From NCBI GenBank assembly GCA_016866975.1, contig VGKP01000007.1, positions 1 to 41,140 on the forward strand: a DNA stretch of 41,140 nucleotides. Reading direction: 5' to 3'. The position numbers and the translations under genes are program-made. How positions within the stretch are numbered: position 1 is the first letter of the stretch; each line of letters opens with the position of its first letter. The DNA is from Candidatus Pacearchaeota archaeon (GTDB taxonomy: Archaea > Nanobdellota > Nanobdellia > Pacearchaeales > GW2011-AR1). The notes beneath the pieces are model-generated. The model saw only the letters and a program-made list of their open reading frames with translations. It was not told where the DNA came from and ran no database searches. Below are positions 1-41,140 of the stretch, in pieces.

Positions 1-110
1 CCGATGAAAACCACACCTTTCAAGGTGTGGTGGTTCCCGAGCATCTCCAAAAACGAGCGCCTGCAACAAACCTCGGCTTTTAAGCCGAGGTGGCGCATCG
101 TTTTTGTGAT
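1..110 (+). repeat. Double-hairpin repeat element, type A copy (5' end cut by window edge)
   Basis: 109/110 identical to 13671-13780; hairpins ACCACACC-TTTCAA-GGTGTGGT and CCTCGGC-TTTTAA-GCCGAGG. Confidence 0.9.
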
Positions 111-133
111 GTTAACTCATAGTTTTTCGCGGT

Positions 134-505
134 ATGCACTTGAGCATATCCTTCAAGAACGATGCTACTATTTTGCAGGCTTGGATGAGACTAGTAATGT
201 TGAGAATAGACGACTTTTTCGATGTGGTAGTTACTGCTGCGGATGTTAGAAAACAGAAAACTTCTACTGCCCCATTTAAGATGGCTTTAAGAGAACTTGG
301 AGTGGAGCCAAATGAAGCAATGATGGTTGGAGATAGAGTTGAGAGAGATGTGAATACTGCTAAAAAATTGGGTTTGAAGACGTGTTATGCTAGGTATGGC
401 GAGCGGAGAGCGGGCAAAGAGCCTTTGGAGAAAGGCACAAGCGGGGCTGATTTTGAATTAGAGGATATTTCTGATTTATTGGAAATTACAAAGAAAATTG
501 AGTGA
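134..505 (+). pseudogene. HAD-superfamily hydrolase, C-terminal half only
   Basis: LQAWMRL..FFDVVVT..K..PF..AL..LG......MVGDRVERDV..AK.LG motifs; no N-terminal DxD motif; in-frame TAA at 113-115 just after the repeat element. Confidence 0.7.
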
Positions 506-536
506 AAAAAGATATAACTATTAAGTAGTTAAAAAA

Positions 537-550
537 GAAAGGTTTATATA
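537..550 (+). promoter_or_regulatory. Archaeal BRE-TATA promoter
   Basis: GAAAGG-TTTATATA upstream of ATG 572. Confidence 0.6.
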
Positions 551-571
551 CCCTCATGTGAGCTAAAAGCC

Positions 572-1492
572 ATGATTAAATACAGAAACATGGTAGATGT
601 ATTCAGGTCAGATTTTAAACTTCCACCAATAGAAATGGACATTCCGAGGTCTAGGAAAGTCGAAATACCTACCGCGCAAATTGATGATGAGGAATTTAGC
701 GAGTTCGGGCAGTTAAGCGAAATATTAATCTGTCCTGGAAGTAATATTATAGCAGAATTAGCTTATAATGGAAAAATACAATGCAGGAATGATGAGTCTG
801 AGGCGTCTAAAATGGCCCTCGAGCCCCAGGATTTCCCAGTAATTAACCCTTTATTTCACTCTGAAAATCTTGTTTCTTCAGCCAAGGGAGTATATACTTT
901 TAAAACAAAATTGGCTGTGTGCAGAAAAGTTTCTCTCCCGTCTGTTGAAGATATTAAGAAAAGCTTGCCTTCTAAAATAAGGTCAAAGTATGTTTCTAGT
1001 ATAACTCTGCCTGAAAAACTTAGAAGAATAATTCCTGATTCAGGAAATCTAGAAGAAATTCTTGGAGAAGTAGCAATATATCTGCCGTTAATATTCAACG
1101 ATAATCCCCGAAAAAGTGGATATTTTTCATTTAAGGCATTGATGGAAGAGTTTTTATCTATTGGAAAAATAAGCGGTGACTGCAAGGCAGTAAGCACAGT
1201 CACTGCCGCAATCTTGAACTCTCTGGGTCTTCCAGCCAGAACAATTTCAGGTTCAATAACCGCTTTAAAAGAAGGTGCTCCTGCAACAGGCCATGCTTGG
1301 ACAGAAACCTATATTCCAGGCAATGTATTCGGAGGATATTGGATCCCTGTAGATATGGCTATGGGGACAATTAAAGACTATCCCTTTCATGGAAGGAGAT
1401 ACACGCTCAACGGAGCACATTTGCCAAAGTTCTTGAATGAAGGCGCTAATACTGCAAGTCTTAAATTACAATATACAAATTCCTTAGATTAA
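572..1492 (+). CDS. Transglutaminase-like (Cys-His-Asp) domain protein
   Basis: GDCKAVS..AAILNSLGLPAR, GHAWTETY, WIPVD motifs. Confidence 0.8.
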   Translation: MIKYRNMVDVFRSDFKLPPIEMDIPRSRKVEIPTAQIDDEEFSEFGQLSEILICPGSNIIAELAYNGKIQCRNDESEASKMALEPQDFPVINPLFHSENLVSSAKGVYTFKTKLAVCRKVSLPSVEDIKKSLPSKIRSKYVSSITLPEKLRRIIPDSGNLEEILGEVAIYLPLIFNDNPRKSGYFSFKALMEEFLSIGKISGDCKAVSTVTAAILNSLGLPARTISGSITALKEGAPATGHAWTETYIPGNVFGGYWIPVDMAMGTIKDYPFHGRRYTLNGAHLPKFLNEGANTASLKLQYTNSLD

Positions 1493-1527
1493 CTTATGAA
1501 AAGAATTTTTACAGAATAAATTTTTTA

Positions 1528-1649
1528 ATGTCAAGGAACTTGACTAAAACTCCAGCTTTTAAGCTGGAGTTGTTCCTTGAGCATCCAAAAAACGAGCGCC
1601 TGCAACAAACCTCGGCTTTTAAGCCGAGGTGGCGCATCGTTTTTGTGAT
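1528..1649 (+). repeat. Double-hairpin repeat element, type B copy
   Basis: TCAAGGAAC..AACTCCAGC-TTTTAA-GCTGGAGTT..GTTCCTTGA; 3' half identical to type A. Confidence 0.9.
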
Positions 1650-1673
1650 ATACCTCAATTATAGTTCTTTACT

Positions 1674-2108
1674 ATGAAAGAAGTAAGAGAAAGCTTGTCA
1701 GGGTACTTTTTCAAAAAAAGAACAATAAATGATATAAAAAGAGCCAGGCAAACTTTGTTAAATTCAGATTTTTCTGATATAGACCGGCCAGAATATGATA
1801 GGTGCTTGGGAATTTTAGATAAAGATGAAAAAAATTTTAAGCTGTTAGGCAGTTGGTATCCTAATGTGATAAGCCTTTTAGGCATTATTGGAACAGCAAG
1901 CCATTTATATCGCTATATATCTCAAGGAGACGAAGATATTTCCACTTTGGCCTGAGCAACATTTATAGGGCTATCAACTATTTCATTCGGAGAATCATTC
2001 AAAGGATTTATATCAATTTATACTCGCAAGCATGTAACTGATGTGAGACTGCTGCATATAAATATTGAAAATTATTTCAGAGAGTCTGACGGAGAGCTTG
2101 AAAATTAA
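1674..2108 (+). pseudogene. Hypothetical membrane protein with internal TGA at 1953-1955
   Basis: Frame stays open for 50 more codons (ATFIGLSTISFG...) after the TGA, continuing a hydrophobic segment, to TAA 2106-2108. Confidence 0.45.
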
Positions 2109-2151
2109 TGCTCTCTGCCAAGCTATCTGTTTTTTTAAGCAAATTAAAAAA

Positions 2152-2376
2152 TTAAAGATAGATTTTTGCTGAGCCGAATTTACCAAGGAAGGGCCCTTTG
2201 CCTTTTGGCCCGTGGCAGTCAGAGCCGTATGTGTTTATAATTCCTAGTTTCTCTGCAAGTGATGCAAAGTAGTGGTTGATAAGGCTTTGACTGGCCGCGT
2301 GGTCTTTGTCGTTTCCTTTGTAATTGTATAATTCGACCCCATCTAATCCATGAGCTGCAAGATCTTTTAATTTCAC
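2152..2376 (-). pseudogene. C-terminal fragment of a PHP-family phosphoesterase
   Basis: GLDGVELY...LAEKLG...GSDCHGP C-terminal PHP motifs; N-terminal HxH motif absent. Confidence 0.7.
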
Positions 2377-2617
2377 CTTTTTTTATTAAGTGGGCTGCTG
2401 CCCCATTCATGCAGATTACCCCAGAATTTGAAACTCCTTCAATAACGTATGTTTCCAATCTGGCTCCGCTTGTTACACTTACAACTAATACTTTCTGACC
2501 TGCCCAGAGTCCAGACTTTTCTATTAAATCTTTATCGATAGTAATGCTTCCAACATAATTAACATTGGCTTCAGTAACAGTTGCGAGATGAATCTTAGAA
2601 CATATCATTTCTCTCAT
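2377..2617 (-). pseudogene. panD: Aspartate 1-decarboxylase, C-terminally truncated and fused out of frame to the PHP fragment
   Basis: SKIH.ATVTEA...YVGSITID, RLETYVI, ICMNGAAA; GGAGGTG RBS before ATG 2617; homology ends at KKGE. Confidence 0.8.
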
Positions 2618-3212
2618 TTTTCCCACCTCCTTTTAGTTTTTTACACATAATTGCCCATGTATAACCCTTATTATCTCGCCTTTCCCCAATTTTTTTAAAT
2701 CCTAAGCCTCTGTGAAATCTCATAGAAACTTCATTGCTAATTCCCAAAGGAGTTTGCGTGGCTATCTCACCAATTACATAATGATATCCCTTCTCTGATA
2801 ATTCTCTATAGAATGAACTTTCAATTGCAATCGTAACTCTCCCAGAAACGCCTTTTTTCTTAGCTATGTGCCTTAGATAAACGTAATTATCTTTCAATAT
2901 AAATTGATGCTCTCCTGTAACGTATTGACCCAACTGTTCTCCGCTTTGTTCTAACCAGCAGCTTTTTGTGTAAGCTGCTATGTATCCTTCAGCTCCTGAA
3001 CCATTGTCATAAACTCTTAAAAATTTATTTCCATTATTTAAGAATCTCTCAATTTCTTCTTTTCCCATCAAGTTCACAAGAAATCCCTCTTTCCTTGCAA
3101 TATCGGGATCTTTTGTTAAGATGTTCTGTTCTTGCTGAATTTGGAGTATTCTTTCTATGTCTGATAGTGTCAATGCCCTTACAGCCTTTTCGTTTATTTG
3201 TGTTCTTTCCAT
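2595..3212 (-). CDS. GNAT-fold acetyltransferase-like protein
   Basis: VYLRHIAKKKG..GR, SMRFHRGLGFKKIG C-terminal GNAT pattern; overlaps panD start. Confidence 0.6.
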   Translation of the reverse strand: MERTQINEKAVRALTLSDIERILQIQQEQNILTKDPDIARKEGFLVNLMGKEEIERFLNNGNKFLRVYDNGSGAEGYIAAYTKSCWLEQSGEQLGQYVTGEHQFILKDNYVYLRHIAKKKGVSGRVTIAIESSFYRELSEKGYHYVIGEIATQTPLGISNEVSMRFHRGLGFKKIGERRDNKGYTWAIMCKKLKGGGKNERNDMF

Positions 3213-3325
3213 GTCACTTTATGACTTTTTGTCACAATAGAGTAACAAAGATAATAATAAAACTATTTTAGATAATGTTTGTCAAATAGCAATATTTATA
3301 TAGCTAAATAGATAATAGTTAAATT

Positions 3326-4297
3326 ATGGACTTAAAAGATAAAAAACTGCTGTATTTACTTGATTTGAATTCAAGGGCGAAAGAATCAGAATTAGCAAAG
3401 CAACTTAATACCAGCAAACAAGTCGTAAACTACAGAATTAAAAAGTTAGAACAAGAAGGAATTATTAAAAAATTTCAGACTGTGCTTAACCTTGGTTCTT
3501 TGGGAGTCAATATCTATGCAAATGTTTATTTTAAGTTGACAGATTTGAATAAGAAAAATGAAAAAGAGTTATTAGATTTTCTATTAGATAATCCGGATGT
3601 AGGATATATTGGTCTAATGGGTGGAAGATATGACTTATCAATAGTTTTGACTGCTAAAAATCTACAAGAATTAGATAAAAGTTTAAGTAATATCGTAAAA
3701 CGTTTTCCAAATTACTTGCGAAACTACAATATCTCTTTAAGACTGGCAGGATACAAATTTCATAAAAAATATCTTGTTGAATCAAAAATTAAAGAAGAAA
3801 AGAAAATAATGCATAATGAATTCTCAGCAATCAAGTTAGATACAATTGATAAAAATATTTTACTAATGTTAACTGATAGTTCTAGAATACCCTTAGTAGA
3901 AATTAGTGAAAAAATAAATATTCCATTCTCTACCGTTAGAACAAGAGTTAAAAATCTTGAATCAGGGGGGATCATATCAGGATATTCGCTCTTGTTTGAC
4001 TTAAATAAAATCGGAATGAACAATTATAAACTTTTTATTAATGCTAAAGACAAATCTGAGGAAGTTAGCCATAAATTGTTTTCTTTTGCAGAATCACATA
4101 AAAATATTATTTGGTTTTTTAAAACATTGGGCGAACACGACTACGAATTTAGAATTGAAGCAGAAAGTCTAGAGAAATATCAGGAAATTATTAAGGAAAT
4201 TCGCTCTGAATTTGTTGATGCATTAGAAGAAATAGAAACATTGATAGTATTCAAAGAATTAAAAGAAGATTATGGTGCAATTTTGAGTAAGAAATAA
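3326..4297 (+). CDS. Lrp/AsnC-family regulator with tandem duplicated wHTH+RAM units
   Basis: Two copies: LDLKDKKLL..NSR...ELAK..S.Q.V.YRIKKLE..GII and LD.IDK.IL..L...SR.P...IS.........RVKNLE..GII. Confidence 0.85.
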   Translation: MDLKDKKLLYLLDLNSRAKESELAKQLNTSKQVVNYRIKKLEQEGIIKKFQTVLNLGSLGVNIYANVYFKLTDLNKKNEKELLDFLLDNPDVGYIGLMGGRYDLSIVLTAKNLQELDKSLSNIVKRFPNYLRNYNISLRLAGYKFHKKYLVESKIKEEKKIMHNEFSAIKLDTIDKNILLMLTDSSRIPLVEISEKINIPFSTVRTRVKNLESGGIISGYSLLFDLNKIGMNNYKLFINAKDKSEEVSHKLFSFAESHKNIIWFFKTLGEHDYEFRIEAESLEKYQEIIKEIRSEFVDALEEIETLIVFKELKEDYGAILSKK

Positions 4298-4531
4298 GAA
4301 AGTTCAGATTTTGGGCTAGAGTAGAGAGAAATTTTGCTTTAAACGTACCTCGAAAAGACAAGGTAGATAAGTTCAGAAACAATCAGAGTGAAAATGCACC
4401 AGATAGATTTGTCGCCTATACTAAAGATGAAAAAGGCAAGAAAACTATTTTGAATTAAAACTATTGTTTAAGATATATTATTCTAAGATCAAAAAGGAAG
4501 AAATTAAAAATAGCAGAGTTAATCTAAACTT

Positions 4532-4639
4532 ATGGAGTTTATCAGAGCTTTTGAGAACCTTACAAGAAATGATGTAAAAATAGCCGGCGGTAAAGGAGAA
4601 TATCTTTTAACTGAGATGGAAAGAACGCCTCAGGGATAA
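4532..4639 (+). pseudogene. N-terminal remnant of PEP synthase / PEP-utilising dikinase
   Basis: MEFIRAFENLTRNDVKIAGGKGEYLLTEM resembles the PpsA N-terminus (..F..L...DV..AGGKG..LGEM); stops after 35 codons. Confidence 0.6.
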
Positions 4640-4779
4640 GTACAATCCCACATTTGTCTGGATTATAAATTTCGTCAAGTGCTTTCTCCAGTGTATCCTC
4701 TGAGATATTAAATATCTGATTTCTCATGTAAAAATCCTTACTCTAAAGTGTTTAATTGTATGTAGTTTGATATGTTAAA

Positions 4780-4852
4780 TGGGGTATCTGGGAATCGCAC
4801 CCAGGCCGCCGCCACCCCATGGCGGAATCCTACTAAGCTGGACCAATACCCC
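4780..4852 (-). tRNA. tRNA-Pro(GGG)
   Basis: Cloverleaf: GGGGTAT/ATACCCC, GTCC/GGAT, CCGCC/GGCGG with loop ATGGGGT, CTGGG/CCCAG; CCA not encoded. Confidence 0.9.
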
Positions 4853-5064
4853 ATAAGGGAACTACGTTGCCCTTATCAACCCTCCTTATAATACTCCATA
4901 AGGGAACTACGTTGCCCTTATCAACCCTCCTTATAATACTCCATAAGGGAACTACGTTGCCCTTATCAACCCTCCTTATAATACTCCATAAGGGAACTAC
5001 GTTGCCCTTATCAACCCTCCTTATAATACTCCATAAGGGAACTACGTTGCCCTTATCAACCCTC
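4851..5064. repeat. Perfect 45-bp tandem repeat, 4 full copies plus a 34-bp partial copy
   Basis: Unit CCATAAGGGAACTACGTTGCCCTTATCAACCCTCCTTATAATACT at 4851, 4896, 4941, 4986, 5031. Confidence 0.95.
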
Positions 5065-5114
5065 TCAAAAATGTAGATGGGAGGGTTTTTAAATGAATTC
5101 TATTCGTTTCTTAT

Positions 5115-6242
5115 ATGAGATTTGAGATTATAGCAAAAGACGATAAAACAAAAGCAAGGACAGGAAAATTGATGACAAAATCAGGGCCTATTGAAACACC
5201 ATTCTTCATGCCTGTGGCTACAAAAACTGCTGGAAAGCATATATCTAGTGATGACTTAGAGATTATGCAAGCTGATACCATAATTTCAAACTCTTTTATA
5301 CTGTTCTTGAGACCAGGAGTTGAAGTGATAAAGAATAAAGGTGGCATTGCTAAGTTTATGGCCTATCACGGAAAAGTTTTCACAGATTCTGGAGGATTTC
5401 AGATGTATTCTCCAGCATTATACTTAAGTTCTGAAGAATTTGGAGTAAATTTCAGAAACCCTTATAGTGGGGAAAAAATATTCATGACACCTGAAGAAAA
5501 CATGGAGATACAAATTGGACTTGGCAGCGATGTTGCAATGTGTCTAGATACAATGCCTATGATAGAAGAATCAAAAGAATCAATAAAAGAGGCAGTGAGA
5601 AAGACTACTCTTTGGGCCAAGAGGTGCAAGAAGCATCATGATTTCGTCCAAAAAGATATTCCTGATTCTAATAGGCAGATTCTGTTTGGAATAATTCAAG
5701 GAGGTATTCATAAGGATCTTAGAGAAGAATCGGCCAGAGAACTCTTAGCCATTGATTTTGAAGGGTATTCAATTGGAGGATTAGCATTGGGAGAGCCTAA
5801 AAAAGATGAATATAGAATGATTGAAACTGTCAAGAGTATAATTCCTGAAAATAAACCTATATATCTTATGGGTATAGGTCATCCTTTGGAATTGTTGGAA
5901 GCAATCTCCAGAGGAATAGATATGTTTGATTCTCGTTTTCCTACAAAATCAGCAAGACATGGGACACTATTTACATCATCTGGAAAAGTCACAATAACAA
6001 ACCTTCAATACAAAAATGACTCTAATCCTTTGGATCTTGAATGTGATTGTTTTGTATGCAAGAAATATGGCAAAGCCTATCTAAGGCATCTTCTCATAGA
6101 GGAAGAACCTGTAGGTATGAGATTTGCCAGCTATCATAATCTCTTCTTTTTGCAGAAACTAATGAGGGATGCGCGGGAAGCGATTAAGGCAGGGACATTT
6201 TCAAAATTGCTTGAGAAGTATAGAAAGATTTACACGGAATAA
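5115..6242 (+). CDS. tgt: tRNA-guanine transglycosylase, bacterial (queuine) type architecture
   Basis: TP.FMPVAT, TDSGGFQ, CLD, GIIQGG, IGGL..GE, YLMGIG, DMFDS..PT, CxCxxC..H zinc site; 375 aa, no C-terminal PUA domain. Confidence 0.9.
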   Translation: MRFEIIAKDDKTKARTGKLMTKSGPIETPFFMPVATKTAGKHISSDDLEIMQADTIISNSFILFLRPGVEVIKNKGGIAKFMAYHGKVFTDSGGFQMYSPALYLSSEEFGVNFRNPYSGEKIFMTPEENMEIQIGLGSDVAMCLDTMPMIEESKESIKEAVRKTTLWAKRCKKHHDFVQKDIPDSNRQILFGIIQGGIHKDLREESARELLAIDFEGYSIGGLALGEPKKDEYRMIETVKSIIPENKPIYLMGIGHPLELLEAISRGIDMFDSRFPTKSARHGTLFTSSGKVTITNLQYKNDSNPLDLECDCFVCKKYGKAYLRHLLIEEEPVGMRFASYHNLFFLQKLMRDAREAIKAGTFSKLLEKYRKIYTE

Positions 6243-6628
6243 TTATTCTTTAGTTTTATGAATGCATAGAAAAATAAGTAAGAGGTTAATGAAAAATATC
6301 ATATAGATTACAGACCTTGATGATGTGTACTTCTCTTAATTAATGATAAAACTGGGATTGTAGCAAAATATTGAAACTCATGAAGAAGATTTTGAAAGCC
6401 TCAAAGAAGGCTTACAAGGTTTTTGAAACTCTTAAAGATTATTTACAGAATTCGATTTTCAACTATTTTTCTTTGAAAAAATAAATATTAATAACTACAT
6501 AATAGTAACAAATAGAAAGATCTAAATAGACTTCGATTCAGCTATTTTAATGAAGAAAGACAAATCCCAATTAGGATACGTTAGTAATTGGATTAATAAA
6601 AGAAGTCAGAAACCAGAGGTAAAATAAA

Positions 6629-7039
6629 ATGGCACTCTTAACAAGAATATTTGGAAAAAGAATACAAGGAGAAGACTTAGACAACGTTTTAAAAAATCTA
6701 GGGCATAGATCCGCTGAACAAGAAATGCGTCCACTGGAAAAGTGGACAGCTTCATATCATGGTAGACTTAGAACTAAAGTTAAAGGTGATGGAATCGAAG
6801 TTGACTTATATCTTTTTAGAGAAATGTACCATAATAATGATGGAACTATAGGTTTAGATTTTGAAAATGGAGGCACACCTATGCAAACAAGTTGCGGAGG
6901 AAGACGGTCTAGAGAAGAAAGATTTTATACCCGTGATGTGAAACATTATCAAGGATTAATTCCATATTCAGACTTAGCTGAGGAACTTACATCCTTGGTC
7001 GGTCATAAAAGCGCTTTAAATAGAAGTGCTAAAAAATGA
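6629..7039 (+). CDS. Hypothetical protein
   Basis: 136-aa ORF with GAGGT RBS upstream; no recognisable motif. Confidence 0.6.
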   Translation: MALLTRIFGKRIQGEDLDNVLKNLGHRSAEQEMRPLEKWTASYHGRLRTKVKGDGIEVDLYLFREMYHNNDGTIGLDFENGGTPMQTSCGGRRSREERFYTRDVKHYQGLIPYSDLAEELTSLVGHKSALNRSAKK

Positions 7040-7151
7040 GAACTAATACCTGCAGCCATTGGCAAGAATCCAATGAAGGACTTTAATAATAAAGATTTTA
7101 AAATATTTTAATAAATCCAATTATTATGCGGCTCTTGTCTCATTTTTTCAT

Positions 7152-7718
7152 TTAGTGCTCCTTGAGATACTTGATTAGGTCTTGACTCATGAGAGGTTCT
7201 CCTTTCACTATTGCATAACGATATGGCAGAATTGTAGATTCAACGTCATTTATCCTTATCTCCACTTCATCCTGGAATTTAATTTTATCAAATGAAGTCC
7301 CTTCTATTATCTTTTTCACTGTATAGACAGCATTGTCCGTGCTCATCTGCATCTTACCTATATTAAAAGATGGAAGGCCTGGAATGAATCTTGTCAACTC
7401 TTCTTGTGTTCTTTTTCTCGGAGGATTGTCTCCCAGGATGCCTCCGAAGATGAAATATTTGAAAGGTCTTGCATTTTGAGGTGAGAGCAAATGAGGAGAT
7501 TCAGGATCTAAGATACAGGCATCATTAAGACCTAGTTCTTTGACTGATTCCTTGGAGACTTTTCCCAATGAAGAGAGTGTTTCTCGATCTTTCAAGTCTT
7601 TGACGTTTGTGAAATGGAGATTTTCTTTTCCTACTATCTTGGAGATGTGTGTGTATTCTATGAGTGTCCATTCACCTACTTGTGGTTCTAAGTGTTCTAT
7701 GATGAAGATTTTATTCAT
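7152..7718 (-). CDS. SPOUT-class SAM-dependent methyltransferase, Sfm1-like
   Basis: IIEHLEP..W..IEY.HI, LDP, FIFGGILGD.PPR.RT, QMSTD.AV; start set at MNKIF. Confidence 0.75.
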   Translation of the reverse strand: MNKIFIIEHLEPQVGEWTLIEYTHISKIVGKENLHFTNVKDLKDRETLSSLGKVSKESVKELGLNDACILDPESPHLLSPQNARPFKYFIFGGILGDNPPRKRTQEELTRFIPGLPSFNIGKMQMSTDNAVYTVKKIIEGTSFDKIKFQDEVEIRINDVESTILPYRYAIVKGEPLMSQDLIKYLKEH

Positions 7719-7772
7719 ACTTGTGTATAATAAAACTAATTTAAAAATCATTCGTGATCAATATTAAGGAAA

Positions 7773-8249
7773 CTACTTTTTGTTCTTAGTAACTTTCTCC
7801 CACCATGTTCCAAATCCCCAAACTTTTCCTGTATCGCTATATGCTAGGACGAGAAAAGCGAATAGATAGATGATATGATCATCGATGAATGGATGGTTTG
7901 TTGGTGGAAGAAGTGCAGACCACATGAGTAAAGACATTGCAGCTCCTGAAAAACATCCTAGACGTGTAGCAATTCCAAATGTGCAAGATATTCCTATTCC
8001 TAAAAGACCAAGCATAAATAACCAGGCTACGATGTCATAGGGGGCAATCGTATTGTAGAACTCTTTTAATGGGCCATGGACAGCTTTTGATAGGAATCCG
8101 AGTGTTGGAGATACGCCGTTTATCCAAGCTTTACCAGATTGAGTGGCAAATCCTAGTCCGAACAATTTATCAAAAAATGCCCAGAGAAATAGAAGACCGA
8201 GCGAAATTCTTAAGAGCGCTAAATAAACCTCTTTTTTTGTGTGCTTCAT
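7773..8249 (-). CDS. DoxX/DoxD-family membrane protein
   Basis: LLRISLGLLFLWAFFDK, GLLGIG..TFG..TR.G, several TM segments. Confidence 0.8.
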   Translation of the reverse strand: MKHTKKEVYLALLRISLGLLFLWAFFDKLFGLGFATQSGKAWINGVSPTLGFLSKAVHGPLKEFYNTIAPYDIVAWLFMLGLLGIGISCTFGIATRLGCFSGAAMSLLMWSALLPPTNHPFIDDHIIYLFAFLVLAYSDTGKVWGFGTWWEKVTKNKK

Positions 8250-8338
8250 ATACTTGAATATCTTACATCTTCTTAAATCTTTTTATAAGGTGATTTTGAG
8301 AGAAAAGCTTAAAGAGACTCTTTTCTCGATAGTGTTGT

Positions 8339-8420
8339 GCCCAGATCGCATAATGGCATTGCGCCGCACTCGAAATGCGGTTTCCGCAAGGATCTCGAGG
8401 TTCGATTCCTCGTCTGGGCG
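8339..8420 (+). tRNA. tRNA-Ser(CGA)
   Basis: GCCCAGA/TCTGGGC, CCGCA-CTCGAAA-TGCGG, long variable arm TCC-GCAA-GGA, CGAGG-TTCGATT-CCTCG, G73. Confidence 0.92.
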
Positions 8421-8482
8421 TTTTCCTGGATTAATAAGATCGAGAGAGTTAAAATTAAATAAGCCTTAATTAGAGTAAAAAC

Positions 8483-9688
8483 ATGGCTGAAAGAACTAAA
8501 GGAAGCGTTATTTTCAAGTACTTATCTGAAGATTTTATTGTGGAAGAATTAGGTGAGGATGAGAGAAGCGAATGTAAAATTTCTTCTTCTACCGATGTTT
8601 TTAATGGTGCGGGAGTTGACTTTGGAAAATTAGATGTTCTGGATAGAAGATTATTTCTGATGTGTGACCTTGAAAAGATTGATTTAGATCATTTCACAGC
8701 AATGTCTATCCTTTGTAGAGCTCTTTCTCTTGCGCCTCATCAGATAGGATACGCAGGAACGAAAGATAAAAAGGCATGGACGTGCCAAAGGATAACTCTT
8801 TTTAATCCAGATATTGCAAAAGTCTCTGCATTTAGGCATCAAGGTATATTTCTAAAAAACTTCAAATGGGTAAAGCATAAACTTAAGATTGGCGATTTAC
8901 TAGGGAATAGATTTACAGTCGTATTACGAGATGCCGATACTAATGCATTAAAGATTCTGAGTAGAATAAAAACTAATTCAGAAATCCCCAATTTATTTGG
9001 TATGCAACGCTTTGGCTCTCTTAGAAACGACAATGTACTTATTGGTAAATTAATTCTTAAGAGAAAATTTGAAGATGCTGTTTTTGCCTTTTTGGTAGGA
9101 GCAGGTGAAAGTGAGAATGCAATCGTCAGAGAAGCAAAAAAGAGATTGATACATGAAAAAGATTTAAATGCGGCGAGAGATTTTTTTCCATCAAAATTAC
9201 ATTTAGAGTGTAAGATTTTAGATTACCTCTCTATGCATCCTGGAGATTGGGTTGGTGCTCTGAAACTAATTGATGAAAAAGTAATTGCACTTATGTGCCA
9301 ATCAGTACAGAGTCAGATCTTTAATGAAGTGCTGGAATATGCAATAGATGAAGGATTACCTCTTTCCAATACTACTATACCTTTGATTGGAAGTACTGGA
9401 AAATTTTCTCCAGGAAGAATTGGTAGACTGCAAGAGAGGGTGTTTGAATCACATGGACTATCCTTAGCAAACTTATCTGTTCCTCAATTACCTGCCGCAT
9501 CTCTAAAGAACTCTACGCGAGATGCATTTTTTAAAGTTCGTTTACTGGAAGTAGAAACGGCAGATGATGAACTCTTTTTACCTAGCAAGAAAGTAATATT
9601 GAAATTTATGTTGGATTCTGGAGTATATGCAACTACATTCTTAGAATATTTCTTTACTCTGCTTACAAATCATAAGGCTAATGTGTAG
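8483..9688 (+). CDS. truD: tRNA pseudouridine(13) synthase
   Basis: K....DFIVEE, IGYAGTKDK.A.T.Q, LGNRF..VLR, PN.FG.QRFG, G.YAT..L. Confidence 0.92.
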   Translation: MAERTKGSVIFKYLSEDFIVEELGEDERSECKISSSTDVFNGAGVDFGKLDVLDRRLFLMCDLEKIDLDHFTAMSILCRALSLAPHQIGYAGTKDKKAWTCQRITLFNPDIAKVSAFRHQGIFLKNFKWVKHKLKIGDLLGNRFTVVLRDADTNALKILSRIKTNSEIPNLFGMQRFGSLRNDNVLIGKLILKRKFEDAVFAFLVGAGESENAIVREAKKRLIHEKDLNAARDFFPSKLHLECKILDYLSMHPGDWVGALKLIDEKVIALMCQSVQSQIFNEVLEYAIDEGLPLSNTTIPLIGSTGKFSPGRIGRLQERVFESHGLSLANLSVPQLPAASLKNSTRDAFFKVRLLEVETADDELFLPSKKVILKFMLDSGVYATTFLEYFFTLLTNHKANV

Positions 9689-9918
9689 TGAATTTTCTTT
9701 TCCTTCTTCTCCATAAGTAGACCTGGTTCTTTATGTCTTGAAATTCCACTGCATTCACAAAACTTCAAGCAAGCCGAGGTTTAAACTCAAAGAGCTTTGT
9801 GATAATGACAGAGTTTGGCAAAGATATAAATACTAGAGGCACTTGAGTATATTGAAGAAGTGATTGATTCTATCATTTCTTCGCAAATTCCCTTATGGAT
9901 GTGCGAAAGAATAGGGAG

Positions 9919-9998
9919 TTACACGATGCTGAAGGGCGGGCAGTGGCTTTATGCCAACCTCGGGGTGAAACCTGCTTATTTCAGAAGACATCGTGTAA
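9919..9998. other. 80-bp structured intergenic element with perfect 10-bp terminal inverted repeats
   Basis: TTACACGATG ... CATCGTGTAA enclosing CTGAA/TTCAG and small hairpins. Confidence 0.5.
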
Positions 9999-10026
9999 TC
10001 TATTTAGTTATTTTTGCCAATATTCA

Positions 10027-10377
10027 TTAGTTATTTCCTGTTCCGTCTGCTTGTCTTTCTACGAATTTGCATTTCTTGCAACGATAGAGATAAATATTTG
10101 ATTCGTCGCTATATGGAGGGTTAAGATCTGCGACATCGCATTCGCCATAACCACATTTCTTGCAGATATGAGGAAATCCATTTGTCGATATATCCTCTTG
10201 ATATATACCCTGTCCTAATTCAGTATTTATCTTTGAGTTATTCAGTTTTATCTCAGGCAATTCTCTTGAAAATCCGCAATCGCACTTGCCTATATTCACT
10301 TCATTTATCATAATCAATTCTAACATCTTCCCACATTGCTGGCAAAAATACATCCCATCCATGGGAAAAAATCTCAA
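10027..10377 (-). CDS. TFS / RpoM-like double zinc-ribbon transcription factor
   Basis: N-terminal CxxC..CxC, C-terminal CKKCG...SDE..Y.Y.CKKC. Confidence 0.75.
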   Translation of the reverse strand: MRFFPMDGMYFCQQCGKMLELIMINEVNIGKCDCGFSRELPEIKLNNSKINTELGQGIYQEDISTNGFPHICKKCGYGECDVADLNPPYSDESNIYLYRCKKCKFVERQADGTGNN

Positions 10378-10582
10378 TGAGTACTTTTAAAGCTTTCCCG
10401 TCGAAAAACGAAAGATTTCAGGAATGCATTCCTGAGCACGCTCAAGAATTCTGAGAAACGAATTCTTGACGTATATAAACTTATTAATATTAGAATACCT
10501 ATCAGTGATCTTAGAGAGATACTGAGTAATTCTAGTTTTGGAGACGGGGAAAGTTTATAATCTTGTTTGGTTGAAGATTGTA

Positions 10583-11053
10583 ATGAAAAGAGAAGAGGCT
10601 TGGTTTGCATTAGGATGTTTCTGGAATCCAGAATTGCGGTTTTCGCAAATATCTGGTGTTGTCTCAACAAAAGTCGGATATTCAGGAGGAGTAAAGAAAA
10701 ATCCTGGCTATGAAGAAGTGTGCACTGGCAAGACAGGGCATGTCGAGACTGTAAAAATTATTTATGATTCTACTAAGATCACTTATGATGAGCTTCTTCA
10801 GGTTTTTTGGAGCAGTCACGATCCTACTCAAATAAACAGACAAGGCCATGATATTGGCAGCCAATATAGGTCGGTAATATTCTATCATTCTCCTGAGCAA
10901 AAGATGAAGGCGGAAAAATCTTTGAAAAATGAACAGAAAAAAATAAGCAAGAAAATAGTAACGGAAATTGTCCCTGCAACAAATTTTTATGAAGCTGAAG
11001 AATATCATCAGAACTATCTAAAAAAGAAAGGCGTGGATTCTTGCTCATTATGA
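10583..11053 (+). CDS. msrA: Peptide-methionine (S)-S-oxide reductase
   Basis: GCFW, GY.GG, YEEVC.G.TGH.E, HDPTQ.NRQG.D.G.QYRS, AEEYHQ.Y; start set at MKREE. Confidence 0.95.
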   Translation: MKREEAWFALGCFWNPELRFSQISGVVSTKVGYSGGVKKNPGYEEVCTGKTGHVETVKIIYDSTKITYDELLQVFWSSHDPTQINRQGHDIGSQYRSVIFYHSPEQKMKAEKSLKNEQKKISKKIVTEIVPATNFYEAEEYHQNYLKKKGVDSCSL

Positions 11054-11820
11054 TGGAAGTCACTGCCCTTGCTTCAGGATCTTCGGGAAATTGCTTCTAT
11101 GTTGGAAACAATAATGAAGCAGTATTGGTAGATGCAGGGATTAGTGCAAAACAAGTGTATAATCGGATGGAGGAATTGGGATTGGATCCTGGAAAACTAA
11201 GAGGTATATTTATTACTCATGAACATAGCGACCATATAAGGGGAGCCGATGTTCTTGCTAGACAACTGAAAATACCAATTTATGCTACTAAGAAAACCTT
11301 GCAGAATGGAATGATTTGCTCTGAAAAGTCCTTGTTTAGGACGATAATTGCAGGTAAGGACATAAAAATTGGCCGCCTATCTGTCGAATCTTTCTCTAAG
11401 TCTCATAAGGCTGCAGATCCTGTATCTTATACAATCGTAGGAAACAAGAGAGTAGCGGTTATAACCGATGCAGGCTATGCATGCAAGAACATACAGGAAC
11501 ATATATCTAATGCCCACTTCTTGTTCATAGAGTCTAATCATGATGATAAAATGCTCGAGAGAGGCCCTTATCCAGCTTACTTGAAGAGATGGATATCAGG
11601 AGATACGGGGCATCTGTCAAACAGACAAGCAGCTTTATCTGTGTTAGAATGTGCCTCCGCAGAGTTGCAGAACATGGTATTATCTCACTTAAGTCAGACA
11701 AACAACTCTCCAGAAGTCGCTTTGGAGACTTTCCATTCTCTCCTCAAGGAAAGGACAGGGTTTAGGGCTAAGATTGATGTCTCAGATAGGGAGCGGCCAA
11801 CTCCGCTCTATGTTATCTGA
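11050..11820 (+). CDS. MBL-fold metallo-hydrolase (YycJ/WalJ-like)
   Basis: LASGSSGN, VDAG, THEHSDHIRG, SH.AADP, ESNHD..ML..GPYP..LK..I....GHLSN, LSHLS..NN. Confidence 0.88.
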   Translation: MMEVTALASGSSGNCFYVGNNNEAVLVDAGISAKQVYNRMEELGLDPGKLRGIFITHEHSDHIRGADVLARQLKIPIYATKKTLQNGMICSEKSLFRTIIAGKDIKIGRLSVESFSKSHKAADPVSYTIVGNKRVAVITDAGYACKNIQEHISNAHFLFIESNHDDKMLERGPYPAYLKRWISGDTGHLSNRQAALSVLECASAELQNMVLSHLSQTNNSPEVALETFHSLLKERTGFRAKIDVSDRERPTPLYVI

Positions 11821-12841
11821 CCTTTCTCATCTCTTTAAACTCTATAATCTTCTTAATAAATCCAGGGATTAGACCGCCTATCGTAAAATTAGGATGTTCA
11901 ATAACTCCTATTTTATTACCAAGACTTATTATTAGTATAGTTTTTTTTGTATTATATTCTCTTAGACGCATTTTTCTCTCTAAAGCAATTATGTTGTATG
12001 CTGCTATCTTTGCCTGTCTTTCGGCATTATGGGCAGTCTTTTCTATTTCTATACTGTTTGCATCGCCTGCAGAAAAGATGTTTGGAGCGCTTGTCTGCAA
12101 GAACTTATTTACTTGAATCTTGCCATTTAATATCAATTTTTCTTTGATCTTTCCTTTTATATATTCAGTATTTGGGACTATTCCTGTGCATACAAAGACT
12201 ATGTCTGCATTTATCTTAAGTCCTTTTTTGGTGATGAACATCTTACCTTTTCTTTTATGAACAAATTGGCCAGTCATTATCTTTATTTTGTGGTCTCTGA
12301 GCCATCTCTGACAATAATCTCTTGAATAGTCACTGTATCTTTCCATTATCTTGCTTCCAGAATGTACTATCGTAATCTTCTTTTCAGGGTATTTCTCAAC
12401 TATCTCTGCAGCAATTTCAACTCCGACAAGCCCGCCTCCAATCACAAGAACACTATTTGCCTTTGTCAAAATCTTGTTGGTCCAACATATATTATCTGAA
12501 CGAAGAGAAGCTCCAGATCCAAATTCCTTGAAAGGAGGAGAATATCTGGAACCCGTACAGAGCAAAGCATAGTCAAAATAAATCTTCTTATTATTGACTT
12601 TCACATAATCTAGACACAATTCCTTAACCATTCCAACCACTACTTTCGCTTTCTTTAGGTAATTTTTGTGAGGAGATTGAATTCTTTTAAGATGCTCAGG
12701 TTCGACTATTGCCTGTAAGACACCTGGAGTGAACTCAAAATAATTCTTTGAGTCTATTAGAGTAACATCAAATTCATTCTCAAGAATTCTGGCTGATGTT
12801 GCTCCTGCAAATCCTCCTCCTATTATCACAACCTTTTTCAT
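11813..12841 (-). CDS. FAD/NAD(P)-dependent pyridine nucleotide-disulfide oxidoreductase (NDH-2/AIF-like)
   Basis: Two Rossmann motifs VVIIGGGFAG and VLVIGGGLVGVEIA; IFSAGD. Confidence 0.85.
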   Translation of the reverse strand: MKKVVIIGGGFAGATSARILENEFDVTLIDSKNYFEFTPGVLQAIVEPEHLKRIQSPHKNYLKKAKVVVGMVKELCLDYVKVNNKKIYFDYALLCTGSRYSPPFKEFGSGASLRSDNICWTNKILTKANSVLVIGGGLVGVEIAAEIVEKYPEKKITIVHSGSKIMERYSDYSRDYCQRWLRDHKIKIMTGQFVHKRKGKMFITKKGLKINADIVFVCTGIVPNTEYIKGKIKEKLILNGKIQVNKFLQTSAPNIFSAGDANSIEIEKTAHNAERQAKIAAYNIIALERKMRLREYNTKKTILIISLGNKIGVIEHPNFTIGGLIPGFIKKIIEFKEMRKVR

Positions 12842-12884
12842 ACTTCAGAGTGTAGAATGTTGCTTAAAAAGCTGACGTATCATT

Positions 12885-13010
12885 ATGTCAAGGAACTTGA
12901 CTAAAACTCCAGCTTAAAAGCTGGAGTTGTTTCTTGAGCATCCAAACCTCAAGAATCTTCGATTCTTGATGGCATCCAAGAACAATGTTCTTGGTGAAAC
13001 GAGCGCCTGC
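12885..13010 (+). repeat. Double-hairpin repeat element, type B variant with two extra hairpins, 3' truncated
   Basis: First ~58 bp nearly identical to 1528 copy; extra TCAAGAATC-TTC-GATTCTTGA and CCAAGAAC-AAT-GTTCTTGG; ends at AAACGAGCGCCTGC. Confidence 0.85.
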
Positions 13011-13054
13011 TCAACCCTCTTCTTACTTTCTTCTATTCTCTTATTCTCGAGCAT
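13011..13054 (-). pseudogene. N-terminal stub of a probable HEPN-type partner gene
   Basis: ATG overlapping the stop of the upstream MNT gene, MLENKRIEESKKRVE, then runs into the repeat element; HEPN identity inferred from position and remembered DPANN N-termini. Confidence 0.45.
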
Positions 13055-13637
13055 TACTTACCATCCTATAATAATTCTCCGCCCCGAAGAGCAAAAGATG
13101 CTTATTCAACGATTCATTGAGTATATTAATCTTCTCGCGCTTTGATACCATTTCATGTGCGCTCTTGCTTGAGATAACTTGTATTTCAAAATTTTTAGTG
13201 AATTGTGAAGCGATGTTTTGTATGGTTTTCTCTATTTCAAGTATTCTTTCTTCGTTTTCTATTATCAGAAGAACATCTATATCTCTTGGATTGCTTTTCT
13301 CTACATACGAGCCAAAAATAAGCAAGACGAAGAAATCAAGATTAAGCCTACTCCGTACGTCTTGTGTGAAGAGGCTCAGGATTTTATCTTTGTCTAATGC
13401 TTGACGGCTTCTGAGTGCTTCTATATAACTGAGCTCTTGATGATTTTTTCGGTAATTGAGTGATATTAATCGTTTTTCGTCTTTTATGAGGTAGTTATTC
13501 CCAAGGAGGTCGCGGATTGAGCGATGGATCAGAGGATATGGCTTTTTGAGCTTCTCGGCTATCTCTTTTATGCTGAAGCGCTTGTCTATCTGTGAAACAA
13601 ATAGCTTCAGTATTTCAATTTGTGTTTTGGTAAGCAT
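13041..13637 (-). CDS. wHTH + minimal nucleotidyltransferase (MNT) domain protein
   Basis: N-terminal FSIKEIAEKLKKPYPLIHR HTH; LIFGSY......DIDVLLI NTase motif. Confidence 0.85.
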   Translation of the reverse strand: MLTKTQIEILKLFVSQIDKRFSIKEIAEKLKKPYPLIHRSIRDLLGNNYLIKDEKRLISLNYRKNHQELSYIEALRSRQALDKDKILSLFTQDVRSRLNLDFFVLLIFGSYVEKSNPRDIDVLLIIENEERILEIEKTIQNIASQFTKNFEIQVISSKSAHEMVSKREKINILNESLNKHLLLFGAENYYRMVSNARE

Positions 13638-13661
13638 TTTATAACTTTGTGGATATACTTA

Positions 13662-13780
13662 TGTCGGGAACCGATGAAAACCACACCTTTCAAGGTGTGG
13701 TGGTTCCCGAGCATCTCCAAAAACTAGCGCCTGCAACAAACCTCGGCTTTTAAGCCGAGGTGGCGCATCGTTTTTGTGAT
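13662..13780 (+). repeat. Double-hairpin repeat element, complete type A copy
   Basis: TGTCGGGAACC...GGTTCCCGA outer stem, two inner hairpins, AAAAAC.AGCGCC/GGCGCATCGTTTTT stem. Confidence 0.9.
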
Positions 13781-13875
13781 ATATCTATTTAGTTATATTT
13801 AAAGGTTTGCTTTCTTTGATAAGTTAGGGATATTTCTTGGCGTGATAAGTGACAAGATTGGCCAGTTAATCCCAT

Positions 13876-14670
13876 TTATGTAAACTCTACAACATTTCCA
13901 GTCAGATATTTTGTTACAGGTGTGAATGGGAAGAAAGCGTACTCGTACCAAGCAGTCCAGACAAAATCTTTAATCCAAGTGTCTCGCATTTCTGGACGCA
14001 TTTTGTAGGAAAACGCAGAGTCTGCCTTTCCAACTCTGGAGAGACCATGATTACATCCACATCCGTGTTCCCAGAAAAAGCCTTCTTGCGAAGACATACT
14101 TTGAATTGTCAATTGCATCGGGAATACTTTTTGTGCATGGAGTGAAGCATCCCAACCGCGCGCGTTTTGCTTGTCATCTTCGCTGAAGCGCAGTGGTCTG
14201 ATTTCACAGACTTCCTCCCGTGCCAGAGGTGCAAGATGCACATGATAAAACGAAGCAGGGAGATCATAGCCGAATTCTTTGAAAAGATTCTTTCCGATCC
14301 TCACAATTCTTGCCTTGTCTTCATAGTCTTTATCCGCTTGATTAAGCCTTGACTCAATACTTGCAAAGTCAGGATATTCTTGCACTCTAAAATCGTGTCC
14401 ATAAAAATTCAACGCTTCATCAGCTAAGGTACCAAAGAGTCCCTGAAATGCTTGCTTGTAACCGACTAAATCCGTTCGTTTGTCATAGAGATCGACTTTG
14501 CCCGCATGGAGCTTGTGATGAAATAGTTGTGCCATGTGCATATATTCATCTCTGAGGCGCATACGGTAGTCAGGGCTTCCTGCAGCAATATCTTGCCAGA
14601 CTTTAGGTAATTCTTCTACTCTTGAAGCACACTCTCCCACTATATGTACATGTACATGTTCATTATTCAT
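13876..14670 (-). CDS. Unknown His/Cys-rich protein, probable metal-binding
   Basis: 264 aa; EHVHVH N-terminus, HHKLH, WEHGCGCNH; translationally coupled to the upstream ATPase (ATGA overlap). Confidence 0.75.
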   Translation of the reverse strand: MNNEHVHVHIVGECASRVEELPKVWQDIAAGSPDYRMRLRDEYMHMAQLFHHKLHAGKVDLYDKRTDLVGYKQAFQGLFGTLADEALNFYGHDFRVQEYPDFASIESRLNQADKDYEDKARIVRIGKNLFKEFGYDLPASFYHVHLAPLAREEVCEIRPLRFSEDDKQNARGWDASLHAQKVFPMQLTIQSMSSQEGFFWEHGCGCNHGLSRVGKADSAFSYKMRPEMRDTWIKDFVWTAWYEYAFFPFTPVTKYLTGNVVEFT

Positions 14671-15515
14671 ATTCCCTTCTCCAATATTTTATTGAACATA
14701 AAGGGGCGTACCTTATTCCTTTCCTTTTGAATATCATATTTCTCCTTCCATCGTTTGTGTCTTTGCCAATGCGCATCTCTGGTGGTTCTTTGGATGGAAT
14801 CGAGAAGCCGTGTAGCAGTACTCTTATTTGCAGCACTTATCTTCCTATAATCACACGTTTGTATTCCTTCATCCAATGAAAACGAAATCTCTTCGCTCTT
14901 CTGCTCCTTGTTCCTTATTTGAATAGACGGAATGCCAAATTCATCTGCAATTACCTTGATCTGAGCCGCCACCTTTTTACTGTTTTCTGTGGGTTCAGTT
15001 ACAATGATGAGTGCATCCACTCCGAGATAGAGACCATATCCAACCATATCAATGCCTGCAACAGAATCTACAACGACTACTTCATTTTCTTTGATCTTTA
15101 AAAGAGGAAGGTAATATTTGAGTGCTGAAATATAGGCATGGCTACAGCGATGGCCATAGAGGAGATCTTCATGCAATCCTCCGAAGACCATCAGCGAGAG
15201 TTGATGAGATAGCGAGTGAGCATATTTTTTTGTAAACTGATCAGGAGGAGAGAGTGAAAATTCTTTGAGGTTCTTCTCAGGCAGGTCTACATAGTAATCT
15301 AATTCTGAAAGACCTTGATACGCATAGAAGTCTCCTTCAGCGTGGTTGAGATACTTCGTCGGCATGGCAGGGTTCCACTGTAAATTTGTTGCAAGATCCA
15401 TATTATAGTCCGCATCGATAGCAAGCACGTTCTTTTTCTGAGAAGCGTGCATAGATAAGAGCCACGCTATGCTTGATTTCCCTGATCCACCTTTTCCTAC
15501 AACTGCTATCTTCAT
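14667..15515 (-). CDS. CooC/MinD-like P-loop (SIMIBI) ATPase
   Basis: MKIAVVGKGGSGKSS, IDAD.N..L, HRCSH, VVVDSVAG, DALIIVTEP. Confidence 0.8.
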   Translation of the reverse strand: MKIAVVGKGGSGKSSIAWLLSMHASQKKNVLAIDADYNMDLATNLQWNPAMPTKYLNHAEGDFYAYQGLSELDYYVDLPEKNLKEFSLSPPDQFTKKYAHSLSHQLSLMVFGGLHEDLLYGHRCSHAYISALKYYLPLLKIKENEVVVVDSVAGIDMVGYGLYLGVDALIIVTEPTENSKKVAAQIKVIADEFGIPSIQIRNKEQKSEEISFSLDEGIQTCDYRKISAANKSTATRLLDSIQRTTRDAHWQRHKRWKEKYDIQKERNKVRPFMFNKILEKGI

Positions 15516-15544
15516 AGATGTCTTACAAAGCGGAATCTTTAAAA

Positions 15545-15566
15545 CATTACTGATTCTCATTCTCAA
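15545..15566. promoter_or_regulatory. Fur-box-like operator between divergent fur and ATPase genes
   Basis: Minus strand TTGAGAAT-GAGAAT-CAGTAATG, tandem GAGAAT hexamers similar to the GATAAT Fur array. Confidence 0.5.
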
Positions 15567-15574
15567 TAAGAACT

Positions 15575-15955
15575 ATGGCAAAATTATCTAGACAAACACG
15601 GCAAAAGCACTTACTCCAGGAGGAACTAGACAAATTTACTTCTTTTTTCACGGGAGAAGAACTGTTTGAAAAAGCACGAAAGAAAGACTCTAAACTCGGA
15701 CTTGCAACAGTATATCGCTTTCTGAAGGATCTTCGTGAAAAAAGGGTACTTCATGCCTACAGCTGTAATCGTCAGATGTTGCACTCTACAGAAGAAGGGG
15801 GTCATTGTCATTTTATCTGTGAGCAGTGTGGAAAAACGGAACACTTTCATCTGAATAAGATTGATTTTCTCAAACAAGGGATTAAAGGAGACGTGTGTCA
15901 TTTTCAGCTGGATGTGCATGGAATATGTGAAGCTTGTAAGAAACATATGGTTTGA
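15575..15955 (+). CDS. Fur-family metalloregulator
   Basis: GLATVYRFL..L, HCHFICEQCG, G.CEAC. Confidence 0.9.
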   Translation: MAKLSRQTRQKHLLQEELDKFTSFFTGEELFEKARKKDSKLGLATVYRFLKDLREKRVLHAYSCNRQMLHSTEEGGHCHFICEQCGKTEHFHLNKIDFLKQGIKGDVCHFQLDVHGICEACKKHMV

Positions 15956-16052
15956 ACTACCCACCCACTCTTTGTACCTTTCTTCATCCATAAACTAATA
16001 CCTCTCTTAGAGATTATAAAAATATGCACATGAAGATGCCAGAAAGGTAAGA

Positions 16053-16232
16053 TGCGGGAGGGAGGATTCGAACCTCCGTAGGCACTAAGCCACAGGATTT
16101 CCTAAGGAAACCAAGGTTTCCTTTTGGATCAACCTTCCTTTGAAGAAAGGTTCACCCATCCTGGTTGGATTCCGCTCTAACGAGCGAATGACTTCTTAAG
16201 TCCTGCCCTTTTAACCGCTCAGGCACCCCCGC
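16053..16232 (-). tRNA. tRNA-Leu(TAA) with 96-nt intron at 37/38 (intron 16099-16194)
   Basis: GCGGGGG/CTCCCGC acceptor, CAGGA-CTTAAG|A-TCCTG anticodon arm, long variable arm, GGAGG-TTCGAAT-CCTCC; BHB with CUUA/UAGG central helix. Confidence 0.92.
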
Positions 16233-16264
16233 ATAAAAAGAGTTAGAAAGGTATGTTAAAAAAC

Positions 16265-16423
16265 TTACTGTTCTGTATTTATCTTGCTTATTATCTCTGA
16301 TGACTTACTATTGACATGGCGAATGACTTCATCTGCAGAAGCAGAAGGATTTTTATCCTTAAATTTCATGGCTTCTGAAGCTCCAGCAATTACGGCCATT
16401 TTCATCATTTTTTTTTCATCCAT
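16265..16423 (-). CDS. Small hypothetical protein (52 aa, below ORF-track cutoff)
   Basis: MDEKKMMKMAVIAGASEAMKFKDKNPSASADEVIRHVNSKSSEIISKINTEQ; clean ORF with helical, protein-like pattern. Confidence 0.6.
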   Translation of the reverse strand: MDEKKMMKMAVIAGASEAMKFKDKNPSASADEVIRHVNSKSSEIISKINTEQ

Positions 16424-16481
16424 AAGTCTTTGCATGATGCGTAGTTTAAAAGCATTCCTGTCTTTATATGATATAATTAAC

Positions 16482-16751
16482 TCATTCTTGAACTGTCCTT
16501 CCCACTATTGAAAATGATCCTTGTCCATTTTCAGGACTAGTACTATTTGATTGATTATTTGATTTGCCTTGCCTTTTAATATTTAAATTCTCTGAGGCAT
16601 TTGCAAATACTTTGACTGCTTCTTCGCTTATTGCTCTTGCTGAAGAAGCGCTTTCTTTTGGATATGAGATAATATAAAAAATTATCGCACTTATAAGCAG
16701 AAGAGTAATTGTTGTAGATAATAGAATGTTGAGGAAAGCTTTTTTGTTCAT
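16482..16751 (-). CDS. Small single-TM hypothetical protein
   Basis: N-terminal hydrophobic helix, polar tail. Confidence 0.55.
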   Translation of the reverse strand: MNKKAFLNILLSTTITLLLISAIIFYIISYPKESASSARAISEEAVKVFANASENLNIKRQGKSNNQSNSTSPENGQGSFSIVGRTVQE

Positions 16752-16845
16752 ATGTAAAAAACGTTTATCGAGTATAAAAATCTAACTTGAGGAAGATTTA
16801 AATAGAAGTTCGTTTTATTCGGTATAGATTTGGTAAAAAAAGAGG

Positions 16846-17685
16846 ATGGAAACACTTAATCAATTAAAGAATGAATTACGTTTGAGGGGATTCTCTCCCC
16901 TCACTGTGAGAAATTATTGTTTCTTTGTCGATAAGTTTCTTAAAAGCAGCAATAAGAGTGACTTGGATGTGAATATTGATGATGCAAAGACATATCTTTC
17001 TGGCTTATTCGAAACTAAATCTAAAAACACTATTATGCTTGCGGCTGCCGCTCTGAAATTTTACTTTGTAGAGATACTAAAGAAAGATTTTGCACAAGTT
17101 AAGATGCCTAAGAAGGAGAAAAAACTACCGGAAGTCCTTTCTAAAGATGAGATAAGGTTACTTATTAATTCTACAGACACTGAGAAATCAAGACTTATGA
17201 TATCTCTTCTTTATTCTTCAGGACTAAGAGTATCTGAACTTGTCAATATGAAAGTGCAAGAAATCAATTTCAAGGAATTTACTGGATGGGTAAGAAGAGG
17301 TAAGGGATCTAAAGACAGAATGATTGTACTTTCCGAGGGACTTGTTAAAGATATTGAATCATATCTTAAAGATAGGAATTATACTTATCTTTTTTCCAAA
17401 GATAAACCCTTGACTACCAGGAATATACAGAAAATAATAATGGGCCTTAGGAAGAGGACTGGCATACAGAAGAAAATAACCCCTCATACTTTCAGGCATA
17501 GCTTCGCAACTCATCTTCTCGAGCAAGGAACGGACATAAGGATAATACAGGCTATGCTCGGGCACAGCTCCCTCAATACTACCCAGATATATACACATAT
17601 CTCTGGAGAACAGCTTAAGAAAGTCAAGAATCCCCTCGATCTCCTGCAGGTTCATACCTCTATGCCGCAACAAATCCCAGATTAA
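16846..17685 (+). CDS. xerA: Archaeal Xer-type tyrosine recombinase
   Basis: N-terminal LRLRGFS..T.RNY; GLRVSE, GKG.K.R, HTFRHSFATHLLE.G, LGHS...TT..YTH (R-K-H-R-H-Y). Confidence 0.9.
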   Translation: METLNQLKNELRLRGFSPLTVRNYCFFVDKFLKSSNKSDLDVNIDDAKTYLSGLFETKSKNTIMLAAAALKFYFVEILKKDFAQVKMPKKEKKLPEVLSKDEIRLLINSTDTEKSRLMISLLYSSGLRVSELVNMKVQEINFKEFTGWVRRGKGSKDRMIVLSEGLVKDIESYLKDRNYTYLFSKDKPLTTRNIQKIIMGLRKRTGIQKKITPHTFRHSFATHLLEQGTDIRIIQAMLGHSSLNTTQIYTHISGEQLKKVKNPLDLLQVHTSMPQQIPD

Positions 17686-17770
17686 GGTGCAAAGATTATT
17701 GCTTAGAATCTATTGTAGACACTTTTTAGAAGTAAGATATCATTAAAAGCAAGTATGTTCTTGATGTGAT

Positions 17771-17999
17771 GGCTGAACACGGATAAATCGGTTGTCCTGG
17801 AAAGGATGTGACCATCGAAGCCTCTGTCAGGAAAGCAGCTATAAATCAGGTGACTGGACTATAACTCACTTGACGAAACCTGTACCTGTTAAGCTTTGCA
17901 TGATGGCGCGGAAGAGATCACCTTGATAACATGTCGCAAGGTTAAGATTGATACGGCGATGTTGAAGGCACTTCTTCCACCGAGTCCAGCGCGTCAGCC
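17771..17999 (+). ncRNA. Candidate structured ncRNA of unknown class (~230 nt)
   Basis: Ends pair GGCUGA/UCAGCC; GGAA-tetraloop hairpin 17790-17813; several G.U-containing helices; loop 17854-17860 complementary to 17983-17989; TTAAAAG TATA-like box at 17743. Confidence 0.55.
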
Positions 18000-18009
18000 G
18001 ATATTCAGT

Positions 18010-18159
18010 ATGGCTAGGAAAGCAAGGAAAAAGGCAGGCAAGAAACGTTCTGGAGGGCGTGGAGCGAGTGGCAAGGGTAAGAATTCTAAGATTCGAAAGA
18101 TTAAGGCGTGGTTAAGAAGTAGAGGGAAAAAGAAAGTTAAGAAAAAAAGAAGAAGTTAA
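18010..18159 (+). CDS. 49-aa extremely basic (K/R-rich) protein
   Basis: MARKARKK...KKKRRS; 25 of 49 residues K/R, no D/E; the ORF-track start at 17896 lies inside the RNA structure and is unlikely. Confidence 0.65.
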   Translation: MARKARKKAGKKRSGGRGASGKGKNSKIRKIKAWLRSRGKKKVKKKRRS

Positions 18160-18223
18160 TTCTCCCGGTTTTTATATTCTTACTTCTTTCTCGGTAATTA
18201 CTCGTTCAGATATACTGAAAAAC

Positions 18224-18985
18224 TTATCTTAGTGAGCTATCAATCACTTTCTTGAATTCAGTGTAAGGCAAGTTTCCAGCAATCATCTTTCCGTTGATGA
18301 AGAATGAAGGCGTGCCTTGCACTCCTGATTTTGCACCATCTTCGAGGTCTTTCAGGACGTCGTTTCTTAGTGTCTTGCTTTGCAGGCAGGAAGTTATATT
18401 ATAACCCATTTCGCTAGCCCATAATATCAGCTTTTCTTCTGGAAGGCTTTCATAGTTCTGGAATAATTTGTCATGGTACTTGAAGAATGATTCATCTCCT
18501 CCCTCTTTATGGACGCAGAGAGCGGCCTCTGCTGCTTGCATTGCTTGAGGATGCGCTTGATAAATAGGGAAATTCCTAAATATCATCTTGACTTTTCCTG
18601 TGCTTATGTAATCTCTTTTAATCAGAGGATATGTTTCTTTGCTAAAGACTACGCAGTAAGGGCATTGAAAGTCTGAGAACTCTACGATTGTGACTGGAGC
18701 ATTGCTATTTCCATTCACCGGCCTTCCAGAACCTATGACATCTGTCATGTTAATTACAACATTTCCATTTGGTTGCGATTTGAAATACCAGAACAGTGCA
18801 ATTACTACAAATATGCCTATTATTATCAGATAAGTCTTTTTGCCTGATTGAATCAATTGAGGAGATGATTTGTTTGAACTAGAATTTGGCATATGTACTC
18901 CATGCTTAGCCTTCTGATGCTGTGAAAGGCCATCGTTATCCTTGAATTCCTGATTGCATATGTCGCATCTTGCTCTTTCTGCCAT
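18224..18985 (-). CDS. DsbA-like thioredoxin-fold protein with N-terminal C2H2 zinc finger and TM anchor
   Basis: CDIC...F.....L.QH.KAKH; TM helix; IVEFSDFQCPYC; GVQGTPSFFING. Confidence 0.88.
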   Translation of the reverse strand: MAERARCDICNQEFKDNDGLSQHQKAKHGVHMPNSSSNKSSPQLIQSGKKTYLIIIGIFVVIALFWYFKSQPNGNVVINMTDVIGSGRPVNGNSNAPVTIVEFSDFQCPYCVVFSKETYPLIKRDYISTGKVKMIFRNFPIYQAHPQAMQAAEAALCVHKEGGDESFFKYHDKLFQNYESLPEEKLILWASEMGYNITSCLQSKTLRNDVLKDLEDGAKSGVQGTPSFFINGKMIAGNLPYTEFKKVIDSSLR

Positions 18986-19072
18986 TATAGTTATAAAAAT
19001 AATTATGCTTTTAAGCTTTTGCAAAATTTCTGGCCTTATGGAAGTGTTTAAATAGCAGAGGACATTTGTTGA

Positions 19073-21349
19073 GTGATGAAAGGGGTGAGTGCTAGTGTTT
19101 TTGTTTTGTCTGTTACTTTATTCCTCGTTATATTTTCACTAAGTTTTGTTTTGGCTGAGGAGGCCAAAGTTGTTGCTTCTTCCGAAACTGCTGCAGGCGT
19201 CTCTGCTTCTCCTGATTCTTCAAAGAGTGCTTCTACCAATACTGATGTAAAGACTGAAAGTGGCAGTTCATCTTCAAGCGCAATACCTGAGGAATATAAA
19301 GATGAGAAGCTTGAGGGCAGTACTTCTTTGACCCCTGGGAGTTGGCTTTATTGGTGGGAGGGTGTACGTACAAATTTTAGATCAGATGATGATAATGCCC
19401 GTCAAAAAGCACTTGAAGTTAAGTCTTCTATAGAAAAGGGAGACTTTGAGGCTGCTAAGAAGGCATATGAATCATACAGAGAATATTCAGCAAAATTAGA
19501 GAAAGAAGCCAATCCTGAAAAGAAAGAGAAAATACAGAGAGATTCTGCAGCTGTCAAGAATACAATTAAAGAACTTAAAGAAAGAGTTCCTGAAAAAGAC
19601 CGTAAGGAGCTTGTGGATGGAGTTGTTCAGCAAGCAGAGTTGAATGCAAAAGCAGTCGCTGTTGCTGATAAGATAAAGACACTTTGTCAAGAACTTGCAA
19701 AGATTGATCCTTCCCAATATGCAAAAACCTGTAGAGTTGACAAAGAAACTCCTAAGTGGAGACAGGATCAAGACAAGAAACTAACCGATTCTCAAAAAGA
19801 AGAAGTAAAAAAATTTAAGGATATCATGATTCAATGTATGCAGAGCAAAGGGGCGCAATGCAAGTGTGATGAAATCACTTTTAAGGACTTTGCAACACGG
19901 TGCAGTATTGTTGCTCCCCTTGTTAATGCGTGTGAGAATAAGGGAGATAAAGCATCGTGTGAGAAAATGGATGATGCGACAGAAGGGATTGAAGAGACAT
20001 TGCCTGAGCACTTGCAAGATGCTTTCGCAGATGTTCAAGAAGGTATTAATCGAGAGCAATTTAGCAGATTTTTACCCAAGGAATGTGAAGAAGCAAAAGC
20101 CAAGACTCCTGAAGAATGCTCTCTTGTCATGATTGAGAAACATGCTCCTGAATTATGTAAAGAAGAACTTAAAAAGCAAAAAGTAACAAATGAGCGGGAT
20201 GCACGTAGAATCTGCGAAGAAATAATGTTCAAGGAAAATACGCCAAAGGAATGCATTGATGCAGGAATAAAAGATCCCAGAAAGTGCGGTACTTTTATGT
20301 GTGAGAAAAATTTCCCGCAAGAGTGTAAAGATGCTGGTTTGAGTTGCAGTGATAGAAATTCTCCTAGAAGATGCGAAGAGATAATGAGATTACAAGGTGG
20401 TGGAGAGAGACGACCCCAGTTTTCTTCTACTTCAGGCTCAAGATGCAGGGAGATAAAGGATCCTGAAGACAGACTAAAGTGTTTTGACTCTGTTGATGCT
20501 GCAGTCAATAATGTTGCAGGCCATTATGGGGGTTTTGGTCCTGAAAACTTTGGCAGTTTTAACGATGAATTTTCATTTGAGGGCAATGGTCCTGGCGTAT
20601 CAGAACAAGGAAAGAGAATGAATACTGGCAAGGGTGTGAATCCTGCGAATTTTCCGCCTGAGTGCAGGCAAGCAGGTGCGACTACCAAAGAAGCCTGTGA
20701 GAAGATACTGATTCAGGCAAGCAAGAATCGAGCGAACAAGATGAGAGAATATGAAGAGAACTTTGCTCGACAATGTCTTGAGAAAGGGGGAAGATGGGAT
20801 TGCAGTTTCTCCAGTATAGATCCAAGCAATCCTTGCAGATGTTTCCAGGATGAACAGAGATTCAATAATGCCAATGAGGGCAATCAGTTTGGAAAAGATG
20901 ATCGGCGTTTTGATAATCGTCAACAAGGAAATCAAGGTAAATTCCCTGAACCTTGCAGGCAGAAAGGTGCAACTACTCCTGAGGCTTGCAGAGCAGTGAT
21001 GGAAGAATGGGGCAGGCAGCAGAGGGATCAGGGTGAACAACAGAGGCGAGATAATGATCAGAGGCAGAGAGAATTCCAGCAGCAGCAGGACCAGTTTAGA
21101 CAGGAGCAAGAGCGGTTTAGGCAAGAGCAAGACAAATTCAGAAATCAGCAGCCTCCTCAGCAGCCTCCTACTGGGACACAGCCTCCTGCAGGCACTCAGC
21201 CTCCATCAGAGACCTTACCTCCACCTTCGTCGCCACCTCCATCATCTCCTCCTCCACAAGATACTTCTTCTAGTTCTGGGACATCGGGAAGCAGCATTAC
21301 TGGTGGAGTTATTGCGGAAAATGATTTCTTAAGGTATTATTTTAGATAG
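19073..21349 (+). CDS. Large secreted Cys-rich repeat protein with Q/P/S-rich tail
   Basis: Signal peptide ending VLA; repeats FPPECRQAGATTKEAC, FPEPCRQKGATTPEAC, LPKECEEAKAKTPEEC; ends ITGGVI..NDFLRYYFR. Confidence 0.85.
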   Translation: MMKGVSASVFVLSVTLFLVIFSLSFVLAEEAKVVASSETAAGVSASPDSSKSASTNTDVKTESGSSSSSAIPEEYKDEKLEGSTSLTPGSWLYWWEGVRTNFRSDDDNARQKALEVKSSIEKGDFEAAKKAYESYREYSAKLEKEANPEKKEKIQRDSAAVKNTIKELKERVPEKDRKELVDGVVQQAELNAKAVAVADKIKTLCQELAKIDPSQYAKTCRVDKETPKWRQDQDKKLTDSQKEEVKKFKDIMIQCMQSKGAQCKCDEITFKDFATRCSIVAPLVNACENKGDKASCEKMDDATEGIEETLPEHLQDAFADVQEGINREQFSRFLPKECEEAKAKTPEECSLVMIEKHAPELCKEELKKQKVTNERDARRICEEIMFKENTPKECIDAGIKDPRKCGTFMCEKNFPQECKDAGLSCSDRNSPRRCEEIMRLQGGGERRPQFSSTSGSRCREIKDPEDRLKCFDSVDAAVNNVAGHYGGFGPENFGSFNDEFSFEGNGPGVSEQGKRMNTGKGVNPANFPPECRQAGATTKEACEKILIQASKNRANKMREYEENFARQCLEKGGRWDCSFSSIDPSNPCRCFQDEQRFNNANEGNQFGKDDRRFDNRQQGNQGKFPEPCRQKGATTPEACRAVMEEWGRQQRDQGEQQRRDNDQRQREFQQQQDQFRQEQERFRQEQDKFRNQQPPQQPPTGTQPPAGTQPPSETLPPPSSPPPSSPPPQDTSSSSGTSGSSITGGVIAENDFLRYYFR

Positions 21350-21380
21350 ATTTATATCAAAGTTTCTCTTAGATAATTGT

Positions 21381-21986
21381 ATGGATCTGTTAGAGATGAG
21401 CAGAGGCAGACTCCAAGTATGGGAAGAGACGAAGGAGTATGAATCCTTTGTTTTGAATCAGAGAGCATCTGCTTGCTTGACACAGGAAGAGCCCGTAAAA
21501 TATTCTCTTCAGGGATGGCAAGTATATCGTGGGAGAGAATGGACGGTCTTGGGAGAGCCTTTGAAAGTCGAATTTGAGCAAGTAAAATATTCAGAAGTCG
21601 AACGTTTTCGTGCCCTATTTGCTTTTGCTGACGGCGTTTCCCGTAATCGTTCTCTTTCTAAAGCTGAATGCCTTATGTTGGCGGCGTCAAGTGAAGGCAT
21701 TGTTGAATTTGCTTCCATTTTAGCTCTTCAGTTGCCAACTCCTTCTCGTGCAGAGTATGGGCATTTTGCTCCCGAACAGTATGGTGCTTTTTTCTTGAGA
21801 GCATCGAATATCTCACTTGAGAAACAGCAGGGAATTTATGTCCATGCTTTTCCCCTTTCTAGTCAATTTGTTTCTGAAACTTCTTACACTGAAGCAGTTT
21901 GGCCGCGAATTGTCTCAAGAGGTATTTTGTATCAATTGGAGGCTAAATTGATAAGTGAAGTGAATGATTCTCTGAAAATGCAATGA
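21381..21986 (+). CDS. Hypothetical protein
   Basis: 201-aa ORF following the Cys-rich gene; no motif recognised. Confidence 0.55.
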   Translation: MDLLEMSRGRLQVWEETKEYESFVLNQRASACLTQEEPVKYSLQGWQVYRGREWTVLGEPLKVEFEQVKYSEVERFRALFAFADGVSRNRSLSKAECLMLAASSEGIVEFASILALQLPTPSRAEYGHFAPEQYGAFFLRASNISLEKQQGIYVHAFPLSSQFVSETSYTEAVWPRIVSRGILYQLEAKLISEVNDSLKMQ

Positions 21987-22004
21987 AATATTTAATTAGA
22001 ATAG

Positions 22005-22628
22005 TTATCTTGCAGCATCTGCCTGCTTCTCTGCTTCGTTCTTCTTCATCATGGCGAAGCTATCCATTGTCCCCTTCGCAGCATTGAGGATTTCGTTTGC
22101 AAGTGCATCTGCCATCTTAGTCCTCTTTCCGAAAGATTTTCCATAAGCTCCCTGAATCATCCATCTCAATGCTAGGTTTATTCTTCTTAATGGACTGCAA
22201 TCTACGGCTTGAGGGTATCTTGCCCCTCCAGATTCTATTACTGTGATTTCGTCCCTTGGAGAAGCATTCTCAATCGCTTCTACTAATACTTGAATAGGGT
22301 TCTTATTTGTCTTTTTCTGTATTGTTTCTAGAGTCTGAAGAACTGTCTTCATATTACGATTGTATTTTCCAGATGACCAGCTAGTTATTACCTTGTGTTT
22401 CTTTCCAACATGTCCCGGTACTGCCAGACGGTTTGCTAAGCGTTCAATTATTGGTATTTTCCCCACTGCAAACTTCTCCTTTCTTCTGCCATATGACTTG
22501 AGGAGGAGCTTGTTACCGAGATTTAGATAAGGTTTAAGAGAAGGGTCTTTGACTACGATATCTTGCGTATCGTAGATATCAAAGATTTTGAATGATTCGC
22601 TATGTTCAGTTTGTGATTGGGTTGTCAT
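22005..22628 (-). CDS. rps7: 30S ribosomal protein uS7
   Basis: IERL.N, NP.QVLV.AIEN..PR.E...I..GG..Y..AVD.SP.RR...ALR, E..A..AR. Confidence 0.95.
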   Translation of the reverse strand: MTTQSQTEHSESFKIFDIYDTQDIVVKDPSLKPYLNLGNKLLLKSYGRRKEKFAVGKIPIIERLANRLAVPGHVGKKHKVITSWSSGKYNRNMKTVLQTLETIQKKTNKNPIQVLVEAIENASPRDEITVIESGGARYPQAVDCSPLRRINLALRWMIQGAYGKSFGKRTKMADALANEILNAAKGTMDSFAMMKKNEAEKQADAAR

Positions 22629-22999
22629 GCCCGTTTTCTCCTTATTTTTAAATGATAATGTATGTATCCTGTTTTTCTTTCTTCAGCAAAAACCTCAAAT
22701 TTATTGGCTCTATCACCTAAAATGTTAATGAGATTCTGAGCGCCCTCTTGCATTCTCATTAAGCAATACGATTTTCTTTGTAAGAGAGTCCTTAGGCTTT
22801 TCTGAGATTTTACTATCTCAGTATTTGTAGACATTACATCCGTTTCTCTTCCTACTTCTAGTCCCTGTATACATTCTGCAACATACTCAAAATAAGATAG
22901 TTCTTTCCTTTTTCTTTCAGAGAGTTCTTTAGGAGTGAGATGATCGTAATGATGTATTGTAGGATTTAAAGCAGATGGGGGAGATTGTAGGAATGTCAT
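22625..22999 (-). CDS. Hypothetical protein inserted between rps12 and rps7
   Basis: 124-aa ORF, coupled to both neighbours. Confidence 0.6.
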   Translation of the reverse strand: MTFLQSPPSALNPTIHHYDHLTPKELSERKRKELSYFEYVAECIQGLEVGRETDVMSTNTEIVKSQKSLRTLLQRKSYCLMRMQEGAQNLINILGDRANKFEVFAEERKTGYIHYHLKIRRKRA

Positions 23000-23001
23000 G
23001 T

Positions 23002-23424
23002 TTATCTTCTACCTTTCTCGATCTTTCCTTTGACGAGAAGATGCAATGGCTGCTCATTTACTTTTATGACTTGGAAGCGGATTCCTGGAATATCTCCCTT
23101 AGAACGACCCATACGACCGCCGATGCGCTCGATTATGACTTCATCGTGTTCGTCGATGAACTTTTGTGCTAGGTTGCGCGGAATGAATGCACCTACTTGA
23201 ATACTATTCTTAATAAGCTGGACTTTGCAACACTTTCTCATTGCAGAGTTTGGTTGTCTTGCTTCTTTCTGGAATTTAGAAATGACTATTCCTTTTGCCT
23301 GTGATGAACCTTCGAGTGGATCAACTTTTTCTCTAAGGCCCAGCATCCTTTTTTTATACATGCGCTGACTCCACTTAAACTTCTTCTGGCGCTTCATCAT
23401 CTTTCGTGCATTCATTAAACCCAT
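23002..23424 (-). CDS. rps12: 30S ribosomal protein uS12
   Basis: QPNSA.RKC..VQLIKN, IDEHDEV, GDIPG.RF.V.KVN. Confidence 0.97.
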
Positions 23425-23582
23425 ATTTTGAAGAGCAAAAAGTGGTTTTTAAACCTTTAGCTTAAAGAATTTATTTGCTGATGAAATCATTAATATCATT
23501 GAATAAATAGGATAATTAAAGCTCGTATAAATCCTCTAAATTTAAGTAGAAGTTAAAACCCAAAGTGCTTTGTAACATTTCA

Positions 23583-23996
23583 CTACACTATCTTTAGATC
23601 CATACCGAACGTGTCCTTGATTATCTGCTGTAGCTCATCTTCCCTTCTTCTGTTGCGGCCGATTAGGGCAGCCTTGCTCTGGCTTCCTGCAGTAAGAATC
23701 AATGTACCTTCCTTTATTTCCAATGAATGGAATGTAATTGGCGCGACTATATCTTTGATGAACTTTTCTGCTTCTTCGACATCATTTGCTTCCCCTATTA
23801 TTCTTATTTTCTTGCCCAATTTTTCCTGTATGCTGTGGATGTGAGAAGCACCTGGGCCGATAGCTTTCGCCATGAGGGCCCTTGGGACAGCAAATATTAT
23901 CATATTATTGTAATTGAAACATTTTCTAGTCTTGACTTTTGCCGTGGAATCAAGCAGGTTTATGTATCTGATAGTTTGTAGATCAAATGTTGTCAT
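23583..23996 (-). CDS. nusA: Archaeal NusA-like KH-domain protein
   Basis: KAIGPG...I, ALIGRN.R two KH GxxG-like loops; canonical position before rps12. Confidence 0.85.
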   Translation of the reverse strand: MTTFDLQTIRYINLLDSTAKVKTRKCFNYNNMIIFAVPRALMAKAIGPGASHIHSIQEKLGKKIRIIGEANDVEEAEKFIKDIVAPITFHSLEIKEGTLILTAGSQSKAALIGRNRRREDELQQIIKDTFGMDLKIV

Positions 23997-24086
23997 TCTT
24001 AATTAAAAATTTAACTTCTTCCTCTTATTTTCATTTTATTTCTGAAGTATATAAACTTATTGGTGATTTTCTCGTCGGCAAATGAA

Positions 24087-24566
24087 TTAATTCTCCATCT
24101 GTATTTTTACTTTATGCTTCTTGAGAAAGTTATTTTGAGCCTGGTACATCACTTTAACAAACTTTTCTAGCTCCTCTTTAGATGGTTTATCTTTTAACAT
24201 TACAAGACTTCTTCCATCAAGGAGTTCTATAATAAAATAACTCTTTACTGAAAAATAATAATAGAGGCCGCAAACAAGTGTAATAAAAAGATAAATCCAC
24301 ATGGCTGAGAGATAGGAAGCCTTATTTGTGATAAGGAATGTTACGAACATACCTGCCCCAATAACTCCAAAAATTGCAGTAAGTTTGAGAGAAAGAGAAC
24401 TTTTTTCAGTGATTTCTCGGTATTTTGAGCTGATGGTAGTAAATGGAATTCCGTAATGTGCGTGTGTGGCAAGGTTCTTATAAGAATAGTCTACCCCTCT
24501 ATCTTCAAGGGCAATTGTAACACGTTCAGTTCCACGTTTTTGATCGATACTTATTTTAGTTGACAT
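24087..24566 (-). CDS. Two-TM hypothetical membrane protein
   Basis: Two hydrophobic helices; occupies the usual rpl30e position. Confidence 0.7.
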   Translation of the reverse strand: MSTKISIDQKRGTERVTIALEDRGVDYSYKNLATHAHYGIPFTTISSKYREITEKSSLSLKLTAIFGVIGAGMFVTFLITNKASYLSAMWIYLFITLVCGLYYYFSVKSYFIIELLDGRSLVMLKDKPSKEELEKFVKVMYQAQNNFLKKHKVKIQMEN

Positions 24567-24571
24567 GACTT

Positions 24572-27500
24572 TTATACCTCAGACTTCTTTTTGGTTTTTG
24601 CTTTTACTTTTTCTAGATCTTTGTTTACCAATGGCCCTGTTATCTTGACGAGAAGGCCTGGAAGGCCGGTACCAACAGGGATAGCCTGATTTAGGAGAAT
24701 GTTTTCAATTACTGAACTTAGTTCATCTCTTCCGCCTTGAATTGTTGCATTGATAAATTGCTTGTCAGGAATCTCGAATGTAGCTCGTGCAAGGATGCTT
24801 GCTTTCTCAGAAATAATACCCATACGTGTGACTCCTTTAACTACGCCTGAGGAAGTCATGGCGTCTGCAATCAATTTGAAATGTCTCTCATTTATATCTA
24901 GGCCTTGTGATTGAAGTACATCTTTAATCTCATTTATTATTGTCTGTCTTGCAGCTTCAATACCCAATACTCTTGCCGTATCATGAATATCGTTTGATTT
25001 CACTCTGTCTTTGTCGACGCCTTTAACTTTGATTATCTCCTCGAGATTTGAACCTGAAGTCAATACGACATATTCTTTTCCTCTATTAGCAATAACTACT
25101 TGTTTGACATTCTTCACACCAGAGACCACGGTCTCTTTCATCTTCTCTTTTAGTTTATATATTGCTTTGAAATCCATGTCAGGGACATGAACGCTTATCT
25201 TTGACTCATTGCCCTTGACACTGAATCCTTTCTCCTGTAGCCTCTCTATTATCTTCTGCCCACCTGCATGAACTGTCTTCAGGGCCTTTTGATCCAAGGC
25301 TATCTCTATCTTCTTGTTTGCGAAGTCTATCTTTATCTCAGATATTATCTCCTTTAGCTTTACTTCCTTGATCTTTTCAGCAATTGCCTTTGCGTCTTTC
25401 TCATTATTATATTCCTTCTCAAGAGCTACTTCCATGAGAGGAGTTGAAGGCTGTTTTCTTGCATCCAAAATTTCAATTATTCTTGGGAGACCCTGAGTGA
25501 TTTGCATTTGTGCGACTCCTGCGAAGTGGAATACGTTCAATACCATCTGCGTAGATGCTTCTCCAAAGCTTTGTGCAGTTATTACTCCTACTGCTTCGCC
25601 TGGAGAGACTTTACTTTCTTTCATATGCAACTTTGCCACATCTTTCCCATCATCTCCATAGACGAATTGTACAATGTTTTCGGACGCATCTCTTACTGTC
25701 CCGTCGTAAGCAACCTTAAGGTCTTGAAGTGCGCTTACAAGCCTTCTGTATAAATAACCTGATTTTGGTGTTCTGAGAGCCAGATCCATAAGGGAGTCTC
25801 TTCCAGTTATTGCTCCAAAGAAGAATTCACTTGGTTTCAATCCACCAAAGAATGACGACTTGATGAAACCACGCGCTTCTGGGCCTATGTCTCCAGGTTT
25901 AAAGAAAGAAAGCGTCCTTTGAGTATAACCAAAGTTGATACGTTTATTCCAGAGAGATTGCTGACCTACGCAACAACCAATCTGAGTAATATTAAGCATG
26001 CTTCCAGCAGCCTTCGCGCTAATCATCTTATTGACATTTCCATCAATAGGGAAGTTAGCCTGTACAACCTTTCCTATCTCCGTCCGCACCTCGTTTAGAA
26101 TCTGGGAGATCTTTATTTCTCTTGTCTCTTCAAGTGTCTTTCCAGGTAATGGAGTAAGTTCGCCTTCCTTAAAATTATTTATGACTTCTTGTGTCTTACT
26201 GTCTGCCTGCATGACTATCTCATCAGTAGTTTTCTTAACTTTTTCTGATACATTCAAGTCTTGAACCGATAGAGTGTATCCTTTCCTAGAGAGATATATG
26301 GAACCAAGTACGAATGCTTTCATTAATGAATCTACTGCGATATCTCTTCCAAATTCTTTGTCTAATTCCTTTATCATCTCACCATCTTCAACTCCGAATG
26401 AACCGCTGCCTGTCAATTCTGCTGGGATTTTTACTCCTGAATTCTTTGGCATCACCTGGGCAAATACATCCAAACCTTTCAATTCTTGCCCTTTCAATGT
26501 ATTGATTACTCCTGCAGAGAATAAAGCCTGATCGGCGTCACCTTTCTTCATGCTATCTTTCCCTAGAAGATAAGCGCCAGTCACTGCGTCAGCTATTGTG
26601 CCTACTAAGTTCATGTTGTTCTTTGAGGATATTATATTTGCATTGACATCCAAGAGTATCTTGGCCTCTGCTAATGCCTCTTCAGTTTGAGGACTGTGAA
26701 TGTTCATCTCGTCGCCATCATAGTCTGCGTTATAAGGGGTAGCAGCTGCAGGGTGCAATCTAAATGTCCTGTTCGGTAAGACTCTTACATAATGCGCCAT
26801 AAGGCTTTGCTTGTGCAAGCTCGGATGACGATTGAAAAGAACTATATCTCCATCCCTTAGATGTCTCTCTATCTTGTATTTGGGCTGTATCTCAGCACAG
26901 AGCTCTTCTTTTAGCTCTTCTGTAATCCTCTTTCTCTTACCATCAGACCTTATAACATAATTAGCACCAGGATATGTTGAACCTTTTCTAATTAATTCTT
27001 TCATCGCCTCTATGTTAAGAGAAGTGACTGTCTCGGCCACTGTGATTATTTTAGCAATCTCGAATGGTACACCCACTTCATTTATCTTGATGAATGGGTC
27101 TGGTGAGACGACTGTTCTGCCCGAGTAGTTTACACGCTTTCCAGCTAGATTTTGACGTATTCTTCCCTCTTTTCCTTTTATTCTTTCTGTAATCGTCTTA
27201 AGAGGTTGTCCAGACCTATGCCTTGCAGGAGGTATTCTTGAAATATTATTGTCAAAGAATGTGGTTACATGATATTGCAGAAGATCCCAGAGGTCTTCTA
27301 TGATTACTTCAGGTGCTCCTGCGTTGAGGTTTTCCCAAAGTCTTTGGTTTGACCTGATTATGTCTGAAAGCTTATGTGTCAGATCATCCTCGCTTCTCTC
27401 TCCTGTGTCAAGAGTTATGCTAGGTCTTACAGTGACCGAAGGAACCAACAATAGAGAAAGTACTGCCCATTCTGGCCTGCACGTCTTTGCATTGATTCCT

Positions 27501-28033
27501 ATCTTCTTTAGCTCCTCATCTTTTATCAGGACAAGTCTCTCTCTTACTTCTATTGGAGAAATCCTTTTCTTTACAAGCATGAAAATGCTAGGCTTCTCCA
27601 ATCTCACTCTCTCAAGAGTTTCTGAACAATGAGGGCATTTCTTAGCATCTCTGGCTTTCTTTGCTCTCAAGCTAGGAGCATATTCTTTCTGTTTTTCGTC
27701 GCTAAGTGTAAGCTTTCCACATTTTGAACAGAAGCTCCTCAAGCACAACTCTATCAGAGGAATATATTTTATATGGAATGTTGGTCTTGCCAACTCAATG
27801 CTTCCTGGATGACCTGTACATTCCTTTACTCTCTTACCACAAGTCCTACACCTCACTCCTGGATCTATCGCTCCAAGTCTTAGGTCCATAAGCCCACCAT
27901 CTACAGGGAATCCATCTATATCATAAAGTTCAGGGGTTACTATCTTGGCAGTACTAAGTTTCTTAATCTTGTCAGGACTAAGAAGGCTGAACTTCAATGC
28001 TCTGACTTGTTTTCTGAAATATTGTTGTCTCAT
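24572..28033 (-). CDS. rpoA1: RNA polymerase largest subunit, Rpo1N (A') and Rpo1C (A'') fused
   Basis: C.TC...C.GH.G, GK.GR.R.NL.GKRV, NRHPSLH, NADYDGDEMN, then GEAVG..AQS.GE..TQM..N.FH.AG and SILARA.FE in one 1153-aa frame. Confidence 0.95.
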   Translation of the reverse strand: MRQQYFRKQVRALKFSLLSPDKIKKLSTAKIVTPELYDIDGFPVDGGLMDLRLGAIDPGVRCRTCGKRVKECTGHPGSIELARPTFHIKYIPLIELCLRSFCSKCGKLTLSDEKQKEYAPSLRAKKARDAKKCPHCSETLERVRLEKPSIFMLVKKRISPIEVRERLVLIKDEELKKIGINAKTCRPEWAVLSLLLVPSVTVRPSITLDTGERSEDDLTHKLSDIIRSNQRLWENLNAGAPEVIIEDLWDLLQYHVTTFFDNNISRIPPARHRSGQPLKTITERIKGKEGRIRQNLAGKRVNYSGRTVVSPDPFIKINEVGVPFEIAKIITVAETVTSLNIEAMKELIRKGSTYPGANYVIRSDGKRKRITEELKEELCAEIQPKYKIERHLRDGDIVLFNRHPSLHKQSLMAHYVRVLPNRTFRLHPAAATPYNADYDGDEMNIHSPQTEEALAEAKILLDVNANIISSKNNMNLVGTIADAVTGAYLLGKDSMKKGDADQALFSAGVINTLKGQELKGLDVFAQVMPKNSGVKIPAELTGSGSFGVEDGEMIKELDKEFGRDIAVDSLMKAFVLGSIYLSRKGYTLSVQDLNVSEKVKKTTDEIVMQADSKTQEVINNFKEGELTPLPGKTLEETREIKISQILNEVRTEIGKVVQANFPIDGNVNKMISAKAAGSMLNITQIGCCVGQQSLWNKRINFGYTQRTLSFFKPGDIGPEARGFIKSSFFGGLKPSEFFFGAITGRDSLMDLALRTPKSGYLYRRLVSALQDLKVAYDGTVRDASENIVQFVYGDDGKDVAKLHMKESKVSPGEAVGVITAQSFGEASTQMVLNVFHFAGVAQMQITQGLPRIIEILDARKQPSTPLMEVALEKEYNNEKDAKAIAEKIKEVKLKEIISEIKIDFANKKIEIALDQKALKTVHAGGQKIIERLQEKGFSVKGNESKISVHVPDMDFKAIYKLKEKMKETVVSGVKNVKQVVIANRGKEYVVLTSGSNLEEIIKVKGVDKDRVKSNDIHDTARVLGIEAARQTIINEIKDVLQSQGLDINERHFKLIADAMTSSGVVKGVTRMGIISEKASILARATFEIPDKQFINATIQGGRDELSSVIENILLNQAIPVGTGLPGLLVKITGPLVNKDLEKVKAKTKKKSEV

Positions 28034-31000
28034 TGTTCGTATTTATTCTTTAATTCAAAGTCTGTCTGAATACCCAATCCAAGAAGCTCATCTACTAGGA
28101 GTTTAAATGCATAAGACATCTCTAATGGCTCTGCCTCATTTGAGCCGCAAAGATTGCAAACTACTTTTCCTCTGATTGTGTCTTCGTATGTCATGCTTCC
28201 GCAATCCTTACAGACAAATACTACTGTCTTGTCTGAATCATAACGCTCCTTTAGAAGGAGAGATGCTCCATGACCTACAAGTGCTTGCTGCTCCATCTCT
28301 CCCAATCTTAGTGCTCCACCACGAGCACGGCCTTCAATTGGCTGTCTTGTAAGCAATGTGACCTTTCCTGATGCTCTTGCGTGCATCTTATTCTTGACCA
28401 TGTGTTTTAGTTTAAGATAATACATATTTCCAATGTATATTTTGGCTTCCATCTTCTTTCCTGTAATTCCATTGTACATAATTTCTTTTCCATCATAACT
28501 GAATCCTAGCTCTCTTAGTTGGCTCTCCAGCTCCTGGACACTGCATCCAGTGAATGATGTTCCGTCGATTATTTTTCCTGTTATGGCTCCAGTCTTACCT
28601 GCAAGAAGCTCGATAAGATATCCTACAGTCATACGGCTAGGTATACCGTGAGGGTTAAACATAAGGTCTGGTTTGACTCCTCTTGAAGTGAATGGGATGT
28701 CTTCTGAGTCTGCGATAAGTCCTATGACTCCTTTCTGTCCGTGAGGGGTAGAGAATTTATCTCCTGGCTCTGGCAATCTGCTGTCTCTTGCTCTTACTTG
28801 CGCAATCTTGTTACCTTCTTCATTTACTGTCACGAAAACTGCGTCAACTGTTCCTCTCTCTCCTTGCCTTATTGCTGCGCTTGCTTCTTTCTTTGACTGA
28901 ATACTAATGTCTTTTGCTTCACTAAGGAACTTTGGAGGAGTAGTCTTTCCTATGACGACTTCCCCTTCACTCATGCTTGCTTCTGGGTAGACGATTCCGT
29001 CATCTTCAAGGAACCTATACGAGCTTTCTGTCCTATAACCTGAAACGTCTTTGTCAGGGATAACTATCTCATCTGACAATCCTCCAGCATACTGTAGTTC
29101 TGTTACACTATACGGTCTAAAGTATGTGCTTCTACCCATACCTCTATCGACGCTACCTTTGTTTAATACCACTGCGTCTTCCATATTGTAGCCTTCAAAT
29201 GGCATGATGGCGACTACGATGTTCTGACCTGCAGGATATACTTCCAATGTATCATATATGAAGCTCCTGACAAGAGGCTTCTGAGGGTAATGTAATACGG
29301 AGACATCTGTGTCCAGTCTGACTAGATAGTTAGCGGCATAAATACCCAATGATTGTTTCAGAGTTTTGCTACCTCTGTTAAGACGAGAAGACTGATCGTG
29401 GTTTCCGAAAGGAACGAGAGATGTGATTAGGCCGAAAAGGTCTATTTGATGGACTTCAGTATGAGTATGATTATTGGTAATCTCTTCTGGATATAGTGCT
29501 ACAAGAGCGTTCTCTTCCTCTGCCGCATCTATATATTCTATTTTGCCTTCTTTCACAAGGTCTGCCCATTTCAGCTTGCCATTGTCTAGTAATACGAGGT
29601 GTTCGTCTTTAAGAAGAGCTGATCCATTTTCTACAACAACAAGTGGCCTAAGAACTCTGCCTACTTCTGTAGACATCAAGATCTGGTTTGTCTCAGGTAT
29701 ATATCTTATGCTAATTTCTTTTGGAAGTTTACCTTCTCTTCTTGATTTTCTGACAAGCGTGGCGAATTTCTGCGCATCTGCAGTGTATCCAAGGAACCTA
29801 CCATTGAAGAAGATATCATTGCTTTTCTCATCAGATTCTTTATTGAGTCCAAAGCTCGCAAAAGACTGCAGGACTGACTGTTCGTTGAAACTGGCTGCTG
29901 TCGAGATCTTACTTAGAAGGGCTAGATTCTTTCTAAGGCCTATCTCTCCTCCTTCAGGAGTCTCTGTTGGGCAGAACCTTCCATAATGCGTAGGGTGAAG
30001 AGTTCTCGCCAAGAAATTCTCCTGTTCACCTGGGAGCATGCTTGATACTCTTTGTAACTGAGATAACATCGCAAGATAGTTTGTCTTATCCATATTCTGA
30101 GTAACGCCAGATCTCTCTCCAATCCAACTTCCTGTAGCAATCGCGCTCTCAATCCTTTGAGTGAAAAGAGTCGATTTAGCTATTGTCTTTATAGAATAGA
30201 ATTTCTTTCTTTTAGCTACTTTTTGCAGAGAGTATTGGATGTCTCTAACTAAAATCCCTAAATTAACTCTGAAAAGGTCTGACATAAGGTCGCCTGAAAG
30301 TTTGATTCTCTTACTTGCATAATGGTCTTTATCCGTTCTTATTTCAGGGTTCTCTTTTGCCTTGAGGTAGAGACTTATCAATCTGCTTAACGTAAGGGCC
30401 TTCTCAGTCCTCGAAGACTTGTCCAAACCTATATGTGGCAGGAAGAATGAATCCAGCCTTTGCTTTACCCTATCAAGTATCTCTTTCTTAGTTCCTTGTA
30501 TGCCTGCTTTTTCTGCAATCATCATCATAGCATCTTCTGTACTCTGTATCTTTGCATATTCGTATAAGTTTACGATAAGACAGTCATTTTCATGGTTTAT
30601 TTGACGGGCTATATCTGCTTCTTTTATCACTCCCAATGCCTTCAGTACTACGATTGCAGGGATGTTCTTCAGTCTACTGAATGTCAATTCGAGAATCCCT
30701 TCACTTGTCTCAGAGATAGTGGTAGGTATCCTGTAAGAGCCTCTCTGTGAGAATAATCTTACAGTAAGACCTAGCCTGCCTTCTTCTATAAATGGCTGGT
30801 TTGCGGCAAGATCCTCGCTCATAACCATGACTCTCTCATTTCCGTTGATTATGAAGTATCCTCCGGGGTCAAGAGGATCCATATACTGCTCTCTAAGCTG
30901 ATCTCTTGTCATACCATAAACATTACATGCTGCACTCTTGACCATGACAGGTATCCTTCCTACTTCCACTTCTGAACTGTCTGTCTGCCCCCCGAATTTG

Positions 31001-31287
31001 ACTGTGAGCTCTACATATACTGGTGCTGAGTAAGTCAGGTTCCTGAGTCTGGCTACAGCCGGAGTCACCAGGTTTGTACTTCCATCTGATTCTATGATAT
31101 TTGGCTTCTCAATCCTTAATTTACCTAACTTGATGTCAACTTCTTCGACATTGATGGTCTCATTTATCTCTTGTATAATTTGCTGCATTCTGTGTTGTAT
31201 GAAATCGTTGAAAGAAAGGATATTAGACTCCACTAGAGAGTGCTGTTCGAGATATTTCTCAATCAGGATGTTCCTATGAGATTTCAT
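28030..31287 (-). CDS. rpoB: RNA polymerase second-largest subunit (unsplit)
   Basis: DPGGYFIINGNERV, YGRFCP.ETPEG..IGL, GYNMEDA, GDKF...HGQKG, NPHGIPSRMT, LRLGEME. Confidence 0.97.
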   Translation of the reverse strand: MKSHRNILIEKYLEQHSLVESNILSFNDFIQHRMQQIIQEINETINVEEVDIKLGKLRIEKPNIIESDGSTNLVTPAVARLRNLTYSAPVYVELTVKFGGQTDSSEVEVGRIPVMVKSAACNVYGMTRDQLREQYMDPLDPGGYFIINGNERVMVMSEDLAANQPFIEEGRLGLTVRLFSQRGSYRIPTTISETSEGILELTFSRLKNIPAIVVLKALGVIKEADIARQINHENDCLIVNLYEYAKIQSTEDAMMMIAEKAGIQGTKKEILDRVKQRLDSFFLPHIGLDKSSRTEKALTLSRLISLYLKAKENPEIRTDKDHYASKRIKLSGDLMSDLFRVNLGILVRDIQYSLQKVAKRKKFYSIKTIAKSTLFTQRIESAIATGSWIGERSGVTQNMDKTNYLAMLSQLQRVSSMLPGEQENFLARTLHPTHYGRFCPTETPEGGEIGLRKNLALLSKISTAASFNEQSVLQSFASFGLNKESDEKSNDIFFNGRFLGYTADAQKFATLVRKSRREGKLPKEISIRYIPETNQILMSTEVGRVLRPLVVVENGSALLKDEHLVLLDNGKLKWADLVKEGKIEYIDAAEEENALVALYPEEITNNHTHTEVHQIDLFGLITSLVPFGNHDQSSRLNRGSKTLKQSLGIYAANYLVRLDTDVSVLHYPQKPLVRSFIYDTLEVYPAGQNIVVAIMPFEGYNMEDAVVLNKGSVDRGMGRSTYFRPYSVTELQYAGGLSDEIVIPDKDVSGYRTESSYRFLEDDGIVYPEASMSEGEVVIGKTTPPKFLSEAKDISIQSKKEASAAIRQGERGTVDAVFVTVNEEGNKIAQVRARDSRLPEPGDKFSTPHGQKGVIGLIADSEDIPFTSRGVKPDLMFNPHGIPSRMTVGYLIELLAGKTGAITGKIIDGTSFTGCSVQELESQLRELGFSYDGKEIMYNGITGKKMEAKIYIGNMYYLKLKHMVKNKMHARASGKVTLLTRQPIEGRARGGALRLGEMEQQALVGHGASLLLKERYDSDKTVVFVCKDCGSMTYEDTIRGKVVCNLCGSNEAEPLEMSYAFKLLVDELLGLGIQTDFELKNKYEQ

Positions 31288-31493
31288 GCTGCCACAACCC
31301 TAAAATAAGTATTTATTTTATCTCCATCTTTCCTCTCTATCTTAAGAACTTCGCCGACTTGTGAGCCTTCTGGAACGCAAACATCAGTAATCTTAATTTT
31401 TGGCAATTGTGCGACGGAAACGTTATATCTTTCCAAAAGATTTTTCACTTCTTCTTGTTTTAGGCGGGTATGTTTGGGCTGATGGATGTGCAT
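31284..31493 (-). CDS. rpoH: RNA polymerase subunit H (Rpo5)
   Basis: H..PKH..L..EE...LL..Y.....QLPKI...D, G.V.KI.R, YFRVV; start set at MHIHQPKH. Confidence 0.93.
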   Translation of the reverse strand: MHIHQPKHTRLKQEEVKNLLERYNVSVAQLPKIKITDVCVPEGSQVGEVLKIERKDGDKINTYFRVVAA

Positions 31494-31846
31494 AGGAATG
31501 GAATCAGGTATTTGGAGAGTGATTCTTTTAAAAAGTTGCAAAAACAGCTTTTTAAACCTTTCGCAGAATGGATATTTTTTAACTTATAAAGTCCTAATGG
31601 CTGACTAACCTACTAAAATTCTTTTCATGATTATATCTTTTCAACAAAATATAAAACTGCGGAAATTTCAATAGGAAAACTTTAAAAGGAAGGAATAAGT
31701 CATTTTTACATGAACGCTCAAATTAGATTGGAGAATCCTCTGGATTCTCCTTATCGGCATTGAAAGTAAAATCAAATCTAGTCGGTACTCTCTCTTAATA
31801 TACTCTATCGGAGCACAGGCACTTTTAAGTGCTGGTTATTTTCATA

Positions 31847-31890
31847 CCTAAGAGAACCTACGGTTCCCTTATGGGTCAACCCTCCCTTTG
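31847..31890 (+). repeat. Palindromic element homologous to the 45-bp tandem unit and the tRNA-Leu intron
   Basis: CCTAAGAGAACCTACGGTTCCCTTATGGGTCAACCCTCCCTTTG; ends 16 bp before tRNA-His. Confidence 0.7.
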
Positions 31891-31906
31891 CATATTATCC
31901 TTCATA

Positions 31907-31978
31907 GGCAGCATTAGTTCAAAGGCAGAACGTTGGCTTGTGGCGCCGAAAATAGGAGTTCGATTCTCCCCTGCTGCT
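31907..31978 (+). tRNA. tRNA-His(GTG)
   Basis: G(-1)GCAGCA/TGCTGCT, GTTC/GAAC, TTGGC-TTGTGGC-GCCGA, GGAG-TTCGATT-CTCC. Confidence 0.88.
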
Positions 31979-32159
31979 CTTCAACTAAATTTTGGAGGCT
32001 TAGGCTAAATGAACGCTGATTGTTTTCACTGTCACGCAATCTTTTAAACAACCGCCAATTGTAGAAAGAATAACTCTTGAGAACAAAATAGCTCTTGGGG
32101 AAGTATACAAAAGAGTCTTTCAAGGGGCACCTTGGTATGAAGATAGAGTTTGCTCAGGT

Positions 32160-32825
32160 GTGCGTCTCCCCATTTCTGATTCTGAAAGATGTACAATCCA
32201 ATATACCCCGAAACAAGTGCCTCCCGATGTTGCTAAAACGTTCTCATTCAAAGAAAGAAAAGGAATTGTGGGAGAAGTGGACTTTTCTAAATTAGGTAAA
32301 TGTGTTGCTTGCGGGAGAAAGATTATAGAATTCTATCCAAATTATATTAATCAAGTTGAACTTATCTCTGAAGCTATTCGGCAGGAAGGATTTATAGGAT
32401 ACATGCTTAAAGAAGAGGAGCAGCCAATAGGATTTAGTTTTGGATACAAAGTTCCTAAGGAAAGAACGGCATCTGTAAATTTTCCGTTAGTAAGTGCACT
32501 ATTTTTTGAGAGAGGGATTAATATTGAAAGAACATTTTATGGTGCAGAACTTGGAGTCTCTGAAGAGTATCGAGGCAGAGGATACGGAACATTAATTTCT
32601 GCTGTTCGATTGAATGATGCAAGGGCGAATGGTTACGAAAGCTTTGCCATAAGGACAAAAAATCTTGCAGTTTTAGCTATATTAAAAAAAGTTTTCTCTC
32701 TTGAGGAAACAAATTCCTTGTTTTTGGATCCTGAAAGAGAAACTCCTTGGTTTTTATTTGAATTTAAAACATTCAATTTAAAAAGATTGGAAAATATGGT
32801 CAAAATGGGGGAAATAATTCAATGA
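32160..32825 (+). CDS. GNAT-family acetyltransferase
   Basis: PIGFSFGY, FYGAELGVSEEYRGRGYGT.I acetyl-CoA-binding motif A. Confidence 0.75.
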   Translation: MRLPISDSERCTIQYTPKQVPPDVAKTFSFKERKGIVGEVDFSKLGKCVACGRKIIEFYPNYINQVELISEAIRQEGFIGYMLKEEEQPIGFSFGYKVPKERTASVNFPLVSALFFERGINIERTFYGAELGVSEEYRGRGYGTLISAVRLNDARANGYESFAIRTKNLAVLAILKKVFSLEETNSLFLDPERETPWFLFEFKTFNLKRLENMVKMGEIIQ

Positions 32826-33718
32826 ATGAAGAAATATTAAATAATATAAAAGTTGTTAAACTACTTGGAAGTGGAAAAGGCAAAACTCTAGTTATTCTGT
32901 CTGCAATACATGGCAATGAGGTTTGTGGAATAAAAGCTTTTGATAAACTTATTCCTAAATTAAAAATAAAGGCAGGAGTTGTTTACTTTATTTATGCAAA
33001 TCTCGAGGCAATTAAGCGGAATAGAAGATTTGTTGAATATAATTTGAATAGGGCTTTTCTTAAAGAACTGCCCGATTCTATCAAAGATACTCTTGAAGGT
33101 AGAACTGCCAGGGAGATTATGCCTTATTTGGAAAGAGCAGATATGATGCTGGATATACATGCGAGTAACTCTAAGGAGTCAATACCATTTATTATTTGCG
33201 GACAACAGAGTTTAGAGTTAGCTCAAGCTCTTCCAGCTCAAGTAATTGCATATAATTTTGATGAATTTGAGCCAGGTTCAACAGATTATTTTATGAACAT
33301 TCAAAATAAGATTGGCGTGGGTGTGGAATGCGGATTTTTAGAAGACCCTGAAAGTCAAAGGAGAGCTGAAGAAGCAATATTTAGTTTTTTGAGATTTGCC
33401 GGAGCAATAAATGGAGAAGCTAAAACTTATTCTGATAAAACTTTTTATAAAATTGTAAAATTATACAAAAATAAACTTTTTTCTTTTAAGAAATCCAGAG
33501 ACTTTTCTGACTTTGAATTACTAAAGAAAAAGACATTGATAGGCAAAGAGGGAGAAAAAGAAATTTATGCTGGACAGGGAGAGATTGTGCTTTTTGTTAG
33601 AGATAGAGAAAATATCGATGGAGAATGCTTTCTTGTTGCTAAAGAGGTTACAAGAGAAGTGTTGAAGCAAACAGTTAAATATGCCTCTGGCAATACAGTT
33701 CAGGGGAGTAAAAAATGA
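32822..33718 (+). CDS. Succinylglutamate desuccinylase/aspartoacylase-family (M14-like) zinc hydrolase
   Basis: SAIHGNE..G, R....NLNR, LDIH.S, VECG. Confidence 0.85.
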   Translation: MNEEILNNIKVVKLLGSGKGKTLVILSAIHGNEVCGIKAFDKLIPKLKIKAGVVYFIYANLEAIKRNRRFVEYNLNRAFLKELPDSIKDTLEGRTAREIMPYLERADMMLDIHASNSKESIPFIICGQQSLELAQALPAQVIAYNFDEFEPGSTDYFMNIQNKIGVGVECGFLEDPESQRRAEEAIFSFLRFAGAINGEAKTYSDKTFYKIVKLYKNKLFSFKKSRDFSDFELLKKKTLIGKEGEKEIYAGQGEIVLFVRDRENIDGECFLVAKEVTREVLKQTVKYASGNTVQGSKK

Positions 33719-34935
33719 AAATAGAAATTGATACGGTTAAAGGTTTCCAGGACTACCTTCCACCTTTATCTCTGAAGAGAAATGCCGTGCAGAAAATAAT
33801 TGAGAGATGGTTTCAAAGCTACGGGTTTGCGCCAATAGAGACTCCCGTCGTGGAATTTGACGAGCTTATGAGATCAGATACATTAGGGCAAGAAGATGAA
33901 GCAGTCTCTGAAAGATTTAGACTAAAGGACAGGGCTGGCAGGAATTTAGGATTGAGATATGAATTTACTTTTCAACTGGCAAGGATATTAAAACAAAACC
34001 CAAATATAAAGTTACCATTTAAGAGATATCAAATAGGCCAGGTTTTTAGGGATGAACCTACTGGCACAGGTAGATTCAGACAGTTCACACAATGCGATAT
34101 CGATATCGTCGGTGACGTAGGGATAAAAGGAGATGCTGAAATCCTGGCTGCTGTAATGGATATACTAAAGGCGTTGAAGATACCTGCAGAGATAAGAGTC
34201 AACAACAGGAGACTTCTGCAAGCACTGATAGAAAGTGTAGAGGTCAAAGATATCAGGGCAGTCATGAGGGAACTGGATAAGATAGGGAAGATTGGGGAGG
34301 ACCTTGTAAAAATGAATCTTAAGAAGTATGCAGACTCAAATCAGATAATCACTTTATTCAAGCTCCTTGAGAAAGATATATCTTTCTTCATAGATAATGC
34401 ATTCGACGGAGCTTCAGATTTGGATGCATTGAAAAAAGAATGTTCTCTCTATGGCCTGGAAGTCAAGATATCACCTACGATGATAAGGGGGCTGAGTTAT
34501 TATACAGGGAATATATTTGAAGTAGTCGCCTCAAATGGACTCTCTATAGCTGGAGGTGGGAGATACGACAAAGTTGTAGGAAAATATCTTGATAGAGAAA
34601 TTCCCGCTACTGGAATCTCTTTTGGGCTTGAGAGGATTACAGAACTGGCAAATATAAAATTACCCTCATTGCCAACAGCATTGATATTGTCCATTGGGCA
34701 GAATGGTGCAAGCGTAAAATTGGCGCAGAAGATAAGAAAAGAAGGAATCTCCTGCATATTATCTTTTGATAAAGTTGGGAAAGCCCTTGAATATGCAAAT
34801 TCATATTCAGTGCCATTTGTGGTTTTTATCGGGGAAAATGAGATAAAAAATAAAAAATTCAAGGTCAGGGACATGAAGTCTGGAGAGGAGAAAGAACTCA
34901 CTGATAAGGCGCTGATAAAGATGCTTAATGAATAG
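33715..34935 (+). CDS. hisS: Histidine--tRNA ligase
   Basis: VKGF.DYLP, LRYEFT..LAR, FRDE....GRFRQF.QCD.D, RGLSYYTG..FE, GGGRYD, G..FG.ER, anticodon-binding domain. Confidence 0.96.
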   Translation: MKIEIDTVKGFQDYLPPLSLKRNAVQKIIERWFQSYGFAPIETPVVEFDELMRSDTLGQEDEAVSERFRLKDRAGRNLGLRYEFTFQLARILKQNPNIKLPFKRYQIGQVFRDEPTGTGRFRQFTQCDIDIVGDVGIKGDAEILAAVMDILKALKIPAEIRVNNRRLLQALIESVEVKDIRAVMRELDKIGKIGEDLVKMNLKKYADSNQIITLFKLLEKDISFFIDNAFDGASDLDALKKECSLYGLEVKISPTMIRGLSYYTGNIFEVVASNGLSIAGGGRYDKVVGKYLDREIPATGISFGLERITELANIKLPSLPTALILSIGQNGASVKLAQKIRKEGISCILSFDKVGKALEYANSYSVPFVVFIGENEIKNKKFKVRDMKSGEEKELTDKALIKMLNE

Positions 34936-35404
34936 AATGAAAGTTATGGTTTTTACCGAAGGCACAATCATCATGCATAAGAATGCGATAGGGCATACGA
35001 GAGAAGAGATTATTGAACAAGTCAAAAATAAAGAGCATTCAGTGCATGAATATGGTTCCTACGTCCCCATAGGGAATGCTGTTGAAAAGATTAGAAAGTG
35101 GAAAAGAAATGGTGCTGAAGTATTTTATCTTACTTCACGTAGAAATCCTCAACAAATAGAAGAGATCAGGAAAGTATTAATAAAGTATCATTTTCCAAAA
35201 GGAAAGTTGGTTTTTTGTGATGAAAGTGAAGAGTATAAGGATGTTGTTGAAAGAGTTTTTCCCGACGCATTGATAGAAGATGATTGTGAGAGTATAGGAG
35301 GTAGAAAGGAGATGACAATTACACATGTCAGACCAGAAATTAGAGATAAGATTAAATCAATTACTATCCAAGAGTTTAACGGCATTGATGATGTAGAATT
35401 ATGA
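34928..35404 (+). CDS. HAD-fold-like hypothetical protein
   Basis: VMVFTEGT, FYLTSR, LIEDD resemble HAD motifs I, II, IV. Confidence 0.5.
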   Translation: MNRMKVMVFTEGTIIMHKNAIGHTREEIIEQVKNKEHSVHEYGSYVPIGNAVEKIRKWKRNGAEVFYLTSRRNPQQIEEIRKVLIKYHFPKGKLVFCDESEEYKDVVERVFPDALIEDDCESIGGRKEMTITHVRPEIRDKIKSITIQEFNGIDDVEL

Positions 35405-35414
35405 CTTATCCAGC

Positions 35415-36341
35415 TTATTTCTCTTCATCATCTATTTTTAAGGGACTTTCTTTTGTTCCTAAAGGATCCTTGAACTCTTCCTCGACTTTCTCGGCTCTTT
35501 CTTGCTCTTCTGGAGTCAGATCACTTAAGTCAATCTCTATTTCTGCCTCTTTTTTCATCTTTTCCAAAAGCTCTAAATTTTGTTTTTCATAGAGATGTTT
35601 TAGAAGTATCCAAATCTCCGAAAAATGTCCTTCCTGCTCAAGCCATACTTTTTGTTGGTTGTCAAGATGTAGAAGTGGAACGAATGTAGCGACTCTCTCT
35701 TCAGTGCTCTTTCCTGCAAGCTCTGAAAATGGATACGGGTTTTCCCTGCTTTTGAAAATTTCCCTCAATCTTCTGTATACTCCTGATATTTGATCTTTGA
35801 GGTTGATTTTTGTTTTAGGAAGAGATAAAGCTGTTTCAAATTCCTGCTGCCTCTTTACGACAATCCTTCTTATCCTCCTGTTTTCAGTGGTAATTGCTTT
35901 CCCTAAAGCTGACATCAGCTCTTCCAGAGTGACCTTCTTAAATCTAGGCAATGGAGTCCTTGCGATAAGTCCTGGCACCTCGCCTTCGAGCTCAATTCTT
36001 TCTTGATGGTATTTTTTCTCTTCTTTTTTCCCAAAAAGGACCTCGTCCAGTCCTGGAAGGTCGTGATGTAGAAGAATCTCTGATTTCATTCTGAGGAGAA
36101 TGGCTGCAGCAAGAAGGACCTTGCTCGATATGAAGAAATTCTCTTCTTCCAATTCTTTAATTCTCTCAAGATATTTTTGCGCAAGCAGAGAAATGTCTAT
36201 ATCCCAGGGTTCTAGCTGCTCAGTGTTTATTAGATCATAAATTATGGACTGCCAACTCAGTGTGTCCGAAAATAAAAGACCGTGTATCTGTTCCTGACCT
36301 ACTTTTTGCACAGCGTGCCTAGGCTTATCCTCTTCATCCAT
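35415..36341 (-). CDS. scpA: Segregation and condensation protein A (kleisin)
   Basis: LI....LEPWDIDI..L...YL, LLAAAILLRMKS..LL, R..TL.EL..AL, TFVPLLHL. Confidence 0.88.
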   Translation of the reverse strand: MDEEDKPRHAVQKVGQEQIHGLLFSDTLSWQSIIYDLINTEQLEPWDIDISLLAQKYLERIKELEEENFFISSKVLLAAAILLRMKSEILLHHDLPGLDEVLFGKKEEKKYHQERIELEGEVPGLIARTPLPRFKKVTLEELMSALGKAITTENRRIRRIVVKRQQEFETALSLPKTKINLKDQISGVYRRLREIFKSRENPYPFSELAGKSTEERVATFVPLLHLDNQQKVWLEQEGHFSEIWILLKHLYEKQNLELLEKMKKEAEIEIDLSDLTPEEQERAEKVEEEFKDPLGTKESPLKIDDEEK

Positions 36342-36420
36342 TGCGACGTATATAAGAAGTTCTTTATATGCCTTGTCATCAGATTAGCAATTATGTTTTC
36401 ATTATGAAGTTACAACAGAC

Positions 36421-36435
36421 CGAAAGGTTTAAATA
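36421..36435 (+). promoter_or_regulatory. BRE-TATA promoter facing the structured region at 36470
   Basis: CGAAAGG-TTTAAATA. Confidence 0.6.
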
Positions 36436-36469
36436 TACTTCCTGTATAGTAATACTATCACCTCTTTTT

Positions 36470-36649
36470 CCCAGGAGAGGACGTTTCATCGCTCTTTTTG
36501 ATTGATGGGACCTCCTCTCTATGGGTTTATTACTCAGTGTATAACCTTACAAGTTATATAATGACCATACTCGTCTAGAATCGAGAAGATGGAAACTTAT
36601 TCTGAGTATAAAAAAGGCGAAATAGAGGCAGTGTTCGCGATACTGCCTC
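36470..36649 (+). ncRNA. Candidate structured RNA or leader (long hairpin + three-way junction + hairpin)
   Basis: ~20-bp hairpin 36470-36525 with G.U pairs; TACTCAG/CTGAGTA enclosing two hairpins; 10-bp hairpin 36625-36649. Confidence 0.45.
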
Positions 36650-37050
36650 CTAAAGATAAAAAGATACGTGTTCATGGCTAGGAGCGTGCTATGAGTGGGA
36701 GAGAATTCTTAATTTGGGCGAACAGATGCAATGCAGTGAGCCAGTTAATGCCTGTTATCTTCTTTTTCGATTACGTTAGTTCCGAAAAATTCCGACCTCG
36801 AAAAATAAATTTGGGAAAAAAGCGAGCCGAGCAGTTTTCCGTTAAATTCCTGTTAGTTGCGTCGCCAGCTTATGAGCGAAGCACAGTTCTGGCGACCTGC
36901 ATCCGCGGAGTAATTTTTAGGGACGTCAAAGAGCGTTAGCGATACATCAAGTAAAAGAATAAAGAGCTTTGGTGCCGATTAGCTTATTAACTTTATAGTA
37001 GTTATTAATAGAAAGATTTATAAAATAATCAATTTTCTTATTGTTACAAA

Positions 37051-37530
37051 ATGACATTAGTTATGAAATATGAAAAAGGGTATTGCCCTCGACCTAGTGA
37101 AGTATCGGTAAGACTACTACCTGTTTTAGCTTCTGAAGCTATTCCTGTAAAAATATCAGATATAACTAATCGTACATATATGGGAAGAGAGTATCATGTT
37201 TTAGGTGTTATGAATTACAGAGGAAAAGATTATAACATATTACTATCTGAGAAAGGAATTGCAAGAGCGGAAGTACATACTTCCACTATTTTTAATGCAA
37301 TGGGTACAGATTATGTTGACGGAATTTTGCCTTTTCTTGAAGTTGGTAGGGAGCTAGCTCCAGGACATTCATTTCCAATTGCCAACTTAGCCTTTGAACC
37401 TGATTCTGAAAGACATCAATTTCTAAGAAGAATAGCACAAAGATTTAAAAGTGAAATGCCTAGACTTGAAACATTAGCACTAGCACATCAACCAGATGGA
37501 GAGCGTGATTGGGTTTATGAAATCCTTTAA
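37051..37530 (+). CDS. Hypothetical protein
   Basis: 159-aa ORF with upstream GAAAGATTTATAAA TATA box. Confidence 0.7.
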   Translation: MTLVMKYEKGYCPRPSEVSVRLLPVLASEAIPVKISDITNRTYMGREYHVLGVMNYRGKDYNILLSEKGIARAEVHTSTIFNAMGTDYVDGILPFLEVGRELAPGHSFPIANLAFEPDSERHQFLRRIAQRFKSEMPRLETLALAHQPDGERDWVYEIL

Positions 37531-37583
37531 GCCCCAAAGCCCTTCTTTTTTCTAAGTCCCTAAAAATTATTACAACTAAAATC

Positions 37584-37649
37584 GCGATTATCTGAAGTTT
37601 CATCAAGTGAAATTTGGGTGAGGACTGCAAGTCCGAAATAGATAATCGC
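37584..37649. other. Three-way-junction-forming intergenic element
   Basis: GCGATTATCT/AGATAATCGC enclosing TTTCA/TGAAA and GGAC/GTCC hairpins. Confidence 0.55.
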
Positions 37650-37852
37650 TGTTATCAGCCCAGAGCCTAAGGCGAGAGCCCGCAAGACATGACGAGGAGC
37701 GAAGCAGAGAAAGTAAAATTTTAATTGTTAATTATAGATAATACCGAAGGCTCTATTTTTTCAGAGCGGGGGAGCCTCTACTATTCAAGTAGTAACTTAA
37801 TAATAGTAAAAATAGATAATTTTATAAAGGAACAGAATATTCTTCGGTTTAT

Positions 37853-38374
37853 ATGAAAACCGAAAAAGATATATTTGGCAAAGCATTACATCATAATATG
37901 AATAAAGAAGATAAACCAAAATTTGATTTGCCAAAAAGAGATGGTTCTCCTAGTTTGAACCATAGAGATTTTTTTGTTAATACAAAAACTGGAAAACCTT
38001 ATTTTGATGCATATATAGGTTTCTTATTAAAAAGAAAAGAGGAAGTCGAATCAGAAGATACTTCTAGAATAGATGAATTTTTGAAAAAAAAAGTCGGTTT
38101 GAACTATGAAGAATTTGTTAATTATTCTAAACCAGAAGAAATTGTGGAAGATTCATATGGATTGTTTAGAAGAAAATCTATTAGAAGATCTTTGTTTAAA
38201 TTTAGATCAAGAGTATATTTAGAGGCATTATGTGACCTTGATGAAAGAGGCGAAGATATTCAATTAGTTTTAGATGATATTAGAACGGAATATGTTCCAA
38301 CACTGAAGAAACATGAAGGAAAAGAACCAACCTTTGAAGCAATTTATGCCGCATTAAAAAAAGTCATAAATTAA
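37853..38374 (+). CDS. Hypothetical protein
   Basis: 173-aa ORF, AT-rich, convergent with and overlapping the 3' end of the 38364 gene. Confidence 0.7.
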   Translation: MKTEKDIFGKALHHNMNKEDKPKFDLPKRDGSPSLNHRDFFVNTKTGKPYFDAYIGFLLKRKEEVESEDTSRIDEFLKKKVGLNYEEFVNYSKPEEIVEDSYGLFRRKSIRRSLFKFRSRVYLEALCDLDERGEDIQLVLDDIRTEYVPTLKKHEGKEPTFEAIYAALKKVIN

Positions 38375-39383
38375 AATGTTGTGAATTATATTTTGCACCC
38401 CCTTTAACTTCTTTCCAACCAGCTTTTTTTGAGAACAATTTAAATGCTTCGATCGATTGTTTAACAAAATTATCGGGTTCATATGGGCCTCCAACATCAG
38501 TTTCTAGTTTTGCGTAGTGTCCCGAATCCGCATTATATCTTTTAATTAAACCATCTTTTATGGTGACTTCTCCAGCACCATAGACATCTAAACCTCTTGC
38601 CAAAGTAGAATGAGGGAGAGTTGTTTTTCTTTTATCAATTTTCTTGTGTCTTTTCCCACTCCCCAAATCAGAAGACATTTGATACATATCATGGATCATA
38701 CCAAAAAAATTTCCTGCTTCATCAACCCCTCCTCTATTTCCAACAATAAAATTTCCTTCTTTATCAACTACCCAAATATACTCTCCATCTGCAAGTTCAT
38801 TAAAATGTTCTAATTTTCCATTTTTAATATGAGAATTTACTTCAATTACTCTCCCACCTCCTGCGGCGTGAGGTTCATAAAATTGTTCCTCGTAAGAATT
38901 TCTTCTATTAATAGTTTCACCTCTGTGATCTTTTCTAAACTTATTAAAATCTTCTGAGATATATGGTAAAATTTTACCACGTTTAGTTATCATTCTTTCT
39001 ATTCTCTCTTGGACCGGAGTGTTTTTATGTCCTGGAAAATCTTTTGATTCGTTTAGGTAGCCTAATCCAGTCGATTTTCCAGTTTTTTTATCCACTCTTT
39101 TATCTATCGGTTCAGAATCAGGGGATACGTGATAAGGGATCCAGTGATGCTCTTTTGCAATTTCTTCAGCTTCTTCCAATCTTTTTTCTAATCTTTCTCC
39201 ACCAACAAAAAACATCGCAGAAACTAAAATAAAAACAATTCCGAAAATAAAACTAAATCCAGAAGAAATATTTGAAACTCCTACAACTGCTCCAGTAATA
39301 TCTGTTTTTGAATTCAATAAGAAGAAAATTCCAATAAGTAAAAATGTTAAACTCAAAAACCTAAAGTGTTTTTTCTTCATCAT
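38364..39383 (-). CDS. Two-TM ITGAV-anchored protein with C-terminal putative ADP-ribosyltransferase-like toxin domain
   Basis: TM-ITGAVVG-TM N-terminus; C-terminal YIWVVDKEG.F.VG...HSTLARG.DV.GAGEV.I.DG.I..YN.DSGHY. Confidence 0.55.
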   Translation of the reverse strand: MMKKKHFRFLSLTFLLIGIFFLLNSKTDITGAVVGVSNISSGFSFIFGIVFILVSAMFFVGGERLEKRLEEAEEIAKEHHWIPYHVSPDSEPIDKRVDKKTGKSTGLGYLNESKDFPGHKNTPVQERIERMITKRGKILPYISEDFNKFRKDHRGETINRRNSYEEQFYEPHAAGGGRVIEVNSHIKNGKLEHFNELADGEYIWVVDKEGNFIVGNRGGVDEAGNFFGMIHDMYQMSSDLGSGKRHKKIDKRKTTLPHSTLARGLDVYGAGEVTIKDGLIKRYNADSGHYAKLETDVGGPYEPDNFVKQSIEAFKLFSKKAGWKEVKGGAKYNSQHFNL

Positions 39384-39665
39384 ATAATGAATAAAGAAGA
39401 AAGGTTAAAAAGATATCGTATTGCGTGAGCGAAGCAAACGCAATATGGGCTCCCCGGCTCGTTTCTAACAATTAAAATTTTATTTCTACTAACATCGCAC
39501 TTTAACAAAGTTTTTCTGACTATATAAAAATAATATTATTGCCGAAAAATTTGGGGAAAACATGAGCTGAATGTTTTCCTGTTAAAGTGCTGTTATGCGA
39601 GGGTAAAATTCTGAGAAAATTTTAAGCGCAGCGCCCCCGAGGATTTTCTTAGAAAATTCGAAGCG

Positions 39666-40285
39666 TTTGTGAGTGTGCGTGGGTGGTCGGGGGCTTGGAG
39701 GAGGGCAAGCCAGTTAATAGTATAGAGAGATTGTTGCGAGTGAATATTAGTAGGTGGGGGCTGACTTATTAGTTTCAGTTAGGCGGAAGTTTGTGCGAAG
39801 ATTTATAAATAAGAAAATCATTATTAATTTATCATGGCAAAAAAAGAAGGAACTCAAAGACCAATTTTAGTTACGATTATATGCATTCTAGGATTCATTG
39901 GATTTCCGTTATCATTAATTGCAGCAGTTATTGGAATGTCTGCAGTAAGTTTAGTTCCGAATGTAGAGCTTATGCCTTTATGGTATTCTATCTTTGCGAT
40001 AATTCTTGCATTGCTATATCTTCCAGCACTTATCTACATTTGGAAGATGAAAAAAATAGGATTGATAGCCTATACTGCTTTAGCAGTTATTGATTACGCA
40101 GTTGGTTTTGCTTCTGGATTTGCGAGTATTTCTGGTTTAGTTGTTTCTGCAATTTTTATAGGCCTGCTTTACACACAATTTAAGAAGATGAATTAGTCCG
40201 TCGTGTCAGCCCCCACTGTTCTTTCTTTAGAAATTATTTTTTATGTCGAGCGACAATCTCCATACTAGGGGAGCACACTCACAAA
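39666..40285. repeat. Imperfect inverted repeat arms bracketing one gene
   Basis: GTGGGGGCTGAC 39754-39765 / GTCAGCCCCCAC 40205-40216; TTTGTGAGTGTGC 39666-39678 / GCACACTCACAAA 40273-40285; GAGATTGTTGC 39727 / GCGACAATCTC 40250. Confidence 0.75.
39834..40196 (+). CDS. Small 4-TM membrane protein
   Basis: RP..VTIICILG..G start followed by hydrophobic helices. Confidence 0.75.
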   Translation: MAKKEGTQRPILVTIICILGFIGFPLSLIAAVIGMSAVSLVPNVELMPLWYSIFAIILALLYLPALIYIWKMKKIGLIAYTALAVIDYAVGFASGFASISGLVVSAIFIGLLYTQFKKMN

Positions 40286-40381
40286 TGTCGTAAAACACAA
40301 TGGATATAGAAATTCTTTAGAATTAATATATCTATATAGGATATATAGTGACCTATAAATAGCTAATAGGTTTGAAAGAAA

Positions 40382-40483
40382 ATGGATGCTAGAGAAGAAG
40401 ATTTCTTGAATAAGCTTCACGAGCATCTTAAACTGAGAAATTATTCATCTGTTAATGCCTTTCTTAGGGGCTTATCTCTTTAA
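40382..40483 (+). pseudogene. Truncated N-terminal (SAM-like) domain of a Xer-type tyrosine integrase
   Basis: MDAREEDFLNKLHEHLKLRNYSS parallels xerA LNQLKNELRLRGFSP in this same window; homology stops after ~23 codons. Confidence 0.6.
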
Positions 40484-40730
40484 TCTGGCTACTGCAAGAA
40501 AAGATCTTAGGGGAGATAACGTTTCCATACCTAAAGTGGATACTTTTAGAAAGAGATTATTAAGGAATGAGATAAAAAGCCATTTTGCATAACCCCACAC
40601 TTATATTCTCACTGAGTAAGTTCCCCTCTCTATGGGTTTGAAACTGATTACGTTTAAGGTTGATTCTTCAATCCTTTCCTAACCTTTGTGAAGGCGGAGA
40701 GGCTATCCGAATCGCATAAAGAGGTGATTG

Positions 40731-41140
40731 ATGTTCATTCTTGACAACCATAATACTCTTAAAGCGAAAATTCTTGCCTTTGTAATGAGCTTGGTAAAAA
40801 AGCTGATGGTCACTACTTTGTTGGCTTCTTCTATTTTTGGAGATATTACTGCCCCCCTGCCTGCTAGACAAAGCCATTCATTGACAGGAGAGAGCTATAA
40901 TGTAGTCGCTCCGCAGACTCGATTGAAAGATTATGTATATATAGGACATTTCAACGATTCAAATAAGAATGGCAAAAAGGATTTTGAAGAACCGATGGTA
41001 TTCCAGCCATATTGGGAAAGACCGGTATTGTCTGAAGGACATGTAGTGAATATCATACTTCCTCATCAAGAATCTCAAGTCAGGATGATTGTGAAAGAGG
41101 CGTATAGCAGGTCAATATTGTTCGATTTCAATGTCATCTC
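40731..41140 (+). CDS. Probable secreted protein, 3'-partial, with DxNxNG Ca-binding-like loop
   Basis: GAGGTGA RBS, ATG 40731, frame open to window end, hydrophobic N-region, FNDSNKNGKKDFEE. Confidence 0.65.
   Translation, partial: MFILDNHNTLKAKILAFVMSLVKKLMVTTLLASSIFGDITAPLPARQSHSLTGESYNVVAPQTRLKDYVYIGHFNDSNKNGKKDFEEPMVFQPYWERPVLSEGHVVNIILPHQESQVRMIVKEAYSRSILFDFNVI

Follow-up and report, generated by a model that had tools for sequence, protein, structure and literature searches.

Canonical BHB introns of archaeal tRNAs lie at position 37/38, are cut by EndA and are ligated by RtcB. Among small repeats, REP elements and PATEs are gene-less hairpin derivatives of IS200/IS605 that are mobilised by Y1 transposases, while the Rickettsia palindromic elements (RPE) and the mycobacterial MIRUs are small palindromic repeats that are tolerated inside genes or between coupled genes. 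Both of the latter families are bacterial, and neither is known to reside in spliced tRNA introns. For the Thermoproteales, transposed (paralogous) tRNA introns have been described (Fujishima et al. 2010, as summarised in PMC4090602), and the mechanism by which archaeal tRNA introns transpose is called unknown in the same review. A preprint of 2026 (10.64898/2026.10.13.758758), which deals with the tRNA genes of Asgard archaea, did not find a general route via copying, mobile elements or reverse transcription and leaves the route of arrival open.

For the still open question of how tRNA introns reach archaeal genes, the genome considered here offers a small and datable system. The window, i. 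e., the whole stretch of 41,140 nucleotides that was analysed, is contig C7 of a Candidatus Pacearchaeota archaeon (GCA_016866975.1, VGKP01000007.1), whose genome (G000 hereafter) comprises 0.8 Mb in 31 contigs with ~39% GC. Its tRNA-Leu(UAA) gene is organised as follows:

16053..16232, minus strand: tRNA-Leu(UAA) gene (Rfam tRNA model, 41.3 bits; strand read directly)
16232..16195 and 16098..16053, minus strand: 5' exon and 3' exon, ends set by alignment of intron-bearing and intronless orthologues
16099..16194, minus strand: intron of 96 nt at the canonical position 37/38, after G37

The intron coordinates had been proposed in a first-pass annotation of the sequence and are confirmed by the Rfam tRNA match and by the reading of the strand. 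ARAGORN missed the gene with its intron search off and, with the search on, found the gene and misplaced the intron. By a rule-based check, the BHB core consists of a complete anticodon stem (5/5 pairs), a central helix CUUA/UAGG (4/4 pairs) and two bulges of 3 nt each (AGA and AAA), and the splice boundary can be shifted by one A at most. With only two contiguous pairs, the outer helix h' falls short of the strict hBHBh' form, and the intron's own hairpins come next. That the intron is a chain of short hairpins, as noted before, is borne out by the MFE fold of the pre-tRNA with its four intron hairpins (z=-5.75 as compared to shuffles), above which the BHB-constrained fold lies by 6.2 kcal/mol.

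Part of this intron belongs to a repeat family that is represented in the window by the following copies:

16097..16145, plus strand: copy in the tRNA-Leu intron (nhmmer E=1.8e-12; covariance model R2, 60.3 bits)
31843..31892, plus strand: copy upstream of tRNA-His(GTG) (31908-31979), ending 16 nt before the gene and in the same orientation as the tRNA (R2, 57.2 bits)
4848..5072, plus strand: five tandem copies of a short repeat variant with a 45-bp period, directly upstream of tRNA-Pro(GGG) (4779-4853, minus strand; R2, 39-44 bits per unit)

As had been stated, three of the four tRNA genes of the window carry the repeat (tRNA-Pro and tRNA-His upstream, tRNA-Leu in its intron), and tRNA-Ser(CGA) at 8338-8421 is without it. 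The layout of the family, taken from 17 copies (alignment A1), is CCTAAGG, a hairpin of 8-9 bp, a short linker and a TCAACC(T/C)TCC box; in the copy at 16097..16145, the hairpin arms read AAGGAAACC and GGTTTCCTT and are followed by the box TCAACCTTCC. The hairpin is paired in 83.7% of the cells, with one compensatory pair (A-U in seven copies, G-C in seven), and was entered by hand for model R2, RNAalifold having predicted no pairs on the copy alignment.

The proposal that the Leu-intron segment, the segment upstream of tRNA-His and the 45-bp Pro unit form a single family was upheld by a leave-window-out test: an nhmmer profile built from eight copies, all of them on other contigs, recovered the Leu segment (16100-16140, E=1.4e-9), the His-upstream segment (31847-31887, E=4.9e-8) and the Pro units (~5e-4). 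The significance of the alignment also holds against shuffling, as the best match of this profile in a Markov-shuffled genome reached E=0.72, far weaker than the real copies. Local alignment gives ~35 identical positions in 44 columns between the Leu intron and the His-upstream segment, and pairwise the 45-bp unit matches both segments clearly, with gaps. By blastn, the Leu copy is 93% identical over 43 nt to C4:13251-13293 and 93% over 41 nt to C5:45145-45105, and blastn-short with the Leu-intron segment against the whole genome returned 90-93% over 41-43 nt at C4:13251, C4:13161, C5:45145, C2:36169 and three places on C10. Tandem Repeats Finder describes the array next to tRNA-Pro (4845-5064) as 4.9 copies of a 45-bp unit with 99% matches; on reading the sequence, ~8 nt that resemble the 5' end of the tRNA are found repeated in each unit. 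A likeness of hairpin and box to the 3' end of 16S rRNA (helix 45 plus anti-Shine-Dalgarno) was considered and rejected, the family profile having no match there even at E<=10.

Across G000, nhmmer found 19 loci at E<=0.01 and R2 gave 41 matches, which were merged by hand into 23 loci. Nine of these are associated with tRNA genes, namely six in introns (Leu-UAA, Lys-UUU, Lys-CUU, Ser-GCU, Arg-UCU and Arg-UCG) and three upstream (two different tRNA-His genes and tRNA-Pro-GGG). The expected share is 7.8%, i. e., the fraction of non-coding DNA (no ORF >=100 aa) that lies <=100 nt from a tRNA gene, and the excess corresponds to a binomial p=3e-5 (p=4e-8 for introns alone), the repeat loci being non-independent events in this test. 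The covariance-model scan of the genome has recovered the tRNA association; the earlier term "tRNA-targeting" captures the enrichment but is too strong, with 14 of the 23 loci elsewhere. The family is a genome-wide repeat enriched at tRNAs and is not tRNA-specific. The two tRNA-His(GTG) genes have different acceptor stems (window 31908-31979 and C1:44598-44670), and the copies end 16 nt and 50 nt upstream of them, respectively.

The 14 loci away from tRNA genes are intergenic, in tandem arrays, or in frame in an ORF. Array periods in the family are 36, 45, 71 and 90 bp; arrays of 36 and 37 bp are among the non-tRNA loci, two of them at contig ends, and the 36-bp array, the shortest variant of the repeat, breaks the assembly at the contig ends C12:1-168 and C5:47590-47700. 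On C10, three 71-bp units lie between two adjacent ORFs on the same strand. Intergenic copies have no fixed orientation relative to the neighbouring ORFs. Two in-frame copies with a 90-bp period, read as ESVE(R/K)..FLRKESVEK, are part of a 306-aa ORF (C4:12509-13429, minus strand) that has only sub-threshold Pfam matches (HTH_11) and is uncertain as a gene. The family also has a long form of ~96 nt, in which its hairpin is interrupted by two extra hairpins of the types TCAGGGATT..AATCCCTGA and TCAAGAATC..GATTCTTGA:

C4:43258-43353: long-form repeat, intergenic
C4:33820-33905: long-form repeat, intergenic
C8:36345-36436: long-form repeat, intergenic
C2:56580-56665: long-form repeat, intergenic

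A further long-form copy lies inside the tRNA-Lys(CUU) intron. Hairpins related to the long form (TCAAGAAC/GTTCTTGA) were also observed in the introns of tRNA-Met and tRNA-Thr(UGU). As a separate observation, an 86-bp unit occurs three times directly behind tRNA-Arg(UCU) (C9:7989-8250), each unit ending in a 21-nt copy of the 3' end of this tRNA (3' strand of the T-arm plus acceptor) and containing the box-like stretch CAACCTTC.

In 40 relatives, R2 gave nine matches in G024, four each in G008, G021 and G037, two in G016, and none in 26 genomes, i. e., 0-9 per relative as compared to 41 in G000. Eight of the 25 matches in relatives lie in or beside tRNA genes, several of them beginning near the 37/38 splice junction, and intergenic copies are present in relatives, too. 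Matches to an exact 15-nt box pattern were all but missing from these genomes, which R2 shows to be an effect of sub-type and not an absence of the family. The stretch of G016 that matches the His-upstream region proved on inspection to hold no such copy, and tRNA-Pro has no array alongside in G016 and G008. The repeat module is older than this species, patchy in its distribution and markedly expanded in G000.

The history of the Leu intron was read from tRNA-Leu(UAA) orthologues, for which the 40 relatives were searched with the pre-tRNA and the genes then extracted. An intron at the same site is found in ten same-genus genomes (G001, G002, G003, G004, G005, G007, G008, G010, G011 and G013) and in G024 of another genus, and the gene is intronless in G018, G035, G036 and G038. 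These orthologous introns measure 42-63 nt as compared to 96 nt in G000. Those of the genus share with it a start of AAGTC or ATGTC, a hairpin of 6-7 bp and a CAGGAT-like stretch, and in relatives without the repeat the 3' end of the intron reads TTAGGAA, TAAGAA or TGAGAA. A2, a MAFFT alignment of nine sequences of the genus (G000 among them) and of G024 from another genus of the family, with G003 and G004 read outside it, sets G000 apart by a single 52-nt block between CAGGAT and TTAGGAA, which divides the intron into three parts:

16158..16194, minus strand: ancestral 5' part of 37 nt, made up of AAGTC, a hairpin of 7 bp and CAGGAT; its conservation extends over nine same-genus genomes and one genome of another genus
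16106..16157, minus strand: 52-nt insertion specific to this species, a gap in all ten orthologues of A2
16099..16105, minus strand: TTAGGAA, old 3' end of the intron (BHB check), identical or with a one-base variant in relatives without the repeat

The greater part of a repeat copy, which lies antisense to the tRNA and continues into the older TTAGGAA, is contained in the insertion; upstream, the insertion also has an inverted partial copy of the box that pairs with the box in the fold. No target duplication is visible in A2. Both the helix strand UAGG and AA in the 3' bulge come from TTAGGAA, and since the repeat has the same sequence as its consensus end, the boundary of the insertion is ambiguous by up to 7 nt. 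The insertion may have been guided by this homology, or the family may itself have originated from such an intron end. As relatives have introns at the same site without the repeat, the BHB strand predates the repeat, and as G024 has one as well, the intron predates the genus. Judging by these sequence comparisons, the Leu intron and its BHB strand are very probably older than the repeat, which would have entered as a secondary insertion. The first-pass annotation had held that the end of the repeat supplies the BHB strand, and CCTTAGG is indeed contiguous with UAGG, but the repeat-free introns of relatives end alike and the strand was there before. The larger claim that the repeat created the tRNA-Leu intron does not survive the ten relatives that have a same-site intron without it: the comparison of tRNA-Leu(TAA) among relatives, which had been suggested as a check, returned 42-63-nt introns that the repeat did not make.

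The nearest relatives by a conserved protein of 1153 aa are G016 (93%) and G008 (89%), others reaching 75-81%. In G008, the Leu locus is syntenic (1.4 kb of flank at 71.5% identity) and its intron is 48 nt long and without the repeat; from G016, a 62%-complete assembly, no tRNA-Leu(UAA) was recovered, and the insertion can therefore be dated only as after the split from G008. Four lake-water metagenome runs compared with 12501-32500 yielded no empty site: contigs over tRNA-Leu and tRNA-His match exactly, and the only joints at tRNA-Leu belong to Leu tRNAs of other organisms, with 20 replaced letters.

In the proposed course of events, an old canonical BHB intron at 37/38 has grown from ~44 nt to 96 nt through 52 nt that were inserted at the DNA level, and the older splicing core (anticodon stem, CUUA/UAGG helix and two 3-nt bulges) was left intact. 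The enlarged Leu intron is presumably spliced by EndA and RtcB, for which the genome has one EndA gene (170 aa, N and C domains, PF01974 + PF02778; contig C9) and an RtcB gene (contig C1). A repeat copy would then be harmless in tRNA-Leu, with the whole intron cut by EndA and the exons joined by RtcB, and the enrichment in introns and tRNA flanks may come about mainly through tolerance of insertions there.

Further introns with the repeat allow for a comparison of the splicing structures and of the histories. The tRNA genes concerned include:

C1:46659-46795: tRNA-Lys(UUU), 62-nt intron at 37/38 (ARAGORN label Ser(tga), corrected by anticodon loop and orthologues)
C13:7681-7902: tRNA-Lys(CUU), 147-nt intron at 37/38 (ARAGORN label Val(gac), corrected by anticodon loop and orthologues)
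C9:7843-7988: tRNA-Arg(UCU), 71-nt intron at 37/38 (ARAGORN label Gly(tcc), corrected by anticodon loop and orthologues)
C2:36132-36280: tRNA-Ser(GCU)

In the BHB check of the six repeat-bearing introns, the anticodon stem, the central helix (4/4) and the two 3-nt bulges are complete in five, Lys(CUU) having no more than 2/4 pairs in its central helix. The outer helix amounts to one or two pairs in four of the six, is absent in Lys(CUU) and has six pairs in Lys(UUU). Constraining the folds to the BHB costs 2.4-8.3 kcal/mol relative to the unconstrained MFE and leaves the intron hairpins in place. None of the six tRNAs has a second gene with its anticodon, so removal of the introns is required.

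Antisense copies are found in the introns of Leu and Lys(UUU) and as the 3' copy of Lys(CUU), and sense copies in Ser(GCU), Arg(UCU), Arg(UCG) and as the 5' copy of Lys(CUU); in this last tRNA, a short-form copy in sense and a long-form copy in antisense together make up the 147-nt intron, whose two ends are inverted repeat ends. With sense copies, the helix strand is tRNA-specific and lies outside the repeat (GCAA for Ser, GAAG for both Arg), and the repeat end CCTAAGG/ATAAGG follows directly after A37 in three of the four (Ser-GCU, Arg-UCU and the 5' copy of Lys-CUU), Arg(UCG) having three bases before it. With antisense copies, the repeat end stands just before the helix strand; in tRNA-Leu, the copy adjoins the 3' splice site, and the strand UAGG that continues its CCTTAGG end pairs with C32-A35. 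Where a hairpin lies against the BHB core, it may stack there and take the place of the weak outer helix, in which case a nearly palindromic hairpin would be tolerated in either orientation.

tRNA-Ser(GCU) is intronless in eight same-genus genomes including G016 and G008, the G008 locus being syntenic. The sole Ser(GCU) gene of G000 has a 66-nt intron that opens with a 92%-identical copy of the species' own sub-type and shows no target duplication at the insertion. G005 has an unrelated intron in this gene, and G154, of another genus, a homologous intron with hairpin and box (83% identity over the whole pre-tRNA), in which the linker is CAAG as compared to GTGGG, that of the species' own sub-type, in G000. 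tRNA-Lys(UUU) is likewise intronless in eight same-genus genomes including G008, and G016 has a different intron of 48 nt; the G000 intron resembles the one in tRNA-Lys(CUU) of G016 (79% over the pre-tRNA). For tRNA-Arg(UCU), eleven same-genus genomes are intronless, G003 and G013 have introns of 14 and 18 nt without the repeat, and G016 has a 60-nt intron with a hairpin, the box CAACCCTCC and the same 3' end as in G000. tRNA-Arg(UCG) is intronless in five same-genus genomes, and G008 has an unrelated intron of 117 nt. Within the genus, the Ser(GCU) intron of G005 and the Lys(CUU) intron of G014 are identical in 38 of their 43 opening columns (score 60 vs. a shuffle maximum of 25), which indicates that introns have been exchanged between unrelated tRNA genes.

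At the level of the genus, recent gain or turnover of introns in association with the module is thus real. As for the order of events, the module entered a pre-existing intron in Leu and probably also in Arg(UCU), where the short repeat-free introns of two same-genus genomes suggest that the intron may have come first. The earlier idea of the repeat as a mechanism of intron gain consequently fails for tRNA-Leu but finds some support in the introns of Ser(GCU), Lys(UUU), Arg(UCU) and Arg(UCG), which are missing from most or all same-genus genomes examined; in Ser(GCU), Lys(UUU) and Arg(UCG), the module may account for the gain.

The repeat presumably inserts at the DNA level, given that copies lie in both orientations within introns and that the genome, at 89% completeness, gave no RVT_1 match that would indicate a reverse transcriptase; the same two observations rule against a retro-transfer of introns. 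At some intergenic sites, the unit is flanked by direct repeats of 8-15 nt, of variable length, that are taken from the end of a neighbouring gene. In G008, a single copy at a gene start (C2:100069-100117) has on either side a 15-nt direct repeat, by which the ribosome-binding region and the start codon are duplicated; its orthologue in G000 is the 36-bp array found at the contig ends of C12 and C5. On C10, every unit of the array opens with a 14-nt stretch that recurs once more behind the final unit. The ~8 nt in the 45-bp units that resemble the 5' end of tRNA-Pro are a further case. Apart from the internal hairpin, the family was seen to have no terminal inverted repeats. At three places or more, the genome has a gene for a Y1 (IS200-like) transposase:

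C10:122-589: Y1_Tnp transposase (155 aa, 77 bits), with fragments at the contig ends C6:1-153 and C12:26760-26912

Fragments at two contig ends point to a multi-copy IS that breaks the assembly. The hairpins that flank the Y1 gene are GC-rich and unlike the repeat family, and no conserved target tetranucleotide emerged. Two tyrosine recombinase genes were also found, one on contig C22 and the other in the window at 16846-17685 (Phage_integrase family, 157 bits), ~600 nt from tRNA-Leu(UAA), an arrangement that is kept in G008.

A tentative reading of the introns outside tRNA-Leu, possible rather than probable, is that the module is a DNA-level mobile unit which, on landing exactly at 37/38 of an intronless tRNA gene, would yield a new spliceable intron, with the hairpin that abuts the splice site standing in for the outer helix; Ser(GCU) would be the clearest case in this genome. 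Another account, which we regard as unlikely, starts from the introns: hairpin and box would primarily be part of mobile tRNA introns, as in Thermoproteales, and would have escaped to intergenic DNA and multiplied in this species, the Leu copy stemming from another intron. It would explain why eight of the 25 R2 matches in relatives are in or next to tRNA genes, several near the 37/38 junction, why G154 has a homologous hairpin-and-box intron in Ser(GCU) (83% over the pre-tRNA), why different tRNAs of the genus have introns in common (38/43 for G005 Ser(GCU) and G014 Lys(CUU)), and why the consensus end of the family equals the 3' end of the Leu intron. However, intergenic copies occur in relatives, too, for example, the gene-start copy of G008 with its orthologous array in G000, both orientations within introns are not expected from an RNA-level transfer of introns, and no reverse transcriptase was found in the genome (89% complete).

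Highly improbable is the view that a miniature element entered an intronless tRNA-Leu(UAA) and that its CUUAGG end paired with the anticodon loop to give a new BHB intron; the CCTTAGG end does run into UAGG exactly at the 3' splice site, but the same-site introns of ten relatives lack the repeat and nonetheless have similar 3' ends and the same 5' hairpin. Hardly credible, finally, is an account without mobility, in which hairpin and box are a convergent or selected structure of BHB introns and tRNA leaders: the hairpin of the intron copies does always adjoin the splice site, which suggests a structural role, but the Leu copy is 91-93% identical over 41-43 nt to copies on two other contigs, copies lie between ORFs, in tandem arrays and in frame inside an ORF, and the expansion is species-specific.

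For tRNA-Leu, the preferred reading remains a repeat that entered an older intron. One genome thus combines a repeat nested in an old intron (Leu), the repeat in introns absent from sister species (Ser, Lys, Arg), and free intergenic copies, so that two steps can be separated: the growth of an existing intron by insertion of a repeat, which is shown, and the creation of a new intron, which the module may bring about. A repeat at a splice site is not evidence of having built the intron. If the module indeed landed at 37/38 of intronless tRNA genes, it would be a concrete source of the gain of archaeal tRNA introns that is treated as unsolved in the literature.

Compared with canonical BHB introns, the Leu intron is alike in its 37/38 site, its anticodon stem, 4-bp helix and two 3-nt bulges, the EndA and RtcB genes of the genome, and the presence of an intron at this site across the genus. 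In contrast, it is about twice as long as its same-genus counterparts owing to the nested repeat, and its h' has two pairs, with a hairpin adjoining the core instead. As in the transposed introns of Thermoproteales, closely related sequences are found in introns of non-orthologous tRNAs (Leu, two Lys, Ser and two Arg) with a presumed spread at the DNA level. Unlike that case (PMC4090602), the six introns here all occupy the canonical site, and what they share is no more than a module of each intron, which also occurs in intergenic DNA, upstream of tRNAs, in arrays and within an ORF; in tRNA-Leu, the repeat entered an existing intron and created none.

With REP elements, PATEs and MITEs, the family shares that it is short, non-coding, multi-copy, hairpin-forming and expanded in one species, and a Y1 gene is present in the genome. 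It differs from MITEs in lacking terminal inverted repeats and a target duplication of fixed length (intron sites have no duplication, some intergenic sites direct repeats of 8-15 nt), and from REP elements and PATEs in that the hairpins flanking the resident Y1 gene are GC-rich and dissimilar to it. The two copies in frame in the 306-aa ORF and the three between adjacent same-strand ORFs recall RPE and MIRUs. The case differs from the nearest published parallel in that the unit shared by the tRNA introns is a module which also lives outside tRNA genes, as REP, PATE, MITE or RPE elements do.

Follow-up and report, generated by a model that had tools for sequence, protein, structure and literature searches.

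A conserved pseudoknotted RNA family and its one-way linkage to a microprotein gene in DPANN archaea

Comparative sequence evidence indicates that 229 bases at 17771-17999 of the window (the whole 41,140-nt stretch of DNA analyzed here) encode a real, folded, pseudoknotted RNA, a member of a conserved family of ~225-235 nt that is new to Rfam and to the literature searched. The RNA is accompanied by the gene of a small lysine-rich protein, and the linkage of the two is strictly one-way. As the best explanation we propose, at about even confidence, a co-transcribed RNA-microprotein particle in which the RNA would be the functional core; co-transcription, physical binding, and action in trans are what we infer for it.

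Structure and conservation of the RNA

The case for the RNA rests on comparative data, as the single-sequence fold gains only modestly over shuffles (z of -2.6 on the + strand and -2.06 on the - strand). Among 51 distinct copies, 95.2% of cells are paired in the 71-pair structure, compared with 31-41% when the partners are slid, and compensatory double changes occur at 54/71 pairs; none of 500 shuffles matches the structure score. Nucleotide identity across six families is 69-78%, and the window RNA scores 218.5 bits as a self-hit of CM R1 (17767-18005). It has the helix set, the pseudoknot, the TATA box, and the lysine-rich microprotein gene directly 3' by which members are recognized, and it is a single non-repetitive unit. 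Its elements are as follows.

17771-17999 (+): structured RNA (229 nt), P1 to P9 and one pseudoknot
17771-17778 (+): P1 5' strand, pairing with 17993-17999; 5/5 modelled pairs covary
17781-17784 (+): J1/2 GGAU, candidate alternative partner of GUCC 17984-17987
17788-17792 (+): P2 5' strand UCGGU, partner ACCGA 17979-17983; 97.6% paired
17794-17807 (+): P3 hairpin with GNRA tetraloop; 98.8% paired, UA/CG covariation
17808-17909 (+): first domain, P4-P6; helices 88-100% paired, double changes at 22/28 pairs
17808-17816 / 17902-17909 (+): P4
17820-17838 / 17880-17894 (+): P5
17846-17852 / 17867-17873 (+): P6 hairpin
17854-17859 (+): pseudoknot 5' strand CUGGAC, within the P6 loop, partner 17984-17989
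17860-17866 (+): remainder of the P6 loop, UAUAACU; nearly invariant, with conservation of at least 90% among 51 copies
17910-17978 (+): second domain, P7-P9; helices 90-99% paired, double changes at 20/22 pairs
17910-17916 / 17971-17978 (+): P7
17921-17932 / 17959-17968 (+): P8
17933-17937 / 17953-17957 (+): P9
17938-17952 (+): P9 loop AAGGUUAAGAUUGAU, 15 nt, nearly invariant (conservation, 51 copies)
17984-17989 (+): pseudoknot 3' strand GUCCAG (structure counts, 51 copies)
17993-17999 (+): P1 3' strand (structure counts, 51 copies)

The coordinates and + strand of the original prediction are correct, and its argument for the strand holds as well, as G.U pairs are retained in 43-46 of the 51 copies. 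The terminal stem GGCUGA/UCAGCC (17771-17776 / 17994-17999), the GUCCU-GGAA-AGGAU hairpin (17794-17807), the CAGGUGA/UCACUUG hairpin (17846-17873), and the GGAAGAG/CUUCUUCC stem (17910-17916 / 17971-17978) that it described are all present, with compensatory changes in homologues. So is its pseudoknot, CUGGAC at 17854-17859 with GUCCAG at 17984-17989, which is 97.1% paired among the 51 distinct copies, with covariation at 4/6 pairs (pair types UA/AU/CG, AU/GC, and CG/AU/UA). One proposed pairing, CCUUG 17921-17925 with CAAGG 17937-17941, gives way to another: covariation instead backs CCUU 17921-17924 with AAGG 17965-17968 (UA/AU/GC and UA/UG/CG/GC), the earlier partner being merely an invariant complementary GG.

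Within the family, P2 pair 28-245 is GC in 40 copies and AU in 11, and the P3 tetraloop, GGAA in the window RNA, is GAAA in most copies. P1 is missing from one clade with AT-rich ends, as is the J1/2 element. Where present, J1/2 may pair with GUCC of the pseudoknot 3' strand, forming a nested helix between P1 and P2 that would exclude the pseudoknot. Sequence support for this alternative is modest: 81% of cells are paired versus 9-50% when slid, with 7 double-change cells, and the J1/2 variants GAAC/GUUC and GGGU/GCCC follow the 3' strand while P3 remains GUCC. Beyond it, the search for a second, independent pseudoknot gave no covarying pair set.

Loops of 7-15 nt are nearly invariant across the 51 copies, which suggests contacts beyond self-folding. 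Comparison of the conserved loops with 16S, 23S, 5S, SRP, and RNase P RNAs gave no convincing complementarity, the best of 35 tests being that of the P9 loop with SRP RNA (p about 0.01). The missing target among these five RNAs was counted against the particle reading.

A probable transcription unit and the microprotein gene

The RNA stands out as a GC-richer island, as had been noted (GC of 0.485-0.495 versus about 0.30-0.45 in the flanks), and the elements around it suggest that 17742-18173 would form one small transcription unit of this DPANN archaeon.

17721-17739 (+): promoter-upstream box, ACT-N7-AGT followed by AAGATA (by-eye alignment of upstream flanks from 37 loci); putative operator
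17742-17749 (+): TATA-like box ATTAAAAG, centre about 25 nt before the first paired base
18000-18009 (+): 10-nt spacer CGAUAUUCAG(U) (spacers of 37 loci compared)
18010-18159 (+): microprotein gene, 49 aa with 25 K/R, starting 10 nt after the RNA
18169-18173 (+): TTTTT run, 10 nt past the stop codon, where the transcription unit probably ends

The TATA-like box, predicted at ~25 bp upstream, has the form and spacing of those before the genome's tRNA, 5S, RNase P, and SRP RNA genes, and TTTATATA-type boxes lie at the same position in homologous loci. The promoter-upstream box takes the form of a semi-palindrome, (C/T)ACT-N4-5-AGT(G/A)(G/A)T, just upstream of the TATA box in other loci. Oligo-T serves as an archaeal terminator; a run of it also lies directly 3' of P1 in about 6/37 loci. 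The upstream gene was rightly called xerA, encoding a Xer-type tyrosine recombinase (Pfam PF00589, 1.3e-45, and PF13495). This adjacency is not general, as neighbours differ from locus to locus, the constant partner being the microprotein gene.

The spacer at 18000-18009 is a copy of a box, yAUAUUCA, that recurs directly 3' of P1 in many loci. The spacer is too short for a promoter and, like most spacers of the 37 loci, has no Shine-Dalgarno sequence. The position of this box, immediately 3' of P1, together with a pseudoknotted, highly conserved core of ribozyme-like size, would suit a self-processing or RNA-processing ribozyme that cleaves or caps at the box, freeing a near-leaderless mRNA and a stable RNA. 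The lariat-capping ribozyme (GIR1, RF01807) is comparable, being a ~190-230-nt pseudoknotted RNA immediately upstream of an ORF whose mRNA has no normal leader. GIR1, however, is related to group I introns and precedes homing-endonuclease ORFs in twin-ribozyme group I introns of eukaryotic rDNA, whereas the present RNA has no similarity to it in the Rfam search and its catalysis is hypothetical. We hold the ribozyme reading to be very unlikely indeed: it is purely inferential, there is no match to a ribozyme in Rfam and no catalytic motif was recognized, and the yAUAUUCA box is found even where the ORF is distant or missing.

The microprotein ORF is a real, translated sequence, judging from its coding pattern. 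It has 0 in-frame stops versus 103 and 165 in the other frames, and its invariant Ser and Arg are each encoded from two codon families. Members of 40-75 aa share the core G-R-x-A/P-S-x-K-x-K-x-S-K-V/I-x-K-L/I, a motif present in the window ORF. The AlphaFold2 model has residues 1-23 disordered and 24-48 in a helix, and such a tail with a single helix is predicted to be the kind of peptide that binds RNA by charge. No relative was found in Pfam, NCBIfam, or the PDB; among Pfam, NCBIfam, PDB sequences, and the ESM Atlas, the only relatives are hypothetical proteins of Nanoarchaeota/Nanobdellota. A 49-aa helix seems small for a 13-helix RNA, which was also counted against the particle.

Among 151 genomes of the order, the RNA is found in 38 and the microprotein in 33, all of which fall within the 38, each gene lying beside an RNA copy; the gene is in 0/113 RNA-free genomes. 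It follows 35/37 RNA copies, at a distance of 0-60 nt except at one locus with 221 nt, and copy numbers agree where duplicated (2 and 2). The reverse case does occur. Two species of one genus have the RNA, scoring 224 and 190 bits, with no microprotein anywhere in the genome at E<=1; T5-T7 runs lie 3' of the RNA, and the P1 stems of the two differ by compensatory changes. The RNA-only cases, namely these two related species, a second copy that has diverged, and three others that are weaker or unexamined, could be recent ORF losses.

A promoterless ORF 10 nt past the fold has the exact look of a purely cis-acting leader, an observation counted against the particle. The corresponding alternative is an autoregulatory 5' leader, in which the microprotein is the functional product (e.g., a nucleoid- or RNA-coating polycation) and the RNA only a cis sensor; as with ribosomal-protein leaders, excess protein on the leader would block the start codon 10 nt downstream. 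The immediately adjacent ORF with no separate promoter, the conserved box between P1 and the AUG, and the possible alternative pairing of the 3' strand, which could act as an expression platform, all agree with it, as does the fact that the microprotein is never seen without the RNA among the 151 genomes. Leaders of ribosomal proteins (L1, L10, L20, S4, and S15) are likewise structured, sometimes pseudoknotted 5' regions before the gene of a small basic RNA-binding protein that is expected to bind its own leader. However, the present RNA is much larger, more complex, and far more conserved in sequence than the protein it would regulate, it greatly exceeds the ribosomal-protein leaders in size and conservation, and the two species above retain a conserved, covarying RNA followed by terminator-like T runs and no microprotein gene. 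Moreover, known leaders that bind protein imitate a different RNA, the protein's primary target, and the comparison with the RNAs above gave no such target; the microprotein is not ribosomal and has no other known RNA target. We regard a pure leader as somewhat unlikely. The original prediction offered a ribozyme, a riboswitch-like leader, or a scaffold RNA as possibilities. Because the RNA is retained in two species without the downstream gene, we lean toward a scaffold or ribonucleoprotein RNA rather than a pure leader or riboswitch.

Known RNA classes and distribution of the module

With Rfam 15 at gathering thresholds, the only matches in the whole window are three tRNAs located elsewhere in it, and a search of 17650-18100 at E<=10 with permissive filters gave no match. 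The original prediction of an undescribed pseudoknotted RNA is thus upheld, as the RNA has no Rfam match and is conserved with strong covariation; so is its statement that the RNA is not RNase P, SRP RNA, or a common riboswitch. We found no description of this RNA in a literature search, and the Minerva preprint (10.64898/2026.09.22.753630) has no DPANN or archaeal system of such kind.

RNase P (RF00373, type T/M variants, P4 core), SRP RNA (RF01857, helix 8 / helix 6), and 5S RNA were rejected as identities, as all three are present elsewhere in the genome: RNase P RNA as a full-length match at G000:C6:8980-9378 (56.5 bits, E 1.2e-15) and SRP RNA at G000:C26:1829-2088 (70.2 bits). A detached rRNA fragment was likewise rejected, with no match and with 5S, 16S, and 23S all in the genome. 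Group I introns are known in rRNA genes of Pacearchaeota and Woesearchaeota (PMC6125680). The present RNA differs in context, as it lies between genes, has a TATA box of its own about 25 nt upstream, and has neighbours that differ per locus. It differs in topology as well, its pseudoknot linking a hairpin loop with the 3' tail past P2; there is no RF00028 match. The RNA might nonetheless belong to a known class (RNase P, SRP RNA, group I intron, or rRNA fragment) and have diverged too far for covariance models to detect it. The genome's own RNase P and SRP RNAs fall below the Rfam gathering thresholds (56.5 vs 84 bits and 70.2 vs 96.5 bits), so RNAs of DPANN archaea are divergent; the introns just cited also count in favour of this reading. 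Yet RNase P, SRP, and rRNAs are already accounted for, nothing matches at E<=10, the order of the pseudoknot strands fits neither P4 of RNase P nor P3-P7 of group I introns, the RNA has its own promoter and does not lie within a host gene, and three quarters of related genomes lack it, making this reading exceedingly improbable.

Like bacterial RNase P (RnpB with RnpA) and archaeal RF00373, the present RNA has a few hundred nucleotides, two domains, terminal helices, and a long-range pseudoknot, and its partner is a small, very basic protein, with the RNA as the conserved core. Unlike them, it shows no sequence or CM similarity and arranges its pseudoknot strands otherwise, in a genome with its own RNase P RNA. 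RNase P is universal, whereas the present RNA is accessory and patchy, with a 40-75-aa single-helix protein probably encoded on the same transcript.

Known riboswitch classes were set aside with no Rfam match, the sole associated gene being the microprotein or none. A ribosomal-protein leader was rejected by its downstream gene, a microprotein without Pfam, NCBIfam, or PDB relative in 33/151 genomes. A riboswitch of another kind would bind a small molecule and control translation of the microprotein through the pseudoknot/P1a alternative. The compact multi-junction fold with invariant junction nucleotides, the pseudoknot adjoining the start codon, and the two segments competing for one 3' strand are compatible with such a switch. 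However, only one kind of gene lies downstream, and it carries no metabolic meaning; at RNA-only loci a switch would serve no purpose, P1 and the J1/2 element are missing from one clade, and no Rfam riboswitch is similar. We consider a riboswitch very unlikely.

The module is accessory: of the related genomes searched, between about a tenth and a quarter have it, and it is sometimes duplicated. In its own genus, the RNA is in 6/17 species, broader model included, and this model (R2) found no further weak copies in 40 relatives; in a sample of the phylum, it is in 13/150 high-quality genomes, with all matches in the same class. The RNA tree conflicts with taxonomy, and a single clade of the own genus's copies is rejected by the AU test (p of 6e-5). 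We propose that inheritance has been partly horizontal or through old paralogues.

Carriage by viruses or mobile elements found no trace in the following comparisons. In IMG/VR, none of 10 loci with a 16-base motif is the RNA by CM search, and among the matches listed for a 14-mer, other family motifs are in none of at least 112 loci; a motif scan of genome contigs was swamped by chance matches. In same-genus RNA-free genomes, xerA is present, downstream synteny is not preserved, and no insertion boundary is seen. Terminal inverted repeats round the module are 10 nt in the window and no better than shuffles in most other loci, and no mobile-element ends were found.

A patchy, taxonomy-incongruent distribution with duplicates would fit an addiction or defence module like type III toxin-antitoxin, in which the free polycationic microprotein is harmful and sequestered by abundant structured RNA from the same promoter. 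ToxI/ToxN loci have the order promoter, RNA, partial terminator, and ORF. The present order of promoter, RNA, (partial terminator), and small ORF agrees with it, as do the asymmetry, with RNA sometimes alone and the protein never, and the palindromic box at the promoter. Type III systems (ToxIN, CptIN, and TenpIN) thus resemble the module in their promoter, pseudoknot-forming RNA, (leaky) terminator, and protein gene, in being accessory and horizontally spread, and in an RNA that may stand alone where the protein does not. However, the antitoxins of known type III systems consist of short tandem repeats that a ~170-aa endoribonuclease toxin processes, and neither has a counterpart at the locus; by architecture, an RNA without tandem repeats and a 49-aa single-helix protein were grounds for rejecting a type III system proper. 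The identity of 69-78% and the invariant loops also speak against this reading, and we know of no antitoxin RNAs that keep 70-78% identity and invariant loops across orders. Considering as well that the RNA was not found on viral contigs among the IMG/VR motif matches listed and that mobile-element ends are lacking, we judge an addiction module quite unlikely.

A proposed ribonucleoprotein and its meaning

In the particle that we prefer, a promoter of the stable-RNA type would drive the ~229-nt RNA (17771-17999). Its nine helices form two domains, which P1/P2 close off and the pseudoknot of the P6 loop with the 3' tail holds in place. The same transcript would continue into the 49-codon gene, yielding a lysine-rich protein with a disordered tail and one basic helix. 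The product would be a dedicated ribonucleoprotein in which the RNA is the conserved functional core, able to act alone, and the microprotein its private RNA-binding cofactor. By binding its own leader, the microprotein would probably also limit its own synthesis, and in some lineages oligo-T between RNA and ORF would release RNA-only transcripts.

A bolder version, which we consider rather unlikely, has the RNA as a new ribozyme or RNA-based switch, forming the core of a novel ribonucleoprotein machine of archaea and serving in catalysis or ligand sensing. The microprotein would toggle a bistable 3' strand, paired either with the P6 loop in the pseudoknot or with J1/2 in the nested helix, and the promoter-RNA-ORF unit would be a horizontally spreading module of ~450 bp.

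The dedicated ribonucleoprotein has a likeness in OLE RNA with OapA/OapB/OapC of Bacillota, a large, ornate, conserved, patchy RNA beside the gene of its dedicated protein partner. Like the particle proposed here, OLE forms a ribonucleoprotein, and its biochemical role was not yet clear when it was discovered. At ~610 nt, OLE is a bacterial RNA inside an operon, with a membrane-protein partner, whereas the present RNA is archaeal, ~230 nt long, has a promoter of its own, and is paired with a polycationic microprotein that looks soluble.

Large RNA classes with intricate folds are rare, and to our knowledge archaea have almost none beyond rRNA, tRNA, RNase P, SRP RNA, and guide RNAs. The present RNA, pseudoknotted and with nine helices in ~230 nt, has a one-way link to a microprotein of its own and is restricted to ultra-small symbiotic archaea; its size suits chemical probing in vitro, peptide-binding assays, and cryo-EM. 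As a leader, it would far exceed in elaboration any other protein-sensing leader known in archaea. As a ribonucleoprotein with a cellular target, it would add a new kind of RNA machine, and may bear on how DPANN archaea regulate themselves or deal with their hosts.

A structured RNA family new to Rfam 15

The candidate RNA sits in a 325-nt gap between a recombinase gene and a short open reading frame (ORF), with a DsbA-like gene beyond.

Features of the locus in the window
16846-17685: Xer-type tyrosine recombinase gene, xerA (PF00589, 1.3e-45)
17742-17749: TATA-like box ATTAAAAG, ~25 nt upstream of helix P1
17771-17999, +: candidate RNA
17771-17778 / 17993-17999, +: P1
17788-17792 / 17979-17983, +: P2
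17794-17807, +: P3, a GNRA hairpin
17808-17909, +: first domain, with P4, P5 and P6
17910-17978, +: second domain, with P7, P8 and P9
18010-18159, +: microprotein ORF (translation, 49 aa)
18169-18173: TTTTT run after the microprotein ORF
18224-19024, minus strand: DsbA-like gene, divergently oriented

As first proposed, 17771-17999 is a GC-richer island (G+C of 0.485-0.495 versus about 0.30-0.45 around it), and no ORF of at least 60 aa crosses it on either strand. Its single-sequence fold reaches -73.1 kcal/mol (z -2.6) on the + strand and -68.1 kcal/mol (z -2.06) on the minus strand; such energies point to a structured RNA but do not decide the matter. Nearby, the DsbA/thioredoxin-like protein has a C2H2 zinc-finger-like stretch at its N-terminus, and its gene is divergently paired with one for a 758-aa protein lacking a Pfam match (19073-21349, +). 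A tRNA gene 0.6 kb upstream of xerA (16053-16232, minus strand; Rfam tRNA, 41.3 bits; Leu according to an earlier sequence-only note) carries a ~99-nt intron within the anticodon loop.

Comparative evidence establishes the structure. A blastn search of 60 relatives with 17740-18010 as query found ~200-nt matches in 14 genomes, which span six families, at 69-78% identity. RNAalifold predicted 62 pairs in these 14 homologues, with compensatory changes in 41; after the pseudoknot of the original prediction and an inner hairpin were added, 92.9% of cells are paired versus 33-42% with slid partners. A larger alignment of 53 copies (51 distinct), based on and fitted to our covariance model R1, has 95.2% of 3595 cells paired versus 31-41% when slid. 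Both-side changes occur in 54 of its 71 pairs, and 0/500 shuffles equal it on any of five measures. The independent MAFFT/RNAalifold result agrees with it. The pseudoknot (17854-17859 with 17984-17989) is 97% paired, with types UA/AU/CG, AU/GC and CG/AU/UA. Covariation thus upholds the proposed pseudoknot and four of five helices; in place of the fifth, CCUUG with CAAGG, the better pairing is CCUU (17921-17924) with AAGG (17965-17968). The + strand, favored from the outset on the basis of G.U pairs, is the functional one, as such pairs are retained in 43-46 of 51 copies and would read C.A on the opposite strand.

Cmscan against Rfam 15 at gathering thresholds finds only three tRNAs in the whole window, and 17650-18100 yields zero matches at E<=10 with permissive filters. 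The genome itself (G000; 806 kb, 31 contigs, 89% complete) encodes the standard RNAs elsewhere.

Standard RNAs of G000
C6:8980-9378: RNase P RNA
C26:1829-2088: SRP RNA
C25:5047-5161: 5S rRNA
C6: 16S and 23S rRNA

The candidate therefore substitutes for none of them, and the initial view that it is not RNase P, SRP or a common riboswitch holds. That it is a hidden member of a known RNA class is extremely improbable; we also regard a processing ribozyme as highly improbable and a riboswitch as quite improbable. Full-text literature searching gave no description of it, and the family is new to Rfam 15.

The RNase P RNA of G000 (56.5 bits against a gathering threshold of 84; 399 nt for 288 model positions) and its SRP RNA (70.2 against 96.5) fall below threshold, so standard annotation would overlook both. 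The 23S match (C6:2670-6513) is 3844 nt long against 2987 model positions, leaving ~850 nt of insertions, which could be introns like those reported in rRNA genes of Pacearchaeota (PMC6125680).

Invariant loops, a possible alternative pairing and the promoter

The P6 loop supplies one pseudoknot strand plus a near-invariant UAUAACU, and the 15-nt loop at the tip of P9, AAGGUUAAGAUUGAU, is likewise near-invariant. Nothing convincing emerged when these loops were compared for complementarity to rRNAs and to the SRP and RNase P RNAs. Positioned between P2 and P1, the 3' pseudoknot strand includes a GUCC that is complementary to GGAY (17781-17784) in J1/2, the segment joining P1 and P2. Variants of J1/2 track this strand (GAAC with GUUC, GGGU with GCCC), while P3, likewise GUCC, stays constant. 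The nested helix so formed is 81% paired versus 9-50% when slid, and seven of its cells show double changes. Neither P1 nor the J1/2 element is present in one clade. As the nested pairing and the pseudoknot are mutually exclusive, the 3' strand may be bistable, and the covariation gives modest support to a possible switch between them. A search for a second pseudoknot turned up this J1/2 pairing and nothing else.

The TATA-like box was also correctly anticipated: (C/T)TTAAAA-type boxes stand at equal distance from the tRNA, 5S, RNase P and SRP RNA genes of G000, and TTTATATA-type boxes occupy the equivalent position in homologous loci. Directly 5' of the box, ~35-55 nt before P1, most loci among L003-L062 have a semi-palindrome, (C/T)ACT-N4-5-AGT(G/A)(G/A)T, present in the window as ACT-N7-AGT (17721-17733); we infer a candidate operator, at which a dimeric regulator might bind. 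On contig C1 of G000, a similar string, AGTAGCAAGATAA, lies upstream of one tRNA-Leu gene. In the window, a perfect 10-nt inverted repeat (AGAAGTAAGA at 17728-17737, TCTTACTTCT at 18178-18187; arms 440 nt apart) encloses the entire promoter-RNA-ORF-terminator unit. Of ~32 other loci, only L017 and L059 have similar enclosing repeats in excess of shuffles, and the window's may be chance.

A microprotein found only beside the RNA

The adjacency to xerA does not generalize: neighbors vary by locus and, named from N-terminal sequences only, include SMC, RNase HII, thermosome and aIF2-gamma. The constant partner is a microprotein gene, a same-strand ORF of 41-75 codons, half lysine/arginine, behind 35 of 37 RNA copies and usually starting 0-15 nt past P1. 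A yAUAUUCA box recurs in short spacers, which lack a Shine-Dalgarno sequence; a GGAGG-like sequence occurs in several longer ones. Because a second promoter has no room, co-transcription is the simplest reading. The sequencing runs listed for the locus are lake-water DNA metagenomes, with no RNA-seq run among them. Over 1646 codons there are 0 in-frame stops, the two alternative frames having 103 and 165, and the invariant Ser (AGY and TCN) and Arg (AGR and CGN) each use both codon families, which mark the ORF as genuine at the sequence level.

The core motif is G-R-x-A/P-S-x-K-x-K-x-S-K-V/I-x-K-L/I, and AlphaFold2 models residues 1-23 as disordered and 24-48 as a helix (mean pLDDT 78). Pfam, NCBIfam and PDB sequences gave no match. 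Relatives from two large protein searches are all unnamed or 'hypothetical', the few with organism labels being Nanoarchaeota, Pacearchaeota or Woesearchaeota, and ESM Atlas groups the microprotein with Nanobdellota hypotheticals. In genome G292, the microprotein of the second RNA copy (L074:4731-4940) contains two tandem copies of the core motif (..GRKPSKKSKESKVKRL.. and ..SRKPSSKSKASKIRRL..), by sequence an internal duplication.

When the same 151 genomes of the order were searched with R1 and a microprotein profile, the RNA was present in 38 and the microprotein in 33. All 33 are RNA-positive, with each protein match adjoining an RNA copy; two-RNA genomes carry two microprotein genes, and the profile found none in the 113 RNA-negative genomes. 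One genus has two species (G048, G053) whose RNAs score 224 and 190 bits and run into T5-T7 tracts; neither genome has a microprotein anywhere at E<=1, and the two P1 stems differ through compensatory changes. A diverged second RNA copy in G292 (L074:1696-1931, first on its contig) also lacks the gene. From these cases, the RNA can persist under structural selection without the ORF. Dependence is one-way: an RNA copy accompanies every ORF, whereas some RNA copies have no ORF. The RNA-only species weaken the idea of a pure autoregulatory leader for the microprotein gene, which we consider possible though doubtful.

Patchy distribution and a putative ribonucleoprotein

In a phylum-level sample of 150 high-quality genomes, R1 detects the RNA in 13, which all belong to the same class. 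Scores fall into two groups, in the main either 130-250 bits or nothing, and R2, a broader version of the model, adds no weak copies. The window's own genus has the RNA in 6 of 17 species, which is not an artefact of missing sequence, as genome incompleteness is just 10-20%. In an RNA-free member of the genus (G002), a ~350-nt gene-free, locally GC-rich stretch behind xerA (L090:2400-2720) matches neither R1 nor Rfam and is possibly another unannotated RNA.

The RNA tree agrees partially with family labels (17 changes; minimum 9, shuffle mean 27). Clades with SH-aLRT of 98-99 combine three families, and an AU test rejects a single clade for the genus's six copies (p 6e-5). The conflict implies either horizontal transfer or ancient paralogues that were extensively lost. 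There is no sign of a vehicle: the RNA is on no viral contig among the matches listed in IMG/VR motif scans, and terminal repeats are not a general feature around the loci. A type III toxin-antitoxin-like module, with sequestration of one component, would match this patchiness and the RNA/protein asymmetry but is at odds with the RNA's conservation; we judge it unlikely.

The reading we favor, at roughly even weight, is a dedicated ribonucleoprotein. The RNA exceeds its protein in size, complexity and conservation, has invariant loops dispensable for folding, is preceded by a stable-RNA type promoter and can occur alone, and the protein, one charge-rich helix, exists only beside it. A single transcript would yield both; the RNA would do the work, and the microprotein would serve as its cofactor and probably limit its own synthesis.

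Follow-up and report, generated by a model that had tools for sequence, protein, structure and literature searches.

How genes next to scpA came to be enclosed one by one in inverted repeats (IRs), beside what appears to be the start of a tyrosine recombinase gene, is the question raised by this locus of a Candidatus Pacearchaeota archaeon. The window (the whole stretch of 41,140 nt that was analysed, from contig VGKP01000007.1) had been described in an initial annotation as containing an integron- or shufflon-like platform on which promoter-containing genes are captured, inverted or swapped by a XerA-like recombinase. A cassette-type, integron-like platform tied to an Xer-family tyrosine recombinase is still the best reading, and the locus is probably an integron-like cassette array, now decayed, on an integrated 4.1-kb island. 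It looks like a variant integron rather than a gene-flipping switch. Archaeal integrons have already been described (Ghaly et al., 2022; PMC9668308), and the island is best read as a variant of such systems.

The island is a 4,111-bp insertion (36529-40639, right repeat copy included) bounded by a perfect 15-bp direct repeat that has just two copies genome-wide (Table 1). A comparison of the scpA-adjacent locus among relatives, suggested in the initial annotation, found the same site without the island in two congeners, G016 and G008, where the gap between scpA and the next gene is 0.42-0.56 kb versus 4.4 kb here. After removal of the island in silico, the site aligns collinearly with both congeners, and in G008 the empty site has one copy of the 15-bp repeat with matching left and right flanks. 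A 10-bp IR (TTACTCAGTG at 36530, CACTGAGTAA at 40610) lies directly internal to the 15-bp repeats. The repeat restores a conserved small-RNA-like gene (36446-36528) at its 3′ end; in this gene, a BRE/TATA-like box, GAAAGNTTTAAATA, is followed by about 80 nt kept in 10 congeners, and a long covarying hairpin is predicted for it (alifold -32.7). This gene has no Rfam match, and a search of 36300-40800 against Rfam 15, at E <= 10 and at the gathering threshold, gave nothing relevant.

Table 1. Features of the scpA-adjacent island and its target, in window coordinates.
Feature	Coordinates	Strand	Basis or remark
Small-RNA-like gene, conserved	36446..36528	+	Upstream of scpA; 3′ end is the insertion target
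Left 15-bp direct repeat CCTCTCTATGGGTTT, attL-like	36514..36528		Two genome copies; empty site in G008
Inserted island (cassette array and integrase remnant)	36529..40624		Gap lengths; collinearity with G016 and G008
Three-way-junction module, weakest copy	36771..36857	+	Covariance model R1, E 0.009
L-arm, cassette 1	36911..36924		Pairs with 37548-37561
Cargo ORF, cassette 1, 159 aa	37051..37530	+	No family match
R-arm, cassette 1	37548..37561		Ends 15 nt short of next module
Three-way-junction module	37577..37656	+	Covariance model R1, 61.6 bits, E 2.7e-13; in alignment A3
L-arm, cassette 2	37711..37776		17-bp IR and GAGCGGGGGAGCC block
Cargo ORF, cassette 2, 173 aa	37853..38374	+	Convergent with 339-aa ORF
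Cargo ORF, cassette 2, 339 aa	38364..39383	-	N-terminal membrane segment; C-terminal domain without family match
R-arm, cassette 2	39448..39485		Ends 4 nt short of next module
Three-way-junction module, best copy	39490..39597	+	Covariance model R1, 68.7 bits, E 3.1e-15
L-arm, cassette 3 (blocks A, B, C)	39666..39765		Three collinear blocks
Cargo ORF, cassette 3, 120 aa, multi-pass membrane protein	39834..40196	+	Sequence features
R-arm, cassette 3 (blocks C′, B′, A′)	40205..40285		Complements of L-arm blocks
Region upstream of integrase remnant	40286..40381	+	DNA alignment
Integrase 5′ remnant (33-codon stub), about 22 homologous codons	40382..40483	+	DNA alignment, tblastn
Right 15-bp direct repeat, attR-like	40625..40639		Same basis as left copy

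Within the island, the repeat unit consists of a 95-nt three-way-junction module bounded by AAC...GTT, a hairpin domain, an L-arm, the cargo and an R-arm, after which the next module begins. The spacers between cassettes, which had been called highly structured, fold no better than shuffles as single sequences (z -0.5 and -1.9); the structure is borne out instead by covariation, since they hold copies of one conserved module. The three-way-junction fold is common to 19 aligned module copies, with 95.3% of cells paired (35-55% when the partners are slid), a covariation score of 0.427 versus 0.06-0.12 in slid controls, and compensatory changes in 14 of the 29 pairs. The strand that folds is set by two conserved G.U/G.T pairs, and the loops are of the GNRA type (GCAA). 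By eye, the helix of the module is closed by AAC...GTT; a stem of 10 bp, a branched tip and an asymmetric bulge (3 versus 1 nt) can also be made out. The AAC is a sharp edge, with unrelated DNA immediately 5′ of it in near-identical modules; on the opposite strand, the same edge reads GTT followed by foreign sequence and resembles an attC crossover. Past the GTTA end, conservation runs into the hairpin domain, and in some copies to about 300 nt, which a minimal attC does not explain. The claim that the locus has no classical attC sites holds for the IR arms; the candidate sites, overlooked at first, are these modules, whose layout is attC-like. As a side observation, the commonest stem arms, GGGATATAC / GTATATCCC, resemble dif half-sites of P. 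abyssi (PMC2958812); since this stem covaries, the resemblance is no more than a lead.

The modules are widespread. In a family sample with one representative per genus, they were found in 77 of 151 genomes. A genome carrying them has from 1 to 18 copies, arranged in runs on one strand at spacings of 0.5-4 kb; many copies lie at contig ends. A looser pattern scan of genome and viral collections gave mostly chance matches, of which those with complementary stems were kept. Around the weakest copy of the island, the segment 36793-36860 has 90-96% identical matches across many genera, and a further module-like stretch without cargo lies at about 36700-36760, with 36712-36758 widely matched too. 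Near-identical modules have been found in both Bacteria and Archaea. Modules are also present on a scaffold of Kerfeldbacteria (CPR). Here, four or five ORFs share one orientation and the integrase gene diverges from them; a module follows four of the ORFs (from a 4-nt overlap with the stop to 111 nt beyond it), and 31-47 nt separate a module from the next ORF start. This array has the layout of a classical integron, in which the modelled strand corresponds to the bottom strand.

At the end of the island, the region 40286-40381 contains a junction motif common to intact array-adjacent integrase genes, and the degenerate 5′ part of a module can be read directly at about 40296-40350. The stretch 40286-40447 aligns with the upstream region and 5′ coding end of the intact integrase gene of congener G011 (score 98, shuffles 26 +/- 4.5, z = 16), and tblastn with the array-adjacent integrase of G061 matches aa 2-18 to the stub (65%, E 0.003). 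Protein searches with the stub found no Pfam domain, even when it was read across the frameshift; BLASTP against three integrases gave E >= 0.1, and tblastn with XerA gave E 0.43. The integrase N-terminal stub of the initial annotation is upheld by the DNA alignment as homologous to the 5′ end of an accessory-clade gene, and is the 5′ remnant of an array-associated XerA-like integrase gene. Its position is that of the intact integrase in G000:C22, G011, G237, G061, G018 and G112; in all six, as in the Kerfeldbacteria scaffold, the array is followed on the same strand by the integrase gene. Among five arrays inspected on longer contigs, two lacked a nearby integrase. In the tree, the array-adjacent integrases of G061 and G237, from other genera, join the accessory clade of the congeners (support 99/99), and the vertically inherited host XerA forms a clade apart from the accessory integrases (100/100). 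The intact xerA at 16846, initially proposed as the recombinase, belongs to the host clade. The stub is not a remnant of the host xerA and falls with the array-adjacent integrases in a separate clade. The accessory integrases are XerA-like, 267-273 aa long and without the additional domain around patch III that is specific to IntI. They are present in only 7 of 17 congeners, and their co-occurrence with modules within the genus is weak (modules in 4/7 genomes with the integrase versus 3/10 without).

Could the locus be an ordinary CALIN, in which the modules are attC sites of the known IntI-dependent system, reported earlier from Nanoarchaeota, and the adjoining XerA-like integrase is only the integration enzyme of the island, with no part in cassette exchange? 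The AAC...GTT boundaries, the attC-like module layout and the canonical arrangement in Kerfeldbacteria are what such an array would show. The near-identity of modules across domains is also in accordance with the near-identical attCs reported by Ghaly et al. (PMC9668308), who found IntI to be absent from most archaeal integrons. On the other hand, no protein of this genome reaches the cut-off of the IntI model TIGR02249: its two tyrosine recombinases (271-279 aa) score 107-110 bits against a cut-off of 265, with the match split in each and profile positions 185-236 skipped. Moreover, the integrase occupies the array end in a fixed position and orientation at seven loci, and the one published Pacearchaeales attC, a compact 58-nt classical site, is unlike the modules in length and sequence. 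An ordinary CALIN is therefore considered rather unlikely.

A different possibility is that modules and arms act as RNA, with long transcripts folding into the three-way junctions and the L:R stems around each cargo having a part in processing or stability, as the processing stems of archaeal rRNA operons do. Conserved G.U pairs and GCAA loops, with covariation that is strong on one strand, would suit an RNA, as would the T.G wobbles of the arm pairing, which fall on the same strand. The cargo, however, lies in either orientation to the modules (29 sense and 28 antisense in archaeal arrays), and no Rfam family matches. In addition, a widely conserved BRE/TATA-like sequence is situated between module and ORF, so that the ORF's own transcript would lack the module, and a conserved promoter before the module is absent, since conservation begins abruptly at the AAC. 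Such an RNA role is decidedly improbable. The cassettes appear to carry their own promoters, and their cargo is varied, reaching 9 kb in some arrays and including multi-gene blocks. None of the cargo proteins of the island could be assigned by Pfam, PHROGs, NCBIfam or PDB sequence searches. For the 339-aa protein, which had no match in any of these four, an Atlas search gave hypothetical clusters only and a metagenome scan found no relative; its N-terminus recurs in small ORFs elsewhere and its C-terminal domain in a 1676-aa ORF of G003. The convergent pair of 173-aa and 339-aa ORFs is kept in the order-level relative G088 (68% nt), and homologues of the 120-aa ORF in G134 and G381 are in contexts without modules.

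The inverted repeats themselves are the cassette-specific L and R arms of the array. All those reported for the two original units are present, and both units are indeed individually enclosed; a third cassette, around ORF 37051, is bracketed likewise and had been overlooked. In this cassette (cassette 1), the arms (TAATTTTTAGGGAC, 36911-36924 / 37548-37561) form a 14-nt perfect IR reached by 0/200 position controls. In cassette 2 (unit 1), arms of 20 nt with one mismatch, 17 nt of them perfect (37711-37730 / 39466-39485), are accompanied by a second block, GAGCGGGGGAGCC (37764) with GGCTCCCCGGCTC (39448), also with one mismatch. The IR of cassette 3 (unit 2) consists of three collinear blocks, A, B and C. 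Block A is TTTGTGAGTGTGC (39666), whose reverse complement lies at 40273; in block B, GAGATTGTTGC at about 39727 pairs with GCGACAATCTC at about 40251 (one T.G included); block C is GTGGGGGCTGAC (39754), with the reverse complement at 40205. Across the genome (806 kb), the 17-nt arm-1 core has no copies besides its own pair; the same is true of unit-2 blocks A and C, and each of the two GC blocks of unit 1 is found a single time. When the island was simulated 300 times under a first-order Markov model, the longest exact IR had 16 nt and 17 nt was never reached. Isolated IRs of 13-14 nt appeared in 10-30% of these simulations, so unit 2 draws its weight from the nesting and collinearity of its blocks and from their conservation in other genera.

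Among 25 inter-module intervals with cargo, 10 have an L/R IR that at most 2 of 200 controls match. The L-arm usually lies about 50-90 nt past a module, and many R-arms stop no more than about 5-10 nt before the next; by raw counts of exact 12-mer IRs, arrays are not separable from control regions, and only IRs placed relative to modules tell the two apart. A search of 401 genomes for an "empty" arm hairpin, with block C at most 60 nt from its complement, found none. Such arms enclose other cargo in other genera: the cassette-2 arm type surrounds other cargo (a 265-aa ORF) in G359, and the cassette-3 arm family surrounds 0.4-1.8 kb of differing cargo in G274, G128, G124 and G283, with a block A that varies from genome to genome, yet matches between the two arms within each genome (covariation). 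Since IR-bracketed cargo recurs in this way with different contents, the units are real modules.

These arms also bear on the view that the modules are non-autonomous mosaic repeats (MITE, BIME or BOX-like) in the intergenic DNA of mobile islands, and the IRs opposite repeat fragments with no role in moving cargo. The repeats are indeed mosaic in make-up: chimeric modules have been found, with breakpoints inside the module that fit plain homologous recombination. Frequent copies at contig ends, and solitary, sharp-ended copies of 140-300 nt in unrelated bacterial bins, point the same way. However, the module ends lack terminal inverted repeats and target duplications, the arms are unique to each cassette yet complementary inside it and regularly placed relative to modules, and the modules are strand-consistent and end at an integrase, all of which makes this view very unlikely. 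Least credible of all is a shufflon or invertible cassette, in which XerA would act at each IR pair to invert or swap promoter-containing genes, as first suggested from whole genes flanked by IRs and compatible with the two cargo orientations seen across different cassettes, because five assemblies of the population from different samples (window, ENA, JGI and two Logan runs) are 99.9-100% identical and collinear with a single orientation and no cassette-level recombination event, the dissimilar arms offer no common site for one recombinase, the host XerA is outside the clade of the island's integrase, and inversion would change nothing with the promoters inside the IRs. Split tRNA genes, a CRISPR array, a group II intron and a hammerhead ribozyme were also considered and discarded, with no supporting motif or match.

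The reading of the locus as a decayed integron-like array suggests the following mechanism. The island, probably by means of a tyrosine integrase of its own, would have entered the small-RNA-like gene at its 3′ end, with duplication of 15 bp. Each cassette would be a cargo bracketed by its specific inverted arm pair, with a module of about 95 nt between cassettes. On one of the two DNA strands, the module would form a three-way junction with AAC...GTT as its closure, laid out like an integron attC, in which a stem leads from the R″ box to a variable branched tip and a second stem back to the R′ box. From this architecture, we infer that the modules are recombination sites and the cassettes individually mobile; the crossover would take place at the GTT end, catalyzed by the dedicated clade of XerA-like integrases without an IntI-specific domain. 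Excision as a circle would bring the R-arm, module, hairpin domain and L-arm of a cassette into one continuous stretch, and the arms might then provide the basal stem of one large folded site. With its integrase cut down to about 22 codons, the island copy would be frozen. As a more tentative proposal, these arrays might represent a second, IntI-independent integron-like lineage common to DPANN archaea and CPR bacteria, with a XerA-derived integrase, large folded single-strand sites (a three-way junction and cassette-specific closing arms) and promoter-bearing cassettes free in orientation.

The biological significance depends on which reading holds. If accessory XerA-like integrases act on folded modules, integron-style gene capture is not bound to IntI, and a major route of accessory-gene flow would exist in ultra-small DPANN and CPR symbionts, across domains too. 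The covariance model and the integrase clade together provide a practical search handle for such arrays, which break assemblies and are overlooked by IntI-based searches. If the modules are ordinary attC sites, the island is a well-resolved archaeal CALIN example on an integrated island.

Several known systems share parts of this design. The hallmark of shufflons, both orientations of an IR-bounded segment, was not seen among the five assemblies, and neither cassettes nor modules show the target duplication or shared termini of MITE and IS elements. Integrative elements that use the 3′ end of tRNA or small-RNA genes are similar in their terminal integrase gene, in the 15-bp repeat and in the empty sites of relatives, but the cargo here is a repeat-punctuated cassette array and the integrase is truncated; the split integrase of SSV-type elements has no counterpart, as no integrase-like frame follows the left repeat or appears with the two ends joined. 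The pdif (dif) modules of Acinetobacter plasmids enclose single genes in inversely oriented sites and have a link to Xer-family recombinases; the same conserved 28-bp XerC/XerD site lies at both ends. The island likewise holds individual genes between inversely oriented elements with an Xer-family link, whereas its arms differ per cassette; neither a shared 11-6-11 Xer site nor a common dif-like core was found in the arms. The closest likeness is to integrons and CALINs, with which the island shares tandem arrays, on one strand, of sites that are conserved in structure, variable in sequence and bounded by ...AAC and GTT..., varied small accessory genes between the sites, a tyrosine recombinase at one array end, the bottom strand as folding strand in the integron frame, and near-identical sites in Bacteria and Archaea. 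The tandem one-orientation array with an integrase at one end is that of classical integrons; mostly promoterless single ORFs co-oriented away from the integrase are seen in the Kerfeldbacteria array only, and not in archaeal arrays. Unlike integrons, the system has a XerA-like integrase of 267-273 aa without the IntI-specific domain, a site made of a 95-nt three-way junction followed by an extra conserved hairpin domain, and cargo that is bracketed by 12-40-nt cassette-specific inverted arms, lies in either orientation, has apparent promoters of its own and includes multi-gene blocks; in this window, the whole array is carried on an island inserted as one piece.

The comparison of the scpA-adjacent locus called for by the initial annotation has shown that the island is absent in the two closest congeners, where scpA lies 0.42-0.56 kb from the post-island gene (4.4 kb in the window), and in a three-genome alignment the window minus 36529-40639 is collinear with both. 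A perfect 15-bp direct repeat (CCTCTCTATGGGTTT), present at 36514 and 40625, is otherwise absent from the genome and has a 10-bp inverted repeat just inside each copy; the congener G008 has a single 15-mer, whose left flank matches the window's left flank and whose right flank matches its right. These alignments indicate that the whole locus is one insertion and that the island entered as one block. The target is the 3' end of a ~80-nt conserved hairpin-forming stretch that has a promoter ahead and looks like a small RNA gene (see table), and the 3' end of such genes is a typical attB choice of tyrosine integrases. This small-RNA-like gene has a predicted long hairpin with covariation and no Rfam match; its 5' part (AUCACCUC) is similar to the 3' end of 16S rRNA. 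Elsewhere in the window, a tRNA spanning 180 nt with a long intron (16053-16232, minus strand) is called by Rfam and not by ARAGORN, and a tRNA-Pro at 4779-4853 is called by ARAGORN and missing from the Rfam gathering scan.

When the island was compared by BLAST with 400 genomes from its order, it was the non-coding spacers, not the genes, that gave short 85-98% matches in large numbers; these were spread over many genera and often lay at contig ends. Three of the spacers (at about 36790, 37577, and 39490), which match no Rfam family, are copies of one module. Its 19-copy alignment yields a three-way junction closed by AAC...GTT, with pairing in 95.3% of cells (35-55% with partners slid), a covariation score of 0.427 (0.06-0.12 in slid controls), and compensatory changes in 14 of 29 pairs; two G.U (G.T) pairs, both conserved, set the folding strand. 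With a covariance model derived from the 19 copies, three modules are detected in the island (the 36771 copy weakly, E 0.009), and the genome has further ones where contigs 16 and 22 end. Among 151 family genomes, each standing for one genus, 77 carry the module; copy numbers range from 1 to 18, and the copies usually form same-strand runs at a spacing of 0.5-4 kb. Two Kerfeldbacteria (CPR) contigs and one IMG/VR contig also contain near-identical modules, as do bins labelled Chlorobium, Desulfobacteraceae, and Gammaproteobacteria. In these near-identical copies, the likeness begins sharply at AAC, the upstream sequence being unrelated, and on the other side runs through a second hairpin domain, reaching about 300 nt in total in some copies. 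The sequence GAGCGAAGCA has three plus-strand copies in the island (36874, 37697, and 39427) and one elsewhere in the genome; each island copy lies within the hairpin domain past a module, two of them in a local hairpin loop.

All the inverted repeats initially listed are present in the sequence. In the 806-kb assembly, the 17-nt core of unit 1 (ORFs 37853 and 38364) and blocks A and C of unit 2 (ORF 39834) occur as these pairs only, and the GC blocks of unit 1 once each. An exact 17-nt inverted repeat appeared in 0 of 300 Markov simulations of the island; lone 13-14-nt repeats are frequent by chance in such simulations, and the case for unit 2 therefore rests on its nested layout and on conservation elsewhere. 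The parts of the arrays follow one another as module, hairpin domain, L-arm, cargo, R-arm, and next module, with the L-arm usually about 50-90 nt past a module and the R-arm ending about 5-10 nt before the next one in many cases (4-15 nt in the island). The arm pair is matched by at most 2 of 200 position controls in 10 of 25 cargo-containing intervals (eight loci), and arm sequences are different for every cassette. The enclosure of individual genes by inverted repeats, as first proposed, is real and general in the system, recurring with other cargo and in other genera: four further genera have arms of the unit 2 family, enclosing 0.7-1.8 kb of different cargo, and the relative G359 has the unit 1 arm type around a different gene. 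Block A of unit 2 varies between genomes, yet its two arms match within each genome, one difference being a T.G wobble on the module strand. To judge from these comparisons, what the arms conserve is complementarity, not a common protein-binding sequence. Block A has its outer edge at 39669, where two Logan contigs from different samples both begin, and one of them stops at 41140, the exact end of the window contig; both positions are reproducible assembly break points, probably due to repeated sequence.

Features of the island, its target, and the contig-22 locus
Feature	Position	Description
Small-RNA-like gene	36421-36528	divergent from scpA; BRE/TATA-like box, then ~80 nt kept in 10 congeners
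Cassette of ORF 37051, bracketing inverted repeat	36911-36924 / 37548-37561	perfect 14-mer
Unit 1 outer arms	37711-37730 / 39466-39485	20 nt, one mismatch, 17 perfect
Unit 1 GC block	37764 pairs with 39448	nested within outer arms
Unit 2 arms	39666-39765 / 40205-40285	blocks A, B, C, collinear
Contig-22 locus	G000 (genome holding the window) contig 22, 9081-10744 (L359 1450-3116)	intact 271-aa accessory XerA-like integrase abuts ffh (SRP54 gene)
Contig-22 cassette		138-aa membrane-protein gene bracketed by AGTAAAAACGAAGCCCC / GGGGCTTCGTTTTTATT; module at contig end

Regarding the cargo, the convergent pair of 173-aa and 339-aa genes (38078-38909), with no family assigned, is kept as a pair in the order-level relative G088 (68% nt), and the C-terminal domain of the 339-aa protein is also found within a 1676-aa ORF of another relative, G003; the two genes are possibly a toxin-partner pair. 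An AT-rich promoter-like stretch at 36985-37024 (…AGAAAGATTTATAAA…) has 80-98% matches directly ahead of ORFs in many of the order's genomes, and one more match on contig 2 of the same genome.

The genome encodes two tyrosine recombinases, XerA (16846, in the window) and a paralogue on contig 22, and neither reaches the IntI model, their matches skipping the IntI-specific region. Of the 17 genomes of the genus, nearly all have a XerA orthologue and 7 have the paralogue, which mostly lies at contig ends. In the tree, the host XerA proteins form a clade of their own (support 100/100), apart from the paralogue clade, and the array-adjacent integrases of G061 and G237, from two other genera, fall inside the latter (99/99). 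An integrase lies directly downstream of a same-strand array on contig 22 and in the relatives G011, G237, G061, G018, and G112; those of G018 and G112 are long branches, the former sister to the accessory clade and the latter on the host-XerA side, both placements being unsure. Two other arrays on longer contigs have no integrase nearby. The contig-22 integrase has an arm-bracketed cassette and a module upstream on the same strand, and its locus appears to be an intact sister to the decayed window island. Protein searches with the 33-codon stub (40382-40483) gave nothing; 40286-40447 can be aligned with the G011 paralogue gene over its upstream region and first ~22 codons (z = 16), and tblastn with the G061 protein gives E 0.003. 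On the strength of these two matches, the stub, rightly suspected of being an integrase remnant, is the 5' remnant of an array-associated integrase, at the place where intact elements carry that gene.

The best-supported reading, which we consider reasonably probable, is an integron-like cassette exchange in which the accessory integrase would act in a structure-specific manner at the GTT end of the module. In the excised circle, R-arm, module, hairpin domain, and L-arm would be joined end to end, with the arms closing one large folded site. Cassette movement was not observed directly: homologous recombination could also yield chimeric modules, the island of the window entered as one block, and five assemblies of the population are identical and collinear at the island. 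An alternative in which modules and arms act as RNA is disfavoured, since the cargo is orientation-free and there is no conserved promoter upstream of the module. Finally, the initial annotation was borne out in its integron-like part and not in attributing inversion to the host XerA: the array-adjacent integrases of G061 and G237 belong to a clade apart from it, and the collinearity of the five assemblies gives inversion no support.

Read on the opposite strand, the layout is that of an integron, with the integrase transcribed away from the array, then cargo, then a folded site that ends in GTT, with foreign sequence beyond. This plan is clearest in a 130-kb Kerfeldbacteria scaffold (MHKF01000018.1) bearing bacterial secE-nusG-L11-L1 genes, where a truncated integrase, 35% identical to the paralogue and interrupted beside a DDE transposase gene, is followed by four or five co-oriented short ORFs. 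Its four modules (3400-7800) lie on one strand, each after one of these ORFs, at positions ranging from a 4-nt overlap with the stop codon to 111 nt beyond it, and the array adjoins the bacterial ribosomal protein genes. In this layout, the conserved wobble pairs lie on the bottom strand, the one that is recombinogenic in attC. The scaffold thus places the module family in CPR bacteria with a canonical integron layout. An IntI-independent integron lineage common to DPANN and CPR organisms seems less likely than not. Archaeal integrons and CALINs are already on record, Pacearchaeales and Woesearchaeales being among the groups that have them, and attCs nearly identical across domains have been reported (PMC9668308). 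The system is likely a variant of that known archaeal kind. It differs in lacking IntI, in the closing arms of its cassettes, and in its cargo, which in archaeal arrays is 29:28 in orientation, with own promoters apparent. The site, set beside attC by layout, is branched and of larger size and includes a further conserved domain, whereas the sole Pacearchaeales attC that has been tested is of the classical type, compact and 58 nt long.
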